Part shown: one piece after another, positions 1 to 64,000 of the stretch
How positions within the stretch are numbered: the first letter of the stretch is position 1
How the letters are laid out: each line of letters begins with the position of its first letter
Assembly (NCBI GenBank): GCA_965238265.1
Contig: OZ250185.1
Location: 4,217,497 to 4,281,496 of the forward strand
Origin: Chloroflexota bacterium
Lineage (GTDB): Bacteria; Chloroflexota; UBA11872; UBA12225; JAJDUF01
Direction: 5' to 3'
DNA: 64,000 nucleotides
Translations under genes and position numbers: made by a program
The notes under the pieces: model-generated
What the model saw: the letters and a program-made list of their open reading frames with translations, nothing else
Database searches by the model: none
Told to the model about the DNA's origin: nothing

Positions 1-2
1 AG

Positions 3-155
3 GCCACGCTCTATCCTGGAATATCCTTTGAGGGATGGGTCCTGCTTGAGGTAGACATCGGAACAGATCCGCTCGTTGTCTACGATCCATCCCTCGGCGG
101 AGGTATCACTCATAATCCGGACCGCCGCTATTTCACTCTCGAGAGCGGCGAATAG
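3..155 (+). CDS. 3' end of a hypothetical protein running off the window start (resembles an Ig-like DUF4352-type C-terminus)
   Basis: Open frame ATLYPGISFEGWVLLEVDIGTDPLVVYDP...FTLESGE* ending TAG at 153-155. Confidence 0.45.
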   Translation, partial: ATLYPGISFEGWVLLEVDIGTDPLVVYDPSLGGGITHNPDRRYFTLESGE

Positions 156-245
156 GCGCAGGTTCACGCCGCACGGGCGCCGGGAGACTGGCGGACTCCC
201 CCTCTCCACAATGTAGATCGGGGAACGAGGGGTGAGACGGAGGGT

Positions 246-270
246 GGATTCCCGCGTGCGCGGGAATGAC
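246..270. repeat. REP-like palindrome family A (GGATTCCCGC-loop-GCGGGAATGAC)
   Basis: Further copies at 7433-7457, 10556-10580, 11993-12017, 32686-32710, 46929-46953; variants near 30012-30037, 31317-31342, 31378-31402, 46870-46894; all intergenic. Confidence 0.9.
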
Positions 271-351
271 GGAGGGTTGCTCTGCCCTTGGAGAGCGGGG
301 AAGGGGGCATGAAGCCGGGGGAGGACGGCCAAGGGGAGGGAGGAACCGCAC

Positions 352-825
352 ATGACCCGTGCTGTACGTAAGACCGTCTATCTAGCGAACCCCTACGGCT
401 TTTCGGCCCAGCAGCGTGCCCTGCTCCTGCCACCGCTCATTGCGGCCCTGGAAGCACTCGGACTGGAGATGTGGGAGCCGTTCGAGCGCAACAACCAGGA
501 GGGCCGGGCACTGCCGGGGTGGGCCTATCGCATCGGCCAGGCCGACTTCCGTGACGTGCGGCAGGCGGACGCGCTGTTCGCGGTGGTGAACAGCGTGCCG
601 CCGGATGAGGGCGTCATGGTCGAGCTAGGGATGGCGATAGCGCTGGGCAAGCCTACCTTTCTCTTTCGAGACGACTTCCGCCGCGCCACTGACAGCGAAG
701 ACTACCCGCTCAACCTGATGCTGTTCACCGGTCTGCCCCGACAAGGGTGGCAGCGCTACTACTACACCTCTATCGCCGAGATACCATCACCGGACAAGGC
801 CCTCGCGCCCTGGGCCAGGGGGTGA
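352..825 (+). CDS. Nucleoside 2-deoxyribosyltransferase family protein
   Basis: YLANPYGFS, DEGVMVELGMAIALGKP and LNLM motifs; SD GGAGG upstream. Confidence 0.85.
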   Translation: MTRAVRKTVYLANPYGFSAQQRALLLPPLIAALEALGLEMWEPFERNNQEGRALPGWAYRIGQADFRDVRQADALFAVVNSVPPDEGVMVELGMAIALGKPTFLFRDDFRRATDSEDYPLNLMLFTGLPRQGWQRYYYTSIAEIPSPDKALAPWARG

Positions 826-917
826 GGCGGGCAGGTGGTGGAGAACTCCCATCACTTGACTCACAGTCAGACGTAGCGCACCGGATAGCGCTCCTGATCG
901 TGCTATGATGGTGGCTT

Positions 918-3900
918 ATGTTCACGGTGCTGGACCCGGCAACGCTGCCACACATTCGCCCCTACCGCGACGAAGATGCGGAGGGCGTCGCCACTATGTG
1001 GAACGACAGCGATGGCGAGTGGCCCGGCGGCTGGACGGAGGGCACGCCCCACACCGCCGAGCGTGTACGCCGCGAGTACGCGGAAGAGCGGTTGATCGAG
1101 ACCTACCTCGCCATTGCCGACGGTCAGGTGGCCGGCTATTGCTCGTTGAGCGACAACAGCAATGACCCACCGGCCACCTGGATTCCCCTCCTGAACGTCA
1201 GTCCGCAGTTCCAGGGCCGCGGTCTCGGTCGTGATTTGCTCAAGCGCGCCCTGGCGCACACGTGCGAGCTGGGCTACCAGCGGTTGAGCCTCGGCACGTG
1301 GGCCGGCAACTTGAAGTCCATTCCGCTCTACAAGAAGACCGGCTTCTTCTGGGTACCCGATACGAGCGTGGTGATGCAGAACTTCCTGCCACTGCTGTTC
1401 GCGCTCCGGCCGGTCCAGGAGTTTCTCGACGGCGCCGACTGGTACGCAACACAGGTGCGGGACCTGTCGGCGCGCCCCGACAAGGAGCAGCGGGGCAAGA
1501 TCGAGGTCTTCACCTACGTCTGGCGCCGCGACGGGCGCGAGCTACGCGCGACGATTGACCGCCGCGCCCGGGGGGTGCTGGCGCTGGAAACCGGCCAATG
1601 GGCCATCTCGTGCGCGCTCGACGATCCCGCGGTGCCGCTCGGCGGACAGCGCACGCTCAGGTGGGAGGCACAGCACAAGCAGGCCGGCCTACTGCCGGTA
1701 ACGCTGGTCGCCGAGGCCGATACGGGACTGAGCACATCTTTCCAAGTGCGCGCCGAGGTGCGCGAGCGGCAGGTCTGGACGCAGCACGTCGCTGCCGAGA
1801 GCACCGCTGACACGAAGAAGAGAGACAACAAATCCCCACGGGTCCGCACCACGGCCATCATCGGGGATGCGGTCGTGCCGCTGGCCGTGGCCGCGCGGCC
1901 AACCAAGCCGGTGGACGTGGCGCTCGAACAGCGTTTCTGGCTCGTGCCGGAGGTGCCACGGCCGACCTGGCTGACCGTCACCAATCGCCTCGACGATCCG
2001 GTGCGCGGGTCGGTGACACTAGGAGTGACCGACGGCCTTACGCTTGCCCCGGAGGACACGGCCCCCCAGGCGTATGACCTGCCGGCCAAAGGCCGCACGG
2101 CGATCCGGGTGACGCCGCAGGCCACTCGCGCCGGCCTGCACCACCTGAGCGCATACATCGAAACGTCCCTGACTGCTGCCGGCGAGGACGACGAGCCGCT
2201 CACGCTGCCGCCCCGGACCGAGCAGTTGACGATCCCGTGTCCGGCGCCGGGCACGCTGCTAGTGCAGCGGGAGGACGACGCGATCTCCGTGCATAGCGAC
2301 CAGGTGGTGGTGCGCGCCTCGCTGAAGGATCGCTGGGGCAACCAGGGCTTTAGCGTGACGGACCGGGCGACGGGCCGCGATCTGATCTGGCAATCGTGCG
2401 CGTTCGGGCCGCCCTTCTGGAACACGGAGTCGGTACAGAAGACCTACGAGGCCGAGGTTGTCGGTGGTGGGCCGGAGAGCGGTCGGGTCGTCATCACGCT
2501 GACGGCGCAGTCCGATACCTGGCCGGGAGTCGTGTTTCGGCGCCAGCTCGCAGTCGGCGGCTCGCCGGTCATTCACGCCTGGTACGGCATCACGAACAAC
2601 GGGTGCGTACCGCGTGCCGTCCAGGTACAGGTGGAGAACGGCAATGACATTGCCCGCGCGCGTGTCGCGCTCCCGTTGCGCGAGGGCTTGGTCGTAGATG
2701 AGGGCATGCAGTTTCCGGACCTGGCCGTGTCCGAATGGAGCGCTCCCGACCAATGGGCCGAGACGTGGACGGCCGAGTATGCCGACGGTCTCGTGTCGGG
2801 GTGTGTGTGGCGCGATGCCAAGCGGGTCGAGGTCTCCTGGTCGGTGCCGTCGCTGGCCTTCGACCTCGGTGAGGTCGCGCCCGGCGAGACGCGCGAAACA
2901 CCGCCCATCGTGGTCTATGCCGGGCGCGGCGATTGGAAGGTCGTGCGCGAGCTATGGCGCAGCCACGTCTCGCCCACCACCCCGCAGGAGCCGCCACGTA
3001 CACATAAAGCGCTTACGGCCACCGTGGCACCGCTGCTGTTCGATACCCCTACGGCGACGCCGCAGCTGACCTTGACGAGCTACCGGCAGCGGGTACTCAC
3101 TGGGGACGTGTCCCTCTCCACCGGTGCCGGCGTTGACGTGACGCCGGCGGCGCTCCCATTGGCCGACCTGTCGCGCGGCAACGCCCGGAGCCGCGACCTC
3201 GGCGTGACGTTTGCGGACAACGCTGCCGGCGCGCATGACCTCACGGTGGCTATCGAGCACCAACTCTGGGATGAGCAGTACACGTTAAGCGTCATTCGCG
3301 GCGGCGACCGCCGGCAGCCGGTTACGATCACCAATACCACCGAGGGAGACCATGCGGCGATAGCCATTGACAACGGCTTGATACGGTTTCTCGTTGTACC
3401 GGAGCATCGGGGCGGCGTTGCCTCCTGGCAGGAACGCCGGGCCGATGGTCGGATGGTCGAGCACCTGCACGCGGCGCGGCCGGCCCCGGGCACCTTCGTC
3501 TGGTTCAATCCCTGGTACGGCGGGCTGACTCCCGGCCTCAGCGGCCCGGGCATGCGGCGCTCGAAACGCCCGCTCGATGAGGCCCGGTTTGCCTGGGAAG
3601 AGACGACCAGGGAAGGGCCGGGGTCTGTGCGCTGGCACGGGGTCCGGCTCACTGCCGCCCTGGAGCACGAGTCGTGCCGCGACAGCCGGTTGAGTATTTC
3701 CTATCTCACGCTGGGCCGCTCCAATCTCCTCGCCGTCCGCACGGAGTTCACCAATGGCCCGGTGCCCCTCGACGGCTACCTGACCTTCCAGTCGTTCTTG
3801 CAGGTAGACGGCGATCGCAAGGTCGGCCGCCTCTTCTACCGGCGCAACGGGTTACGCCAGGCCAAGCGCGTACACGGGGTTCATACCAGGGGCGCCGGTA

Positions 3901-4136
3901 CGTGGATGGCAGTACGCAACGACGAGACCGGGCGCACGCTTTGCGCCGTCGCCGGCTGCCACGACTTCAACATCGGGCCGCTGGACATGGGCTTGGAAGG
4001 CGCGCATCTCGTCGTCCATCACCCATTGCGGCTGGCTCCCGGCGAAACGGCGCGGGGGGTCAGCTTCTTCGGAGTGGCCGCAGACCTCGATGAAGCGCTA
4101 CGCTACGCTAACCTGACCGACGCCGGTGTGTTGTAG
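918..4136 (+). CDS. Large GNAT-domain protein (N-terminal acetyltransferase followed by about 900 aa of beta-rich domains)
   Basis: LNVSPQFQGRGLG acetyl-CoA motif and NLKSIPLYKKTGF; TGcTATGAT extended -10 at 901-909. Confidence 0.8.
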   Translation: MFTVLDPATLPHIRPYRDEDAEGVATMWNDSDGEWPGGWTEGTPHTAERVRREYAEERLIETYLAIADGQVAGYCSLSDNSNDPPATWIPLLNVSPQFQGRGLGRDLLKRALAHTCELGYQRLSLGTWAGNLKSIPLYKKTGFFWVPDTSVVMQNFLPLLFALRPVQEFLDGADWYATQVRDLSARPDKEQRGKIEVFTYVWRRDGRELRATIDRRARGVLALETGQWAISCALDDPAVPLGGQRTLRWEAQHKQAGLLPVTLVAEADTGLSTSFQVRAEVRERQVWTQHVAAESTADTKKRDNKSPRVRTTAIIGDAVVPLAVAARPTKPVDVALEQRFWLVPEVPRPTWLTVTNRLDDPVRGSVTLGVTDGLTLAPEDTAPQAYDLPAKGRTAIRVTPQATRAGLHHLSAYIETSLTAAGEDDEPLTLPPRTEQLTIPCPAPGTLLVQREDDAISVHSDQVVVRASLKDRWGNQGFSVTDRATGRDLIWQSCAFGPPFWNTESVQKTYEAEVVGGGPESGRVVITLTAQSDTWPGVVFRRQLAVGGSPVIHAWYGITNNGCVPRAVQVQVENGNDIARARVALPLREGLVVDEGMQFPDLAVSEWSAPDQWAETWTAEYADGLVSGCVWRDAKRVEVSWSVPSLAFDLGEVAPGETRETPPIVVYAGRGDWKVVRELWRSHVSPTTPQEPPRTHKALTATVAPLLFDTPTATPQLTLTSYRQRVLTGDVSLSTGAGVDVTPAALPLADLSRGNARSRDLGVTFADNAAGAHDLTVAIEHQLWDEQYTLSVIRGGDRRQPVTITNTTEGDHAAIAIDNGLIRFLVVPEHRGGVASWQERRADGRMVEHLHAARPAPGTFVWFNPWYGGLTPGLSGPGMRRSKRPLDEARFAWEETTREGPGSVRWHGVRLTAALEHESCRDSRLSISYLTLGRSNLLAVRTEFTNGPVPLDGYLTFQSFLQVDGDRKVGRLFYRRNGLRQAKRVHGVHTRGAGTWMAVRNDETGRTLCAVAGCHDFNIGPLDMGLEGAHLVVHHPLRLAPGETARGVSFFGVAADLDEALRYANLTDAGVL

Positions 4137-4329
4137 GCACGCCTCACCCCCTGACGGGCCAAAGCCGCACGGATGGTGCCAGGTGTGGTGCGGCTTTGGC
4201 CCGCCACCCGGCCCCCTCTCCATCGCCAAGCGATAGAGAGGGGAAGTCTGTCGGGGGCGGGCCGGGGGGGGCGCAGTTCCACTGACCACTGCCCGAGAGG
4301 GTGAGGACAAGATACAGGAGACGAAGACG

Positions 4330-5349
4330 ATGGTTGCCCCTATTCGCGCTGGCCTGCTGGGTACGGGACACGGCCATGCGGCCGGGAAGCTCAGTGTGAT
4401 GCAGGAGTCTGACGACTACGAGGTCGTGGGCGTGGCCGAGCCTGATCCGGGGTGGCGTGCCCTCCGTGAGCAGGAGCCGGCGTATGCCGACGCGCACTGG
4501 ATTGATGTGGCGGACCTGCTCGGTGATCCTAGTGTGCAGCTGATCGCCGTCGAGAGTGACGTGCCGCCAAATCTGGCGCTGGCGCGGCGCGCTCTGTCGG
4601 CCGGCAAGCACATTCATTTGGATAAGCCACCGGGCACCTCCCTGCCGGAGTTGCAGTCCATCCTGGCGGAGGCCAACCGCCGCGGGCTATTCGTCCAGAT
4701 GGGCTACATGTTTCGCTACAATCCCGGCTTCGAGCTGGCGTTTCGGGCCGTGCGAGAGGGCTGGCTTGGCGAGGTGTACTACCTCCACGCGAGCATGTGC
4801 AGTAGCATCCCCTTCCGGCCGGAGGACACGTCCGCCGCCGGCATGCCGCTACGCGGGCGGGGCGGGCTGGCCTTCCATCCGGGGGGCATGATGCTTGAGC
4901 TGGGCTGCCATATCATTGACCGCGTTGTCGAGCTACTCGGCCGGCCAAACAAGGTGACTCCGTACTTGCGGCACGACAGCGAGTACGACGATACGCTCGC
5001 GGACAACACCGTGGCCATCTTCGAGTACGAGCGGGCGGTGGCGGTCGTCGAGACGGCGGCAATGGAAGTCGAGCCGATGACCCGGCGGCAGTTCGAGGTC
5101 GTGGGCACCAAAGGGAGCATCGTGCTCCAGCCGCTCGAACCACCTGCTATCCGGCTGTGCCTCCAGGAACCGCGGGGCGGCTACCAGGCCGGCTGGCAAG
5201 ATGTGGATGTCCCGCACATCCCGCGCTACGAGCGCGACCTCGCAAAGCTGGCACGTGTCATCCGCGGTGAAGAGCCGATTGACTACACGACGGAGCACGA
5301 CCTCATCACCCAAGAGACCGTCCTGCGCGCCTGTGGCACCCCGCCGTAG
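4330..5349 (+). CDS. Gfo/Idh/MocA family oxidoreductase
   Basis: N-terminal Rossmann fold, GKHIHLDKP, GYMFRYNP, GGMMLELGCH. Confidence 0.88.
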   Translation: MVAPIRAGLLGTGHGHAAGKLSVMQESDDYEVVGVAEPDPGWRALREQEPAYADAHWIDVADLLGDPSVQLIAVESDVPPNLALARRALSAGKHIHLDKPPGTSLPELQSILAEANRRGLFVQMGYMFRYNPGFELAFRAVREGWLGEVYYLHASMCSSIPFRPEDTSAAGMPLRGRGGLAFHPGGMMLELGCHIIDRVVELLGRPNKVTPYLRHDSEYDDTLADNTVAIFEYERAVAVVETAAMEVEPMTRRQFEVVGTKGSIVLQPLEPPAIRLCLQEPRGGYQAGWQDVDVPHIPRYERDLAKLARVIRGEEPIDYTTEHDLITQETVLRACGTPP

Positions 5350-5364
5350 GGGCCAAGCAGGGGA

Positions 5365-5460
5365 CCGGCCCCCTATGGCCCCCCCGCTGCGGCAGGGGGA
5401 CGGCGTGTTCCCTCCCCTGTCGCAACGGGGGGAGGGCTAGGGAGGGCTAGGGTGGGGGCC
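5365..5460. repeat. Composite REP-like cluster (CCCCCTATGGCCCCCC...GGGGGAC and CCTCCCC...GGGGAGGG types)
   Basis: Related units near 7883-7920, 9566-9600 (inverted), 11900-11990 and 60369-60467; similar hairpins near 198-232, 4210-4243, 27867-27942, 59379-59420, 61428-61565. Confidence 0.75.
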
Positions 5461-5464
5461 GGTA

Positions 5465-5491
5465 TTAGCACTCGCTGGCAGCGAGTGCTAA
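5465..5491. promoter_or_regulatory. CIRCE element (HrcA operator) adjacent to the groEL promoter
   Basis: Perfect TTAGCACTC-N9-GAGTGCTAA followed by extended -10 TGcTACAAT at 5496-5504. Confidence 0.95.
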
Positions 5492-5601
5492 ATGCTGCTA
5501 CAATGGGCTGCTGAGACCGCCGCAGCCCGGTGTGGGCGTGGCCCAACCAAACGGCCCTTTTCGCGCGTTTCGGCGGAGTGCATGGATGAGGAGGATGTGC
5601 G

Positions 5602-7260
5602 ATGTCCAAGCAGTTGGTATTTGACGTCGAGGCCCGGCGTCACCTGAAAACGGGTGTGGATGTCCTGGCGGAAGCGGTCAAGACGACTCTCGGTCCGAAG
5701 GGGCGCAATGTGGCGCTCGACCAGAGCTTCGGTCCTCCGACCATCAGCCACGACGGGGTGACGGTGGCGAAGGAGATTGATCTTGAGGACCCGTTCGAGA
5801 ACATGGGCGCGCAGCTGCTGAAGGAAGCTGCGACCAAGACGAATGACGTGGCGGGTGACGGGACCACGACCGCCACTGTGATTGCTCAGACCATCGTCAA
5901 TGAAGGGCTACGCAACTTGGCGGCGGGCGCCAACCCGATGATCCTCAAGCGCGGTCTCGCGCGCGGCGCCGAGTCTGTCGTGCAGGCCGTCCGGGATATG
6001 GCCGTCGCCGTGCAGGGACGCGAAGACATTGCCAATATCGCTGCCATCTCCGCGAACGACCCGGAGATCGGTCGGCTGATCGCCGACGTAATGGATCGCG
6101 TTGGCAAGGACGGGGTGATCACCGTCGAGGAATCGCGGGGGTTGCAGTTCGAGATTGATTACGTCGAAGGGATGGAGTTCGACCGCGGCTACATCTCCCC
6201 CTACTTTGTGACCAACCAGGACACCATGCGGACCGAGCTTGAGGACCCCTACGTGCTTATCACCGAGCAGAAACTCTCATCGGTGCAAGAGCTTGTCCCG
6301 TTGCTGGAGAAGCTCATGCAGTCCGGCAAGAAGGAGCTGGTCGTCATCGCCGAAGACGTAGAAGGCGAGGGGCTGGCCACACTTGTCGTCAACAAGCTGC
6401 GGGGCATTCTCGACGTGGTGGCCGTCAAGGCGCCGGGCTATGGCGACCGCCGCAAGGAGCTACTCAAGGACATCGCGGTGCTCACCGGTGGCCAGGTGAT
6501 TAGCGAGGAAGTGGGGCGCAAGCTCGACAGCGTCCAGCTTTATGACTTGGGTCGCGCGCGCCGGGTCGTGTCCGACAAGGACAACACGACGATTATCGAG
6601 GGGCGCGGCAAGCAGGAGGACATCCAGGGGCGCATGCAGCAGATTCGCACCCAGCTCGACGAGACCACCTCGGACTACGACCGGGAGAAGCTGCAAGAGC
6701 GGCTGGCAAAGATGTCCGGTGGTGTGGCGGTGGTGAAGGTCGGGGCCGCGACGGAGACGGAGTTGAAGGAGAAGAAGCACCGCGTGGAAGATGCGTTGTC
6801 GGCCACCCGCGCGGCGATTGAGGAAGGCATTGTCCCCGGTGGCGGAGTCATCCTGATCAACGCTTCGCGCGCGCTCGACGATATCAAGCTCGATGGTGAT
6901 GAAGCGACCGGTATCGCTATCCTGCGCCGCGCCCTCGAAGAACCGATGCGACAGATTGTGCTCAACGCTGGACTGGAGGGCTCGGTCTTGGTAGATGCGG
7001 TGCGCGAGCGGCAGACCAGCGAGAATAACCGCAACTTCGGGTTCGATGTCATCTCCGAGCAGCACGTCGAGATGGTGGATCAAGGCATCACCGACCCAGC
7101 GAAGGTCACCCGGTCGGCAATCGAGAATGCGGTCTCCATTGCGTCCATGATTCTGACGACCGAGGCGCTCGTGACCCACGTTCCGGAGCCACCCGCACCA
7201 CCGGCGCCGGATCCGGACGGCATGGGGGGTGGCATGGGTGGCATGGGGGGCATGTACTAA
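5602..7260 (+). CDS. groEL: Chaperonin GroEL
   Basis: [27 protein letters not shown] motifs and GGM-repeat tail. Confidence 0.98.
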
Positions 7261-7299
7261 ACCCCCGTATACGCCAAGGCACATCGGCTATGCCCTCAG

Positions 7300-7331
7300 G
7301 AGGCGACCCGCGATTGGGTCGCCTCTTCTTT
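7300..7331 (+). terminator. Intrinsic terminator after groEL
   Basis: GAGGCGACCC/GGGTCGCCTC stem followed by TTCTTT. Confidence 0.75.
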
Positions 7332-7507
7332 GTACACGGCAGTTGGTGGGCGGCGTGAGGCCGCTGAGGGACGCGCGTGTGCGGCGCGCAGTGGGCCAAG
7401 GCCTCTGTAGGGGCGTCCGTTGTGGGCGCCCTGGATTCCCGCGCAAGCGGGAATGACGGGGAGAGGACAACAAGGAGGGGGGCGTGCCGCTCGGACCGGG
7501 CCGCTAC

Positions 7508-7741
7508 TCAGGCCAGCGGCCCGATGGTGCCGCCGACGAGACCAAAGATAATCAGAACCCCTAACCAAAGGAGGAGCAAGACGACCAACGAGGCAATGGA
7601 TCGGCGCGACAGCGCGCCGCGGTCCGGGGACACCAGGACCTTGCGGTAGCGCCAGGGATCGGCAATGCCTGGGGGGCTATTGCGCGGGCCACCGGCGTCA
7701 GCCGGCTCCTGCGTAGGCGTGGGCGCCGTAGATTCATCCAT
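7508..7741 (-). CDS. Small hypothetical membrane protein
   Basis: 77 aa with one C-terminal hydrophobic helix. Confidence 0.5.
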   Translation of the reverse strand: MDESTAPTPTQEPADAGGPRNSPPGIADPWRYRKVLVSPDRGALSRRSIASLVVLLLLWLGVLIIFGLVGGTIGPLA

Positions 7742-7919
7742 AGCGAGTGTCTTTCAGCGCCGACCCCCTCCGACGGATGCACGGGGCCGAGGCCTCGTCA
7801 GCGATCAGTACCTCTGGGCTAAGAATAGAAGGGTAGCTGCCATCGTGTCAACCATAGCGGGCCATCGCTCCACTGGTCAGGCTCCGGCCCCCCTATGGTC
7901 CCCCCGCTTCGCAGGGGGA

Positions 7920-7965
7920 CGGGCGCAGCATGCTGTGTCCCTACGGCTTGGCCCGTACCTACCCT
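7920..7965. repeat. GTAG-type REP (GTAGGGGCG...CGCCCCTAC family)
   Basis: Near-identical inverted copy at about 29889-29930; related units near 7407, 19139, 29054, 30046, 32660, 40091. Confidence 0.8.
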
Positions 7966-8152
7966 TGTGAGGCCATCACTCCGGGGATAGGCCGCTGCAC
8001 GCACATCCGGCTACTCCGGCGTGGTATGCTCCCTGGTGCGGAGGGTATTGCTCTGCTCGCCGTAGGTGCGCCCCGGCTCGCGCGGCTACGAGGTGACGGG
8101 CATACTCCCTCGACGCGCCAACCCTCCAGCCACGACAGGGGAATAACCGAGA

Positions 8153-9040
8153 ATGCCACCTCCGCCAAGTGATGCACTGCTGCAGATCGGCCCGCTCGTG
8201 CTCCGTTGGTATCCCTTGCTGATTGCGCTGGGCATCTTCATCGCCATGCACCTCACGGGCCGCGAGCTGGAGCGCAAGGGCTACTCCTACGATCTGTCCA
8301 GCGCCATGGCGATCATCGTGGTGCCGCTCGCGATCATCGGAGCACGCATCTACCACGTGGCCACCGCATATAGCCACTACACCGACGATTGGGTGCGTGC
8401 CTTGCAGATTTGGCACGGCGGCATCGGGATGCCCGGCGCCATCGCTGGCGGTGCGCTGGGCCTCGTTATCGCCTCGCGCTACTATCGCCTGCCCTGGATA
8501 GTCACCTTCGACGCTATCGCTCCGGGCCTGATCCTAGCCCAGGCTATCGGACGCTGGGGGAACTATTTCAACCAGGAGCTGTTCGGTGGCCCGACGATGC
8601 TCCCGTGGGGCCTGTACGTGGATGCTGCCTACCGGCCAGCAGAGTTTGCGAACGTAGAACAATTTCACCCCACGTTTCTGTACGAGTGCTTGTGGAACGT
8701 GGCCCTGTTCGCGTTGCTCTGGTACCTGCGGCCGCTCGACCGCTGGTGGCCGCGCGGGACGGCTACGCTGATCTACCTGTCGGGCTACGGCCTGGTGCGC
8801 TTCTGGCTTGAAACGGTGCGCGTTGATCCGGCGCTGATGGTGGGGCCGATCCAGCTCGGCGAGGCCGTCTTAGGCCCCTGGCGGCACAACTTCCTGCTCG
8901 GTGGGCTGGCATTTCTGGTCTTTGGCGCCTGGCTGGCCTATCGTCTGTACACGACGTGGCGCGAGCGCGGCCCGCCGCCGCTGCCGCCGCTCTTTGCCGC
9001 GACAACGCCGGCCAGCGGGACGCGAGAGCAGCCAGGCTGA
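8153..9040 (+). CDS. lgt: Prolipoprotein diacylglyceryl transferase
   Basis: LRWY, GARIYHV, AQAIGRWGNYFNQELFG, HPTFLYE, RFWLE motifs. Confidence 0.95.
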   Translation: MPPPPSDALLQIGPLVLRWYPLLIALGIFIAMHLTGRELERKGYSYDLSSAMAIIVVPLAIIGARIYHVATAYSHYTDDWVRALQIWHGGIGMPGAIAGGALGLVIASRYYRLPWIVTFDAIAPGLILAQAIGRWGNYFNQELFGGPTMLPWGLYVDAAYRPAEFANVEQFHPTFLYECLWNVALFALLWYLRPLDRWWPRGTATLIYLSGYGLVRFWLETVRVDPALMVGPIQLGEAVLGPWRHNFLLGGLAFLVFGAWLAYRLYTTWRERGPPPLPPLFAATTPASGTREQPG

Positions 9041-9052
9041 GAGAATACGAAG

Positions 9053-9556
9053 ATGGCAGTAGCGACGGAAAATCCGCTCCAGGTGCGGGTTGCTCGCTAC
9101 GAGTGGGGCGACTCCGAGGCCGTGACCGCAGTGCGCTGCTCGGTCGGCTGGTCGACCGACACGGTTCCCGACCAGTTCCGCCGCGTTGCCGAAGGGAAGC
9201 GGCTAGTCTTGGTTGCCGAGTACGACGGCTATGCGGTCGGCACGGTGACCCTGGAGTGGACTAGCACCCACCTTCGTGCCGTCGGTGGCCAGCGCTCGGC
9301 TCATATCAGTAACCTCGTGGTCCGTCCGGCGCATCAGCGCCAGGGCATCGGTCGGGCGCTGGTGGAGGTGGCCGAAGATGCGGCACACTCGCGCGGGTAC
9401 AGTGTCGTCACCATCGGCGTTGACCAACCCAACCGCTACGCCCGGCGGTTGTACGAGCGCTGGGGCTATCAATGGCTGAAGGACACCCGCCAGCATTGGG
9501 GGATCGTCCATATCCTTGCTCGCCGCCTGCCGCTGCTCGTTGATGTGCGCTGGTGA
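9053..9556 (+). CDS. GNAT family N-acetyltransferase
   Basis: LVVRPAHQRQGIG and NRYARRLYERWGY. Confidence 0.85.
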   Translation: MAVATENPLQVRVARYEWGDSEAVTAVRCSVGWSTDTVPDQFRRVAEGKRLVLVAEYDGYAVGTVTLEWTSTHLRAVGGQRSAHISNLVVRPAHQRQGIGRALVEVAEDAAHSRGYSVVTIGVDQPNRYARRLYERWGYQWLKDTRQHWGIVHILARRLPLLVDVRW

Positions 9557-9629
9557 GGCCGGCGCCGTCCCCCTGCACAGCGGGGGGGCCATAGGGGGGC
9601 CACTACACTCTTGGGAGGAGTAGTTGAAG

Positions 9630-10523
9630 ATGCAGCTTGGCGTTGTCTTTCCGCAAACTGAGATCGGCGCCGATCCGGGCGCTGTCCGCGCCTATACGCA
9701 AGCGGTCGAGGACCTCGGTTTCGAGCACCTGCTTGTGTTCGATCATGTGCTCGGCGCGTACCCGGAGGGCCGTCGCCCGGACTGGCGCGGCGCGTACTCC
9801 CACCAGGATATGTTCCACGAGCCGTTCGTGCTCTTCGGCTACCTCGCGGCGATCACGACACGCCTCGAACTCGTGACCGGTATTATCATCCTCCCCCAGC
9901 GCCAGACGGCGCTCGTCGCAAAGCAAGCCGCCGAGGTGGATGTGTTGACGGGTGGCAGACTACGCTTGGGCATTGGTATCGGCTGGAACGACGTGGAGTA
10001 CGAGGCGCTAAACGAGAACTTCCACAACCGCGGCCGCCGCTGCGAGGAGCAGATCGCCGTGCTACGAGCGCTCTGGACACAAGAGCTAGTGACCTACGAG
10101 GGTCGCTGGCACACGATAAGCAAGGCGGGGATCAACCCCTTACCCGTACAACGGCCCATCCCGATCTGGTTTGGCGGCGGCGCAGAACCGGTGCTTCGCC
10201 GTCTCGCTCGGCTTGGGGACGGTTGGTTTCCCCAACTGCGGCCGGATGATACCGGGCGAGCGACCGTCGCGCGGCTCCGGGCATTAGCCCGTGCAGCCGG
10301 CCGCGATCCCGGCGAGATCGGCATTGAGCCGCGGCTGTCCATCGCGCAGGGCAGCGAGGACTCGTGGCGTGCCGAGCTTGCCGCCTGGCAAGACATCGGC
10401 ATTACACATCTGAGCCTGAACACGATGGGTGGCGGCTTGCGCTCGGTGGACGAGCACCTCGCCGCACTCCGCCGCGGCAAAGCGGCGCTGGAGGACCTGG
10501 TTACTGGCACTGGCTCGCCCTAG
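9630..10523 (+). CDS. LLM-class, probably F420-dependent, oxidoreductase
   Basis: FDHV, HEPFVLFGYLAA, LPQRQTALVAKQAAEVD, GIGWNDVEYEAL; F420 dependence inferred from family. Confidence 0.88.
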   Translation: MQLGVVFPQTEIGADPGAVRAYTQAVEDLGFEHLLVFDHVLGAYPEGRRPDWRGAYSHQDMFHEPFVLFGYLAAITTRLELVTGIIILPQRQTALVAKQAAEVDVLTGGRLRLGIGIGWNDVEYEALNENFHNRGRRCEEQIAVLRALWTQELVTYEGRWHTISKAGINPLPVQRPIPIWFGGGAEPVLRRLARLGDGWFPQLRPDDTGRATVARLRALARAAGRDPGEIGIEPRLSIAQGSEDSWRAELAAWQDIGITHLSLNTMGGGLRSVDEHLAALRRGKAALEDLVTGTGSP

Positions 10524-10645
10524 CCCTCCCCCGCGCTAACGCACAAGGGGAGGGTGGATTCCCGCTTGCGCGGGAATGACGATGGTGAGGGGCACTATTA
10601 CTGCAAATATAGTTGACATAAGTAAGGGCATGCGGAGGGCGAGAT

Positions 10646-11839
10646 TTGGACTCGGCAAACGGCAGCGGCAGCGCACACCAGGGCAACGGGACGGCGACGG
10701 CAGCCCCGCCGGTGGTGGCCGTGGTGCGGACGCGCCCGGAAGCAGCGCTCGACGACATTGATCGCCTGATCGAGCTGGCGGGTGTCGAGCGCTCCTTGCA
10801 GCCGAGCCTGACAACCATCCTCAAGGACAACATCTCCTGGCACTTTCCGTTTCCGGGCGCGAATACGACCCCGTGGCAGCTTGAGGGAACCATCCGGGCG
10901 CTGCGCGCCCGGGGCTACGACCATCAGGTCTGTGTGCAGAACCGGACCGTCGTTACCGACGCCTTCAAGGGCGAGGACCTCAACGGTTACGTCCCCATTT
11001 TCGAGCACTACGGTATCCCGGTGCGCTACAACTTCAAGGATGAAGACATGCGCTGGGTGCGCTATGAGCCGCGCGCTCTGATGCGTGTGCTCCACGACAT
11101 CTACCCGGAGGGCATCTTCGTGCCCGACTACTTCATCGGAAAGAACATCGTCCACCTCCCTACGGTCAAGTGCCATATCTACACCACCACCACCGGAGCG
11201 ATGAAAAACGCCTTCGGTGGTCTCCTGAATACGAAGCGCCACTACACGCATAGCTGGATTCACGAAACGCTGGTAGACCTGCTCGCTATCCAGCAGGAGA
11301 TTCACCCCGGTATCTTTGCCGTGATGGATGGAACGACCGCCGGGGATGGGCCTGGCCCGCGGACGATGCGCCCCCGGCAGAAGGACCTGCTGCTGGCATC
11401 GGCGGATCAGGTGGCGATAGACGCCGTGGCGGCAAAGCTGATGGGCTTTGATCCGCTGTCCATTCCCTACATCCGCCTAGCGCACGAGCAAGGCTTGGGC
11501 TGTGGAGACGTGCGGCGCATTGTGCTCGTCGGGGATGACGTGAGCGCGGACCTGGAGCGCGGCTGGGGGTTCACCGTAGGCGATAATGCGGCGAGTATGA
11601 TCGGTGATCTGCTGTGGTTCAGCCCTCTGAAAGCACTCCAGCGCTTCTTTTTCCGCACCCCGCTGGTGCATCTGTTCATCATGGGATCAGAGGTATACCA
11701 CGACTATTATCGTTGGCCGGCACGCGACCGGGCCGTTTTCGAGGCGTGGCGGCGCGATTCACCCTGGGGAGCGCTGTTTACACGCTACCAACAGCAGGGC
11801 CATCTCGCCGACACGGAGCGGGTCCCGGCGGGCGTGTGA
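10646..11839 (+). CDS. DUF362 domain protein
   Basis: ILKDNISW, LPTVKCH, TGAMKN.FG, MDG..GDGP, DQVAIDA motifs; TTG start with SD. Confidence 0.8.
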   Translation: MDSANGSGSAHQGNGTATAAPPVVAVVRTRPEAALDDIDRLIELAGVERSLQPSLTTILKDNISWHFPFPGANTTPWQLEGTIRALRARGYDHQVCVQNRTVVTDAFKGEDLNGYVPIFEHYGIPVRYNFKDEDMRWVRYEPRALMRVLHDIYPEGIFVPDYFIGKNIVHLPTVKCHIYTTTTGAMKNAFGGLLNTKRHYTHSWIHETLVDLLAIQQEIHPGIFAVMDGTTAGDGPGPRTMRPRQKDLLLASADQVAIDAVAAKLMGFDPLSIPYIRLAHEQGLGCGDVRRIVLVGDDVSADLERGWGFTVGDNAASMIGDLLWFSPLKALQRFFFRTPLVHLFIMGSEVYHDYYRWPARDRAVFEAWRRDSPWGALFTRYQQQGHLADTERVPAGV

Positions 11840-12054
11840 GCCGGGGGATGATCCGGGTTAGGGCATGTCTGCAAAGTACCAGCCGGCAGAGGGCAAGTTC
11901 TCTCCCCTGTGCGTCAGCACGGGGGAGAGTGAGGGAGGGGGCCAGGCCGGGGAACGGCCCCCCTATGGCCCCCCCGCTCCGCAGGGGGACGTGGATTCCC
12001 GCGTTCGCGGGAATGACGTCCTAGACCATTTGCGAACGCGAGTGACTACTGGCT

Positions 12055-14463
12055 ATGCGACGATGGCGCCCTGATCCAGTCATCGTCCTCCTGACCCTGA
12101 TCGCCCTCGCGCTGCGGCTGTGGAACCTGCCGGGTCTCGGCGACCTGGAGTTCGACGAGATCGTCAGTACACGCTATGCCGTCTTGTCGCCGACTGCCCT
12201 CATCGCCAAGGTCGCGCAAGCGCCGTTCGAGCACCCGCCTCTGTTTTATCTGGTACTCGGCGCTTGGCAAAGCCTGTTCCGCGACCTGGTAGACGTTCGC
12301 ACTGCCGAAGCGCTGACGCGCGCCTTCTCGGCGCTCGTCGGCACGCTGCTGGTCCCGCTCGTCGCTGCGCTGGCCCGGCGTACCGGTGGACAGTCGGTCG
12401 GACGCTACGCTGCGCTCCTCGCTGCCGGCACGCCGCTGCTGGTGTTCTACGGGCGGGAAGTACGGATGTATGCCCCGCTCACGACGCTCGTCGCGCTGAA
12501 CCTCTGGCTCTGGTGGCGTGCCCTGGAGCGACCATCCGTTGCGCGCTGGGCGCTATTCGTCCTGGTGAGCTGGCTGGCGCTGTATACCCACTTGCTGGCG
12601 CTCGCCGTCCCGCTGGCATTGGCAGTGTGGCTGCTACTTGCTCGCTGGCGCGGGGTCATACTCCCGTGGCGCACGGCTGCCCTCGGCTGCCTCCTCGCGC
12701 TGCTTGGGCCGTTGCCCTGGGCACTGGCGGCGCCGGGAGTAGTGGCCAGCCTGCCAGCCGCCTCTGCCGCGCACCTGACCGGGGCTGCGGTCCTGGACGC
12801 TGCGCGCACGGCAGCGCTGGCGCTCGCCGTTGGCCCCGTTGCCGCTTGGACCTGGGGCATCGCCATTACCGCCGTCTGGCTGGCGCTCGTGGTACTGGGG
12901 CTGCGGTCACAGCCGGCGGACCGTCCCGGCGCAGTGGCCCTACTTGCAATCGGGCTGACCATCACGCTGCTCGGCGCCGGGGCAGTGCTAGTCATTGACA
13001 AGCCCTTCAGTCCCCGTTACGTGCTGAATGCACTGCCCTTTGCCGTGCTGCTGGCAGCGCGAGGGATGACGCTGTTGCAACGGCAGTGGGGACGGCGCGG
13101 CGCGGCGCTGGGGATTGTCCCCCTCGGCGTCGGCTTGGTCGCCTTCGGCGCCACGTACTACACCGGCTACACCCGTGCCGACTACAGTGCGATCACCACA
13201 CACATTGCGGCGCTGGAACGCCACGGCGACGTGGTGCTGCTCACGGGGCCGTGGCAGGCCTGGTACTTCGACCACTACTTCCGTGGGAAGCTGTTTCACC
13301 ACGTGCTGCCGACGACGGCCCCGCCGGCAGTGGATCAGGAGACTGTCGAGGCCATCCTCCCGGACCTCGCCTCGTCACACAAGCGGATCTGGCTCGTCCT
13401 GGCGGGGCTGGCTCAGAGCGATCCGCAGCGGCTCGTCGAGCGCTGGCTGCTGACCCATGCGTGGCAGGGGACCCGGCAGGCCTTCGACACTGGCGAGCTG
13501 AGTGTCTTCAAGCTCCATCCCCACCAGCTGGAGGCGTCGCTACGGCCGGCTCAGTTCGGTGCTACCATCGAGCTAACGGGTGGCCTGATGGAAGTACACG
13601 AGATCGTCAGCGGCGACGTGGCGCCGTTCATCCTCCGGTTTCGCGCCCGGCAGCAACTGGACCGCGACTACCGCGCGTCGTTGCGCTTGGTCGGCTGGGG
13701 CGGCCAGCGGCTAGCCAAGGACTTCGATCTCCGCACGGCTCCGCTGGCCGGAGAGCCGACGAGCCGTTGGGCACCCAACCAAGAGGTCGAGGTTCGCCAG
13801 GGTATTTGGCTGCCCGTTGGCCTCGCGCCGGGAACGTATGAGGTGCAGCTTGTCATCTACGACGGGGCCAGTTTGCAGCCCCTCGCTCCATCCTGGCCCG
13901 GCGACCCTGATTCGGGGGCGGCTGTCATTGGACTGCTCGATGTCACGATGCCGCTGATGCCCCGTTCGCTAGAGCCGGCTACCGCCTTGCAGCCCGTGCC
14001 GGCGACCATCACCGACGACTGGGACCATTTCTTGCTGGAAGGTATACGCACCCTCACCCCGGGGCCGTTTGCACCCGGCGACGTGCTGACGCTCGAAGTA
14101 GCGTGGCGTGCCGAGCGCTCCTACCGCGGCGATCACTTCGTGGAGTGGACGCTGGTGGATCGGAGCGGGGAGCAAGTCGGGCGCTGGGAACGACGTCCGC
14201 TGGCTTGGACGGTACCGACCGGGGCCTGGCGCTCCGCTGATCCGATCTTCGACCGTCACACGCTGCGCCTGCCGGCAGCATTGTCCCCGGGCACGTACCA
14301 CCTCCGGCTACGCCTGCGGCTCGATGGTGGTGGAGCGCTCCCGGTCCTTGGTGCTCCTGATGACTGGGTGCCGGTACTCTCCCTCGACGTGTTGCCGCCG
14401 CACGTGCGGCGGCGCCACTGGCTACGCGACCTCGTTGCGCCCCTGCGAGCCACGTTCCGCTGA
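12055..14463 (+). CDS. GT-C (PMT/GT39-like) membrane glycosyltransferase with C-terminal Ig-like domains
   Basis: FDE, HPPLFY, EVRMY, PRY motifs; multiple TM helices; two PG.Y.L beta-sandwich repeats. Confidence 0.8.
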   Translation: MRRWRPDPVIVLLTLIALALRLWNLPGLGDLEFDEIVSTRYAVLSPTALIAKVAQAPFEHPPLFYLVLGAWQSLFRDLVDVRTAEALTRAFSALVGTLLVPLVAALARRTGGQSVGRYAALLAAGTPLLVFYGREVRMYAPLTTLVALNLWLWWRALERPSVARWALFVLVSWLALYTHLLALAVPLALAVWLLLARWRGVILPWRTAALGCLLALLGPLPWALAAPGVVASLPAASAAHLTGAAVLDAARTAALALAVGPVAAWTWGIAITAVWLALVVLGLRSQPADRPGAVALLAIGLTITLLGAGAVLVIDKPFSPRYVLNALPFAVLLAARGMTLLQRQWGRRGAALGIVPLGVGLVAFGATYYTGYTRADYSAITTHIAALERHGDVVLLTGPWQAWYFDHYFRGKLFHHVLPTTAPPAVDQETVEAILPDLASSHKRIWLVLAGLAQSDPQRLVERWLLTHAWQGTRQAFDTGELSVFKLHPHQLEASLRPAQFGATIELTGGLMEVHEIVSGDVAPFILRFRARQQLDRDYRASLRLVGWGGQRLAKDFDLRTAPLAGEPTSRWAPNQEVEVRQGIWLPVGLAPGTYEVQLVIYDGASLQPLAPSWPGDPDSGAAVIGLLDVTMPLMPRSLEPATALQPVPATITDDWDHFLLEGIRTLTPGPFAPGDVLTLEVAWRAERSYRGDHFVEWTLVDRSGEQVGRWERRPLAWTVPTGAWRSADPIFDRHTLRLPAALSPGTYHLRLRLRLDGGGALPVLGAPDDWVPVLSLDVLPPHVRRRHWLRDLVAPLRATFR

Positions 14464-14500
14464 GGGGCTAACCGGTGGTGCGTTGGGCCGTGCGCGGCTG

Positions 14501-14803
14501 CTATGGATGCGAGTCTGATGGGACAGTGGTGGGTACGCGAGCGTCCGTGGCGATGGCGGCCAATCCTGCCTGCAAATCCTGCCGCAACTCGGCTTCAGAG
14601 ATGTCGCCGTTACGCAATTCGGCCAAGCTGAGGGTGATCGTCCCTAGCAACTGAGTTGCTGGCGCGGAAGGAGGCAGGGTTGGCAGTATGCTGACGTGCT
14701 GGAGTGCCGCGTCTTCGAGGGTGCCGAGGTCAATCTTGCCATGCAGATAGCGTCTCGTTGCTAACAGCACTGCCTCGGTGAGGTAACTCGTGTCTGTGTC
14801 CAT
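14501..14803 (-). CDS. Small helical hypothetical protein, paralog of 16818-17120
   Basis: Shares YL..xIDL..LED.A.QH...LPP.A...QLLG.I.LSLAEL.NGDI.E.ELRQDL with the second copy. Confidence 0.7.
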   Translation of the reverse strand: MDTDTSYLTEAVLLATRRYLHGKIDLGTLEDAALQHVSILPTLPPSAPATQLLGTITLSLAELRNGDISEAELRQDLQAGLAAIATDARVPTTVPSDSHP

Positions 14804-14845
14804 AACTGACCCTTCTTGGCCACGCCCGCGCCAGGGTTAAGAGGG

Positions 14846-16687
14846 CTAGTTCAGATTAGATTCTTGGTGCGGCGTGCCGAGGCGGTCTCGATGACGATTA
14901 TAGAGCCAGAGCACGAGCGCCAACGTAGCCACCAACGCCGGTGGGCCGAGGTTATTCACCGAACCGATCAGTGGAAAGTCGTTCCACCATTTTGCCGTGC
15001 GAGCCGCTAGTAACTCGGCATCAATACAGAGCGTGGCGAAAGCAAACGCACCGAGGGCCAGGATCGGGGCGTGTGCCGGTCGAGGCAACGCGGCGCGGAC
15101 TGCCGGGTGGAGGAGAGCGGTCAATCCGACGAGCGCGGTGGTCGCGTAGTGGAGCCAGGTCAGCGGCGATAGGGTGAGCGAGAGTGCCAGGGCTAACCCG
15201 AACTCCAGCGTCTTGCCGATACGGTCACTGTCCGGTCGGTCGCGCTGCACGAGGCGCAGTAGCAACCACGCGCCACCAACCAAGGCCACGTAGTTGAGTG
15301 CCTGGGCTAGGGGCAAGTACGGCAGGGGCGCTGGCGAAGCGTAGGCGTGGGCAGTGAGGAAGAGGCGCGCGTGAAGCGAAGGCAAGCCGATGCTGGTAAA
15401 GAGCGCGGCCCCGCGCAGGAGTAACAGCGCTTGTTCCGTCAGCCATACGCGCCACGGCTCGATCCCGCCTATTGCAGCGGACACCACAATCGTACCCAAG
15501 CCGACTACGCCAATGGCGATCAGGATTCGTAGCGAGCGACGGACCAGGAAGTAGGCCAGCAGCCAGATCGTCGTTGGCTTGAGCGTCAGCGCCGCGGCGA
15601 TGGCGGCGGCCAGCGGCCACGTGTGACCGGCGAGAAACCAACGCAGCCCCAGCACTACCAGGAGGAGAATGAAGCCGTTCGGTTGGCCCAGCCAAATGGC
15701 CTCCCGCCAGGGCACAAAGAGCGAGACGAGGAACAGGAGCACAAGACCGAGTTCCAGTGGCCGCAGCCCTGGCGCGTGGCGACGGAACAGGAGCACGGCG
15801 GCCGCGAGGAAGGCTGCGTAGTGGGCGAAGAAGTGGACATAGAGGCCAACCTGGGCAGGTAGCAAGGTCCAAGGCCCCCAGAACAGCACAAACGTTGACG
15901 GCGGCACGTTGATCCGCTGCCAGACGGGACGCCCCAGGTCGTAAGGCAAGCGATCCTCGTGCAGCATGATCGAGGCGGCGCGGCGATGGCTCAGAAACTC
16001 GCCCTGCGTCATGCTGAACTGATCCAGAATGCCCCAGTTGAACAGGACCGTCAGGCCGGCGGCCAGCACAATGGCTGCCCACACCGGGGGCAAGCGGAAT
16101 GGTTGCGACACGCTCTCCTTTGGAGCCGGCACGTCTGGAACCGACACGGCGCCGGGACGACCCGCCAGCATGACCCCGACCAGTACGCCGGCCTCTAGCA
16201 GCACGCACCACGCCAGCAGGTAGAGACCGAAGTCCTTGGCCGTGTGCGCCGTGAAGAGGAGGTCGTGCGCCGTGCGCCCGGACTGGATGATCGAGAGCAC
16301 CACGGGGACGCACGCCAAGCAAGGAAACCATGGGAGCGAGGCGATCTGGAGCGCTGCCCGACGACTGACGCGCGGCCCCCGTGTCTCCACGAGCGTCGCC
16401 GCGGCCAGGAGGCTCCCCACCCCGACGGCCCAGGTGAGGGCCGCCAGGCCGGGGAGCGCGATGAGCCGCCAGGCCCGCGCGGCATCACCGAGCGGTCCAG
16501 CCGCGCCCCACCAACCGAGGACCACGCCAGCCGTAGCGATACCGAGCAGGGCGGCTGCTAACTCGGGCGAGGCCCCCCGGTCTCGTGCATGCCGGCTCCA
16601 GTCACGAAGCTGCGACCACCGCGAGGGAGCGCCGTCTTGAGGAAGGGGTACTGGAACCGCAGGAGGGGAGGAAGTTACCTGCTCCAT
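14846..16687 (-). CDS. GT87/DUF2029-like membrane glycosyltransferase
   Basis: LPYD, NVPP, LGQPN, TLKP, SPLTWLHY motifs; start placed at the ATG 8 nt after a TATACT box. Confidence 0.75.
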   Translation of the reverse strand: MEQVTSSPPAVPVPLPQDGAPSRWSQLRDWSRHARDRGASPELAAALLGIATAGVVLGWWGAAGPLGDAARAWRLIALPGLAALTWAVGVGSLLAAATLVETRGPRVSRRAALQIASLPWFPCLACVPVVLSIIQSGRTAHDLLFTAHTAKDFGLYLLAWCVLLEAGVLVGVMLAGRPGAVSVPDVPAPKESVSQPFRLPPVWAAIVLAAGLTVLFNWGILDQFSMTQGEFLSHRRAASIMLHEDRLPYDLGRPVWQRINVPPSTFVLFWGPWTLLPAQVGLYVHFFAHYAAFLAAAVLLFRRHAPGLRPLELGLVLLFLVSLFVPWREAIWLGQPNGFILLLVVLGLRWFLAGHTWPLAAAIAAALTLKPTTIWLLAYFLVRRSLRILIAIGVVGLGTIVVSAAIGGIEPWRVWLTEQALLLLRGAALFTSIGLPSLHARLFLTAHAYASPAPLPYLPLAQALNYVALVGGAWLLLRLVQRDRPDSDRIGKTLEFGLALALSLTLSPLTWLHYATTALVGLTALLHPAVRAALPRPAHAPILALGAFAFATLCIDAELLAARTAKWWNDFPLIGSVNNLGPPALVATLALVLWLYNRHRDRLGTPHQESNLN

Positions 16688-16817
16688 CGGCTCGGAGTAT
16701 AGCACCAGGCAGCGGCAGCGTTGCCGCACTGCTTGCGGCCGGACAAGAGTCTCACGAAGCTAGGCGTCGCCGCCAGGTTGGTGACACCGAGGCCGGAGAA
16801 GCCCTCCGCGGAGGCTC

Positions 16818-17120
16818 CTACGCTGGTGGCCACGCCCCGGACGATGCGGCGGTCGCTTGTTGCAGAGCCGCCGACACAGAGTCAAGCTCTTCCCGCAAGT
16901 CTTGCCTTAACTCAGGCTCGGTGATGTCGCCGTTGCTCAACTCCGCCAGGCTTAACTCAATCGCACCGAGCAGTTGCACTACGGTAGCATTCGGAGGAAG
17001 AGATGCCGGGAGATGAATGTGCTGGGCTGCACTGTCTTCCAACGCCGCCAGGTCAATCTCGTTCCGGAGATACTGGCGCACAGCGTCAAGCACTGCCGTA
17101 GTAGCAGCCGTGAGATCCAT
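16818..17120 (-). CDS. Small helical hypothetical protein, paralog of 14501-14803
   Basis: MDLTAATTAVLDAVRQYLRNEIDL aligns with the other copy from its first Met. Confidence 0.7.
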   Translation of the reverse strand: MDLTAATTAVLDAVRQYLRNEIDLAALEDSAAQHIHLPASLPPNATVVQLLGAIELSLAELSNGDITEPELRQDLREELDSVSAALQQATAASSGAWPPA

Positions 17121-17460
17121 GTTTTCTGCCGGCCCTATCCGACCATCTGCGGTCCGGTGGCTGGATACGTCAAGTATACGACAGCTCTTCAATACCCTGC
17201 ACATCTGGGAAAGAGTTGAGGCTGGGGAATTGGAGATCAGAGTCCGTAAGGATCGCTTATGTAGACAGACCTTTGAGCCGGCCGGTACGCGCAGCCAGAT
17301 ACTCTGGATAGTGCAGCAAGGCTACGCGGTAGCGCTAGTACATGTCTACTTGCGGCCGGATGGCTCGCTTGGTGGGAGCGGCCGGCCCGATCCAAAGGTG
17401 GTCATTCATCATGGTGTCGAGTTTCGCACCCGAGCGAGAGGCTCTACTTCCCACAAATAG
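17119..17460 (+). CDS. Hypothetical protein, start uncertain
   Basis: Globular-looking sequence IRQLFN...GTRSQ...VALVHVYLRPDGSLGGSGRPDPK in an AT-richer patch; no convincing opposite-strand gene. Confidence 0.55.
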   Translation: MFSAGPIRPSAVRWLDTSSIRQLFNTLHIWERVEAGELEIRVRKDRLCRQTFEPAGTRSQILWIVQQGYAVALVHVYLRPDGSLGGSGRPDPKVVIHHGVEFRTRARGSTSHK

Positions 17461-17650
17461 GTATTGAACCGCGCGGCAGCATCGCGCCGTCGCCTGCTGC
17501 AGATCCACCGACACAGACTGCCCGTTTGTCCTCGGTATCATCCTGAATGATGGCAAAGCCCTCGTTGCCCAGGGCAGCCAGCAGCCGTCGAGCGTCTGCT
17601 CGGCCCTTGAGCCAATCCACCACCCGATCCGTGTCGACAAGATACTTCAT
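17444..17650 (-). pseudogene. Truncated PIN/VapC toxin
   Basis: MKYLVDTD..VDWLKG is a PIN N-terminus; similarity is lost after about 34 aa; ATGA overlap with the antitoxin. Confidence 0.7.
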
Positions 17651-17940
17651 AGCTCTACCGGCGGCCGGGTGGAGCGTTTTCGCTGCTCGTAAATCTCCTT
17701 GATGAGCTTGTCGGTGTCCACATCCTTCCAAGCTCCGAACGAGGACAGAAATGCCTCGTAGTCGGCCTTACTCTTGGCCCGACGCTGGCGCGGCGCGGCC
17801 TCCGGAGCCGGCTGGAGCAAGACCGCAGTGCCGTCGCGCTCGACCACCACGACCTCCTGATCGCAGACAACGCGCTCGAAGACCGCGCTGAGGTTAGCGG
17901 CGAATTCGTCGAACGAGATGTGCTTTTCCAATTTGCTCAT
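17647..17940 (-). CDS. Phd/YefM-like antitoxin
   Basis: ISFDEFAANLSAVFERV...EVVVVERDG..VLLQP; coupled to the PIN remnant. Confidence 0.7.
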   Translation of the reverse strand: MSKLEKHISFDEFAANLSAVFERVVCDQEVVVVERDGTAVLLQPAPEAAPRQRRAKSKADYEAFLSSFGAWKDVDTDKLIKEIYEQRKRSTRPPVEL

Positions 17941-17974
17941 GTCCTGCGTCCCTTCGAGTGCAGTGTAGCACCCT

Positions 17975-18390
17975 TGAGCAGACACCTTGTCTGCAAGCAG
18001 TTGGCGGGGCCAACTCGTGTGTCCGGCGGGCGGATCGCTGCAGGCGATGGCCACCAGATGCGCTTCCGGCCGGCCGGCCAACTTGCGCCGCGGGCCCGGC
18101 CGCGGTCGCTCATCGAGGGCGCTGGTCAGTCCCGCGGTCACGAACCGGGTCCGCCCGCTGGCCACCGTACGAGGGCTGATCGCAAGCGCAGCGGCTAGCG
18201 CTCGGTTCACCAAACCGGCGGCGGCTTTCAACAGCGCCAGGGCCCGCTTGACCGTGCGGGCGGACGACTTGCCACGGGGGGGGGGGGCCTCTCAGCCAGA
18301 CGAGCACGTTCGGGGGCGGTCAGCTTGACTTTGTATTTGCGAGCAGGCCTGTCCGGAGAGCTCCGCGCTGCAAGATCATGCCGGCGGCTA
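17975..18390 (-). mobile_element. IS630-family remnant (HTH part only, frameshifted)
   Basis: PARKYKVKLT..ER, RFV..GL..AL.ERPRPG..RKL, EAHLVAIACSDPP.G..SW..QLLADK. Confidence 0.8.
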
Positions 18391-18506
18391 ATCGCTTGCT
18401 CATACAATGACACAACCACCTGGATACAGTACTAGCTATTGGTACAGAACACAGTTGTAGAGGGTACTCTTCTGTGGCGGTTACAATGTCTTCTCGCCAG
18501 CGACCG

Positions 18507-19820
18507 TCAGCCGCCGACTTGCTCCGGCTGCTCCACGTCATGCCTGGCGCCGCGCCGCGCCCACAGCCACTGCACTAGCTCGACAACTCCCGCCGCCGCG
18601 AATAAGAGCAAGATCGGCTCGATACGCATTCGCAGGCGAATGCCGGCGAAGACGAGGATGCCACTCGCGCTCCCCATGACCACCCACAATAGCAGCGGCC
18701 AAGTCTGCGGCCAGCGGCGTAAGCTGAGTAGGGCACCAATAACCATGAAGGGAATGAGCACCCCATAGGACAGCAGACTGACCAGGGCATAGCGCCGGTT
18801 GATCTCGTTGCTGGGCGTCAACTTGAACAGCAGCCCGGCCTTGGCCACCATGAACCGCACTGTCCGTGCCGGATCGTTGGCCATAAAGCCCAGCCCCTCG
18901 CTCAACAGGCGATCCTCGCGCTCTGGTTCCGACAGACCGGTCAAGTCCGGCAGTGGAATATCGTCGCTACGCACGCGCTGATCGGCTGTCATGCGGGGGT
19001 GGTAATACTTGTAGAGGTTGTAGCCGAGCTTGGTGGTGACAAAGAGGCGGTCGAACCGGGCGTAGTTGAACCCGACCCAGGGCGACAACGTGGCCGCAAA
19101 CACCGCCACGAGCGCGATGAGCGAGATGAGCTGCGCTCGTAGGGGCGCAACATGTTGCGCCCCTACATGCAAGGGTACCGACCACCAGGCCAGCACAACG
19201 ACCAGGATAACTGCGAAGTACAGCGCCTCGGCGCGGGCGAGCACCGTCAGTCCGGCGCTGATGCCCAGCGTGAGGACCGCTAGTGTGCCACTGATACGCT
19301 GCTGCGCTACGGCGCGAGCGAGCGTCAGGAGGATCAGCAGGAGGAAGACAAAGAGTGTTTCGGTCAGTATCTGCCCGGTGTAATAGATGAAGAAGGGGTA
19401 GATGGCGGCAAACCCGGCGCCAAGCAGCGCAATCCGCGGGCCAAAGATGGAGCGTCCGAGCACGTACAGCAGGCCGCAAGAGGCCGTGCCCAGCACTACT
19501 TGGACCAAACGCACCGCGAGGAAGTCGTGGCCCACCAGCGCGTAGATGCCGGCGAGGAATAGCGGGTAGAGCGGGTCCCAGAGCGCCGTGGGGTGCTCGG
19601 TGCCGGCGGGAAAGTAAAAGCTGGCCCCGACGTAAGGCCGGCCGGCCAGTAGATTGCGGGCCAGTTGATCGTAGGTAAGCGGATCGGCTTCAAAGGTGAC
19701 GTTGAGCGTGTTCCCCAGCGTCAGGACGTAACCGAGCCGCACCGCGCCAGCCACTACCAACACCAGCGCCAGTGCTGGCCAGGCTGTGTCGAGGAGCTTC
19801 GTGAGCCGCGCTTGTGACAT
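18507..19820 (-). CDS. GT-C (ArnT/GT39-like) membrane glycosyltransferase
   Basis: D...YDQLARNL, P.YPLFLA, ILTETL, PW...NY, R.R..IEP motifs; many TM helices. Confidence 0.8.
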   Translation of the reverse strand: MSQARLTKLLDTAWPALALVLVVAGAVRLGYVLTLGNTLNVTFEADPLTYDQLARNLLAGRPYVGASFYFPAGTEHPTALWDPLYPLFLAGIYALVGHDFLAVRLVQVVLGTASCGLLYVLGRSIFGPRIALLGAGFAAIYPFFIYYTGQILTETLFVFLLLILLTLARAVAQQRISGTLAVLTLGISAGLTVLARAEALYFAVILVVVLAWWSVPLHVGAQHVAPLRAQLISLIALVAVFAATLSPWVGFNYARFDRLFVTTKLGYNLYKYYHPRMTADQRVRSDDIPLPDLTGLSEPEREDRLLSEGLGFMANDPARTVRFMVAKAGLLFKLTPSNEINRRYALVSLLSYGVLIPFMVIGALLSLRRWPQTWPLLLWVVMGSASGILVFAGIRLRMRIEPILLLFAAAGVVELVQWLWARRGARHDVEQPEQVGG

Positions 19821-19930
19821 TGCTTGTTCCCCTCACCGCAACCCTCTTCCCCTAGAAGAGGGAGCCGGCCGGCAGACCAACGGCAGTAGATGTAACCTCT
19901 CAGTGCCGCTGCACCGGACAGCTAGTGCCC

Positions 19931-21292
19931 CTACGGCCAGCGTGATGCCGCCAGGAGCGGCGCCAGGGCGTCTGCCGCCGACTGTACCACCCTACCCACC
20001 GGTGTATGACCGTCTAATGCTGGTCCCAGCTCGCGATTGAGGATCCGCTCTATCTCCGGCCAGCGGCTCGGATAGGGTGGCACTGCGCCATAGGTCCCCG
20101 TCTCGATAAAGGTCCGGAGCGCCCGTATCAGGCTCGGCGTCTCCCGCCATTGCTCCCACAGTGTCCGCCCCGCCAGTGTATCCCGCCAGACGGGCAAGCC
20201 GGCGCCGTCCGCGGCCACGATCTCCTGTCCCGCATCCGTCACCAGGGCGACTAGCGCCCGACGCGCCGCATCCGGCTGCGCCGCCGCCCCCGTCAAAAGC
20301 AGAGCATCCGAGCGTAGCAGGGTCGTGCGCCGCACGCCGCGGGGCAGGGGCCGCGCCGCATGGCCGGCTGCCAGCGCTTGGCCCACTGTGCGCCAGGTCG
20401 GTTCCACCATGACGATAGCACCGGCGCTGCCCTCGGCGGAGGGAACGGGCGCAACGCGTTGCGCCCCTCCGGTGGTCGGCTGCGGCGTCGTGCGCCACTC
20501 GGCATAGCTGTACAGAGCAGCTACGGCAGCCGGCTCGGTGAGTGCCGTGGACGTAGCGCCGTGCCGCCATAACGCGGCGTGGTTCAGCCAGAGCCACGGC
20601 AGCCAATCCGACCAGCGTGTACTGCCCCGAAAGGGTGGCGGTCCCGGAACATTTGCCGTTGCCAGCTCCTGAAACCGCGCGATAGCGGCCTCCATTGCCG
20701 ATAGAGACCAGCGGTCGTCCCGCCAGTGGTCGGGCGGCAGCTTTAGCTCGGCCCGTTGCCAGGCAGCGCTGTCGAGCAGCAACGCGGTGCCTCGCCAGCG
20801 CCAGGGCAAGCCGTACAGCACTCCTTCGAGGCTCAACGCTCCGAACAGACGATGGACGAAGCGGTCGCGGGTAGGCGCGTTCTTGCCGCGCAAGAGGTCG
20901 GCCGTCGCCGCCAGGCCACCCGTCGCCGCCAGCTGCGTCACGTGGGAGTCCGGCACCGCCAGCAGGCCGGCCGGCTCGCCGGCGGCGAGTGACCGAGCAG
21001 CATCGTCAATCCCGACTACCTCCGGCGCCAGCGGCACGGCCGGCTCCCGCTCGGCCAGCCGCGCTGCCAGCTTTGGCCAGAGCTGCCCGTCGGTGGGCTG
21101 TGTCGCCACGGCACCGAGCGGCACCGGAGTTGGCGGACCGGTAGGAGCCGCTTGCTCCGAGCGGGTGACGCTACTCCACAGCGCAGCCCCAACCGCGCTG
21201 CCGCCGGCGATGACGACCACGCCCCCCGCTCCGAGCAGCGCCCGCCGCCTGCGGCGGCGCGTCAGCAGCCCGCGAGCCGGCCGGTTACTCAT
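19931..21292 (-). CDS. Extracellular solute-binding protein (sugar ABC type, divergent) with Arg-rich Tat-like signal
   Basis: LTRRRRRRALLG signal, GVLYGLPW, P...W..D, C-terminal LGPALDG; ATGA overlap with the upstream GNAT gene. Confidence 0.65.
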   Translation of the reverse strand: MSNRPARGLLTRRRRRRALLGAGGVVVIAGGSAVGAALWSSVTRSEQAAPTGPPTPVPLGAVATQPTDGQLWPKLAARLAEREPAVPLAPEVVGIDDAARSLAAGEPAGLLAVPDSHVTQLAATGGLAATADLLRGKNAPTRDRFVHRLFGALSLEGVLYGLPWRWRGTALLLDSAAWQRAELKLPPDHWRDDRWSLSAMEAAIARFQELATANVPGPPPFRGSTRWSDWLPWLWLNHAALWRHGATSTALTEPAAVAALYSYAEWRTTPQPTTGGAQRVAPVPSAEGSAGAIVMVEPTWRTVGQALAAGHAARPLPRGVRRTTLLRSDALLLTGAAAQPDAARRALVALVTDAGQEIVAADGAGLPVWRDTLAGRTLWEQWRETPSLIRALRTFIETGTYGAVPPYPSRWPEIERILNRELGPALDGHTPVGRVVQSAADALAPLLAASRWP

Positions 21293-21903
21293 GCGCCGTC
21301 GGTTCCATGCGATGGAGACGAGCCAAGCCGCGCGATGACCGCCGCCCACCGCGCCCGATGGTCGTCCCCCGGCGCCGCATCGGGTGGGTAAAGCGGCTCC
21401 AGGCCCAACGACAGGTAGGCGCGGATGGCCGAGCGCCGCCAATCATCGGTCCGCAAGCGCGCCGAGCGAAAGCCGTGTTGCCGCATGTAGCGCAGCACGG
21501 CGAGCGTCACAACCCGCCCGAGGCCGTGGCCGCGGTGCTCCGGGAGCACACAGACCATGTGGACAAGGCCCTCGTCTTGCTCGTTCGGGTGGTCGGTCCA
21601 GGCACAGGCAGAGCCAATCGCGGGGCCGGCCGCGTCTTGCACCGTGGCGAAGAACAGGCCGTCGGGGCGGAATTGCGGTCGCCCGGTCAGGTGCTCTACA
21701 CAGCGCGCCGCCGTCCAGTCGCTGCCGATACCGGTATTCATGATCGTCGCCCACGCCGCCTCGTCTCCACGACGATAGGGGCGCAGGGCATACCCGGACA
21801 GCACGACGAGCCGGGGCAATCCGTCGAGGTTGGGCCGGCGCATCATAAGTTGCTGGCGCTCAGTTGCCGGCGACATTGGCTCCTCGGTTGGCGTTGCTTG
21901 CAC
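21289..21903 (-). CDS. GNAT family N-acetyltransferase
   Basis: VCVLPEHRGHGLG and TDDWRRSAIRAYLSLG; start may be a downstream ATG. Confidence 0.85.
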   Translation of the reverse strand: MQATPTEEPMSPATERQQLMMRRPNLDGLPRLVVLSGYALRPYRRGDEAAWATIMNTGIGSDWTAARCVEHLTGRPQFRPDGLFFATVQDAAGPAIGSACAWTDHPNEQDEGLVHMVCVLPEHRGHGLGRVVTLAVLRYMRQHGFRSARLRTDDWRRSAIRAYLSLGLEPLYPPDAAPGDDHRARWAAVIARLGSSPSHGTDGA

Positions 21904-22079
21904 AGGCGCAGCGGGCTGCGTAGCCCCTCCCGTAGAGGCGTCCGGTCGAACGCCTTAGCGGGATGCTGCTACCCTCGCCAAGATGGTAGCAAGCGGCGCG
22001 CGGCTGACAGATTGGGGTAGCTACGCTAGATTTAGGCGGACGACGACAGGGTGAGATGACACGGTGAAGGGATAGCCGC

Positions 22080-23774
22080 ATGGCTCGCACCGACTACGCC
22101 GCGATCCTGGCCGACCTGCCGCGAGAGCGCACGCAGCTCTTGCCGGCGCTGCGGGCAATCCACGCTGCCGAATCCTATCTCTCGGCCGAGGGGCTACGCG
22201 CCGTCTCCCGGCACCTCTTTGTGCCGGAAAGCACCGTCTACGGCATTGCGACCAGCTACAACGAGCTGCGTCTGGAGCAGCCGCACGGCCGGGTCGTCGG
22301 TGTCTGCACCTGCCTCAGCTGTCGCCAACATGGGGCGCACGAGCTACTGGCCGCGGCCCGCAGCCTCGCGGACGAGGTTGGTGGCTGCACCGTGGTCGAG
22401 CACGAGTGTCTGTTCATCTGCGACGCCGGTCCCGTGGCCGAGGTAGACGGACGCTGCATCACCGGCGCCACGCCGGAGATTCTGCGCGCCGCCCTGGCGT
22501 CGCCGGAGCCGCCGTCTCATCCCGTCCGTCCGGTCCGCGCCGCCCGGCCGCCGGAAGTGCGCCGCGTGCTGCGACGGTGCGCGGCGGTTGATCCCCTCTC
22601 CCTGGATTCCGCGCGTGCCGCTGGTGGCTATCAGGCCCTAGAGCGGGCGCAGGCGTTGGGACCGGAGGCAGTGATCGCGCTGATCGAGGCGGCTGGCCTG
22701 CGTGGTCGTGGGGGCGCCTATTTCCCGCTGGCAATCAAGTTGCAGACGGCGCATCAGTACGCCGGCCCGCGCTACTACGTGGTGAACGCCGAAGAGGGGG
22801 AGCCGGGGGTCTCCAAGGACCGTTACCTCATGGAATATGATCCGCACTTGCTCGTGGAAGGGATGCAGATTGCGGCCCTCGCCCTCGAAGCCGCGCGCAT
22901 CTATCTCTACATCAACGGGCAGGCTGATCTCTCCGCCGAACGGATGGGGATGGCACTGGCACAGGCGCAAGCCAGCGGCCTCCTGCCGGTCCCGGTCGAG
23001 GTGCGGCGCGGCGCTGGCGGCTACGTGTGCGGCGAGGAGTCGGTCATCCTCAACAGCATCGAGGGCGACCGGGCCGAGCCGCGGCTGAAGCCACCCCTGC
23101 CCGTCGAGCGGGGGCTATGGGGCCAGCCGACCGTCATCAGCAACGTCGAGACCCTGTGCAACGTGCCGCTGCTCGTGCAGCAGGGCCGCGAGTGGTATCG
23201 CTCCGTAGGAACCGACGACTTCCCCGGCACCAAAGTCATCAGTCTCGGCGGGGCCGTGCGCCGGCCGGGCACCTACGAAGTGCCGTTCGGCACGACCATC
23301 CGTACCGTCGTCGAAGAATTGGGCGGCGGCGCCCGCGACGGCCAAGCGATTCAGGCCGTGCTGTGTGGTGGACCATCGGGAGGCCTGATCCCGGCCGACC
23401 GGCTGGATATTCCCATCGCCGGCGGTCCGCTCGCCGACACTCACGCGATGCTCGGCGCCGGCGGGATAGTGGCCATTGACGACCGCCTACCCATCATCGC
23501 GGCCGTCGAGCACTTGTCAGCGTACAACGCCCGCGAATCGTGCGGGAAGTGTACGCCCTGCCGCGAAGGCATGGCGCACATGACCCGTCTCATCGGCTCG
23601 GTGCGTCGCGGCACAGCGGACGCGCTGGCGCTGGCCCAGTTGGACGCGCTACCCGAAGTCATCACCGCGGCCTCGCTGTGCGGCCTCGGCCAAGCCGCCC
23701 CGATGCCCTATCTCAGCCTCTGCCGCAGCTTCCCGGACGAGCTAAGGCCGCGGAACCCTTGCCCAAACGATTGA
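22080..23774 (+). CDS. NuoE-NuoF (diaphorase-type) fusion: 2Fe-2S, FMN/NAD and 4Fe-4S domains
   Basis: CTCLSC...CLFICD; GLRGRGGAYFP; EGEPG; YVCGEES; ESCGKCTPCREG; SLCGLG. Confidence 0.88.
   Translation: MARTDYAAILADLPRERTQLLPALRAIHAAESYLSAEGLRAVSRHLFVPESTVYGIATSYNELRLEQPHGRVVGVCTCLSCRQHGAHELLAAARSLADEVGGCTVVEHECLFICDAGPVAEVDGRCITGATPEILRAALASPEPPSHPVRPVRAARPPEVRRVLRRCAAVDPLSLDSARAAGGYQALERAQALGPEAVIALIEAAGLRGRGGAYFPLAIKLQTAHQYAGPRYYVVNAEEGEPGVSKDRYLMEYDPHLLVEGMQIAALALEAARIYLYINGQADLSAERMGMALAQAQASGLLPVPVEVRRGAGGYVCGEESVILNSIEGDRAEPRLKPPLPVERGLWGQPTVISNVETLCNVPLLVQQGREWYRSVGTDDFPGTKVISLGGAVRRPGTYEVPFGTTIRTVVEELGGGARDGQAIQAVLCGGPSGGLIPADRLDIPIAGGPLADTHAMLGAGGIVAIDDRLPIIAAVEHLSAYNARESCGKCTPCREGMAHMTRLIGSVRRGTADALALAQLDALPEVITAASLCGLGQAAPMPYLSLCRSFPDELRPRNPCPND
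23722..23744 (+). repeat. 23-bp direct repeat, second copy at 24445-24467 (att-like)
   Basis: GCCGCAGCTTCCCGGACGAGCTA versus GCCGCAACTTCCCGGACGAGCTA, one mismatch. Confidence 0.8.
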
Positions 23775-24055
23775 CTTCAGCCATGAAGTCCGCTTCGAGA
23801 TTTCGCTGCTGGGCCATCAGAGACCTTGCCAGAGCACTCAGGGACGGCTTGTCCGGTCGTTCGGCTACTGCTCGCTCTACCCGAGCCAACGTAGCACTCG
23901 TCTCTTCCAGCCGCTCTTGTAGCTCTAGGAGCCTAGTCATGGAGTATCTCCGATCAGCTCAATGACGGCTATGCCCTTGGGCGTCCGACCACGAGAATGA
24001 CCAAACAAATTACTCCAGTAGTCACGCCTCTGCTTTCCCAGTAAGTAGTCAGGAT
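23762..24055 (-). pseudogene. Diverged partial copy of the 24532-25964 cassette (3' end of NTase plus 5' end of partner)
   Basis: Aligns to about 25288-25582. Confidence 0.85.
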
Positions 24056-24153
24056 GCCCTCCCATGTTTTCCACCACTTTCCGAATGGGCAGAGGCGGCA
24101 ATGCAGAGGCACAGGTGGCTACGTTGCAGACATAAATACGCTATACTTCAGGC

Positions 24154-24432
24154 ATGGCTGACAAAAGCTTCACGGTCAGCTTGCCAGCCCGCATCCTGGC
24201 AACGTTCGGCTGGAACGAGTCCGAGGCGTCCCGGCGCATAAGCGAGACGCTGGTCATGGAACTGCTGCGCCTGAACCGCCTCACCGAAGCGGAGGCCGCA
24301 GCCGTGCTCGGCCTGGACAGGTGGGCCCTGCTTGATGTTATGGCGGCGCACCACGTCCCCGCAGTCAGTCTATCTCCTGACGAATGGCACGAGGAGCTCG
24401 CAAGGCCGCTTGATGGCGCAGAGCCGCGGTGA
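24154..24432 (+). CDS. UPF0175-family putative antitoxin
   Basis: LVMELLRLNRLTEAEAAAVLGLDRWALLDVMAAHHVP; TATACT 6 nt before ATG; followed by GTG ATA GTG TCC GAC AGC, the start of a truncated PIN-type partner. Confidence 0.75.
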   Translation: MADKSFTVSLPARILATFGWNESEASRRISETLVMELLRLNRLTEAEAAAVLGLDRWALLDVMAAHHVPAVSLSPDEWHEELARPLDGAEPR

Positions 24433-24531
24433 TAGTGTCCGACAGCCGCAACTTCCCGGACGAGCTACCCCGGCGCTAGCCCAATGCTCCACCCGTAAGC
24501 GCCCCGCTGGGAGGCAATTCCGGGCAATAGC

Positions 24532-25467
24532 TCAAGACAACTCCTCTAGTCGCTCGAGATGGTATTCCGCTTCCTCTTCATCTGTTGAGTACCGGACTCT
24601 TTCGACTTTAGTAATGTCTGCCCGGTAGCGATGTCCAGGAAGTTCTACTCTATGGGAATCACTTATAGCATCCTCGTAAGAACCGCGTATTATGTCACCG
24701 GATTCTCCTCGCAATTTGAACCTTCTTACCTCAACGTCGACGGACAGAAGTTCTCCGTATACCGAGAATTCTACCTTTTCTTCATCACTTGTCTCTTCTA
24801 TCATCCGACACAGTTTTTCAAGCTCCGGTTGCTGTGCTAGTAAACTAGCTCGAACAGTGCTTTCGCGCCTCCATTCGATGTCTACGCCGAGACCTGCCTG
24901 GGCGTGACCGGATGCCCACTTGTGCATTGCTCGAATTGAGGCAAGGCCTAGCTTCTTGGTGAACACACGGATGTCAGATATGTGGCTAACTTTTGCTAGT
25001 GAGAATAGTTGTCTCATTGATTCGTCCAGGTGACTATCAAGAATAAGCCTTCTTGCATTAGGAATGGTGAGAACGACACCTAATGATCCAGAAAAAGTAT
25101 ATCCGAAGTTAAAGGAAGATTCAGACTTGATATGTGCAGCCGGTTTTGCTCGTTCTTTCGGAACGGAAGTTTTTTGGGAGTCGTAGACAACTGTCACCAA
25201 AGATTGAAAGTCTACTAGCCCTTGTGCAAGTGGATTCAGCGGGAGATATCCACTATCGCTAAAGATTCGATAGCTACAGACATCCATTCCCAAGCGATTG
25301 GCTTCAACTGCGAAGTCGGCCTCGAGATTTCGCTGCTGGGCCATCAGAGACCTTGCCAGAGCACTCAGGGACGGCTTGTCCGGTTGTTCGGCTACTGCTC
25401 GCTCTACCCGAGCCAACGTAGCACGAGTCTCTTGCAGTTGCTCTTGTAGCTCTAGGAGTCTAGTCAT
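24532..25467 (-). CDS. Uncharacterised 311-aa protein (N-terminal coiled coil, C-terminal beta-rich domain)
   Basis: Long ORF in AT-richer DNA; ATGA-coupled to the upstream NTase-like gene. Confidence 0.8.
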   Translation of the reverse strand: MTRLLELQEQLQETRATLARVERAVAEQPDKPSLSALARSLMAQQRNLEADFAVEANRLGMDVCSYRIFSDSGYLPLNPLAQGLVDFQSLVTVVYDSQKTSVPKERAKPAAHIKSESSFNFGYTFSGSLGVVLTIPNARRLILDSHLDESMRQLFSLAKVSHISDIRVFTKKLGLASIRAMHKWASGHAQAGLGVDIEWRRESTVRASLLAQQPELEKLCRMIEETSDEEKVEFSVYGELLSVDVEVRRFKLRGESGDIIRGSYEDAISDSHRVELPGHRYRADITKVERVRYSTDEEEAEYHLERLEELS

Positions 25468-25964
25468 GGCGTATCTCCGGCCAGTTCAATGACCGCTATA
25501 CCCTTGGGTGTCCGACCACGGGAATAGCCAAACAAGTTACTCCAGTAGTCACGCCTCTGCTTTCCCAGTAAGTAGTTAGGATCGTTCTCAGGAAACTCAG
25601 GGAAAACATAGCTATCGCAAAGATTGTATTCTTTCAAGTTCTCACCTATCCAGTCTATTGTCCTCCTTTGCTCAATCGTCCCATCATCGTACACCGATGA
25701 TGGGACTCGCAGCACAATGTCAACGTCACCAGGATTGATCTTCTCCGTCAGGAAACTCCCGTCAACCCAGAGTTCGCCAGCCACTTGATAGGCGCTCAAC
25801 CTCTCGACAACTTCCGCAAGTCCCGCCATGATCTTGGCGCGTGTCTTGGATAGAGGAAAGCTATCTACACAGTATCGCCGTAACACCTCAACTGACATTG
25901 GGTATCTACCTTCAGATAGCAGCGGCGGAAACTCATCCGCACTCGATGGGACCCCTCCTGTCAT
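25464..25964 (-). CDS. Pol-beta-like nucleotidyltransferase-fold protein (DUF6932-like)
   Basis: ELWVDGSFLTEKINPGDVDIV (GS...DxD), LL..G.Y N-terminus, PKGI C-terminus. Confidence 0.75.
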   Translation of the reverse strand: MTGGVPSSADEFPPLLSEGRYPMSVEVLRRYCVDSFPLSKTRAKIMAGLAEVVERLSAYQVAGELWVDGSFLTEKINPGDVDIVLRVPSSVYDDGTIEQRRTIDWIGENLKEYNLCDSYVFPEFPENDPNYLLGKQRRDYWSNLFGYSRGRTPKGIAVIELAGDTP

Positions 25965-26097
25965 GAAGCCATATGGTAATCTGACCTCAATGCGGTGTCA
26001 AATGAGTCGCAGGGTGGCCTACTACCAATCGTAGCTCCCAGTGGAACTTAAGTGCTATTATACTCCTAGCGACCACATATTGCGACCACAGGTTCTC

Positions 26098-27831
26098 TCA
26101 GCGCACCCGCGCCCGGGAGAGCGAGGCGGCGCCGGGGAGGTCGTCCATGAGGGCCGGTTCGATCCCCTCGATGCCCGCGCGGACCAGGATCAGCCGCTCT
26201 TCATGGACGAGGAAGATCGCTGGCGATTCTTGCATGAGTAGGTGCTGCGCGGTGTGGTACAAACGCAGCCGCTCCGCCTCCGTCGGCGCCTCTTCCGCTG
26301 CCCGCCAGAGCCGGTCGAACACCCGGCTCGACCAGCCGGTGCGGTTGGCGAGTTTCCCCTCGCCAAACGTCAGCCAGAACCACGCCTCGGGATCGGGGTA
26401 GGTACTGCGCCAACCGCTCAACGCCAACTCGAAGTCTTTCTTCTCCAACACATGCGCGTACCGGAACGGGTCAAGTGGGTCGAGCCTGATCCAGATACCG
26501 AGCGCATAGGCCAGCTGGTCACGAATGGCGAACGCCAGCCGCGTCGGTTGCGGCAGCGCCGGGTAGCGGAGCGTGAACCGCGGCAGGTCCTGGCCGCCAA
26601 AACCGGGCCCCCACGGCACGTTCCAGTCCGCTGCCGCCAGCATCAGCAGGGCGGCGGTCGCGTCGGCCTCGCGGCCAACTGCCGCGCCAGGATTGTGCCC
26701 CGGCACACCCGGCGGCAGCAGGCCGTAGGCCGCCTGCCCGACCCCGCCGCGCGCGTTCCGAATAATCGCCTGGCGATCCAGGGCATACGATAGTGCTCGC
26801 CGCACCTCAACCGTATCGAGCGGCTCCTTGGTGACGTTCAGACTGAGCCAGGTCGTTTGCGGGAGCGGCTGGCGGAGCACGCGCGCTCCCGCCGGGCTGT
26901 CGGCCAGCACCTCCGCCGCCCGCTCCGGCGGCACCACGACGATGTCCCGGCGGCCGGCGCGGAAGCGGGTCAGGGCATCCTCTCCGTTCGCCAGCGACGC
27001 GCTATACGGCAGGTGAAGCTCTAGCGCGACCGCCGGCGGCCCGCCCCAATAGTGCGGGTTCGGATCGAGGCGCAAGACCTCGCCCTGGTGCCAGCCGGTG
27101 AGCCGGAAGGGGCCGTTCCCGACGTGCAGCGGTAGCTCCGTCGTTCCCGCTGCGCGCTCGCCGCGCGGCGACGGGGCATCGGCTCGGTAGGGGACGGCGC
27201 CCGGGAGGGCGGCGATCATCGGCAGGTAGGGCGCCGGATTGTCCGTCGTGATCTGCAACGTGCGGTCATCGAGCGCCTGAATACCCACGGCCGCCGGATT
27301 AACGATGAGGTTCACGCGAAAGAAGCGGGCGTTTTTCACGACCTGGAAGGGCCGACTCAGCTCATCGGGAATCTCCCGCGTCATCATGCGGAGCCAGCCG
27401 TCGCGGACCTGCGCCGCCGTGACCGGTTGGCCATCGCTCCACCGCGCATCGGCCCGCAGCGTGAACGTCCAGACCGTATTGTCGGCGTTGCTCTGTACGC
27501 TCTCGGCCAAGGCCGGCTGCGGACGCAGCTCCGTATCGAACCGTAGCAGCGGCTCGTAGAGCTGGCGCACGACGGCGATCTCGTCCGGTCCCACCGCGCG
27601 CTGTGGATCGAGCGTATGCGGCTCCGCCGCCAGCTCCAGGCGCAGCGCGGGCAGCGCTGCCGCCGGCACCGTCGCGATAGCGCCGTCCGCATGCACCGCC
27701 GGAGCAGGCAGGAGGACGCTCACCAGCGCCGCGATGATGCCGAGGTGCAGCCACCAGGACACAGCCGACCAGCGGTGCGCGGCCTGACGGGCACGATCCC
27801 TGCTTGCGAGCGGCATCCAAGCGTCAACCAT
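26098..27831 (-). CDS. Peptide/nickel ABC transporter substrate-binding protein (OppA-like)
   Basis: EPHTLDP, LYEPL, WTFTLRADARWSDGQPVTA, GNGPF, VRRALSYALDR; no adjacent permeases. Confidence 0.88.
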   Translation of the reverse strand: MVDAWMPLASRDRARQAAHRWSAVSWWLHLGIIAALVSVLLPAPAVHADGAIATVPAAALPALRLELAAEPHTLDPQRAVGPDEIAVVRQLYEPLLRFDTELRPQPALAESVQSNADNTVWTFTLRADARWSDGQPVTAAQVRDGWLRMMTREIPDELSRPFQVVKNARFFRVNLIVNPAAVGIQALDDRTLQITTDNPAPYLPMIAALPGAVPYRADAPSPRGERAAGTTELPLHVGNGPFRLTGWHQGEVLRLDPNPHYWGGPPAVALELHLPYSASLANGEDALTRFRAGRRDIVVVPPERAAEVLADSPAGARVLRQPLPQTTWLSLNVTKEPLDTVEVRRALSYALDRQAIIRNARGGVGQAAYGLLPPGVPGHNPGAAVGREADATAALLMLAAADWNVPWGPGFGGQDLPRFTLRYPALPQPTRLAFAIRDQLAYALGIWIRLDPLDPFRYAHVLEKKDFELALSGWRSTYPDPEAWFWLTFGEGKLANRTGWSSRVFDRLWRAAEEAPTEAERLRLYHTAQHLLMQESPAIFLVHEERLILVRAGIEGIEPALMDDLPGAASLSRARVR

Positions 27832-27936
27832 CAGTGCTAGTATAGGATCATGTCGCAAGCGAGGCTGCCCCTCACCCCCATCCTTCCTACGGAGGGACTC
27901 CCCCTCTCCACCACGTGGTGGAGAGGGGGCCGGGGG

Positions 27937-29049
27937 ATGAGGCGGCTGACGCTCCGGTTGCTCATCGCGCTGCTGGCGACCGTACTGGCGAGTCTCCGGC
28001 TGGCGCCGGCAGCCCTGCACGCGCAGAGCCTCGCTCCGGCCGACACCGCAGCAGCAGCGGGCCGGCAGCAGGTGGTGAAGGTACCGGATCGAGAGGCGCT
28101 ATGGCTGATCGAGCCGGGCGGGCAGCGTCGCTGGGTTGCCGACCGTCAGAGCCTCCAGGCACGGGGGCTGCACGCCGACGACGTAGCACTCGTCAGCCCG
28201 TCCTGGCTCCGGCAGTGGCCGGTAGGTCCGGCGCTGGTTGCGCCGGGGTCGCTCCGGCAGGACCCGGGAACGGGCCAGGTGTACCTTGTCGCCGCCGGTC
28301 AGCGGCGCTGGATTCCGGACCTCTTGACCTTCCGTGGGCTGGGCTTGGCGTGGTCGCAGGTGCGCCCGGCCACGGTCGCGGAGCTGCAAGGGGTGGCGGC
28401 CGGCCCGGCTTTGCCCTGGATTGTCACGGGCTGGGCCTCACCGTCCGAAACCGCACCACCGTTGCCGTACCTCGGCGCGGCGCCGCACCGCTTCACGTCC
28501 GAGCCAGAACCGGAGCAGCGCACCGTTGACCCCCGATTCCTCCCGGCGCTGGCGCTGATGCGCTCCTTCGCGCCTACCAGCCAGTGGCCCGAGTTTCTGG
28601 AGCGCGCGGGCGTGTCGCTGCTCGTCGAGGAGGACGATAGGTCCCTCTTGCCACAATACAGCGAGCTGAATAACGTCATCGCCTTTGGCGCCGGATTCGT
28701 TGAGGGAGAGTCGGCCGACAGCCTCGCTGCGGCCCTGATTAAGCAGACCGTCCACGCGATCTCTTTTCATCGCTACTGGCACGAGATCAGCGGTCGGTCC
28801 TGTATCAGAGAGCAGGCGATTGCCTTCGGCTGGGAAGCGGTATTTTGGGCGAGCCGGCATGGGCTGGAGGGCCAGCCTGGCGAGACAACGGCGCTTGCCA
28901 ATCTGCACAACCTGACGCTGGAATGGGCGCTCGACGACCGGCTCGACGGCGCCTTGCTGGCACACTTCGGCTATCAGGTAAGCTGCTACTTCCCCGGCGC
29001 CTTCCAGTCTATTGACGAAGAAGGCTCCGACTACGGAACGCTGTATTAG
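27937..29049 (+). CDS. Secreted hypothetical protein with two RRW(V/I).D...GL repeats and a zincin-like C-terminus
   Basis: Signal peptide MRRLTLRLLIALLA; repeat motif twice; LAAALIKQTVH...E..A. Confidence 0.65.
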   Translation: MRRLTLRLLIALLATVLASLRLAPAALHAQSLAPADTAAAAGRQQVVKVPDREALWLIEPGGQRRWVADRQSLQARGLHADDVALVSPSWLRQWPVGPALVAPGSLRQDPGTGQVYLVAAGQRRWIPDLLTFRGLGLAWSQVRPATVAELQGVAAGPALPWIVTGWASPSETAPPLPYLGAAPHRFTSEPEPEQRTVDPRFLPALALMRSFAPTSQWPEFLERAGVSLLVEEDDRSLLPQYSELNNVIAFGAGFVEGESADSLAAALIKQTVHAISFHRYWHEISGRSCIREQAIAFGWEAVFWASRHGLEGQPGETTALANLHNLTLEWALDDRLDGALLAHFGYQVSCYFPGAFQSIDEEGSDYGTLY

Positions 29050-29115
29050 GTGTTGTAGGGGCAACCCTTGTGGGTGCCCAAGTTTCCCGCACCTGAAAAG
29101 GGTACCCCGGCACGG

Positions 29116-29829
29116 CTAATCCACCTCGCGCGCATTCAGCTCGACCGCGGCGCCGTTGATGCCCGCCCCCTCCGCAGAGGCGAGGAAGACCAGCGCGTTG
29201 GCGAACTCCTGAGGGGTGGCAGCCGCGGCAAAGTCGGCTGCACTAAGGTACTGCCGCGCTTCGTCCGTACCGATGCCGCCGGCCACGAGGCAGTTCGCCA
29301 CGATGCCGCGGTGCTTATAGTCGCGGGCAATCCCCTTGGTGAGCGTCACGACGGCAGCTTTCGTCGCGCCGAAGAGCGCGCGCCCCGGCGCCGGGTCCAC
29401 GGCGCTCCCGCCGGCGATGGTCACGATATGCCCGCCACCGGCCGCCAACATCGCCGGGACGACGGCACGCGCCAGGTTGTAGGTGGTGTATAGCCCACCG
29501 AGGATGAGCGCCTCGAAATCGGCCAAGGTGGTCTCGGCAAAGGGTTGTTGCAGAAACGCTGCCTGGGCCAGCGTGGTCATGGCATCTACCCGGCCCCAGC
29601 GATCCAGCGTCGCTGCGACGGTGTGCTCGGCAGCGGCCGGCTCGGCCAGGTCTGCGGTGACGGCATGAACCGCCTCGCCACCGGGAATCGCCGCGAGCGC
29701 CGCGTGGAGACGGTCGGGATCGCGGCCGGTCGCCGTGACCGCGTAACCGGCCGCAAGAAAGGCGCCGATAACCGCCGGGGCAGTGCGAGCGGTGCCGCCG
29801 CCGATCAGCACAGTACGTTGTGAAGACAT
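29116..29829 (-). CDS. Atypical SDR oxidoreductase
   Basis: ADL, GRVD, GHIVTIA, FGATK, INGA; SD GGAGG. Confidence 0.8.
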   Translation of the reverse strand: MSSQRTVLIGGGTARTAPAVIGAFLAAGYAVTATGRDPDRLHAALAAIPGGEAVHAVTADLAEPAAAEHTVAATLDRWGRVDAMTTLAQAAFLQQPFAETTLADFEALILGGLYTTYNLARAVVPAMLAAGGGHIVTIAGGSAVDPAPGRALFGATKAAVVTLTKGIARDYKHRGIVANCLVAGGIGTDEARQYLSAADFAAAATPQEFANALVFLASAEGAGINGAAVELNAREVD

Positions 29830-30065
29830 CCTCCCTCCCTTTATTGCAGCTACCCCCATCATACGGCACGGCATACGGCACCGGAGGGGGTAGGTACGGG
29901 CCGCGCCGTAGGGGCGCAGCATGCTGCGCCCAACCTATCCTGTTCATCCGCTCATCCTGCAAATCCTGATGCGGACAAACTCATCACCCCGGCCCGCTCC
30001 CAGGGGGCGTTTGGATTGCGGCTTCCACCGCAATGATGGTGGCCGGGCTACAGCGTGCTGCGCCC

Positions 30066-30923
30066 CTACGTTGCAGTGGGCGCGGCGCAAGTCGCTTGGC
30101 CGGTGAGGACTTCCGCCCCCACGGCCCCCAAGTCAGTGGGCCAATGGGCACGGGCGCTGCGGCCGTGGCTGGCCAGCAGGAAGTTGCGTTCAACCCACAA
30201 CGACTCCTCCAGGCGCAGCGTCACTGTGAGCCGCCGGCCACGCACCTCGCCGTCCACGGGCCAGTGCGAGGACCGGTCCGCTGACTGGTACCAGCCAATG
30301 AGGTCTTGCTGATCCTGCCAGAGGTGCAGCGTCCAAGCGCCTGGCCCCGGCGTATTGCCGAGCCGGGCGCCGCCGGTCGGCCAATACACGCCCCACTGGC
30401 CAGTCACGTCCCAGGCCAGACAGGAGGCATCGGTCGGTCCTGGCACCGCCGGCGCCGCTGCGGCCGGTGTTTGCGGGCAGAGGGCCTCGCCCCGCGCCCA
30501 GAACTCCCCGCCGTCGGTGCCGGGTGCCGTCCAGCGTCCGCCGATCCGGGTGCCGTCGCTGGCAATGGCCAGCACCAGCTCGCGCGGCGCGTCCGGCGTG
30601 AAGAAGGTCAGCCGGGCAATGCCGGCTGCGACAGTGCCCTCAACGATCACCTCGCGGCCTTCGATTGGCGTCCAGCGCCCGACCAGCAAACTTCCACGTT
30701 GCACGAGGTGGAGCGTGGTATTGACGAGGCTCCTGTTTTTGCCGGCTTCCGTCGTCGCAGCGGCCCAGCGTCCCGTCAATTGCCAGTTAGCGCACCGGCT
30801 CGGCCGCCCGGCCTCCTGCGCTGCAACCGGCCGCGCCTGTCCGTGGGCGAGCAGGACCAGGAGCGCAATAGTAACCCAGGCCGTGTGTCTCACCCCCGTC
30901 GCTACGCGACTCCCCATCTCCAT
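30066..30923 (-). CDS. Secreted hypothetical protein with two repeated beta-rich domains
   Basis: Signal-like helix; CANWQLTGRW and CLAWDVTGQW repeats, each with L.L.Q....L.G and a closing Cys. Confidence 0.6.
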   Translation of the reverse strand: MEMGSRVATGVRHTAWVTIALLVLLAHGQARPVAAQEAGRPSRCANWQLTGRWAAATTEAGKNRSLVNTTLHLVQRGSLLVGRWTPIEGREVIVEGTVAAGIARLTFFTPDAPRELVLAIASDGTRIGGRWTAPGTDGGEFWARGEALCPQTPAAAAPAVPGPTDASCLAWDVTGQWGVYWPTGGARLGNTPGPGAWTLHLWQDQQDLIGWYQSADRSSHWPVDGEVRGRRLTVTLRLEESLWVERNFLLASHGRSARAHWPTDLGAVGAEVLTGQATCAAPTAT

Positions 30924-30990
30924 ATGTGTAGAGAGGGGGCCGGGGGGTGAGGCAGCCCAAAGTCGGCCGTTCATAGCCCGCGACCTCCGG

Positions 30991-31287
30991 CTACTGCGAA
31001 AGCAGGACGATCAGTCCCGCGGCGAGCGGCAGCATAGCAATCACGGTCAGCGCCATCGCGATACGCCGGATAGTGCGCGCCAAGACCGTCCGCTGTCGGC
31101 GCGCGGTGGTCTGGCTCTCGATGAGCGTCCCCATCCGGTCGTGGCTGGTGCCACCGCGCGCCACCGGCGTCAGCGTCGGACGGTTGCGGGCCGTAGCCAA
31201 GCGCGCGGCCAGCGGTGCAGCTAGCACCAGCGCCGCCAACCCCAACGCAAACACGACCGCGCCGATAACGATCAGCCAGATTGCCAT
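30991..31287 (-). CDS. Small two-TM membrane protein
   Basis: Hydrophobic N- and C-terminal helices; SD AGGA. Confidence 0.6.
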   Translation of the reverse strand: MAIWLIVIGAVVFALGLAALVLAAPLAARLATARNRPTLTPVARGGTSHDRMGTLIESQTTARRQRTVLARTIRRIAMALTVIAMLPLAAGLIVLLSQ

Positions 31288-31454
31288 AGAACATCCTGCT
31301 TCCGGCCCCTCCCGTCGTCACTCCGGCGAAAGCCGGAATGACGCCCCCTATGCGCGCCCCGCCCTGCCGGAGGACATGGATTGCGGCTTCCGCCGCAATG
31401 ACGGATGGGTGTTATTTTCGTGCCAATGATGGGTTTGAGGTAACTCACTGCAAG

Positions 31455-32621
31455 CTAGACCTGGGGACCGATGCGGTATAGCGCGAATTCCGTGTGACCA
31501 ATGATCTCGGCACGGGTCAGCTCGCCGCTTGCGACGCGCAGCATCAGCTCGAATAGCTCATGGCCCAGGGTTTCCTTGTCGGCGGTTCCGGCGATCATGC
31601 CAGCGGCAGAGAAGTCCATGTTGTCGGCCATCCGCTCTGCCGTCTGGGGGTTTGCCGTGACCTTGATGACCGGGCCAAGCGCGTTGCCCACCGGTGAGCC
31701 GCGGCCCGTCGTGAAAATGCACACCTGTGCGCCCCCGGCAAGCTCACCGGAGACCGAAATGGGATCGTGGCCCGGCGTGTCCATCACCACCAGGCCCCGG
31801 CGCGTGGGCCGGTCGGCATAGCCGATGACCTCCTCGACGGTGGTCGTCCCGCCCTTGTAGATACAGCCGAGCGATTTCTCCTCGATGGTTGTCAGGCCGC
31901 CGGCGATATTCCCCGGCGTGGGATTGCCGCCGGCCACCGTCGCGCCGACGTGCTGCGCCTCTTTCTCCACGTTGGCCACGATCTCGAACAGCTGCCGAGA
32001 CACCTGCTCGTTGCGGGCGCGCCGCGCCAAGATATGCTCGGCCCCCATCAGCTCCGGTGTCTCCGCCAGGATGGACGTACCGCCCTGTTCGATCAGCAAG
32101 TCCGAGACCTCGCCGACCGTCGGATTCGAGGCCATGCCCGAGGTGGAATCCGACCCGCCGCATTGGGTAGCCAAGATCAGCTCCCCAACGGGTACCGCGC
32201 TCCGCTCGTCGTCCGCCACCTGGCGGAGCAGGTCCTTGGCGATGATGCAGCCGCGGCGGATCGCCTTGATCGAGCCGCCCTCGTCCTGGATCGCAATGGC
32301 CTCGTAACGCTTGCCGGGCGAGCGTTGTGCCGCCAGCGTGCGGACCCGCTCGGCCTCGCCCTGCTCGCCATCCAAACCCACCAGCAGCGCCGCGCCGACG
32401 TTGGGATTGGCGGCGGCGCCGGCCAGCGTCCACTCGGTCAGCCGGGTGTCATCGCCGAGCTGCGCCGCGCCGTGGGGATGGGCGAGCGCAATCACCCCCG
32501 GAACGAGGCGTGCAATGCGCTCGGCAACGGTACTGGCATACCCATTCGCCGGAATGGCGAGCACGTGATTACGGATACCCACCTGCCCGTCGGGGCGCCG
32601 ATAGCCCAGAAACGTCCGCAC
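31455..32621 (-). CDS. UxaA/GarD-family dehydratase large subunit, copy B
   Basis: GYRRPDG.VGIRN, CGGSDSTSG, GGLTTIEEKSLG, FTTGRG. Confidence 0.9.
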   Translation of the reverse strand: MRTFLGYRRPDGQVGIRNHVLAIPANGYASTVAERIARLVPGVIALAHPHGAAQLGDDTRLTEWTLAGAAANPNVGAALLVGLDGEQGEAERVRTLAAQRSPGKRYEAIAIQDEGGSIKAIRRGCIIAKDLLRQVADDERSAVPVGELILATQCGGSDSTSGMASNPTVGEVSDLLIEQGGTSILAETPELMGAEHILARRARNEQVSRQLFEIVANVEKEAQHVGATVAGGNPTPGNIAGGLTTIEEKSLGCIYKGGTTTVEEVIGYADRPTRRGLVVMDTPGHDPISVSGELAGGAQVCIFTTGRGSPVGNALGPVIKVTANPQTAERMADNMDFSAAGMIAGTADKETLGHELFELMLRVASGELTRAEIIGHTEFALYRIGPQV

Positions 32622-32729
32622 CTACCTACGCTCCCTTGTTCTCATTGATCCTCACTCCGGTAGGGGCGTCCCTTGTGGGTGCCCTGGATTCCCGCTTTCG
32701 CGGGAATGACCGGTCAATGTCAACACAAG

Positions 32730-33896
32730 CTACACCTGCGGGCCAATACGGTACAGCGCGAACTCCTCATGCCCGATGATCTCCGCGGCCGTCAGCTCGC
32801 CCTGCGCCACCTGTAGTGTCAAAGCGGTCAGCTCCGCTGCGAGCGCGTCCGGCGTGGCCGTCCCCTCGACGATTCCGGCCAGCGACAAGTCTATATTGTC
32901 ACCCATCCGCGCGGCCGTGCGTGGATTGGCGGTCACATTGATGACCGGGGCGAGCGCGTTGCCGACTGGTGAGCCGCGACCCGTCGTGGCAATACACAGT
33001 TGCGCTCCCCCGGTAACCATCCCGGTCAGCGCCACCGTATCGTGGCTGGGCGTATCCATCACGACCAGCCCCGAGCGAGTGGGCCGGTCGGAGAAGCCCA
33101 CCACTTCCTGTACCTCCGTCGTCCCGCTCTTGCGAATACAGCCCAGCGCCGCCTCGGCGCGCGCCCCGGAGCCGCCGTCTGCGCGCCCCGGTGATGTAGC
33201 CGGGCCGACGATGCTTTCGCCGACGTACTGCGCTTCGGCCTCTAGGCGGGCCACGATCTCGTAGAGCCGCTGGGCCGTCTCCTTGTCGCGGGCGCGGCGG
33301 GCCAGCGTCTGCTCGGCGCCGAAAAACTCCGCGGTCTCACCTAAGAGGACGGTCGCGCCCTGCGCGACGAGCCAGTCCGCAACGATCCCCACGGTCGGGT
33401 TGGCAGCAGTGCCCGAGGTGGCGTCGTAGCCCCCACACTCGGTCCCCACGATCAGCTCACTCAGCGGCGTCGGTTCCGGCTGCTGCGTCGCTACCTCGGC
33501 GACGAGCGCCCTCGTGGTCTCCACGCCGCGCTGGATGGCCTTGATCGAGCCACCGGCTTCCTGGATCGAGAAGCGTTCCAGATGCTTGCCGGGTGTCCGC
33601 TCTTGAGCGAGGTCGAGTACGTCAGTGGACTGGCAGGTTTCGCAGCCCAGGCCCACAATCAGCGCGGCAGCAACGTTCGGGTTGGCGGCAGCGCCGGCCA
33701 AGCTCCACATTGTCATCTGTACGTCGTCGCCAATCTGGGCACAGCCGTGTGGATGCGGCAGCGCCACCGTACCCGGCACGAGCTGCGCGATACGCTGGAC
33801 GACCGTATTCGCGCAGACCACCGCCGGGATGATCGCCACGTGGTTCCGCACCCCCACCGTCCCATCGGGGCGCCGATAACCCGGAAATGTCTCCAC
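32730..33896 (-). CDS. UxaA/GarD-family dehydratase large subunit, copy A
   Basis: GYRRPDG.VGVRN, HPHGC, GLGCE, TTGRG; GTG start with SD. Confidence 0.88.
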   Translation of the reverse strand: METFPGYRRPDGTVGVRNHVAIIPAVVCANTVVQRIAQLVPGTVALPHPHGCAQIGDDVQMTMWSLAGAAANPNVAAALIVGLGCETCQSTDVLDLAQERTPGKHLERFSIQEAGGSIKAIQRGVETTRALVAEVATQQPEPTPLSELIVGTECGGYDATSGTAANPTVGIVADWLVAQGATVLLGETAEFFGAEQTLARRARDKETAQRLYEIVARLEAEAQYVGESIVGPATSPGRADGGSGARAEAALGCIRKSGTTEVQEVVGFSDRPTRSGLVVMDTPSHDTVALTGMVTGGAQLCIATTGRGSPVGNALAPVINVTANPRTAARMGDNIDLSLAGIVEGTATPDALAAELTALTLQVAQGELTAAEIIGHEEFALYRIGPQV

Positions 33897-34002
33897 TGCT
33901 CCCTCTCTTCCGCTCAATGAGGGTAGCACCTAGCCGTCTCCGCTATCAATGAGCATGAGGAATGATGGTCAGATCAAGTAGTGTCATCGTCGGTTGCCGG
34001 CG

Positions 34003-34824
34003 CTAGACGGACGCGACGAAGCAGCCGGCGTCCTTGGGCACGCGGAACACGCCTTCTCGTTCGATAATGGCCTGAATACGCGCTGCCATGATCGGGAGCA
34101 GCTTCTCGCGGTGACTGCCGTCTGCTTCCCGTTCCGTTATCGCATCCACTAGCCCGGAGGCGTAGTAGGCGAGGGCCGCCTCCGCAGTCGGGAAGACGAA
34201 AGCGTTGCGGACGACGTGCCGCTCGGCATCCGCAAACACCCGCTGCACCAGCGGCAGATCGTCGAGCGTGAACCGGCCGGCCGAGTTGCCGGCTGGCGTA
34301 TAGCCCCGCTCGCCGGCCACCTCGGCGTGCAGCGCACGGAAGCGTTGGCCGTGATCCGCCGCATTGGTGGCCATGACGACGCGACCGCCCGGCTTGTGTA
34401 CGCGGCGCAGCTCGCGTAGCGCCTGCTCCTGATGGGGCACGTGGTAGAGCATGTGGTTCGCCATCACGCGATCACAGCTCCCGGCTGCGAAAGGCAGCCC
34501 CTCGGCCTCGGCCTGGCAGGCCACTACCGGCAGCCGATGCTGCTCCGCCTGCGCCAATACCTCTTGCGCCATCCCCGGTGACCGGTCACAGGCGATGACA
34601 CGTGTACGGTGGCGCCCCAATGCTCGGTGGTACACGCCGGAGCCACAGCCGACATCGAGCACCGTCAGCCCCGGCGCCAGGTCGAGCCACTGGAGCACCC
34701 AAGCGTGAAAGTCCAGCGCCTGCTCGCTGTAGCGCTCGTGGCTCGCAATCCGGATTTTCAGCTTCTCGGCGGTACCGTATTGATACCGCAGATATGCCGG
34801 GTCAGTGGCTTTCCTGCTCATCAC
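34003..34824 (-). CDS. Class I SAM-dependent methyltransferase
   Basis: VLDVGCGSG, ANHMLYHV, RRVHKPGG. Confidence 0.88.
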   Translation of the reverse strand: MMSRKATDPAYLRYQYGTAEKLKIRIASHERYSEQALDFHAWVLQWLDLAPGLTVLDVGCGSGVYHRALGRHRTRVIACDRSPGMAQEVLAQAEQHRLPVVACQAEAEGLPFAAGSCDRVMANHMLYHVPHQEQALRELRRVHKPGGRVVMATNAADHGQRFRALHAEVAGERGYTPAGNSAGRFTLDDLPLVQRVFADAERHVVRNAFVFPTAEAALAYYASGLVDAITEREADGSHREKLLPIMAARIQAIIEREGVFRVPKDAGCFVASV

Positions 34825-35003
34825 ACCCTCCGTCGGAGCAGTTGGTCGTGGCCCGCCTCCCTGGCCCGCCTCACCCCCGCCTGCCTCCGGCGGACTCCCT
34901 GGCTCCGGGGGTGAGGCAGGAAAGGGGCGCCCTCCCTAAGCGCCGCTGGGGTCCTGCCCTTGGGGTATTATCCAGGCTATATCGCCGGGGCTGGGGAGGC
35001 GCG

Positions 35004-36140
35004 ATGAAGATTACCCGCTTGCAGACGTACACCTTTTGGCGCGGTACCCGCAACGCGCTGCTGCTGAAGATCGAGACCGATGCGGGTATTCATGGCTGGG
35101 GCGAGGGCAGCATGGAGTGGATGGAGGACGTGGTTGCTGCCGCCATCCACAACTATCGGGAACTGCTGCTCGGCCGCAACCCGCTGGACAACCTCCGCCT
35201 GGTTGACGACCTCGCCCGGCGCTTCCCCTGGAAGGGCGGCCCGATTCTCGGTAGCGCCCTCTCCGCCATTGACATTGCCCTCTGGGATATTGTCGGCAAG
35301 GCGCGTGGGGCGCCGGTGTATGAGCTGCTCGGTGGCGCGCGACGCCGGAAGATGCGGGCTTATGCCAGCTACACCTTCCTCGACGTGGATGAGGCCGTCC
35401 GCCAGGCACGACACTGGACCGCGCAAGGGCTGACGGCGCTGAAGGCCAATCCCGCCGAGCAGCGGCGCTGGCCGTGGGACCGGCGGGCGATTGACGAGAC
35501 GGTGGCGGTGCTCGCGGCGCTGCGGGCCGCCGCCGGGCCGCACGTGGACTTGCTGCTGGACGCCCACGGCAGCCCCACACCGCTCCTGGCCGTGGCGCTG
35601 GCCGCGGCGATTGCCCCTTACCGGCCGCTGTTCCTCGAAGAGCCAACCCAATGGGGCGACATTGGGGCGCTCGTAGAAGTAGCCCAGCAGAGTCCGGTGC
35701 CTATCGCTACCGGCGAGAAGCTGATGGCGCTGACCGAGTTCCGCAATCTCTGCGACGCCCGCGCGGCCGCTATTCTCCAGCCCGATGTGTGTCACGCCTA
35801 CGGGATCACGGGCCTGCGCCGGATCGCCGAATTGGCGGAGCTGTATCAGTTGTGGATTGCGCCACACAATGCCAACGGCCCGGTGGGGACCGCCGCGGCG
35901 CTGCACGTGGACGCCGCCATCCACAACTTCTTGATCCAGGAAGGTGGTGGCAACTACCGCGAGTTTTTCTCGATCTTGCGGGAGCCATATCCCTATGAGG
36001 TGGTGGAGGGGTATTTCCGGCTATCCGGTCAGCCGGGCCTGGGGGTAGAGGTAGACGCCGCGGCGCTGGCCGCGCTGCCGCCACAACGGATGCCCATCCG
36101 CCAATACCGACACGAGGACGGTAGCTGGTCCGGGTGGTAG
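35004..36140 (+). CDS. Mandelate racemase/galactonate dehydratase (DgoD-like) enolase-superfamily enzyme
   Basis: KIETDAGIHGWGE, SAIDIALWDI.GK, DAHG, FLEEP, ATGE, QPD, APHN. Confidence 0.88.
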   Translation: MKITRLQTYTFWRGTRNALLLKIETDAGIHGWGEGSMEWMEDVVAAAIHNYRELLLGRNPLDNLRLVDDLARRFPWKGGPILGSALSAIDIALWDIVGKARGAPVYELLGGARRRKMRAYASYTFLDVDEAVRQARHWTAQGLTALKANPAEQRRWPWDRRAIDETVAVLAALRAAAGPHVDLLLDAHGSPTPLLAVALAAAIAPYRPLFLEEPTQWGDIGALVEVAQQSPVPIATGEKLMALTEFRNLCDARAAAILQPDVCHAYGITGLRRIAELAELYQLWIAPHNANGPVGTAAALHVDAAIHNFLIQEGGGNYREFFSILREPYPYEVVEGYFRLSGQPGLGVEVDAAALAALPPQRMPIRQYRHEDGSWSGW

Positions 36141-36170
36141 GGGGCGGCGCTAGAGAGATGAAGGCAGACA

Positions 36171-36377
36171 ATGGGGCCCAGAGTGCTCCCGCTCACCAGT
36201 GGAATGCGTGCAGACAGTGTGATCTATCTGACAAGTCTCCCTGACCAAGGGCACTTTCTCTATGCTGTAGAGACAGGCAGGGAAGGTCTCTATGTTGGCG
36301 AGACTGCTAACTTTCGTCGGCGGCTTGGCGAACATCTGGACCGTGGTGATCGTGCAGCTAATGCCAATTCTGTGTGA
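36171..36377 (+). pseudogene. GIY-YIG nuclease fragment abutting IS630
   Basis: FLYAV...LYVGETANFRRRLGEH. Confidence 0.55.
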
Positions 36378-37470
36378 TTAGGGCCTATAGTGTATGGAGA
36401 TGTCCTGGGCCGCGTGCTCAATCCAGTCCCAATGGGCCAAGGACCGTACCCGTTCCGGCGCCGTCTCCAACGCCGTCAGGAACTCGTTGACCGCCGCCAC
36501 CTTGTCCTCAAGACCCTCGTACACCTGCCCCTCGATCCAGCGACGGCCTTCTTCGAACACCCGCGCGGCCGGGTTCAACTCCGGGCGGTACGGTGGCAGC
36601 CCTAGCAGTGGCAGACCGACGGTCTCCACCGGGCGCCTCCGGTGCCCGCGCGCTCCATCCCCCCACCGCTTCCACATCGGTCTGCTGCTGCCGTCCCTTC
36701 AGCGCCGCGGCGAGCTGCTCGCCTTGCATGGAATCGATCCGGGTCCAGAGCAGCTTCCCCCTCCGGCCATTCCCCACCAGGAACAGGTACCGCCCCGCAG
36801 AGCCCAACTGCACCCGCTGACACACCGGCACCCCACGCGCGCCCCAGTCCCCGCCGCCCCGCACGCCGCTCATCGGCGAAGCCAACGGGGGGCTGCCCGC
36901 TCACGCCAGCCTGGCTGAACGCGTGGCCAAGCCCCCCTTTTTCTAGGACTGCTGCTGTTGCGGGGCAGCTTGGACCTGCACTGGACGGGGGAACTGCGGA
37001 GCACCCCCCCCAGCCGGTCGAGCAGCCTGTACGTGCCGCCCATCGCGTAGCCCCCCGCGTGCTGCGCGGCTGTCCAGTCCCTGATCTCGGCTGCCGTCCG
37101 AAATCTGCCGGTGGCCACCGCCTTGACCACGGACCGTTGGGCCGCCTCGCTCAGGTACGGCCGGTGGCCGCGGCCGCCCTTCCGGTGCGAGACCACCGCC
37201 CTCAGGCCGCCCTCTCGATCCCAACGCACCCCCTGCTGCACGGTACGATAGTGAACACCCCCCGCCGCTGCCACCGAGGGGAGCCGCCACCCCGACCGCC
37301 ACCGCCACAGCCGGTGAACCCTGCTTCTGGTTGAGATGGCGCGTTCGGCCAGATCGGCCGCCTTCAGCGCCGCCGGCGTATCCTGGGGATGCCCATCCAC
37401 GCTGAACGGTCTGCCGATCATGCTCACCTCCCGCACGCCGCTGCCTGTGGCACAATGGGACAATCGGCCT
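36378..37470 (-). mobile_element. Decayed IS630-family element
   Basis: HTH part (GVHYRTVQQ...GGL), FADE, LPPYRPELNPA.RV; frameshifted. Confidence 0.85.
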
Positions 37471-37505
37471 CAAACACCAGCGAGATGCTTTATGCCCCTA
37501 GCTAA

Positions 37506-39325
37506 CAAAAATGGTATTACTTACTCCAATTGTTGGATGATGTTTCCAAGGGCAGAGTCGCGGCAGGAGATTTACTCAGTGAAGTGATTCGATCCCTCTT
37601 GGTCATACGTGATGAGAGGGACAATCGCATGGCTACTCTCTTGGCAAGCCTGCGGCCGTCCGGTGAGCGACTGCTCTTGTCGGCAGAAGAGATTGTCAGT
37701 CTCATCGAGCAACATCTTCAATGTCGAAATGCCAGCCGGCTTCCTGTGCTGGTTGTCGCGGCTGCGTATCGAGCCGCTGCCAACTGGATAGGGGAGTGCC
37801 CCCCTCACAGGGGTAGGTTTTTTAGAAACAGCACGATGACACGGCGCCCGACCGGGCGGCATGCTGGGAATGCTCACCATTCCAGCACCGTCAGGAGGGA
37901 CGCCAGGTCAGCGCCGCCCAGTGTAGCGCAATGGACCCAGATCGTCGCTACGCACCGGCCGCACTGGAGCCACTCCCAGGCTACCGTCCTCGCCTGGTGG
38001 AGTCTGGGTCTGGTGCTGGCCCGCTCCGGTGGCCTTACTGCCGTCAGCGCCTTCTTGGCCAGCCTGCTGGACCGCAAGGAGCACACCGTGCGTCAGCAAC
38101 TCCGCGAGTGGTGCTACGAAGCAGCGGCCAAACGGGGCGTCCAGCGCCAGGCGCTCGTCGTGGAAGCGTGTTTTGGCCCCTTGCTGCGGTGGGTGTTGCA
38201 TTGGTGGCAGGGGCCACAGTTAGCCGTGGCGCTCGATGCGACCACCTTGGGCGATCGGTTTGTGGTCTTGGCGATCAGCGTGCTCTACCGCGGCGGTACC
38301 ATCCCCGTGGCCTGGACGGTCTTGCCGGCCACGGCCAAAGGGGCCTGGAAAGCCGACTGGCTGCGCTGGCGGCCGCACTGGCAAGCTAGCGTGCCGGCGA
38401 CCATGACGGTCCTCGTCTTGGCCGACCGGGGACGGTACGCCCGCTGGCTGTTTCCGGCGATTGTCCACCTGGGGTGGCACCCCTTGCTGCGGGTCAACGC
38501 CGGGGGGCTGTTTCGCCCCAGCGGCCGGGCGCGCTGGCACGGGCTGCCCACGTTTGCCCCCCCCAGCCTGGCACCCGCTGGGAGGGCACCGGCACGGCGT
38601 TCAAGACCGCCCCCTGGGCTGGTACCTTCCTGGCCTGTTGGGAAGCCGACCAGGGCGAGCCGTGGCTGCTGGTCACCGCCCGCCCGCCCGCGGCCAGCAC
38701 CGCGGCCTGGTCAGCGTGTTTCGGCGGGGCTGGATCACCAGCTTGGTGGCGCTGCTCCGGCAGGCCCCGCTCCCGACCGGCCAGCTGATTCCCGAGCCGT
38801 GGCCGGCCCCGCGGGGCCCGTTGGTCGTTGGAAGACACCATGCGTTCTAAAAAACCTACCCCTGTGAGGGGGCGCCCCCTCCATCTAATGTCGCATACGG
38901 CAGCGGATACTCGGACTGGATCATTAGGGGACGTGGAGATTAGGCTGGTGAACGACGATCAGGTTGTTACCAGCTATGAGATGAAGGACCGGCGTCTCAC
39001 TATTGAAGATATTGACCAAACACTACAGAAGTTGACGGAAATCCCAAATAGTATAGACAACTATATATTCATCACGACCGATGTCATTAACGAAGAGACA
39101 AAAGCATACGCTGATAGTCTGTACGGCCGCACAGGCGGCACTGAGGTTGCCATTCTCGACTGCATCGGGTTTCTGCGACACTTCTTGCATCTCTTTCATC
39201 GCTTACGCCTTGACTTCCTCGACGCATACCAGAAGTTGGTCTTGGACGAGCCGGATAGTGCCGTGAGCCAGCCGCTCAAAGAAGCCTTCCTCGCGCTACG
39301 GCTTGTTGCTGAATCTGATGCGTGA
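37506..39325 (+). pseudogene. SacI-like type II restriction endonuclease, 5'-truncated and split by an IS
   Basis: ASRLPVLVVAAAY...SHTAAD.RTG.LGDVE...YEMK (PD-(D/E)xK); removing 37798-38873 rejoins both halves in frame. Confidence 0.7.
37800..38872 (+). mobile_element. IS4-like element with perfect 28-bp terminal inverted repeats and a decayed transposase
   Basis: CCCCCTCACAGGGGTAGGTTTTTTAGAA at 37800-37827, reverse complement at 38845-38872; ALDATTLGDRF, IPVAW, LADRG. Confidence 0.88.
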
Positions 39326-39349
39326 TCGCCGGGCCCATAGTATATCCAG

Positions 39350-41086
39350 GTGGATAGCACGATGACTCGCGTCTCTAGGCTACCGGCGTCGGCGAGATGG
39401 CCGTGGCGGGAGCTGGTGGGGTGGCTGGCCGTGGCGCTGCTGGTGCGGGCGGCCACGCTGGCGGTGGTCACGCAGCCGGGCTACATGGACGCCTCCTACT
39501 ACTACCATGTCGCCGAGAATCTCGTGGCCGGGCGCGGCCTAGTCACCGATGCGGTCTGGAACTTCCTCGATCCGCGCACCGATCTGCCGCGTCCGAGCAA
39601 TGCCTACTGGCCGCCGGGTACGTCACTGGTCGCAGCGGTTGGTGGCTGGCTGTTTGGCCCCGGCTTTCGGAGCGCCCAGGTGCCGATGGTGCTGCTCTCG
39701 GCGGCCATGGTGCCACTAGCGTATCTGTACGGTCGGCTGCTCCTGGGCACACGACGCGGTGGTCACGGCGTCGCGGCGTTGGTGCTGTGCAGCGCAGCCT
39801 ACTATCCATATTGGGTGACGACCGATACCTTCACGCCGTATGGCCTGCTCGGAGCCGGTTGCTTTCTGCTGCTCGGCTTGGCGCTCCGGTCTGAGTCGGC
39901 GAGCCGCGCTTGGCTGGTCGGCGCTGTCATCGGCGCTGGCGTGCTCGCCGGCTGGTCGCAGATGGTGCGTCCCGACGGACTGCTGCTGGCGACCATCGCC
40001 GTCGGCACGGCGGCTGCGGTCGGCTGGCGGCGGCTGACCTACCCCCTAGCCCCCTCCCGCCAGGGAGGGGGGACTAGCTCTCTCTCTGGGGTAGGAGCAC
40101 CGCATGCCGTGCCCCCACGGTGCTGGCGTGCGGTCTGGGGGCGGTGGCGCACCGCGGCGCTCTGGGCCACCCTCGCAGCGGTTGGCTATCTGCTGGGCGC
40201 CCTGCCCTGGTATGTGCGGAATTGGCTCACCTGGGGTAGCCCGCTACCGATGGCCGGGGGGCAGACGATGTTTCTCCGCAGATTTGACGACATCTTCGCC
40301 TACGGCATCGAGGTCAGCCCGGCGGCGCTCGTGGCCGATGGCTGGAGCCTCGTGCTCACCGGGCGGCTCGCCGGGCTTATCGGCAATTTGGTGCCCCTGT
40401 TTCAGATCGCGCTGTTCGCGCTGGCGCCGCTGGCAGCCCTCGGTGTGCGCCGCCTGTGGCGCGAGCCGGCGGCGCGACCGGCGCTGCTCTACGTCGGCAT
40501 CCTCTATATCGGCATGTCGCTCGCTTTCCCGACGACGAGCCCTCGCGGCAGCTTTTTTCATGGGCTGACCCCGGCCTTACCGGTGCTGTATGCGGCGCTG
40601 CTCCGCGGCCTCGACACCGCCGTCGCGTGGGCTGGCTCCTGGCGTCGCTGGGACTTGGCCGAGGCCCGCGCGATCTTTCTGGCGGCGGCGGTGGTGTTCC
40701 AGATTGGGGCCGCCGGCTACCTGGCCTGGCAATTCAGCATAGTGCGGGGATGGGAGGTGCCGATTGCGCGGGCGGCTGCCGGCTGGCTCGACGAGCATGC
40801 GCCGCCGGGCGAACCGGCCCTGTTTGTTGACCCGCCGGCGTTCGCCGTGGTGGCTCGGCGGCCGGCCGTGATGGTGCCAAGCAACAGCGTGGAAGCGCTC
40901 CTCACGGTCGCGCAGCGGTTCCGGGCGCCCTGGCTCATCCTAGGCCCACGTGGGATGCGTATTGCGGGCCGGCTGTATCTCGACCGCGTACACGACGAGC
41001 ACTTCGAGTGGAAGGCCGACATCGGCGAGGCGCGCGTGTATCGTGTGCGTCTCGTCCCCTCCGCTGCCACGCAAGCCCGCGACTGA
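39350..41086 (+). CDS. GT-C (GT39/ArnT-like) membrane glycosyltransferase
   Basis: YMDASYYYHVAENL..GRG, YWPPG, RPDG, PWYVRN; many TM helices. Confidence 0.78.
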   Translation: MDSTMTRVSRLPASARWPWRELVGWLAVALLVRAATLAVVTQPGYMDASYYYHVAENLVAGRGLVTDAVWNFLDPRTDLPRPSNAYWPPGTSLVAAVGGWLFGPGFRSAQVPMVLLSAAMVPLAYLYGRLLLGTRRGGHGVAALVLCSAAYYPYWVTTDTFTPYGLLGAGCFLLLGLALRSESASRAWLVGAVIGAGVLAGWSQMVRPDGLLLATIAVGTAAAVGWRRLTYPLAPSRQGGGTSSLSGVGAPHAVPPRCWRAVWGRWRTAALWATLAAVGYLLGALPWYVRNWLTWGSPLPMAGGQTMFLRRFDDIFAYGIEVSPAALVADGWSLVLTGRLAGLIGNLVPLFQIALFALAPLAALGVRRLWREPAARPALLYVGILYIGMSLAFPTTSPRGSFFHGLTPALPVLYAALLRGLDTAVAWAGSWRRWDLAEARAIFLAAAVVFQIGAAGYLAWQFSIVRGWEVPIARAAAGWLDEHAPPGEPALFVDPPAFAVVARRPAVMVPSNSVEALLTVAQRFRAPWLILGPRGMRIAGRLYLDRVHDEHFEWKADIGEARVYRVRLVPSAATQARD

Positions 41087-41170
41087 GCCGGGGAGCACGG
41101 CCGTCGCCGCCAGCGAAACCCCAGGGTATGATGTCGCAGAACACTCAGCAAACGTGAAGGAGCAGGGCGT

Positions 41171-41962
41171 ATGGCTACCCCCCAAGTGGCGTGTCATCTG
41201 ATTGTGTTTCGCGGGCGGCAGGATGAAGACCTCGCCGGTGTGCTGCAGGAGGTGCAGACGGCGGGGTTCGCTGGGGTAGAAGGAGGGATGCTCGCTGGCG
41301 GCGACGGCGCTGCGGCCGGGCGTATCCTGGGCAACCACGGCTTTGTGCAGTGCAGCCTCTCGACGGGCTTCCATGACATTGATCGCCTCGACGACTCGAT
41401 TGCGTATGCCAAGTCCGTTGGCGGCTCATTCGTCATGGTTTCGGGCGTCGGCGATCACGAGCGCGACGGAATTCGGGCCTACGAAACGGCGTCCGAGGTG
41501 TTCAACCGGGCCGGAGAGCGGTGTAACGCTGCCGGGCTGACCTTCTGCTACCACAACCACTCCTGGGAGTTCCAGGAATACAACGGCATGACGGGCTTGG
41601 AGCGGCTGTACGAGCTGACGGACCCGGCGCTGGTGAAAGCCTGCATTGACGTGTTCTGGGTGCGGCACGGCGGCCGTGACCCGGTGACCTTCCTGGAGCG
41701 GTATCAGGATCGGGTGGGCTACGTGCATCTCAAGGACTTGCAGTACCTCGGCTCCGAGCCGCGGCCGTCCGGCGTCTTGGGCCGCGATGCGGCGGAGTTT
41801 GTCGAGCTAGGGCGCGGCGAGGTGGACTTCCCCGGCATCTGGCGCGTGCTCCGGCCCCTCAAGCTGCCGTGGCTGGTCTATGAGCAGGATCGGTCGTCGC
41901 TGCCACCAGGGGAAGCCGCGGCGGTGAGCCGGCGCTACCTACGCGAGAACCTGGGCCTCTGA
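41171..41962 (+). CDS. Sugar phosphate isomerase/epimerase (TIM barrel, IolE-like)
   Basis: GFAGVE, YHNH.WEF, DVFW, VHLKD, ELGRGEVDF, YEQD. Confidence 0.88.
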   Translation: MATPQVACHLIVFRGRQDEDLAGVLQEVQTAGFAGVEGGMLAGGDGAAAGRILGNHGFVQCSLSTGFHDIDRLDDSIAYAKSVGGSFVMVSGVGDHERDGIRAYETASEVFNRAGERCNAAGLTFCYHNHSWEFQEYNGMTGLERLYELTDPALVKACIDVFWVRHGGRDPVTFLERYQDRVGYVHLKDLQYLGSEPRPSGVLGRDAAEFVELGRGEVDFPGIWRVLRPLKLPWLVYEQDRSSLPPGEAAAVSRRYLRENLGL

Positions 41963-42015
41963 CCAGTCCGCCCCTGACGATGGCAGGTTGGACCTAACCC
42001 CCGGCCTCTTCCCTC

Positions 42016-43174
42016 TGTACAGACGGGACACATAGTGGACACCCGTTCGGGGACATGGTGGACACCTTCCACGCCCAGTAGCCTGGGGGCGAGGAGGTAC
42101 CACATGCCCTGGCAGGAGGTCTCGATCATGTCCTTGCGCCGCGAGTTTGTCGCGCTGGCCCCGCAGGAGGGTGCCAACCGCCGCGCCCTCTGTCGTCACT
42201 TCGGGATCAGTCCCACCACCGGCTACCGCTGGCTGCACCGCGACCAAGCCGCAGGCGCCGCCGGCTGGCAGGACCGCTCCCGCCAGCCCTACCGCTCGCC
42301 CCAGCGCACGCCCCTCGCCACGGAACAGGCGGTCTTGGCCATCCGGGACGACCATCCCGCCTGGGGTGGACGCAAAATCCGCGCCACGCTGGACACGCAG
42401 CACGCCACGCCCTTGCCGAGCGCCAGCACCATTACCGCCAGCTTGCGCCGCCATGCCCGGCTGGCTCCGCCGGAGCCAGCCCCGCAGCGGGCCTGGCAAC
42501 GCTTCGAGCGACCGGTGAGCGCCACGGGACGGTCCAGGCGCAACTGATCCAGGTCTTCACCCGCTATGGTTTGCCGCGCACCATCTTGGCCGATAACGGC
42601 CCACCCTGGGGCGCCGGCACCACGCCGCCGGTGCCTACCGCGCTGACGGTCTGGCGGCTGCGCTTGGGGGTGCGGGTCATGCATGGGCGGCCGTATCATC
42701 CCCAAACGCCGGGCAAAGCGGAGCGCTTTCAGCGCACGCTCCAGGCCGCAGTCTTGCGCGACCGGACCTTTCCCGATCTGGCGACGTGTCAACGCCACTT
42801 TACGCGCTGGCGCACGGTCTCCACCGGCGAGCGGCCGCACGAAGCGCTCGGGGACCAGCCACCGGTGAGCCGCTCCCAGCCGAGTCCGCGCCCGTTCCCG
42901 ACGGAGTTGCCCCCGATTGAGTATGCGTCCGGGGCTGCGGTGCGGATGGTGCAAGACAAGGGAGTGATCCGGCTGCACGGCCAGTATTACCGCGTGGGGC
43001 AGGCCTTTCGGGGCTATCCGGTCGCGGGGCAGCCCACGCTGGAGCCGCAGGTGGTCACGGTGCAGTTCGGTGACGAAACCATTGCCGAATTGGACTTGAC
43101 GCAGCCCGAGGCGTGATACTGACCCTGTCCACCAGGTCTCCGCACACCTGTCCGCCATGTCCCCCGTCTATACA
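42016..43174 (+). mobile_element. Decayed IS481-family element
   Basis: TGT...ACA ends (TGTACAGACGGG / CCCGTCTATACA) with internal GGACA repeats; MPWQEVS, HPAWGGRKI, DNG, HPQT.GK.ERF; frameshift/deletion near 42510-42550. Confidence 0.9.
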
Positions 43175-43253
43175 CCCTTTAGGGAGGGGGTTGGGGGTAG
43201 GTACGCCTCTCCCCGCCGGGTAGCATCACTGCCGGCCGGTTCTGACGATTTAC

Positions 43254-43283
43254 TTGACATGTTCCGGCCCGGAGCGGTATAGT
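43254..43283 (+). promoter_or_regulatory. Sigma70-type rRNA promoter
   Basis: TTGACA-18 bp-TATAGT about 160 nt upstream of the 23S gene. Confidence 0.8.
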
Positions 43284-43442
43284 GACTGTTTGCCGAGAGA
43301 CGAGCGGGCCTGGTTGGGAAACCGTCTGCCTGTCCTGTCTCTCTGGGTGGCTGAAACGCCACCGGGCGTACCTTCACAACTGAAGAAGAGCGAGAATCTG
43401 CAAATACGGGTTCAGCTTCAGAATTGCCGATCGAGAACATCC

Positions 43443-46595
<3,153 letters not shown>

Positions 46596-46706
46596 TACGA
46601 TGCCTCGATCGGCATTTTTGGATCTGAACTCCGCAGTTGACTCGCTCTTCTTCGCCCTGCTTTCCACACCGGGAAGCAGGGGCCTTATGTGTGGCTATCT
46701 TGAGAT

Positions 46707-46828
46707 GGTCTTGGTGACTCTAGCGAGGCTGCCCCACCCGTTCCCATCCCGAACACGGTAGTGAACTGCCTCAGCGCCGACGATACTGCTAGCGAGAGCG
46801 AGTGGGACAATAGGTCGTTGCCAGGGCC
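46707..46828 (+). rRNA. rrf: 5S rRNA
   Basis: CCCATCCCGAAAC-like core (CCCATCCCGAACAC), terminal stem, followed by a U-rich tract. Confidence 0.93.
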
Positions 46829-46974
46829 GTTTCTTTTTCCCCCACCGCTGCCCTCGCGCTGCACCCCCCGTCGTTCCGGCGCAAGCCGGAATCCACGCGC
46901 CGGGGGCCGCAGATGGCACACCCGCTCCGGATTCCCGCGAAAGCGGGAATGACAGAAAAATGTCAACAGAGAGC

Positions 46975-47814
46975 TTAGTAGGGAAGGTGCGTGTCGGGGT
47001 GCTCTTGCAGGTACTTGCCCAGGCGGACGCTCAGGTTCTCCTGGAGCTGGATGCTCAACCCGCCGTCAACCACCAGTGCGTGGCCGGTGATGAAGGCGGC
47101 CTCGTCCGAGCAGAGGAAGACGACCGCGTTGGCAATGTCCACGGGCCGGCCGCAGCGGCGCAGTGGATACTGCTGCTCGAAGAACCGTAGCCCGCTAGGA
47201 TTCTCAGCCCACATGCGCTCCTGAATCCGGCCGGTCACCATATGTCCGGGGCAGATCGCGTTCACGCGAATACCCCAGGGGCCAAACTCCGTTGCCAACT
47301 GGCGCGTCAGCCCGATCACTGCTGACTTGCCGGCCTCATAGACCAGGTGCCCCGGCGCCATGAGCAGACCATGCACGGAGGCGATGTTGACGATGCTGCC
47401 GCCGCCGGCTTCCTGCATCGCCGGTACGGCGTATTTCGCCGCCAGGAAGATGGACTTTGTGAGCACAGCCATGCCCTGGTCCCAGCCCTCCTCGCTGACC
47501 TCAAGCGCACTGCCGGCACCGACCGGGTTGATGACCGGAAAGGCGTTGTTGACGAGGATGTCGAGCCGCTGCCAGCGATCCAACGTGTACGACACCATTG
47601 CCTGAACGTCCTGGTGGCTCCCTACGTCGGCATGGAAAGCCGCGGCCACGCCCCCGGTCGCTGCGATACTGGCTACCCGTCGGTCGGCTGCCGCGTCATC
47701 AATATCGGCGATGAGCACGGTAGCCCCCTCCTCGGCCAGACGGCGGGCGGTGGCGCCACCAAGCCCCTGCGCGCCGCCGGTCACCAGCGCTACCTTGTTG
47801 GCCAGTCGTTCCAT
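46975..47814 (-). CDS. Classical SDR oxidoreductase
   Basis: TGGAQGLG, NNA, NIAS, YEAGK, IRVNAICPG. Confidence 0.92.
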   Translation of the reverse strand: MERLANKVALVTGGAQGLGGATARRLAEEGATVLIADIDDAAADRRVASIAATGGVAAAFHADVGSHQDVQAMVSYTLDRWQRLDILVNNAFPVINPVGAGSALEVSEEGWDQGMAVLTKSIFLAAKYAVPAMQEAGGGSIVNIASVHGLLMAPGHLVYEAGKSAVIGLTRQLATEFGPWGIRVNAICPGHMVTGRIQERMWAENPSGLRFFEQQYPLRRCGRPVDIANAVVFLCSDEAAFITGHALVVDGGLSIQLQENLSVRLGKYLQEHPDTHLPY

Positions 47815-48197
47815 ACTTCATCTCCTCAGCGCTCAGAGCGCCTTTCGTTGCTGCAAGTGATAGGGTAGCCACCTCATCGTTCTGCATCCACTCGCGTATC
47901 GTGCGTTGGAGCGAGATGACCACTGTGGGTCTGGCGCCTAATCCACGCCGGATTGCTGTCAAGACCGCCGGAGCCAGCGAAGCTGCGCCTCACCATCCAT
48001 CTGTTCCAACTCATTGCAGTAGTGGGGGCAGTGGTGGCAGTGACTCCAGTACCGTGTTCCGCATCATGGCTCGACCTACAATGTCCGGTCGGGTATCATT
48101 GCTAACCACCCATTGGGTATGTCGTTAACTTCATGCCGGTAGGCGCTGGGCAGTACCCCACCATACGTGGCCGCGGCTAGTCTATGGTTAAGCTGGT

Positions 48198-50834
48198 ATG
48201 CATATGCGTCGGCTGATCCGCCTAGGGTGTGCCTTGCTGCTGGGGCTGCTCCTGGCCGGGCTGACTAGCGGCGTGCCGACGGCGCAGGCCACCGCGCCGG
48301 GCATCCTCATCACCGAGGTCCTGGCGGCGAATGCACGCACCGTGACCGATGACCGGGGCCGCTATGCCGACTGGATCGAGCTGCACAACCCTACGGCAGC
48401 GCCCGTCTCCCTCGCCGGCTACACCTTGACCGACGACCCCGCCGAGCCGGCCAAGTGGCCTTGCCGGCCGCTACGCTGGCGCCGGGGGCTTTCTTGGTGG
48501 TGTGGGCCTCGGGGTCAGACCAGGTGACACCGGAAGGCTGGCACACGAACTTCCGTCTGAGCGGCGGTGGGGAGTACGTGGGCTTGTTCGGTCCGGACGG
48601 ACAGGTGGTAGACGAGGTAACGTTTGATGAGCAGGAGACGGATGTCTCGCTGGGGCGGCTGGGGACGGTGTCCGACCGATGGGTATTCTTCCCAACCCCG
48701 ACACCCGGCGCGGCGAATACCACTGGTCCACGGCGCCGCCGGGCGCGCCGCCCGTGATAGTCGCGCCGGGCAGTGGGCGCTATGCCGGCCCGGTGACGGT
48801 GCAGTTGACGGCGCCGGTGCCGGGAAGCACGGTGTACTACACGCTGGATGGGGCCGATCCGACGGTGGGTGGCCAGGAGTACACGGCGCCCTTGGCGGTG
48901 CGGAGACGACGGTGCTGCGGGCGGTGGCGCTGCGCGAGGGCGTGCCGGTGAGTGCCGTGACCACGGCGACGTATCTGGTGGGGGAGAGCACCGGCCTGCC
49001 GGTGCTGTCGCTGGTGACGGAGCCGGCCCACCTGTGGGACGAGGTGACGGGAATCTACGTCAACGCGGAGGGAGCGCGGCCGGGAATGGGAGCGGCCGGT
49101 GACGGTGGAGTGGCTATCGCCGGAGGGGAGCCGGGCTTCAGTGTGGGAGCGGGGCTACGCATCCATGGGTGGGGGAGCCGGGGGCAGGCCAAGCAGTCGT
49201 TCCGGCTGTACTTCCGGGGGGAGTATGGGCCGCGGGAGTTAGCGTATCCGCTGTTTGGGGTGGAGCCGGGGCAGACGTATGACCGGCTGGTATTGCGGGC
49301 GGGTGCAACGACAGTGGCCGTGGTTGGGGATGTTTCGGGCTGGGGCAGTGTACGTGCGGGATCAGCTGGTCCGGGACCTGCACGGGGCGATGGGGCAGGT
49401 GGCGGCGCGGGGGCGCTGGGTGGCGCTGTACCTGAACGGGGCCTACTGGGGGCTATACAACCTGACCGAGCGCATTGATGACAGCCTTCCTGGCCACGCA
49501 CTTTGCCTATGACTACTGGGACGTGACTCGCCGTGCCGGGGAGCATGAAGCGTGGGATGCGTTTGTGGACTGGATTACCGGCACGGACTTGAGTGCAGCG
49601 GCGCAGTATGAGCAAGCGTTGCAGCAACTCGATATCGAGAACTTCACCTCCTTCATCATCCTCGAGTTGTGGGCCGGAGACACCGATTGGGGTGCCGGCA
49701 ACCCGTATGCGGCACGGATGCAATATGGTCCTGATACTGCGGTGGCGGCTGTTCGTGTGGGATGCCGATGTGACCTTTGGCTTGGACCACAGGATTGATG
49801 CCACTGCGGACCTTTCTTTCACCCAAGCAGTAATTGACAGTGGCGCGTGGGGGCCACTCATCCCGATCTTGGCCAGCCTTATGGCCAGTCCCCAGTATCA
49901 AGCCTACTTCACCGGCAGGTGAGCGCATCTCGCCGGGGCGCTGGCTACCGAATCCGTGCGCGACCGCTTCGCCTCTTTAACGACGGAGTTGCGCCCGGCC
50001 ATCGCGGCGGAAGCGGCCCGCTGGCTGCCCGAGCAGGAGCCGGCGGTGCTGGTGGCGCAGTGGGCAGCGGACATGCAACGGATCGCGGATTCGCCGCCAG
50101 TGAGCAGCGGCTGCGCCAGTTGTCCAGAGACGCTTCCCGCTGCTCCCGCAGTTTTCGAGATCGGACTGCTCCGCCGCCGCTGCCGCCGAATACCCGGATT
50201 GCCCTGCTGGTGCATCACCCCGCCGAGCTGTCGCCGGGCGACGCGGCCGTCGTGGCGCACCTCGCGACGCGGGGCGTGACGGTCTCCGTGATCGGGACTC
50301 ACGACGACAGTCCGCATGATCCGGCGCTGGTCGCCGCGAGCCACGATCTGCTCTTGGTCAGTTCCAGTATCCGGCTGCTCGACACGAGCGGCGCGCTATG
50401 CCCAGACGACTACGCCGGTGATCTTCTGGGAGCCGCTGCTGCTAGAGGCGACGCGCGTACCGCTGGCGCCTTGGGGGGGCACGCGCCCGGAGCAAACCGA
50501 CATTCGGATTGTCGACGCGGATCATCCGATCACCGCGGGGCTACTGGCTGACCAGCCGCTGCGGGTGGTGCGCCGGCCCGATACGTTCAGTGTGGCCTAC
50601 CCGCCCAGCGGTCCGGGAGTACACGTACTGGCAAGGTATTTGACGGGTGGCGACGCGGCGCTCATGGTAGCGGAGGCGGGAGCCGAGTTGGCGAATGGGC
50701 AGCCGGCGAAGGCCCGGACCGTCTTCTTGTTCTGGCATCACGACACGTTTCACCGGAGCACGGGCGAGGCGGTCCGCCTCTTTGACCGGGCGGTGGATTG
50801 GGCGCTCGGTCTCCTCCCGGCCGATGGCGCTTGA
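48198..50834 (+). pseudogene. Secreted lamin-tail/chitobiase-C/CotH kinase gene with many frameshifts (pseudogene or consensus errors)
   Basis: Colinear with 52307-58174 across several frames: DWIELHN, YYTLDG.DP, KQSFRLYFR, LYLNGAYWGLYNLTE, WDAD, RLFDRAVDWALG. Confidence 0.8.
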
Positions 50835-50861
50835 GCGAACGAGCGAGAAGGCCATGCAGCC

Positions 50862-51593
50862 ATGTTGATCCTGCTCTACAAAAAGGGCTTCGGGCAGCCA
50901 TACTACGAGACCAAGTTCGTGTTGCCGGTGGAGTCCGGTCCGGTCCTCGCTGCTTTTCTGCGGCGGGTCTATCCGAGTAGCTCACCGTACTGGCAGAGCA
51001 AGCTCACGACGACCTACTACGACGATCTGGCCCTCAGTTCCTATTGGGAATCGCGGGACGGTCTGCTGAACAAGATGAAATACCGCTTTCGTCGGTACTT
51101 CAACCCCAGTGGTGTGGGAGCCGACTACGGTATCGAGATCAAGCGGCGGGAAGGCCCACTGGTCAACAAGACCAAGATCCTCCTGAAGGCTGCCGGTACG
51201 AGGCTTTCGACAATGGCCGATTTTGGCAGCTTGCTCGACCGTCTCCGTAGCGTGCCGGGAGCGTCGGCGGCCGCGTTGCGTACCCACGTTCGCCGGTGCC
51301 TACGACCGACGTTGACGATTTCGTGTGAGCGCCTGCGATTTGTGAACCAGCGTGCCCAGGAACGCTATAGCCTCGACCAAAACATCGCTTGTGTGGCCAT
51401 GCCCGGGCTAGCGGGCTGGAGCCGGCGCCGGGTGGCGTTTCCCTACACCGTCTTCGAGATCAAGTCGGCAGCAGCGGTGCCGGCAGCGCCCTTCCTCAGG
51501 ATGTTTTCGTTGGAGCCGGTGTCGTTCTCGAAGTACGCCTACGGTATCGCCTCGCTACTGGAAGAAGATGACCGGGATGGAAAGTATCAGTAG
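50862..51593 (+). CDS. VTC-domain (polyphosphate polymerase-like, CYTH tunnel) protein
   Basis: ETKF, YYDD, KYRFRRY, EIK, RYSLD, VFEIK, FSKY. Confidence 0.8.
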   Translation: MLILLYKKGFGQPYYETKFVLPVESGPVLAAFLRRVYPSSSPYWQSKLTTTYYDDLALSSYWESRDGLLNKMKYRFRRYFNPSGVGADYGIEIKRREGPLVNKTKILLKAAGTRLSTMADFGSLLDRLRSVPGASAAALRTHVRRCLRPTLTISCERLRFVNQRAQERYSLDQNIACVAMPGLAGWSRRRVAFPYTVFEIKSAAAVPAAPFLRMFSLEPVSFSKYAYGIASLLEEDDRDGKYQ

Positions 51594-52269
51594 CCTGCTC
51601 GACGGCTCCGCCGTTGCCGCCGGTCAGCGTGGGATAATCGAGTTTCTCTTGGTGGTGGCGGTGAGTATGGCGCTGGGCTTCGGCTATGCCTTGCTCTACC
51701 AGCGTTATTTCACCGGCAGTGAGGCGCTCAACGAAAGTCTGTACCGCAGCTTCGCGCTGCTCTTGCCGGCCGTGACGACAATCTTCTGGGTGATCCAGTT
51801 TTCGATCCCCCTCTCCTTGGGCTTACTCGGCGCCCTCTCGTTTGTCCGCTTCCGCACACCGATCAAGCGTGCGGAGGATATCGCCTTCATCCTGCTCGTG
51901 ATTGCCACGGGCTTGGCCTGCGCGGTCTACCAGTTTGCTGTAGCCGCCGGGCTGTTGCTGGCCGTCGGGGGCTACACCCTGCTCAAGAACCGCTTTGTGC
52001 TGCGCTGGCTCCAGCCGGCCCAACAGGCCAGCCTCGTCGTCAGCGCAAAGGCTCCGGAAGGCGTGGACGAGCGCCTCCTCGCCGATATCGTCGCCACTAT
52101 CCGTGAGACGTCCGGAGCTGATCCCGAGATCGTCAGTGCCGGGAGTTACGAAGGCGAGTTCAATGTCTACCTCACCATCGCGACGCCGCGGAACGGGAGC
52201 CAGGCCCAAATGCTGCGGTCCTTGGACCAAATCGAAGGGGTCGAAAAGGTTGACATCTACTACTCCTAG
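51568..52269 (+). CDS. DUF4956-family membrane protein
   Basis: LSLGLLGALSFVRFRTPIK..EDIAF...IATGLAC; overlaps the VTC gene. Confidence 0.88.
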   Translation: MTGMESISSLLDGSAVAAGQRGIIEFLLVVAVSMALGFGYALLYQRYFTGSEALNESLYRSFALLLPAVTTIFWVIQFSIPLSLGLLGALSFVRFRTPIKRAEDIAFILLVIATGLACAVYQFAVAAGLLLAVGGYTLLKNRFVLRWLQPAQQASLVVSAKAPEGVDERLLADIVATIRETSGADPEIVSAGSYEGEFNVYLTIATPRNGSQAQMLRSLDQIEGVEKVDIYYS

Positions 52270-52306
52270 CCCGCAATGGTCCCAGACTGCGTAGCCAGAG
52301 GCCTAC

Positions 52307-55300
52307 ATGCACCGACTGATCCCCCCGGGGTGTGCCCTGTTGCTGGGGCTGCTCTTGGTCGTGCTATCCAGCGGCGCGCCAGTGGCACAGGCCGCCCCGC
52401 CTGGCGTCCGCATCACCGAGGTCCTGGCGGCGAATACGCACACGGCGCTCGATGACCAGGGTGGCTATGCCGACTGGATCGAGCTGCACAACCCCACGGA
52501 CACGCCCATCTCCATCGTCGGCTACACCCTCACCGACGACCCCTCCGAGCCGACCAAGTGGCCCCTACCCGTCACGACGCTGGCACCGGGCGCCTTTCTG
52601 GTGGTCTGGGCGTCCGGCCTAGACCAGGTAACACCGGAAGGCTGGCACACGAGCTTCCGGTTGAGCCGCGCCGGGGAGTACGTGGGCTTGTTCGGGCCGG
52701 ACGGGCAGGTGGTGGACGAGGTGACGTTCGGCCCGCAGTTGGCGGATGTCTCGCTGGGACGACTGGGAACGGTGTCCGACCAGTGGGTGCCCTTCCCCAC
52801 CCCGACGCCCGGCGCGGCGAATACGACCCGGCACCGCCGGCGGGCGCCACCGGACGCGCCACCGGTGGTAGTCACACCGGGCAGTGGGCGCTATGCCGGC
52901 CCGGTGACGGTGCGGCTGCAAGCACCGGTCGGGAGAGCTACGGTGTACTACACGCTGGATGGGGCCGATCCGACGGTGGAGGGCCAGGCGTACACGGCAC
53001 CCTTGGAAGTGACGGAGACGACGGTGCTGCGGGCGGTGGCCCTGGACGAGGGCGTGCCGGTGAGTGCCGTGACCGCGGCAACGTACCTGGTGGACGAGCG
53101 CACTGACCTGCCGGTGCTGTCACTGGTCACGGACCCGGCGCATCTATGGGACGAGGCGAAGGGAATCCACGTCAACGCGGAGGGGCGCGGCCGGGAATGG
53201 GAGCGACCGGTGATGGTGGAGTGGCTATCACCGGAAGGAGCGTTGGGCTTCAGCGTGGGGGCCGGGCTACGCATCCATGGGAATATCAGCCGGCTGCGTG
53301 TGCCCAAGCGGTCGTTCCGGCTGTACTTCCGGGGGGCGTATGGGCCACGCGAACTGGAGTATCCGCTGTTTGGGACGGCGCCGGGGCAGACATATGGCCG
53401 ACTGGTGTTGCGGGCGGGGGTGGATGACGGTTGGCTTTGGCCGTGCGAGGACAAGCCGGGGTGCTACAGAGAGCAGGCGGTGTTCCTGCGGGACCAGCTA
53501 GTGCGGGAGCTGCACGCGGCGATGGGGCAGGTGGCGGTGCAGGGGCGTTGGGTGGTGCTGTACCTGAACGGGGCCTACTGGGGGCTATACAACCTCACTG
53601 AGCGCATTGACGCTACTTTCCTGGCCACGCATTTCGACGCCAGCACGTGGTATGCCCACTCGAAATCAGGCGAGTTGACCCCCGGGAGCGCGAACCGCTG
53701 GTACCGGTTTGCGGACTGGCTGGCCCGGACGGACTTACGCGCGGCGGCGCAGTACGAGCAGGCGGTGCAGTATTTCGATGTCGAGAACTTCACCGGGTAC
53801 TACCTGCTGAACCTCTGGGCGCGGAACACGGACTGGCCGCACAATAATTGGGTCGTGGCCCGCCCGCGGGAAGGCCCGGACACCCGCTGGCGCTTCATCG
53901 TCTGGGACGCCGAGTCGACGTTCGAGCGCGAGGAGGACACGTTCGAGCGCGTGGTGACTGGTGGCACCCGGCTCGGGCAGGTGCTCGCCAGCTTGCTGCA
54001 AAACGCGCAGTATCGCACGTATTTCGCCGCGCAGGTCGAGCGCCATTGGGCCGGGGCGCTGGACACCGCAGCCGTGCGCGAACGACTGGCCGCGCTCGCC
54101 GCCGCGCTGCGCCCGGAAATGGCGGCCGAAGCGGCCCGCTGGCTGCCGGAGCAGGAGCCGGCAGTGCTGGTGGCACAATGGGAGGCGGAGCTGCAACGGA
54201 TCGCGGATACCTTGGACGCCGATGCCCAGCGTCTGCGCCAGTTGAACGACCCGGAGACATTGCGGCAGCCGCTCCCGCAGCTCGCGGCGCCGGTGCCGCC
54301 GGTGGTGGTCACACCGGGCAGTGGGCGCTTTGCCGGCCCGGTGACGGAGACGACGGTACTGCGGGCGGTGGCACTGGACGAGGGCGTGCCGGTGAGTGCC
54401 GTGACCACGGCAACGTACCTGGTGGGGGAGCGCACTAACCTGCCGGTGCTGTCGCTGGTCACGGACCCGGCTCATCTGTGGGACGAGTCGACGGGTATCT
54501 ACGCCAACCCGGAGGAGCGGGGGCGGAGCTGGGAGCGGCCGGTGACGGTGGAGTGGCTATCGCCGGAGGGGGAACGGGGCTTCAATGTGGGAGCCGGGCT
54601 ACGCATCCACGGGGGTGGGAGCCGGTTGACGGCCAAGAAGTCGTTCCGGCTGTACTTCCGGGGGGCGTATGGACCGCGGGAGCTGGCGTACCCGCTGTTT
54701 GGGGCGGCGCCGGGGCAGACGTATGACCGGCTGGTGCTGCGGGCCGGGTACAACGACAGTTGGTCGTCTGCGGGGAAAGCTTGGTCGTCCGGAGGGGTAG
54801 TGGTGTACGTGCGGGACCAGTTGGTGCGGGAGCTGCACGGGGCGATGGGGCAGGTGGCGGTGCAGGGACGCTGGGTGGCGCTGTACCTGAACGGGGCCTA
54901 TTGGGGGCTGTACGACCTGACCGAGCGCATTGACGCTACTTTCCTGGCCACGCATTTCGACGCAAGCACATGGTATGTCAACAAAGCCGATGTCTTGCAC
55001 CGCTGGTACCGGTTTGCGGACTGGCTGGCCCGGACGGACTTACGCGCGGCGGCGCAGTACGAGCAGGTGGTACAGCAGCTCGATATCGAGAACTTCACCA
55101 GTTACTTCCTGCTGAACATCTGGGCGCAGAACGTGGACTGGCCGCACAATAATTGGGTCGTGGTGCGCCCGCGAGAGGGGCCTGACGGGCGGTGGCGATG
55201 GATCGTTTGGGACGCCGAGACGACGTTCATGAACACGGAAAACACGTTCGAGCGCGTGGTGACTGGTGGCACCCGGCTCGGACAGGTGCTCGCCAGCTTG

Positions 55301-58174
55301 CTGCAAAACGCGCAGTATCGCGCCTACTTCACCGCGCAGATCGAGCAGCAACTCGCCGGGACGCTGAACACCGAGTCTGTGCGGGGCCGTCTCGCCGCGC
55401 TGGCCGCCGAGTTGCGCCCGGAAATGGCGGCGGAGGCGGCCCGCTGGCTGCCCGAGCAGGAGCCGGCAGTGGCAGTGGCACAGTGGGAAGCGGCGCTGCA
55501 ACAGGTCGCGGATTCACTGGACGCCAGCGAGCAGCAACTGCGCCAGTTGAGCGATCCGGAGACGCTGCGACAACAACTCCCGTCGCGCTCGGCGTCGGAG
55601 GCCCCGGCATCGGTGGCGCCGGCAGGCCCACTGGGTGTCATTATCACCGAGGTCCAGGCAGCCAATACGCATACGGCACTCGATGACCAAGGTGGCTACG
55701 CCGACTGGCTGGAGTTGCACAACCCCACGGACATGCCCGTCTCCCTCGCCGGCTACACCCTGACCGACGACCCTGCCGCGCCGACCAAGTGGCCCTTGCC
55801 GGCCAGCACCCTGGCGCCGGGGGCCTTTCTGGTGATCTGGGCCTCCGGCGTGGACCGGGTGGCGCCGGAAGGCTGGCACACGAGCTTCCGGTTGAGCCGC
55901 GCCGGGGAGTACGTGGGCTTGTTCGGTCTGGACGGGCAAGTGGTGGACGAGGTGACGTTCGGCCCTCAGTTAGCGGATGTCTCGCTGGGGCGGTTGGGAA
56001 CGGCGTCGGACCAGTGGGTGTTCTTCCCCACCCCGACACCCGGTAAGGCGAATACCACCAGTCCACGGGCACCACTGGACGCGCCTCTAGTGGTGGTCAC
56101 GCCGGGCAGTGGGCGTTTTGCTGGTTCGGTGACGGTGCAACTGGAGGCCCCGCTGCCGGGCAGCCTGGTGTACTACACGCTGGATGGGGCCGATCCGACG
56201 GTGGAGGGCCAGGCGTACACGGCACCCTTGGAAGTGACGGAGACGACGGTGCTGCGGGCAGTGGCGCTGCAGGACGGCGTGCCGGGGAGCACCGTGACCA
56301 CGGCGACGTACCTAGTGGGGGCGGGTATTGGCCTGCCGGTCGTGTCGCTGGTCACTGATCCGGCCCACCTGTGGGATGAGGCAACGGGCATCTACACCAA
56401 CGCGCAGAAACGCGGCCGGCGCTGGGAACGGCCGGTGACGGTGCATGGGCTATCGCCAGAAGGGGAGTTGGGCTTCAGTGTGCCAGCCGGGCTCCGCATC
56501 CGCGGCGGGGAAAGCCGGACGGACGCGGCCAAGCAGTCGTTCGAGCTGTACTTCCGGGAGGAATATGGGCTGCACGAGCTGGCCTATCCGCTGTTTGGGG
56601 CGGAGCCGGGGCAGACGTATACCCGGCTGGTGCTGCGAGCCGAGGGCCAGGATAGCTGGCAGTGCGGCGAGGCGCCCCAGTGTGTGGAGGAGGCGGTGTA
56701 CGTGCAGGACCAGGTGGTCCGGGAGTTGCACGGGGCGATGGGCCAGGTGGCGGCGCGGGGACGCTGGGTGGTGCTGTACCTGAACGGAGCCTACTGGGGA
56801 CTGTACAACCTCACCGAGTACCTTGATGACACCTTCCTGGCCACGCACTTCAACACCAGCGCCTGGTATACCAGCGCAGCAGCGGGAGAGCAGGCCCCCG
56901 ACAACGCGCACCGCTGGCGCCTGGTTGCGGACTGGCTGGCCAGCGCGGACTTAAGCGCGGCAGCGCAGTACGAGCAGGCGGTGCAGCAGCTCGATATCGA
57001 GAGCTTTACCGCCTTCGTCATCCTCCACCTGTGGAACGGGGACACCGCTTGGGATAGCCAGGACTGGTATGCCGCCCGCAGCCGGAGTGGGGCTGATACC
57101 CGCTGGCGACTGTTCGTGGGAGATGCCGGCGTGCCCCCTGACGTGTATGGCCGGCCCGGTCGTGAGGCGCGTAGTGCCCTCATCCCGATCCTGGCCAGCC
57201 TCCTGGCAAATCCCCAGTATCAAGCCTACTTCACGGCACAGGTCGAGCGGCATCTCGCCGGGGCGCTGGCCACCGAGTCCGTGCGCGGACGCCGCGCCGC
57301 GCTCGCAGCCGCTTTACGACCGGCCATCGTAGCGGAGGCGGCCCGCTGGGTGCCCGATCAGGAGCCGGCAGTGGCGGTGGCGCAGTGGGAAGCGGCGCTG
57401 CAAGGGTTCTCGGATGCGCTGGACGCCAAGGCCCAGCGACTGCATCAACTGAGCGACCCGGAGACGTTGCGGCAGCAGCTCCCGCAACTCGCCGCAACGG
57501 CGGCAGCGGCGGGGCCGCCGCCGCTGCCGCCGGGCACCCGGATCGCCTTGCTGGTGCATAACCCCGCAGAGCTGACGGAGGGCGATGTGGCTGTCGTAAC
57601 GCACCTGGCAGCGCGGGGCGCAACGGTCAATGTGATCGGAACCGACGACGGCAGCGCCCCTGATCCGGCGGAGGTCGCCGCGCGCCACGAGCTGCTCTTG
57701 ATAAGCTCCAATATCCAGGACCTCGACGCAGCGGCGCGCTATGCTCAGACTGCGACGCCGTTGATCTTCTGGGAGCCGCTGCGGCTGCTGGAGGCGACCC
57801 AGTTGGCACGCTGGGGGGGCACGCGCCCGGAGCAAACCTATATTCGGATTGTAGATGCGGACCATCCGATCACCGCGGGGCTACCGGTTGACCAGCGGCT
57901 GCGGGTGGTGCGCCGGGCCGATACGTTCAGCGTCGCCTGGCCATTTAGAGGGCCAGGGGTGCAAGTGCTCGCAAAGCACCTGTTTGGCGACGACTCGGCG
58001 CTTCTGGTGGCGGAGGTGGGAGCCGAGTTATCGAATGGGCAACCGGCGCAGGCCAGGACCGTCTTCTTGTTCTGGCATCACGACACGTTTCACCTGAGCA
58101 CGAGCGAAGCGATCCGGCTCTTCGACCGAGCGGTGGATTGGGCGCTCGGCCTCTCCTCCGGCGATGGCGCTTGA
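52307..58174 (+). CDS. 1955-aa secreted protein: 2 lamin-tail domains, 3 chitobiase-C/Fn3-associated domains, 3 CotH kinase domains and a C-terminal alpha/beta domain
   Basis: Signal peptide; three LRI.G..SR...K.SF.LYF / LYLNGAYWGLY.L.E / DW..NN / WD modules. Confidence 0.88.
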   Translation: MHRLIPPGCALLLGLLLVVLSSGAPVAQAAPPGVRITEVLAANTHTALDDQGGYADWIELHNPTDTPISIVGYTLTDDPSEPTKWPLPVTTLAPGAFLVVWASGLDQVTPEGWHTSFRLSRAGEYVGLFGPDGQVVDEVTFGPQLADVSLGRLGTVSDQWVPFPTPTPGAANTTRHRRRAPPDAPPVVVTPGSGRYAGPVTVRLQAPVGRATVYYTLDGADPTVEGQAYTAPLEVTETTVLRAVALDEGVPVSAVTAATYLVDERTDLPVLSLVTDPAHLWDEAKGIHVNAEGRGREWERPVMVEWLSPEGALGFSVGAGLRIHGNISRLRVPKRSFRLYFRGAYGPRELEYPLFGTAPGQTYGRLVLRAGVDDGWLWPCEDKPGCYREQAVFLRDQLVRELHAAMGQVAVQGRWVVLYLNGAYWGLYNLTERIDATFLATHFDASTWYAHSKSGELTPGSANRWYRFADWLARTDLRAAAQYEQAVQYFDVENFTGYYLLNLWARNTDWPHNNWVVARPREGPDTRWRFIVWDAESTFEREEDTFERVVTGGTRLGQVLASLLQNAQYRTYFAAQVERHWAGALDTAAVRERLAALAAALRPEMAAEAARWLPEQEPAVLVAQWEAELQRIADTLDADAQRLRQLNDPETLRQPLPQLAAPVPPVVVTPGSGRFAGPVTETTVLRAVALDEGVPVSAVTTATYLVGERTNLPVLSLVTDPAHLWDESTGIYANPEERGRSWERPVTVEWLSPEGERGFNVGAGLRIHGGGSRLTAKKSFRLYFRGAYGPRELAYPLFGAAPGQTYDRLVLRAGYNDSWSSAGKAWSSGGVVVYVRDQLVRELHGAMGQVAVQGRWVALYLNGAYWGLYDLTERIDATFLATHFDASTWYVNKADVLHRWYRFADWLARTDLRAAAQYEQVVQQLDIENFTSYFLLNIWAQNVDWPHNNWVVVRPREGPDGRWRWIVWDAETTFMNTENTFERVVTGGTRLGQVLASLLQNAQYRAYFTAQIEQQLAGTLNTESVRGRLAALAAELRPEMAAEAARWLPEQEPAVAVAQWEAALQQVADSLDASEQQLRQLSDPETLRQQLPSRSASEAPASVAPAGPLGVIITEVQAANTHTALDDQGGYADWLELHNPTDMPVSLAGYTLTDDPAAPTKWPLPASTLAPGAFLVIWASGVDRVAPEGWHTSFRLSRAGEYVGLFGLDGQVVDEVTFGPQLADVSLGRLGTASDQWVFFPTPTPGKANTTSPRAPLDAPLVVVTPGSGRFAGSVTVQLEAPLPGSLVYYTLDGADPTVEGQAYTAPLEVTETTVLRAVALQDGVPGSTVTTATYLVGAGIGLPVVSLVTDPAHLWDEATGIYTNAQKRGRRWERPVTVHGLSPEGELGFSVPAGLRIRGGESRTDAAKQSFELYFREEYGLHELAYPLFGAEPGQTYTRLVLRAEGQDSWQCGEAPQCVEEAVYVQDQVVRELHGAMGQVAARGRWVVLYLNGAYWGLYNLTEYLDDTFLATHFNTSAWYTSAAAGEQAPDNAHRWRLVADWLASADLSAAAQYEQAVQQLDIESFTAFVILHLWNGDTAWDSQDWYAARSRSGADTRWRLFVGDAGVPPDVYGRPGREARSALIPILASLLANPQYQAYFTAQVERHLAGALATESVRGRRAALAAALRPAIVAEAARWVPDQEPAVAVAQWEAALQGFSDALDAKAQRLHQLSDPETLRQQLPQLAATAAAAGPPPLPPGTRIALLVHNPAELTEGDVAVVTHLAARGATVNVIGTDDGSAPDPAEVAARHELLLISSNIQDLDAAARYAQTATPLIFWEPLRLLEATQLARWGGTRPEQTYIRIVDADHPITAGLPVDQRLRVVRRADTFSVAWPFRGPGVQVLAKHLFGDDSALLVAEVGAELSNGQPAQARTVFLFWHHDTFHLSTSEAIRLFDRAVDWALGLSSGDGA

Positions 58175-58347
58175 GCGAGAAGGCCATGGTGCCACGATGA
58201 CCTGGCTCTACGGCAGTGATTTCGGGCCACTGCGGCGGGGATTGACGGCGGCAGCGGGTGGTGCTATTGTCCAACGTATCTTGAGGGTACCGGCTTTTCG
58301 GCTATGCGTAGGGGGTAGTGGCGCATGCGGACAGCGGCAGAAGACTC

Positions 58348-59367
58348 ATGGTAGCAATCAGAGTTTTGGTCCGGCTTGGGCACCGCCTACGGTGGGCCTT
58401 GCTAATCCTTGTGACGTGGGTGGGTACTGCGACTGCGGGTTACCGGATCATCGAAGGGTGGTCTTGGTTCGATGCCTTCTACATGACCATTATCACCATC
58501 TTCACCATCGGCTATCAAGAAGTACACCCGTTGACAATCGGCGGTCGCATCTGGAGCATTGTGGTGATCGGCGCCGGTTTCCTCATCGTCGCCGCGGTCG
58601 CGTCGGAGTTGGCGAGTGGTTCCCTGGCACGCTTGTGGGGAGAGAACAAATTGGAACGGGAGCTCAGTGATCTGCACGATCACTACATCATCTGCGGCCT
58701 GGGCCGGGTAGGTTGGCAGGTCGCCCTGGCGCTGCACCAGCAGGGTGCCGTCTTTGGCGTGGTTGATCCAGCGAAGAATAAGCATGTGGATGAGCTGCGG
58801 AACTGGAACGTGCCGTACTTGGCCGGCGATGCGACCGAGGACGCGGTGCTGCAGCGGATGCGCATAGACAGGGCACGCGGCCTGGTCACGGCGGCGAGTA
58901 CCGATGCCATCAACATCTATTTGACGCTCACAGCGCGCGGTCTCAACTCGGACCTCGTCATCGCGGCTCGCGCGGAGGAGCCGAGCGCCGAGAGCAAGCT
59001 GTATCGGGCCGGAGCCAACTACGTGCTTGCGCCCACGGCGGTCGGTGGGCGCAAGCTCGCCACGCTGCTCACGCGCCCACTGGTGGCCGAGTACATCGAT
59101 TCCGTGCTCTACGGTGAGGAACTACCCTTCTTCACGGAGCAGGTGGAGCTTGGGCCAACTTCTCCCCTGTGTACACTCACCATTGCCGAGATGCAAGCGC
59201 GGATTGCCCCTGAGCACCAAGGGCCGGCCGTGATCGCCCTCAAGCCGGCCGGAGAAGGGCTGTTCGCTCCCCATCCTCCCGGGACGAGAAAGCTGGTCGC
59301 CGGCGACGTGCTCGTGGTTGCCGGGCGAGAAGAGGAGGTCGCGCCGCTGCGCGACCTGAGCCACTAG
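58348..59367 (+). CDS. Potassium channel with TrkA-N/TrkA-C (RCK) domains
   Basis: FYMTIITIFTIGY filter, HYIICGLGRVG, GDAT. Confidence 0.9.
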   Translation: MVAIRVLVRLGHRLRWALLILVTWVGTATAGYRIIEGWSWFDAFYMTIITIFTIGYQEVHPLTIGGRIWSIVVIGAGFLIVAAVASELASGSLARLWGENKLERELSDLHDHYIICGLGRVGWQVALALHQQGAVFGVVDPAKNKHVDELRNWNVPYLAGDATEDAVLQRMRIDRARGLVTAASTDAINIYLTLTARGLNSDLVIAARAEEPSAESKLYRAGANYVLAPTAVGGRKLATLLTRPLVAEYIDSVLYGEELPFFTEQVELGPTSPLCTLTIAEMQARIAPEHQGPAVIALKPAGEGLFAPHPPGTRKLVAGDVLVVAGREEEVAPLRDLSH

Positions 59368-59431
59368 CGGCGCGGGTTGGACCTAATCCCCGTCCCCTTC
59401 CCTGTCAGGGAGGGGGGGTAGGTCCGGAGAG

Positions 59432-59508
59432 TGGTCGGGGTGCCCGGATTTGAACCGGGGACCTCCTGGTCCCAAACCAGGTGCTCTACCAGGCTGAGCC
59501 ACACCCCG
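59432..59508 (-). tRNA. tRNA-Pro(TGG)
   Basis: CGGGGTGTGGCTCAGCCTGGTAGAGC-ACCTGG-TTTGGGA-CCAGG...GGTTCAAATCC...CCA, 77 nt. Confidence 0.95.
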
Positions 59509-59615
59509 TCGGCGCTCCTGCCACAGTGGATTTAGTGCGCTCGACGCGCCGCCGGCCACGCCGGGCCGCACGTGGGCACGCGGTTGGCCGGTGGCTGCTT
59601 GGAGACGCGAGCGGG

Positions 59616-60008
59616 CTAGTCGGCGCACTTCTGCGCGGTTTCGGCGTGGCCGCCGGTGTCGAATGACGATCCGCACGCGCAAGCCTTGACGGCATTGGGG
59701 TTATGGACCGTAAAGCCGGCCCCCATCAGCCCTTTCACGTAGTCAATCTGCGCGCCACGAATGAAATTGACCGTAAACTCGTCTACGAAGACCATCAGCC
59801 CATCTTGCGTGATCACTTCATCGCCGTCATCGGAGTGATCTTCGAGACTCATGCCATACGATAGCCCGGAACAGCCCCCCGGGCTGACGAACACGCGCAG
59901 ACCCAGGGACGGATCGCCTTCCTCGGTCACAATACGCCGTAGCTCACCGGTCGCCTCGGCGGTGAGCACCACTGACGGGTCGGTTACTAGCGATTCCGTA
60001 GCTATCAT
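59616..60008 (-). CDS. HesB/IscA-family A-type Fe-S carrier
   Basis: GGCSGLSY, IDY, NPNA...CACGSSF. Confidence 0.93.
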   Translation of the reverse strand: MIATESLVTDPSVVLTAEATGELRRIVTEEGDPSLGLRVFVSPGGCSGLSYGMSLEDHSDDGDEVITQDGLMVFVDEFTVNFIRGAQIDYVKGLMGAGFTVHNPNAVKACACGSSFDTGGHAETAQKCAD

Positions 60009-60261
60009 CTACGCAGACTCCCTCGTTGTCACTCCGGCCGCTGCACCACTGCCTGCCATCCATAACGTAGGCGGGGCAACGGATACCTCAAAGAGGATGG
60101 TAGCACTACCCCCCTCGCTAGTCAAGGTGTCACCGGCCATCAAGAGAGGCAGCGGCTGCCAGTGTCGAAGATGGCCGCGCCGGAACCGTCTAGCCACATG
60201 CTGAAGGCGCTGCTAGTGCAGCCAAGCCGGGGTTGTCCTGCCGGTTGGGGGCCGTGCTACC

Positions 60262-60325
60262 TTGACAGCGCCGGAGCCGGCCTGTTATGCTCGGTTGTAG
60301 GTGAAGTTGACTAAACCTATCAACT
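60262..60325 (+). promoter_or_regulatory. Sigma70 promoter with a downstream palindromic operator
   Basis: TTGACA 60262-60267, TATGCT 60286-60291; AGTTGA-N9-TCAACT at 60305-60325. Confidence 0.65.
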
Positions 60326-60485
60326 AACCGCAGTATGCGGTGTACCAACCTACCCTTGTGGGGGTGTCCGGCCTCCCTATGGCCTCCCCCCCCCGCTACA
60401 CAGGGGGACAGTGCGTTCCCTCCCCTGTGCGTCAGCACGGGGGAGGGTGAGGGTGGGGCCAGGGGGCTGCGGAGAGCATCGAGCT

Positions 60486-61394
60486 ATGTACCAAGCGCCG
60501 CCAGTGGCAGAGCATCCCGGTGCAGCTGTGACCCCGGCCGGTCGTGCTGCGGCCGGCAAGATCGAGCTGGCCGACGCGACGAAAGTGTTTGCCGCGCGCG
60601 GGCGGGCCGCGGCGGATCAGCCTGATGATCCGGTGGGCGAACCGGGCAGCGGTACGGACGAGGTCGGGAGGGTCGTGGCCTTTGCCGGTATCTCGCTCAC
60701 CGTGTCCGAGGGCGAACTGCTCTGCCTGCTCGGACGTAGCGGCTGCGGCAAGTCTACGCTGCTCCACATCATCGCCGGGTTGGAGGCGCTAACGGCCGGC
60801 TCGTTGACCGTAGACGGCCGTCCCGTAGATGGGCCTAGCCACCGCCGCGGCCTCGTCTTCCAGCAGTACGCCCTGTTCCCCTGGCTCGACGTGTACCGGA
60901 ACGTCCGCTTTGGTCTCGAAGCCCGGAATACCGGTCTGGACAGCCGCGTCAAGGATCGGGCTGTGCGCGATCTCCTAGCGCTCGTCGGCTTGGAAGGGTT
61001 CGAGGCGGCGCGGCCCCACGAACTGTCGGGGGGCATGGCCCAGCGGGTGGCCATTGCGCGGGCGCTCGTCAACGAGCCGGAGATTTTACTCTTGGATGAG
61101 CCGTTCAATGCGCTCGATGCCTTCACCCGGATGGCGATGCAGGATGAGCTGGTGCGGATCGTCAAGCAGCGCGGGATGACCGCGATCTTTGTCACGCACG
61201 ACATTGACGAGGCGCTCTACCTCGGCGACCGCGTGGCGATCCTCACCCCCCGGCCCGGCCGGGTCAGGGAGACCGTCCCGGTGCCCATCGCCCGCCCCCG
61301 CGACCGCAACGATCCGGAGCTGCTGCGCTTGCGCGATCACGTCTATCGGGAGTTTGGGCTGGCCGTGCGCCAGGAAGGACACTACAGCATCTGA
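60486..61394 (+). CDS. Nitrate/sulfonate/taurine-type ABC transporter ATPase
   Basis: GRSGCGKST, LSGGMAQR, LLLDEPF, VTHD. Confidence 0.92.
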   Translation: MYQAPPVAEHPGAAVTPAGRAAAGKIELADATKVFAARGRAAADQPDDPVGEPGSGTDEVGRVVAFAGISLTVSEGELLCLLGRSGCGKSTLLHIIAGLEALTAGSLTVDGRPVDGPSHRRGLVFQQYALFPWLDVYRNVRFGLEARNTGLDSRVKDRAVRDLLALVGLEGFEAARPHELSGGMAQRVAIARALVNEPEILLLDEPFNALDAFTRMAMQDELVRIVKQRGMTAIFVTHDIDEALYLGDRVAILTPRPGRVRETVPVPIARPRDRNDPELLRLRDHVYREFGLAVRQEGHYSI

Positions 61395-61599
61395 GGGTAC
61401 CCCTTGCGGAGCGGGGGACGGGTTGCTGGACTAACCCCCGGACCCTTCCCTCCAGGGAAGGGGAGTCAGCGCGGCGAACGACCGCCGCTTCCTTACTAGG
61501 GAAGGCGGTCAGCACGACGGCCTTTAGCCCCTTCCCTGAAGGGAGGGGGTTGGGGGTAGGTATGACCCCCGCCACAACGACATAGCAAAGGAGTCAGGA

Positions 61600-62895
61600 A
61601 TGACGGATCGAGCCGAGGACAGACAGGATCATCCGCTGCCGAGCCGGTCGGCCGGTGGGCTACCGCCGCTGACGCGCCGCGGCCACTTCCGTACCGTCGG
61701 GCTGGCGTTTGCGAGCGCCCTCCTGGGGCCGCTGGCGGCGGCCTGTGGCGACTCCGAAGCAGATTCCGCCGCAGCACCGGCCCAGTCGGCGGGCGCCAGC
61801 AGTGAGCTGGATACGCCGGTCAAGATCGGCTATCTCCCGATCACCGATGCGACGCCGCTGCTCATTGGCCATGCCAACGACTTCTTCAAGGACGAGGGCC
61901 TGACGGTGGAGCGGCCGACGCTCTTCCGCGGCTGGAATGCGCTGGCGGAAGCCTTCTTCGCGGGCAGCGTCAACCTGGCGCATTTCCTCATGCCGATGAC
62001 CGTCTGGATGCGCTACAGCTTGCAGCAGCAAGTGAAGGTGGTCGCTTGGGACCACACGAACGGCTCCGCGCTCACGGTCGCGGGTGAGGGCATCAACGAC
62101 ATTGATGACTTGGCCGGCAAGCAGATCGCCGTCCCCTTCTGGTACTCGATCCACAACGTCGTGCTCCAGATGCTGCTCCGCAACGCCGGGCTGACGGCCG
62201 TCGCGCAGGGCCGGGGCGCCTCGCTGAAGCCGTCCGAGGTCAATCTGTTCGTAATGCCACCGCCGGACATGCCCACCGCCTTGGGGACCGGCGGCATTGA
62301 TGGCTACATCGTCGCCGAGCCGTTCAACGCCGCGGGCGAGCTGAAGGCCCAAGGCAAGATCATCCGCTTTACGGGTGATGTGTGGCGGGACCATGCCTGC
62401 TGCGTCGCCGTGCTGCACGAAGAGAGCATCAAGGAGCGGCCGGAGTGGTCACAGCGCGTGCTCAACGGGCTGGTGGCCGCGCAGCTTTGGGCACACCGGC
62501 ATACGAGCGAGGTGCCCGGCGTGCTCTCGAAGGACGGGAAGGGGTATCTGCCACTGGAAACACCGGTCATCAATCGGGCGATGAACAAGTACGACTTGGA
62601 TACCTATGGTCCGAAAGGGACCAACGCGATCCGTAACGACGAGTGGGACGCCGGGCGGATCGGCTTCCAGCCGTACCCCTTCCCGTCGTACACGATGGAG
62701 TTGATCACGCAGCTGAAGCAGACGATGGTGCAAGGGGATCGGTCGTTCCTGAGCGCCCTCGCCCCCGACTTCGCAGCAAAAGACTTAATCGAGTATGATT
62801 TAGTCAAGAATGCCTACGAGAAGGCCGGCGGGCCGCAGGCCTTCGGCGTGGACCCCAAGCAGGCCTTCGACCGCCAAGAGGTTATCTCGCTCTAG
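61600..62895 (+). CDS. NrtA/CmpA-like ABC substrate-binding lipoprotein
   Basis: TRR...LAAAC signal, KIGYLPITDA, HTNGS, VAEPFN, HACC. Confidence 0.88.
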   Translation: MTDRAEDRQDHPLPSRSAGGLPPLTRRGHFRTVGLAFASALLGPLAAACGDSEADSAAAPAQSAGASSELDTPVKIGYLPITDATPLLIGHANDFFKDEGLTVERPTLFRGWNALAEAFFAGSVNLAHFLMPMTVWMRYSLQQQVKVVAWDHTNGSALTVAGEGINDIDDLAGKQIAVPFWYSIHNVVLQMLLRNAGLTAVAQGRGASLKPSEVNLFVMPPPDMPTALGTGGIDGYIVAEPFNAAGELKAQGKIIRFTGDVWRDHACCVAVLHEESIKERPEWSQRVLNGLVAAQLWAHRHTSEVPGVLSKDGKGYLPLETPVINRAMNKYDLDTYGPKGTNAIRNDEWDAGRIGFQPYPFPSYTMELITQLKQTMVQGDRSFLSALAPDFAAKDLIEYDLVKNAYEKAGGPQAFGVDPKQAFDRQEVISL

Positions 62896-62969
62896 CTGGC
62901 CTCCGGCTCCGGCCGGCTCCGGCGTAGGGGACGACTACGGAGGAGCCGGCGAGCCGCTGGGAAGGAGCA

Positions 62970-63836
62970 ATGGTGGCGGAAACCACCGATGAGCGAGCGC
63001 GACCGCTCGCTGCGGAGGAGCCGGCGGCCGTCGCGCGCGCCTCTCCCCGCTGGCTGCGGTCCCTCAAGCAGCGGGCGGGTGACTGGATGTGGCCCATCAT
63101 CGGGCTGCTCGTCGGTCTGGTCATCTGGCACATCGGGGCGAGTATCTGGGCCACGCGCTTCCCCATTGCGGCGTCATTCCTGCCCCAGCGCACCTTCGCA
63201 GACGCCGCGCGGCTCGTGAGCACCGGCGTGCTCTGGCCCCATATGGTGGCCTCGCTGCTCCGCGTGGGCATTGGCTTGGCGCTGGCCGTCGCCATCGGCG
63301 TGCCGGTGGGTCTGATGATCGGCTACTGGCGCCGGTTGGAGCTGGGCACTTCCGCCCTGTTCCAGTTCATCCGCATGATCTCGCCGCTGGCTTGGATGCC
63401 CGTAGCGATCATGCTCTTCGGCGTAGGCGACCGGCCTATCTACTTTCTCCTCGCCGTAGCGGCGATCTGGCCTATTCTCATCAATACCGCTACCGGGGTG
63501 AGCCACGTGGATCGCCAGTGGATCCGCGCGGCCCGCGCCCTGGGCGCGAATGAATGGGCGGTGCTGCGGCGCGTGGTCATGCCGGCCATCACCCCCGACG
63601 TGCTCACGGGCCTGCGGCTGGCGGTGGGGGTGGCGTGGCTGGTGTTGGTGCCGGCCGAGATGCTGGGAGTCAACAACGGCTTGGGCTACTACATCCTGGA
63701 TACCCGCGACCGCTTCAGTTACGGCGAGTTGATGACGATCATCTTGATTATTGGTGTGATCGGCTACACGTTGGACGCCATTATCCAACGTCTGCGCTAT
63801 CGCTTCTCCTGGACCTTAGGTATTCGCGACGCATGA
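62970..63836 (+). CDS. Nitrate/sulfonate ABC transporter permease
   Basis: SLLRV, ISPLAW, RAARALGA, LVPAEM. Confidence 0.92.
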   Translation: MVAETTDERARPLAAEEPAAVARASPRWLRSLKQRAGDWMWPIIGLLVGLVIWHIGASIWATRFPIAASFLPQRTFADAARLVSTGVLWPHMVASLLRVGIGLALAVAIGVPVGLMIGYWRRLELGTSALFQFIRMISPLAWMPVAIMLFGVGDRPIYFLLAVAAIWPILINTATGVSHVDRQWIRAARALGANEWAVLRRVVMPAITPDVLTGLRLAVGVAWLVLVPAEMLGVNNGLGYYILDTRDRFSYGELMTIILIIGVIGYTLDAIIQRLRYRFSWTLGIRDA

Positions 63837-64000
63837 GTAGCACAACGGTGGACTCGGTACCGACGGAGCGCCTCACGACCGACGTGCTCGTCATCGGCGG
63901 CGGGCTGGCCGGCCTGTGGGCCGCGATCCGCGCACGCGAGCAGGGCCAACGGGTCTTGCTCGTGGAGAAGGGATTTGCCGGCGCCAGCGGGTGCAGCGTG
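63833..64000 (+). CDS. FAD-binding flavoprotein (SdhA/AprA-like N-terminus), truncated by the window end
   Basis: TDVLVIGGGLAGLWAAIRARE...LVEKG..G.SGCS; ATGA overlap with the permease. Confidence 0.8.
   Translation, partial: MSSTTVDSVPTERLTTDVLVIGGGLAGLWAAIRAREQGQRVLLVEKGFAGASGCSV

Follow-up and report, generated by a model that had tools for sequence, protein, structure and literature searches.

The locus

The window, by which we mean the whole 64,000-nucleotide stretch of DNA that was analysed, contains two neighbouring genes that encode large subunits of the UxaA/GarD type. We refer to them as A and B. Their features are listed below, with the basis of each assignment in brackets.

Gene A, 32730..33896, minus strand: intact 388-aa UxaA/GarD-type large subunit, "A-type", without SAF (open reading frame and translation)
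Gene B, 31455..32621, minus strand: intact 388-aa UxaA/GarD-type large subunit, "B-type", without SAF (open reading frame and translation)
A-B spacer, 32622..32729, minus strand: 108 nt, with AAGGGAG 10 nt upstream of the GTG start of B (sequence)
A second domain, residues 1-140, 33477..33896, minus strand: cysteine motifs VVCA, HPHGC and GLGCETCQ; the most constrained part of A (motif table and dN/dS)
A loop remnant, residues 229-250, 33147..33212, minus strand: degenerate; the family loop is NPxPGNxxGG(L/I)(T/S)T(I/L)EEKSLG (motif tables)
B second domain, residues 1-140, 32202..32621, minus strand: cysteine motifs lost; still constrained (dN/dS and AF2)
B catalytic loop, residues 229-250, 31872..31937, minus strand: intact, VAGGNPTPGNIAGGLTTIEEKS (motif tables)

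A and B are 59% identical over 388 residues without a gap. The preliminary description had reported two intact frames with the common ending EFALYRIGPQV, and both open reading frames are present, each of 388 aa with this C-terminus. A protein identical to A (388 aa) has already been recorded as P0003. Both proteins fall within the UxaA/GarD superfamily (COG2721) by their Pfam domains. A scores 135.8 bits for GD_AH_second (E = 1.3e-39) and 254.2 bits for GD_AH_C (E = 1.4e-75), and B scores 106 bits (E = 2.1e-30) and 316.2 bits (E = 1.6e-94), above the gathering cut-offs of 27.3 and 26.8 bits, respectively. Pfam finds no SAF domain in A or B. The scores for the galactarate dehydratase equivalog TIGR03248 (A 210.6, B 227.1 bits) are below its cut-off of 730.85. 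The AF2 model of B has the fold of GarD, the single solved relative (6u7l_A; Foldseek E = 1.3e-27, TM 0.79), and no other chain was matched by Foldseek at E < 1e-3. In the genome that holds the window A and B are the sole members of the UxaA/GarD family.

A scan of the 108-nt spacer found neither promoter-like nor terminator-like sites, and across eight orthologous loci the spacer ranges from 93 to 247 nt. The conserved neighbours of the pair are a methyltransferase, a 98-aa membrane protein, a 302-aa protein to which no family was assigned and an SDR, and these neighbours point to no substrate. An enolase-superfamily gene at 34992-36140 was considered as a sugar-acid partner and rejected, as it is missing from the eight orthologous loci and is followed by transposase-like ORFs. 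Where A- and B-types are unlinked, their neighbours are mutually inconsistent.

It had been stated in the preliminary description that there is no adjacent SAF small subunit. This is correct for the locus, where no SAF ORF lies next to the A-B pair, but the statement missed a conserved, free-standing SAF protein of 121 aa that is encoded outside the window, 2.96 Mb from the pair (G000:C1:1289717-1290082). SAF subunits whose genes lie next to UxaA-like genes elsewhere share 47-49% identity with it. A stand-alone SAF protein is found in 9/9 genomes of the genus and in 12 of the 14 sister-family genomes, in six of which its gene lies 2-3 kb from an A-type gene. Since this small subunit is separate and conserved, the enzyme probably has three parts (SAF, A and B) and not two.

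Residues kept and lost

Four conserved cysteines have been put forward as the iron site of the family in excerpts of PMC6336799. Cys134, Cys173, Cys208 and Cys276 of C785_RS13685 correspond to positions 28, 52, 85 and 154 here, according to our own mapping by offset and motif. A has all four of these cysteines and B only Cys154, and the feature is complete only in the pair combined. The motifs of A are VVCA, HPHGC, GLGCE, ECGGYD and ..ATSPGRADGGSGARAEAALG, and those of B are NGYA, HPHGA, GLDGE, QCGGSD and ..NPTPGNIAGGLTTIEEKSLG. All the motifs that had been quoted for A (N-terminal cysteine motifs present, C-terminal motifs altered) and for B as its mirror image (GGSD and loop intact) were found. 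A retains Cys28, Cys52, Cys85, Cys88 and Cys154, its Ser157 is replaced by Tyr and its catalytic loop is degenerate. The loop remnant is variable, shortened or deleted in orthologs of A, and some A-types lack approximately residues 189-266 entirely. B has Tyr, Ala and Gly in place of Cys28, Cys52 and Cys85, and its Cys154, GGSD motif and catalytic loop are intact. The loop is identical in all B-types of the motif tables, and residues 231-253 are invariant in an alignment of 29 B sequences. Residues 1-140 of B are predicted to fold confidently (AF2 block pLDDT 74-98). The fourth family cysteine, Cys154 of CGGxD, which the preliminary description does not mention, is retained by A and B alike. 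Its presence in B has no diagnostic value, since 31/32 A-types have it and so do cysteine-less clades without an A partner.

Of 117 full-length sequences taken from the top matches, 32 are A-type and 33 B-type and show the same split. As a reference we used 101 positions conserved at 90% or more among 52 canonical relatives, and both A- and B-types retain 51 of them. Fifteen are lost in the A-types only (S157, G162, H196, E219, P234, P236, G237, N238, G241, T245, E247, K249, S250, G284 and F303), and all of these are in the C-domain. Eleven are lost in the B-types only (C28, G51, C52, D58, G84, C85, E86, Q112, M293, Q299 and P310), eight of them in the N-domain. When the class-defining positions are removed, the N-domain holds 0 A-only and 5 B-only losses and the C-domain 13 and 3 (Fisher p = 0.003, which is descriptive only because the sequences are related). 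Cys28, Cys52, Cys85 and Cys88 are invariant in 32/32 A-types. Judged from the sequences compared, the reciprocal pattern exceeds chance.

Occurrence, descent and selection

The preliminary description had proposed a search of other genomes for the reciprocal pair. In 9/9 genomes of the genus A and B lie side by side. The sister family is represented by 14 draft genomes, nine of which carry a single gene of each type, on separate contigs. Only one type was seen in the remaining five, which are 72-89% complete. The A/B arrangement is not peculiar to this genome.

In the careful tree the A and B studied here are sisters (100/96) and stand apart from the other A- and B-types. A single ancient duplication that gave one A clade and one B clade was considered and is unsupported by this tree. 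An AU test, picked after the tree had been inspected, rejected the union of all B-types in one clade (p = 0.0048, lnL difference 50.7). A quick tree made from the N-domain only again groups this A with this B (support 98). The grouping may reflect independent origins, but it could also stem from gene conversion between the tandem copies or from shared amino-acid composition in a high-G+C genome.

Selection was estimated from nine orthologous pairs (36 comparisons). For A the dN/dS is 0.080 over the whole gene, 0.046 in the N-domain, 0.099 in the C-domain and 0.33 in the loop (residues 225-252). For B the corresponding values are 0.065, 0.100, 0.044 and 0.018. Both genes are under purifying selection and each is constrained most tightly where its motifs survive. 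Relaxed dN/dS, which had been named as the sign that both copies are decaying, was not found, and the purifying selection together with the mirrored regional constraint removes this objection.

Fused proteins and the predicted complex

Proteins of approximately 900 aa (P0123-P0242), a widespread form, consist of SAF, a B-like module 1 and an A-like module 2, in this order, and the same residue split is present in 120/120 of those examined. Module 1 has the pattern "...C" at positions 28/52/85/154 in 120/120 and keeps 9-10 of the 15 residues kept by B. Module 2 has "CCC." in 119/120 and keeps 7-8 of the 11 residues kept by A and 0-2 of the 15 kept by B. The four cysteines of the family are thus divided between the two modules. 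In the tree the fused modules have long branches and lie far from A and B, and B is separate there from the cysteine-less, SAF-linked clades. The database name of the fused proteins is only the generic "UxaA family hydrolase". A literature search that largely covered open-access papers found no study that deals with a pair of unlike large subunits or with the fused proteins.

A structure prediction of A with B had also been proposed. It gave an interface with an ipSAE of 0.88 (best of three controls 0.00), which may be a memory of the solved GarD dimer. For comparison, 58 of 80 solved complexes attained this mark, as did 2 of 110 mismatched pairs. Between runs at least 89% of contacts are shared, with pLDDT of at least 89 for the partner. 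The interface residues of A in the model include 27-28, 52-53 and 83-85, and Cys28, Cys52 and Cys85 are predicted to lie at the interface, opposite the C-domain of B. Six of the eleven positions kept by A are among its interface residues (28, 52, 84, 85, 112 and 310). The regions of B that face A in the model are 156, 218-229, 283-288, 307-312 and the C-terminal tail, and A:27-B:287 is one confident contact. Among the 15 residues kept by B only G284 is in the confident interface, and two others are at most two residues from one that is. The monomer models have pLDDT below 50 in the loop of A (228-241) and also in the conserved loop of B (236-243), so the A:B model does not place the catalytic loop. 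Disorder of the loop was considered as a sign of degeneration in A and was rejected, as the conserved loop of B is equally below 50.

A proposed composite enzyme and its alternatives

On balance we lean towards an enzyme made of SAF, A and B in which A and B form an obligate mixed complex with one composite site. A and B would be two unlike large subunits of one hydro-lyase of the UxaA/GarD family, which would probably be joined by the free-standing SAF protein of 121 aa as small subunit. A hydroxy-carboxylate, for instance a sugar acid, is the presumed substrate. A and B would pair via their second domains in the manner of GarD. In a GarD-like dimer the cysteine face of the second domain of one chain would lie against the C-terminal domain of the other, and a symmetric homodimer would have two sites, each across the interface. 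After the duplication one of the two sites may have been retained. The A side of this site would provide Cys28, Cys52 and Cys85, the proposed iron site, and the B side Cys154-Gly-Gly-Ser157, His196, Glu219, the 234-250 loop and Gly284. The mirror image of this site, formed by the N-domain of B and the C-domain of A, would have degenerated on both sides. Mutual residue loss, selection and co-occurrence, the marks of a hetero-oligomer of complementary degenerate paralogs, are all observed. That A and B pair physically, that the site is built in trans, that iron has a role and that SAF takes part are inferences. The earlier suggestion of sub-functionalised, mutually dependent paralogs with a composite site gains support from selection, co-occurrence, the fused form and the A:B model, and the site itself would be formed in trans. 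Some observations count against it. Cys154 and Ser157 are close together within a single chain, which suggests that the iron site and the loop site touch in cis as well, and P310 is retained in A and altered in most B-types, contrary to the simplest trans prediction. The separate location of the two genes in the sister family, and the five genomes there with one type only, also speak against it.

That A and B are decaying duplicates whose reciprocal motif loss arose by chance is hardly credible. The altered motifs themselves, and nothing more, speak for it, whereas the frames are intact, the dN/dS values are 0.080 and 0.065, the pair is kept in all nine genomes of the genus and approximately 65 unfused and 120 fused proteins display the identical split. 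It is also improbable that A and B are independent homo-oligomeric enzymes with unrelated activities that are neighbours merely by tandem duplication. Each gene has its own start, the spacer varies between 93 and 247 nt, A and B of the sister family are on separate contigs and 5/14 of those genomes show one type only. However, these single-type genomes are merely 72-89% complete. A-types that lack the loop or approximately residues 189-266 are still under selection and still occur alongside a B-type (G411, G414, G415), and the fusion of B-like and A-like modules in 120/120 long proteins argues that the two kinds act together.

A more serious alternative, although we regard it as rather unlikely, is that nothing is shared. 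B, probably with SAF, would be a complete, cysteine-independent lyase of the SuyAB type, and A a non-catalytic paralog with an iron-cysteine site of its own, acting as a scaffold, a stabiliser or an iron/redox-sensing regulator of B. Many Chloroflexota genomes have a cysteine-less member with an intact loop as their sole representative of the family, next to a SAF gene (L086, L112, L006), so B and SAF might work without A. Sulfolactate sulfo-lyase, an active enzyme of SAF and a large subunit, is excepted from the four-cysteine conservation of the superfamily in the excerpted text of PMC6336799. The losses of A include the typical acid/base and metal ligands H196, E219, E247 and K249, and with Cys154 in 31/32 A-types the full four-cysteine set is present in cis in A. 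A self-contained cysteine site is hard to square with the fused proteins, in which the cysteine-bearing module lacks Cys154 in 119/120 and the cysteine-less module has it in 120/120. The predicted interface includes the cysteines of A. A scaffold role would poorly explain why no other part of A is as constrained as its cysteine face (dN/dS 0.046).

Significance

Enzymes of the UxaA/GarD family are widespread in the breakdown of sugar acids and sulfonates but their mechanism is poorly understood, and the debate on what the four cysteines and iron do has drawn on EPR evidence only. The SAF, A and B enzyme could be a special case of a wider arrangement, which we advance only tentatively. Throughout the superfamily the active site may lie across the dimer interface. 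Three second-domain cysteines would bind a labile, aconitase-like centre of iron or iron-sulfur in which a coordination position is free, and this centre would face the CGGSD turn, the loop and the C-terminal tail of the partner. The split and fused forms would then be "one site per dimer" versions that have arisen more than once. If this is true, they expose a mechanism that is unseen in the GarD crystal structure. In one case after another the cysteine set sits on one chain or module and the catalytic-loop set on another, under selection, which amounts to a natural separation-of-function experiment. The A/B split offers a direct test of whether the iron-cysteine centre is catalytic and whether the site crosses the dimer interface. 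Thousands of entries named "UxaA family hydrolase" or "altronate dehydratase large subunit" may be non-catalytic alone (A-types) or may be parts of a three-component enzyme.

Comparison with known systems

The homomeric, three-domain E. coli enzymes galactarate dehydratase GarD (6u7l) and altronate dehydratase UxaA have the fold of the second and C-terminal domains in common with A and B (phmmer E = 8.8e-57; Foldseek TM 0.79). When compared with the features of this family, A bears the cysteines and B bears the loop motifs. In GarD and UxaA, which form homo-oligomers, a single chain carries SAF together with both motif sets, whereas here there are three genes and no chain has both sets. The dimer in the GarD structure is said to form via the second domain and to bind Ca2+ in the C-domain. 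The one crystal structure of GarD reportedly contains Ca2+ but lacks iron.

SuyAB and the predicted two-gene L-fuconate dehydratase of Paraburkholderia, as presented in excerpts of PMC6336799, have a separate SAF small subunit and a SAF-less large subunit, as would be the case here. In the same excerpts SuyB is described as having no conserved cysteines, like B, a likeness taken from that description. The SuyAB type has a cysteine-less large subunit and an adjacent SAF small subunit and acts on sulfolactate. B is cysteine-less and its loop is intact, but the SAF protein is encoded 2.96 Mb off and an extra A-type subunit is present. SuyAB and L-fuconate dehydratase have one kind of large subunit, while here there are two paralogs with mirrored losses and an unlinked SAF gene. 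The fused proteins, from Chloroflexota, Paenibacillus, Latescibacteria and others, are like SAF, A and B in their parts and in the residue split but carry everything in one polypeptide.

An analogy for the proposed working mode may be found in the deoxyhypusine synthase of trypanosomatids, which, as A and B would be, is made of individually deficient paralogs that work as a hetero-oligomer. Its active sites are reportedly at the subunit interface, with complementary losses. According to the abstract of PMC3663545, one paralog in the complex is catalytically impaired and the other is dead. A and B would be a bacterial addition to the few known enzymes that are made of complementary degenerate paralogs. 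Deoxyhypusine synthase differs from them in fold, chemistry and kingdom, and the likeness is therefore one of working mode and not of membership.

The A/B pair and its sequence motifs

The two genes lie head to tail, with 108 nt between them:
32730-33896, minus strand, gene A, 388 codons
31455-32621, minus strand, gene B, 388 codons, GTG start

The spacer holds AAGGGAG 10 nt upstream of the GTG start of B, and a scan of its 108 nt found no terminator-like site. The proteins are 59% identical without gaps. The Pfam search assigned GD_AH_second and GD_AH_C to each of them and a SAF domain to neither. The sole solved relative by sequence is E. coli GarD (6u7l, E 8.8e-57), which matches in fold comparison with a TM of 0.79, every other chain lying above E 1e-3. 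By domain and fold A and B are members of the UxaA/GarD superfamily. They are not GarD equivalogs, scoring 211 (A) and 227 (B) bits against an NCBIfam galactarate dehydratase equivalog cut-off of 730.85 bits.

All motifs quoted for the two copies in the preliminary description were found in the translated proteins. A possesses VVCA, HPHGC, GLGCE(TCQ) and ECGGYD, and a degenerate stretch occupies the family loop position. B possesses NGYA, HPHGA, GLDGE and QCGGSD with the family loop NPTPGNIAGGLTTIEEKSLG intact. Cys154 is present in both. According to Watanabe et al. (PMC6336799), four cysteines are conserved superfamily-wide in UxaA/GarD, sulfolactate sulfo-lyase excepted, and they have been proposed as the iron site of the Fe2+-dependent dehydratases; the enzyme studied there is brown, with EPR signals likened to rubredoxin-type ferric iron and a [3Fe-4S]+ cluster. 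Positions 28, 52, 85 and 154 used here correspond to these four cysteines in our own mapping, made by offset and motif.

Residue losses across the family

The sequences sorted, drawn from the best 120 matches to A together with A and B, were 117 of full length. With the canonical class defined by three cysteines plus the loop, the classes comprised 52 canonical sequences, 32 A-types and 33 B-types. The reciprocal motif loss reported earlier for A and B is confirmed and recurs in their relatives. There are 101 positions conserved at 90% or more in the canonical set, and 51 of them are retained in A-types and B-types. Fifteen are lost in A-types only (S157, G162, H196, E219, P234, P236, G237, N238, G241, T245, E247, K249, S250, G284 and F303) and 11 in B-types only (C28, G51, C52, D58, G84, C85, E86, Q112, M293, Q299 and P310). 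With the sorting positions set aside, all 13 A-only losses are in the C-domain and none in the N-domain, whereas 5 B-only losses are in the N-domain and 3 in the C-domain (Fisher p = 0.003, a descriptive value since the sequences are related). Every B-type (33/33) and 31 of the 32 A-types retain Cys154, and Cys88 is present in every A-type (32/32). Judged from these sequences, the reciprocal-loss pattern is general and not a local accident.

Distribution

The complete 4.38-Mb genome has no GD_AH_C genes besides A and B. The search of other genomes for the same reciprocal pair, proposed in the preliminary description, was run, and two adjacent matches were found in all 8 other genomes of the genus. 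In the sister family of the same order the UxaA/GarD family is present in 14 of 14 genomes. Nine have a single A-type and a single B-type, located on separate contigs; an A-type alone was detected in three (77-83% complete) and a B-type alone in two (72 and 89% complete). Some sister-family A-types (genomes G411, G414 and G415) have lost approximately residues 189-266 and also Cys154; they retain VVCA, HPHGC and GLGCETCQ, and a B-type co-occurs.

An even sample of the phylum has the family in 73 of 401 genomes. No A-type from outside the window's genome was found among the 85 stretches fetched from it (80 chosen matches and five tandem or fused loci, a few partial matches being omitted). Several cysteine-less, loop-intact clades have one family gene per genome, therefore the three N-domain cysteines are dispensable for some family members. 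SAF genes adjoin three inspected cysteine-less members (stretches L086, L112 and L006). Other Chloroflexota have tandems of another kind: at L006:2923-5698 two cysteine-less large-subunit paralogs with intact loops (KCGHSD, KCGYSD) come after a SAF gene, the same two paralogs occur at L007:2857-5294, and L005 has two fully canonical copies in tandem. Paired large subunits are thus common in the family without reciprocal loss. Genes with Lar_N, a lactate-racemase N-terminal-like domain, lie at L005:1716-2966, L006:5759-7009 and L037:3980-5443, each adjoining a UxaA-like gene; the three loci are unrelated, and one adjoins an A-type gene.

Selection and the conserved locus

The order A then B also occurs in 8 related genomes, within the wider order methyltransferase, A, B, 98-aa membrane protein, 302-aa protein and SDR. 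A through SDR is present at 8 of 8 orthologous loci and the methyltransferase at 7 of 8. No hint of substrate or pathway came from these conserved neighbours or from those of unlinked A- and B-type genes.

Table. dN/dS by region (Nei-Gojobori, 9 sequences, 36 pairs)
Region: A; B
Whole gene: 0.080; 0.065
N-domain: 0.046; 0.100
C-domain: 0.099; 0.044
Loop 225-252: 0.33; 0.018

By region, the strongest constraint in each protein coincides with its surviving family motifs. Relaxed dN/dS had been named as a sign that both copies are decaying. The whole-gene values are those of purifying selection in A and B, and decay of either is ruled out.

Some other features of the window were observed:
34992-36140, plus strand, mandelate racemase/muconate-lactonizing (enolase-superfamily) gene
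36378-38867, transposase-like ORFs without Pfam match
24532-25964, minus strand, ORFs of 311 aa (no family) and 166 aa (DUF6932)
22080-23774, plus strand, 564-aa NuoF-like protein

The enolase-superfamily gene is on the opposite strand, past the upstream methyltransferase gene, and is missing from all 8 orthologous loci. The transposase-like ORFs come after it, and 34992-38867 looks like a local rearrangement outside the operon. The stretch at 24532-25964 has 49-57% G+C, compared with mostly 62-72% elsewhere in the window, and its ORFs have a GC3 of 0.43-0.53 against about 0.8 in their neighbours; it is possibly acquired DNA. In the NuoF-like protein an N-terminal thioredoxin-like [2Fe-2S] domain is fused to FMN and 4Fe-4S domains.

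A probable SAF small subunit

The earlier statement that no SAF small subunit is adjacent holds; the genome as a whole has two SAF matches. The first falls within a 451-aa oxidoreductase, and the second is a free-standing protein:
C1:1289717-1290082 (L001:1438-1803), outside the window, 121-aa SAF protein, 2.96 Mb from the A/B pair

The 121-aa protein shows 47% and 49% identity to SAF small subunits whose genes immediately precede those of UxaA-like large subunits in other Chloroflexota, and has the motifs DNVA, FGHKIAL, KYGE.IG and VHVHN in common with them. Because A and B are the sole large subunits in the genome, it is probably their small subunit. No dehydratase gene adjoins it; a carbon-nitrogen hydrolase gene precedes it, and a transketolase N-terminal-domain gene lies alongside on the opposite strand. 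A match to this protein turned up in all 9 genomes of the genus and in 12 of the 14 sister-family genomes; in 6 of those 12 it is 2-3 kb from the A-type gene on the same contig. The nearest canonical clade, too, has its SAF gene unlinked from the large subunit.

History of the split

All A-types and B-types, together with the canonical-looking P0017, form one clade (100/99) whose sister is a canonical clade from the same taxonomic class. Within it the window's A and B are sisters (100/96), and the remaining A- and B-types group apart from them (95/93); a quick tree of the N-domain only gives the same grouping with support of 98. The fused modules fall in another part of the tree and have long branches. 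From this topology the split could have arisen two or three times, although such a tree could also be mimicked by gene conversion within a tandem or by the common composition of sequences in one high-G+C genome. A single clade of all B-types is rejected by the AU test (p = 0.0048; the test was chosen after the tree, the classes having been set earlier from motifs). P0017, a metagenomic protein of 392 aa, has all the cysteines and an intact loop (ECGDSD), yet groups with one A-type clade as its sister (97/93). It could be a partner still to degenerate, or else a sign of late loop loss in the A lineage.

The fused form

In the phylum sample, three genomes have a single long ORF in three parts: a SAF-like N-terminus, recognised by eye with no Pfam score; a cysteine-less module 1 with QCGGSD and a recognisable loop; and a module 2 with the three cysteine motifs, in which HMM positions ~163-265 are unmatched. 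With module 2 as query, 3329 of the 8000 candidate proteins scored matched at E <= 1e-3. The best 120 of these, 743-935 aa long, originate from Caldilineaceae, Litorilinea, several cultured Paenibacillus, Latescibacteria and others; their database names are no more specific than 'UxaA family hydrolase' or 'altronate dehydratase'. Among these 120, module 1 always reads '...C' at positions 28/52/85/154, and 9-10 of the 15 B-kept residues are retained in it. Module 2 reads 'CCC.' in 119 and 'CCCC' in 1; it has 7-8 of the 11 A-kept residues but no more than 0-2 of the 15 B-kept ones. The presence of B-like and A-like modules in one chain argues that the two kinds work jointly, and the 3 + 1 split of cysteines is what would be expected as the remnant of a site shared across modules.

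Predicted A:B complex

A was folded with B by ESMFold2 from input alignments A1 and A2. The model scored 0.88 (runs 0.88-0.89), the best of 3 controls 0.00; the score mark it passed is attained by 58 of the 80 solved complexes and by 2 of the 110 mismatched pairs. At least 89% of contacts are common to the runs, with partner pLDDT of at least 89. The pass may reflect likeness to the solved GarD homodimer and not a mutual preference of A and B. The predicted interface on A includes residues 27-28, 52-53, 83-85 and 111-112; 6 of the 11 A-kept positions are at it and 9 of 11 within two residues of an interface residue. On B it comprises 156, 218-229, 283-288, 307-312, 330-334 and the tail 374-388, and G284 is the sole confident interface residue among the 15 B-kept positions. 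Confident contacts include A:27-B:287 and A:31-B:374-376. The catalytic loop is unplaced (monomer pLDDT <50 at A 228-241 and B 236-243).

Both proteins end in EFALYRIGPQV. Their C-terminal tails, residues 371-388 (window 32730-32786 and 31455-31511), have low confidence in the monomer models and are a confident interface element in the A:B model, touching partner residues 31, 35 and 117 close to the cysteine face. The tail may be inserted in trans.

How the pair may work

The reading we moderately favour is that A and B pair as GarD does, so that the second-domain cysteine face of one chain would pack against the C-terminal domain of its partner. Of the two equivalent cross-interface sites, the one formed by the N-domain of A and the C-domain of B alone would be retained, and its mirror (N-domain of B, C-domain of A) would have degenerated on both sides. 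The SAF protein would be the third component. The composite site proposed in the preliminary description is supported in silico by the reciprocal losses, the mirrored dN/dS, the cysteine split of the fused form and the predicted interface cysteines. To that interpretation the analysis adds a probable third subunit, the counterpart in the sister family and the widespread occurrence of a fused form.

The main rival, which we consider rather unlikely, is that B and the SAF protein make up a complete, cysteine-independent lyase, with A as an iron-binding, non-catalytic partner. It is favoured by the cysteine-less clades with a linked SAF gene, by the closeness of Cys154 and Ser157 in cis and by the presence of Cys154 in A. 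It is disfavoured by the division of the cysteines between modules in the fused family and by the location of the cysteines of A at the predicted A:B interface. Under either model, A and B are likely parts of one enzyme.

Comparison with known systems

A literature search that took in few subscription journals found no published account of a pair of differing large subunits whose losses mirror each other, or of the fused double-module form. The known heteromeric members, SuyAB and a predicted two-gene L-fuconate dehydratase, differ from the present system: each combines a SAF small subunit with a single kind of large subunit (PMC6336799). The nearest mechanistic analogue known to us is trypanosomatid deoxyhypusine synthase, in which an impaired and a dead paralog are reported to be united in one complex (PMC3663545).

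Follow-up and report, generated by a model that had tools for sequence, protein, structure and literature searches.

A VTC-domain protein, a DUF4956 membrane protein and exported CotH proteins encoded side by side in a Chloroflexota genome

The gene trio closest to the locus analysed here was described as an accessory set of Gram-positive pel operons, comprising cotH, a gene for a 'poly-phosphate polymerase' and DUF4956 (/DUF4832) (Whitfield et al. 2020, PMC7112168). In S. intermedius the trio (SIR_1592-1594) is located beside the Pel locus (2025, PMC12345266). According to the available portion of that article, aggregation or Pel was altered by deletion of the DUF4956 and CotH homologues, with more Pel being made by the DUF4956-homologue mutant, while no aggregation or Pel change is reported there for deletion of the VTC homologue SIR_1593; its authors state that they failed to find the three-gene arrangement outside a Pel locus. 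The available parts of the 2020 and 2025 articles present the trio as a Pel accessory set and give no biochemistry (PMC7112168, PMC12345266). Additionally, the C. perfringens locus NELoc-2 encodes a VTC protein (230-232 aa), a cytoplasmic-membrane protein of 222-226 aa and CotH, the genes being listed as 'VTC domain - tubulin/FtsZ - ... - CotH' (Lepp et al. 2010, PMC2879425). Judging from the size and position given in the published table, through which this locus was compared, the membrane protein is probably DUF4956; unlike the locus described here, NELoc-2 is strain-variable and necrotic-enteritis-associated, and has a chitin-synthase-like gene nearby. The gene trio and its deletion phenotypes are already known, and the module is widespread and biochemically uncharacterised. 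The statement of an earlier note on this DNA that no functional characterisation was known is correct for the biochemistry but not for the rest, since the gene association and the deletion phenotypes are in print.

Two further systems serve as references. The first is the eukaryotic VTC complex (Vtc4/Vtc3 or Vtc2/Vtc1; 3G3Q, 7YTJ, 8I6V), whose product enters the vacuole and from which the notion that synthesis and membrane passage are coupled is taken. The second is CotH of Bacillus (5JD9/5JDA), a single-domain protein of ~360 aa that belongs to a spore-coat setting and acts in the mother cell. CotH resembles the Fam20 enzymes in its mode of working and through a distant fold relation; these kinase-fold enzymes, the protein kinase Fam20C and the xylose kinase Fam20B, have secreted proteins or glycans as substrates, act outside the cytosol and use ATP imported into the Golgi. 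We know of no such ATP supply outside the bacterial membrane. In the available descriptions of in vitro assays, B. subtilis CotH uses ATP.

The window, i.e., the whole 64-kb stretch of DNA that was analysed, contains a cassette that lies entirely on the + strand, with an SDR, rRNA genes and a K+ channel as neighbours. The host genome is that of a soil-type Chloroflexota. The members of the cassette are, in order:

48198..50834, + strand: broken CotH paralogue (three-frame translation, tblastn with intact orthologues, frameshift-aware alignment)
50862..51593, + strand: VTC-domain protein, 243 aa (PF09359, E 2.7e-19)
51568..52269, + strand: DUF4956 membrane protein, 233 aa (PF16316, E 1.9e-9; weak ACT_4)
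52307..58174, + strand: 1955-aa exported protein with three CotH kinase units (Pfam, translation, comparison with relatives)

The broken CotH copy and the VTC gene are separated by 27 nt, the VTC and DUF4956 reading frames overlap by 26 nt, and a gap of 37 nt precedes the 1955-aa gene. The sequence observations made earlier on this DNA were confirmed in part. The four co-directional, tightly spaced genes that had been claimed are present as far as VTC, DUF4956 and the triple CotH are concerned, all three being recognised by Pfam, but the first CotH has no open frame. The overlap of DUF4956 with VTC was found as claimed, and the giant secreted triple CotH is borne out by three PF08757 stretches and by a signal peptide read by eye. 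A promoter and terminator consensus scan of positions 47700-58500 gave 2 promoter-like and 5 terminator-like sites, without excess over shuffled sequences.

PF09359 is the sole Pfam family matched by the VTC protein (70.1 bits vs a cut-off of 23; profile positions 3-234 of 235), and neither SPX nor DUF202 was matched. The protein begins 14 residues ahead of the VTC domain and has neither a signal peptide nor a membrane segment. A word-indexed homologue search yielded 13 matches, 11 of them at ≥70% identity. When the single sequence was searched against solved structures no match was obtained and a profile was needed; the profile built from 21 sequences matched the catalytic domain of yeast Vtc4 (3G3Q, E 5.6e-21), with E values of 5.6e-21 to 5e-14 over the Vtc4 structures 3G3Q, 8I6V and 7YTJ, whereas the matches to the non-catalytic Vtc2 and Vtc3 were far weaker (E 6e-12 and 1.7e-7). 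Residues K18, R75, R77, E92, K94 and K103 align with Vtc4 K200, R264, R266, E279, K281 and K294, and E199/K201 and S223/K224 align with 'lEvK' and 'fSKf' of Vtc4. The aligned tunnel residues of Vtc4 are those that Hothorn et al. reportedly described as catalytic in 2009. Across the 21 sequences these residues, like the EvK and SK motifs, show little or no variation. The domain is a full one of the catalytic type, which makes the protein a candidate for a Vtc4-type polyphosphate polymerase. The homologous tunnel domain with its aligned basic and acidic residues is shared with the eukaryotic VTC complex, from which the present system differs in having no SPX, no DUF202 and, as membrane partner, a separate DUF4956 protein.

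The PF16316 match of that partner (37.9 bits vs a cut-off of 30.6) covers residues 57-133. Five helices (residues 13-147) followed by a C-terminal ACT-like domain (152-232) are predicted, with a conserved basic VRFRT motif after helix 3; G85, S91 and R96 are invariant and R94 near-invariant. In an AlphaFold2 model (pLDDT 77) the C-terminal domain matched ACT-like folds and MgtC C-termini (2lqj, Z 9.2; 7qa5, Z 9.1); the fold searches aligned residues 148-233 only and barely covered the helix bundle, so that they give no reading with respect to the Vtc channel. DUF4956 was matched in 15/15 members of the family alignment and DUF202 in 0/15 even at E up to 1, while MgtC was matched weakly in 3/15 (best E 0.016). 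A match to DUF202, the membrane family of Vtc1/Vtc4, was thus not obtained; in architecture the protein looks MgtC-like, a helix bundle being followed by the ACT-like domain. The helix bundle and ACT-like domain are shared with the MgtC family, but the sequence similarity is marginal. As far as the available sources describe them, the known roles of MgtC are regulatory, with ATP synthase and PhoR as targets. DUF4956 is a large family (8079 representatives at 50% identity, found with the 15-member profile at E up to 0.001). Prediction of a VTC-DUF4956 complex from alignments of 21 and 15 rows scored 0.01 and 0.00, the mark being 0.32, a result that counts neither for nor against binding. We know of no link between MgtC and VTC.

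Four open frames in which DUF4956 is fused to a partner, namely CotH (P0057, P0126, P0018) or Cthe_2159 (P0017), were rejected as genuine fusions. Two of them (P0017 and P0018) are singletons, and all four resemble products of read-through, deletion or chimeric joining, with the junction at the signal or anchor that belongs to the partner; for this reason they were given no weight. Fusions of VTC with DUF4956 were not encountered, lengths of ~450-520 aa having been sampled among the 150 best representatives.

The 1955-aa protein contains, according to Pfam, 3 CotH, 2 LTD, 2 CHB_HEX_C and 2 Fn3_assoc domains, and its N-terminus is common to the intact CotH paralogues. The following features were delimited:

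52307..52393, + strand: signal peptide, residues 1-29 (by eye: basic start, Leu-rich core, AQA-A site)
52388..52729, + strand: lamin-tail domain 1, residues 28-141 (PF00932)
52877..53086, + strand: CHB_HEX_C / Fn3_assoc domain 1, residues 191-260 (PF13290, PF13287)
53267..54217, + strand: CotH unit 1, residues 321-637 (PF08757, E 1.1e-33)
54599..55513, + strand: CotH unit 2, residues 765-1069 (PF08757, E 6.9e-39, scanned in pieces)
55634..55960, + strand: lamin-tail domain 2, residues 1110-1218 (PF00932)
56102..56311, + strand: CHB_HEX_C / Fn3_assoc domain 2, residues 1266-1335 (PF13290, PF13287)
56492..57412, + strand: CotH unit 3, residues 1396-1702 (PF08757, E 2.3e-20)
57536..58171, + strand: C-terminal domain of ~210 aa with no Pfam family (model pLDDT 64.9)

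A search of solved structures with the single sequence of CotH unit 2 gave no match; with a CotH profile, B. cereus CotH 5JD9 was matched at E 8.6e-34. All three units keep the aspartates that correspond to B. subtilis D228 and D251 (D224 and D247 in the 5JD9 chain, an offset of 4), which were placed from the mutants described in the available text, and the same two residues are also kept in the broken upstream copy. That these proteins are exported is upheld, and both catalytic aspartates are kept. The catalytic Asp, the Asn and the metal-binding Asp are all there in the alignments of unit 1. In unit 3 the Asn of the HN motif is replaced by Asp and the Trp beside the metal-binding Asp by Gly, followed by a deletion; these Asn and Trp positions are near-invariant in 17 sequences and are kept in units 1 and 2, and on this basis unit 3 may be weakened or inactive. 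Relative to five relatives, unit 2 arose by internal tandem duplication: residues 1-659 correspond to ~19-700 of the relatives and residues 660-1955 to their ~200-1560, and a truncated CHB_HEX_C remnant lies N-terminal of unit 2. For the C-terminal domain, tblastn matches were limited to the own genome and close relatives, i.e., to the CotH paralogues of this lineage, and its fold weakly matched class-I glutamine-amidotransferase / ThuA-like proteins (best Foldseek E 3.8e-3). The family and the aspartates are those of Bacillus CotH, but the proteins encoded here carry signal peptides, are multi-domain and repeated, lie beside VTC-DUF4956 and belong to a Chloroflexota genome.

The upstream copy, which the earlier note had counted as a gene for a secreted CotH, lies in pieces in all three frames. 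It shows the order signal peptide, LTD, CHB_HEX_C, one CotH domain and C-terminal domain, and its frameshift-aware alignment with an intact orthologue needs 10 frame changes (5 of +1 and 5 of -1), with a single in-frame stop at 49920; after correction, 683/872 aligned residues are identical. Searches by tblastn with intact orthologues likewise showed repeated frame changes along the copy. At least one intact upstream CotH (open frames of 881-908 codons) is present in the loci of 7/8 relatives. Among the read runs compared, no single run contained more than 0.55 of the sampled words. Contigs of 4 runs have 1-base indels at the frameshift sites 48458/9, 48900, 49124, 49481-4 and 49914-24; these contigs also have nearby substitutions and so derive from relatives or paralogues. 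The copy represents a pseudogene or else an error of the consensus, and the run contigs do not separate the two. At another place the genome has a second CotH paralogue with breaks of the same kind, and three further ones are intact. As the divergence of the broken copy (78% identity) is no greater than that among the intact copies (72-88%), the damage may have occurred recently or may reflect errors of the consensus.

The linkage of the families was analysed in 301 Chloroflexota genomes. An adjacent VTC-DUF4956 pair was found in 18 of them (11 genera), DUF4956 lying downstream of VTC on the same strand in 18/22 VTC-positive genomes; the remaining four have no adjacent DUF4956. Overlaps of 4 nt or 26 nt between the two genes recur in four other loci (L019, L022, L023, L026). 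Exported CotH and/or Cthe_2159 proteins are encoded in all 18 pair-bearing genomes, as compared with CotH in 1 and Cthe_2159 in 2 of the 283 genomes lacking the pair; these partners carry signal peptides, lipobox-like sites or N-terminal anchors. Conversely, the pair is present in 14/15 CotH-positive genomes, each with CotH within ~1.4 kb, the exception being the complete genome G094, which has CotH without VTC or DUF4956. As for Cthe_2159, 12/13 genomes above the cut-off are VTC-positive, and in 3 genomes it replaces CotH as the adjacent partner. The pair is thus almost never found without an exported CotH or Cthe_2159 partner. In other phyla, 79 DUF4956 loci were collected with the narrower alignment A5, alignment A2 being too diverse for a locus scan. 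VTC is present in 71/79, adjacent and on the same strand in 55/79, and 7 of the 8 loci without VTC end at a contig edge. The linkage that the earlier note had proposed to check is therefore real and strong both within Chloroflexota and across phyla, and this recurrence rules out a chance co-location of the cassette genes. The VTC-DUF4956 core is constant, and the CotH genes surrounding it are subject to fast turnover by duplication, internal duplication and breakage.

With respect to Pel, the cassette shares with the accessory set, as described in the available text, the adjacency of the same three families, a secreted CotH, an MgtC-like DUF4956 protein with an ACT domain and a VTC protein with a polyphosphate-polymerase domain. 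It differs in having no pelDEADAFG contiguity, and in its CotH complement, a three-unit protein of 1955 aa and a broken copy. No PelG was matched in the genome, which is 99% complete, and neither Pel-like families nor DUF4832 were found among the 18 neighbouring proteins scanned. The module is Pel-independent in this organism. PPK1, PPK2 and Ppx-GppA were also not found in the same genome, VTC being the only recognisable polyphosphate enzyme found.

The reading that we favour, to which we assign a probability of roughly 0.4, is that polyphosphate may be made at the membrane and handed outward to the exported partner proteins. The cassette would then be a membrane-spanning phosphate module. The VTC protein would build polyphosphate from the gamma-phosphate of ATP on the inner side of the membrane, like yeast Vtc4, in complex with DUF4956, which would pass or present the chain on the outer face, so that the product, unlike that of the eukaryotic complex, would leave the cell. 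The exported CotH proteins, anchored near the surface via their LTD, CHB_HEX_C and C-terminal domains, may take the polymer as phosphoryl donor in places that lack ATP, or may attach it to surface proteins or glycans or organise it there. The earlier interpretation, a split synthase/translocase supplying extracellular kinases, is partly supported. A strict donor-supply model would not predict the outcome of the S. intermedius deletions, in which no change of aggregation or Pel is reported for loss of the VTC homologue, unlike loss of the DUF4956 and CotH homologues. Outward delivery also has against it the use of ATP by B. subtilis CotH, the genome G094 and the four VTC-positive genomes without adjacent DUF4956; moreover, DUF4956 matches only ACT-like domains and, weakly, MgtC, whose known function is regulatory rather than that of a channel. 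Taken in its fullest form, in which a PPK-independent machine makes and delivers the polymer, CotH uses it instead of ATP on the surface, no other polyphosphate pathway operates here and the same core serves Cthe_2159 elsewhere, the proposal is unlikely to hold in all its parts.

It is important to consider that the polymer could stay inside the cell. VTC and DUF4956 would then form a membrane-associated module of polyphosphate or phosphate homeostasis, with DUF4956 as an MgtC-like regulator and ACT-like sensor, co-regulated with the exported partners and not feeding them. The MgtC-like architecture of DUF4956 fits this, as does the C-terminal match to MgtC, and an OmpR-type regulator and a histidine kinase adjoin the pair in 7/17 Chloroflexota loci. 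The increased Pel of the DUF4956-homologue mutant, as reported in the available text, also looks like a regulatory phenotype. With no PPK1, PPK2 or PPX found, VTC could be the general polyphosphate synthase of this genome. However, PPK1 is present in 10/18 pair-bearing genomes against 146/301 overall, i.e., neither enriched nor depleted, and the pair is not a PPK substitute; this neutrality, together with the invariable presence of exported partners, fits a dedicated add-on better than general storage. Moreover, two unrelated kinds of exported partner on one core point to something delivered outside. We regard retention of the polymer inside the cell as somewhat unlikely.

Exported polyphosphate might instead be the end product, serving as matrix or in cation binding or mineral control, with CotH and Cthe_2159 binding, anchoring or trimming it and the kinase chemistry using another donor. 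Cthe_2159, a carbohydrate-binding beta-helix family without a kinase fold, takes the place of CotH in some genomes and co-occurs genome-wide, and exopolysaccharide genes (GT2-PilZ synthase, sugar transferase, Wzy_C, AlgX-like) are recurrent neighbours in other phyla. Extracellular polyphosphate is also a reported bacterial product: according to the available text of a 2026 preprint, the B. cereus group makes it without PPK1 or PPK2, by an unknown route and with no VTC4 homologue. The full catalytic set in CotH units 1 and 2, on the other hand, argues for catalysis over mere binding, and we find it quite improbable that the polymer is only an end product.

Less probable again is that the VTC protein is not a polymerase but a tunnel-fold (CYTH/TTM) phosphohydrolase or other nucleotide-processing enzyme that signals to or energises DUF4956. 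The tunnel fold is common to triphosphatases and adenylyl cyclases of the CYTH/TTM superfamily, and no published assay of any bacterial VTC protein was found in the literature. Nevertheless, it is the VTC family itself that the protein matches, with Vtc4 a far better match than Vtc2 or Vtc3, and the N-terminal motif reads E-x-K, in agreement with the VTC alignment, where TTM hydrolases have E-x-E-x-K. Finally, that the locus is decaying in its own strain and no longer works as a system, as the frameshifts upstream, the second broken paralogue and the two altered positions of CotH unit 3 might suggest, is scarcely credible against intact VTC, DUF4956 and 1955-aa genes, a VTC protein 91-95% identical to its relatives, the intact paralogues and a broken copy no more diverged than they are.

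If outward delivery of the polymer were true, it would explain how bacteria have extracellular polyphosphate without PPK enzymes, and how kinase-fold enzymes work outside the bacterial membrane, where ATP is scarce. To the published trio the window adds a Pel-free and PPK-free setting, and the analysis adds Cthe_2159 as an alternative exported partner and the pace of CotH gene turnover around a constant core. The module is large and widespread, with loci in many phyla, often within surface-glycan loci. In control searches, B. subtilis had neither VTC nor DUF4956, and VTC, DUF4956 and CotH were all matched in B. thetaiotaomicron, C. glutamicum and M. acetivorans, which are tractable species and thus make the question directly testable.

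The adjacent VTC and DUF4956 genes (the pair) are located in a closed chromosome of 4.38 Mb (99% complete) from an uncultured Chloroflexota bacterium. Four co-directional genes had been described here in the earlier note. Three of them, encoding VTC, DUF4956 and a giant CotH protein (PF08757, an atypical kinase family), are intact on the + strand, and the proposed overlap of the VTC and DUF4956 genes was confirmed (26 nt); the DUF4956 gene is separated from the giant gene by 37 nt. The locus is flanked upstream by a 23S-5S rRNA pair and an SDR gene, and downstream by a TrkA-type K+ channel, tRNA-Pro and an ABC transporter.

Intact genes of the locus and the neighboring rRNA genes
43443-46596, + strand: 23S rRNA, match of 3154 nt vs a model of 2925 nt
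46710-46826, + strand: 5S rRNA, just upstream of the VTC-DUF4956-CotH locus
50862-51593, + strand: VTC-domain protein, 243 aa; PF09359, E 2.7e-19 (Pfam)
51568-52269, + strand: DUF4956 protein, 233 aa; PF16316, E 1.9e-9, weak ACT_4 match at the C-terminus
52307-58174, + strand: CotH protein, 1955 aa; Pfam in pieces and translation

Because its match exceeds the model, the 23S rRNA gene probably carries insertions, and since no 16S gene was detected in the whole window, the latter may be unlinked from the 23S-5S pair. In relatives, the place of this pair is taken by a gene for a 398-codon membrane protein.

The fourth gene, a first "secreted CotH", could not be upheld. The region 48198-50834 has homologues in relatives, which are intact secreted CotH proteins, yet its own coding pieces are spread over all three frames. 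The remainder of the window is densely filled with long open frames. A frameshift-aware alignment to the closest orthologue revealed 10 frame changes (five +1 and five -1) and one in-frame stop at 49920; in the frame-corrected product, 683 of 872 aligned residues are identical. Eight loci of related species, with VTC 91-95% identical, were compared: a single intact upstream copy (open frames of 881-908 codons) stands in four of them, and two such copies in another two; of the remaining two loci, one combines an intact with a split copy and the other lacks any. In a related closed genome (L016:5407-7970), one of two upstream copies is split into overlapping frames of 381 and 689 codons, so broken copies are not unique to our genome. 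The broken copy, at 78% identity, has not diverged further than the intact copies have from each other (72-88%). A second broken paralogue, outside the window on the same chromosome (C1:2351089-2353716), has at least seven frame switches relative to an intact paralogue; two of the six CotH genes of the genome are broken in this manner. Contigs of four public runs have one-base indels at several of the frameshift sites, but they also differ from the window by nearby substitutions, and therefore stem from relatives or paralogues. In this repeated gene family, which varies between strains, the breaks may represent recent decay or a consensus error.

The VTC protein was compared with the yeast complex using a profile of 21 sequences (our protein, three database relatives and 17 from other Chloroflexota). 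The profile matches the catalytic domain of Vtc4 with an E-value of 5.6e-21, and the non-catalytic Vtc2 and Vtc3 far more weakly. Counting along the printed alignment (8I6V numbering), K18, R75, R77, E92, K94 and K103 align with Vtc4 K200, R264, R266, E279, K281 and K294, whereas E199/K201 and S223/K224 align with the "EvK" and "SK" motifs, respectively. All of these are invariant or nearly so in the 21 sequences, and we take them to be the catalytic and tunnel residues, as reportedly described by Hothorn et al. 2009. Both an SPX domain and a membrane segment are absent from the protein. VTC and DUF4956 are each present in a single copy in the genome.

The AlphaFold2 model of the DUF4956 protein (pLDDT 77) has five helices within residues 13-147 and a beta-alpha-beta-beta-alpha-beta domain at 152-232. 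Fold searches matched only this last domain, to ACT-like folds (Z 8.6-10.9) including the C-terminal domains of MgtC (2lqj, Z 9.2; 7qa5, Z 9.1). In Pfam at E up to 1, all 15 members analyzed matched DUF4956, three matched MgtC weakly (best E 0.016), and none matched DUF202, the membrane family of the yeast complex. Helix 3 is followed by a VRFRT motif; G85, S91 and R96 are invariant, and R94 is nearly invariant. The distribution of charged residues suggests an N-out, C-in topology, in which the ACT-like domain and the basic VRFRT motif would both lie on the cytoplasmic side, next to VTC. Among 1.84 billion representatives searched with a profile, 8079 DUF4956 proteins were retrieved (E up to 0.001), most of them 220-230 aa long. 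Four metagenome predictions (P0017, P0018, P0057 and P0126) join DUF4956 to CotH or to Cthe_2159 (PF14262, a carbohydrate-binding beta-helix family without kinase fold); as each junction lies inside a domain or coincides with the signal or anchor of the partner itself, these look like read-through, deletion or chimeric calls.

The giant protein was found to be a triple CotH, as had been claimed, with a signal peptide read by eye.

Domains of the 1955-aa CotH protein (residues; Pfam unless stated)
1-29: signal peptide, from the translation
28-141: LTD
191-260: CHB_HEX_C/Fn3_assoc
321-637: CotH unit 1
between units 1 and 2: truncated CHB_HEX_C remnant
765-1069: CotH unit 2
1110-1218: second LTD
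1266-1335: second CHB_HEX_C
1396-1702: CotH unit 3
1744-1955 (window 57536-58171, + strand): C-terminal domain without Pfam family

A profile of 17 CotH domains matches Bacillus cereus CotH (5JD9, E 8.6e-34). Two aspartates align with D224 and D247 of the 5JD9 chain, equivalent to B. subtilis D228 and D251 (offset 4), and are kept in all three units and in the broken copy; PMC7821199 reports that mutating either one inactivates the B. subtilis kinase. Unit 3 may be weakened or inactive: its H-N motif has Asp in place of Asn, the Trp preceding the second aspartate is replaced by Gly, and a deletion follows this aspartate. The downstream CotH proteins of five relatives have about 1540-1570 residues, and the giant corresponds to their residues about 1-700 followed by about 200-1560. 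This amounts to an internal tandem duplication of one CotH unit. Three further intact CotH genes in the genome (open frames of 895-928 codons) encode proteins sharing a signal peptide and the same C-terminal domain. This domain of ~210 aa is conserved in all CotH paralogues of the lineage and was found only in these; its model, confident in the first half only, weakly resembles class-I glutamine-amidotransferase/ThuA-like proteins. CotH copies turn over quickly around a constant VTC-DUF4956 core.

A conserved linkage of the three families, as supposed in the earlier note, was observed in 301 Chloroflexota genomes, our own (G000) included. VTC and DUF4956 matched in 22 genomes each, CotH in 15, and Cthe_2159, over cut-off, in 13. 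In 18 of these 22 VTC genomes, DUF4956 comes after VTC and on its strand (exceptions: G013, G038, G176 and G211, the last a weak hit), and 14 of the 15 CotH-positive genomes have the pair, with CotH within about 1.4 kb in each. All four CotH-less pair-bearing genomes carry Cthe_2159, which adjoins the pair in three (G011, G021 and G291); lipoprotein-like members replace the missing CotH at L019:2177-4012, L021:8820-10697 and L032:5139-7094. Thus all 18 pair-bearing genomes (11 genera) have CotH and/or Cthe_2159, vs one with CotH and two with Cthe_2159 among the 283 genomes without the pair. VTC is present in 12 of the 13 Cthe_2159 genomes, also where Cthe_2159 is unlinked. No statistical test was applied to these counts, because related genomes are not independent. 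The unpublished G038 and G272 enter only the tallies of 22/301 and 146/301 (the PPK1 count below, for G272) and, for G038, the exceptions; no claim on the 18 genomes depends on them. Elsewhere in the Chloroflexota, the exported partners carry a lipobox-like signal peptide or are anchored at the N-terminus. Next to the pair, 7 of 17 Chloroflexota loci (L021, L023, L024, L026, L027, L028 and L029) encode a HAMP histidine kinase and a response regulator of the OmpR type, neither of which was found in the window.

Beyond the phylum, a DUF4956-motif scan gave at least 593 loci, the best 80 of which come from many phyla (Lachnospiraceae, Saprospiraceae, Planctomycetota, Verrucomicrobiota, Vicinamibacterales and Pelagibacteraceae, among others). 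In the 79 new loci among these, picked by similarity and not a random sample, our profiles detected VTC in 71, in 55 of them adjacent to DUF4956 and co-directional with it; of the eight loci lacking VTC, seven are truncated by the end of a contig. CotH was present in 52 of 79, using a Chloroflexota-built profile that may miss some, and Cthe_2159 in two. Exopolysaccharide genes also recur as neighbors (GT2 synthase with PilZ, sugar transferase, epimerase, Wzy_C, AlgX-like). Of 14 control genomes, the same three (B. thetaiotaomicron, C. glutamicum and M. acetivorans) matched both VTC and DUF4956; CotH matched in these and in B. subtilis.

In our genome, PPK1 (two domains), PPK2, Ppx-GppA and PelG gave no match, and the VTC protein is the only recognizable polyphosphate enzyme found. 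Of the 18 pair-bearing genomes, 10 have PPK1, compared with 146 of all 301, so the pair neither replaces nor depends on it. The gene set itself is known. Whitfield et al. 2020 (PMC7112168) describe that in streptococci and clostridia pelDEADAFG is contiguous with a set of accessory genes, namely cotH, a poly-phosphate polymerase gene, DUF4956 and DUF4832, and that bifidobacteria have a variant; for C. perfringens NELoc-2, Lepp et al. 2010 (PMC2879425) list VTC and CotH together with a membrane protein of 222-226 aa. In S. intermedius (mBio 2025, PMC12345266), deletion of the DUF4956 homologue increased Pel, deletion of the CotH homologue decreased it, and each cut aggregation by more than half in artificial sputum medium, whereas a VTC deletant retained aggregation and Pel, with no change reported there; its authors sought the three-gene arrangement outside the Pel locus without success. 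Our locus has the same three families in a genome without PelG. For the B. cereus group, a 2026 preprint describes extracellular polyphosphate whose synthesis involves neither PPK1 nor PPK2, and states that a VTC4 homologue is absent there. As for the earlier statement that functional characterization is lacking, full-text searches found no biochemical characterization of a bacterial VTC or DUF4956 protein, but deletion phenotypes are published. Our locus adds to this uncharacterized gene set a Pel-free, PPK-free setting, the duplicated triple CotH, the fast CotH turnover and, in other Chloroflexota, Cthe_2159 as a second kind of partner.

The earlier observations were thus partly confirmed, and their interpretation, a split polyphosphate synthase/translocase feeding secreted CotH kinases, is partly supported. 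VTC together with DUF4956 would make polyphosphate from ATP at the membrane, the polymer would reach the outer face, and exported CotH proteins would act with it, as donor or as cargo. We assign a probability of roughly 40% to this tentative reading, which builds on the anatomy and linkage of the genes, on catalytic residues that are conserved, and on partners that are exported. Against it stand a membrane partner unlike the yeast channel, the S. intermedius VTC deletion without reported change, the use of ATP by Bacillus CotH, and CotH without the pair in the complete genome G094. An intracellular or regulatory VTC-DUF4956 module, compatible with the MgtC-like architecture of DUF4956 and less so with the exported partners, is a possible but weaker explanation. 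It is rather unlikely that exported polyphosphate is itself the end product, bound or processed by CotH and Cthe_2159; the lack of a kinase fold in Cthe_2159 speaks for this, the full catalytic set kept by CotH units 1 and 2 against it. Somewhat more doubtful still is a VTC tunnel enzyme that is not a polymerase, given the better match to Vtc4 than to Vtc2 and Vtc3. A decaying locus is very improbable, the break in the upstream CotH being accompanied by three intact genes.

Elsewhere in the window, the sizeable frames 34977-35924 (-), 36642-37334 (+), 37530-38867 (+) and 42289-43158 (-) have no Pfam match, and the protein of the neighboring 39350-41086 shows a weak PMT_2 (GT-C-like) match. An island of low GC (0.52 vs about 0.65) at 24532-25964 (-) encodes a 311-aa protein without Pfam family and an overlapping DUF6932 protein, and may be an acquired two-gene module.
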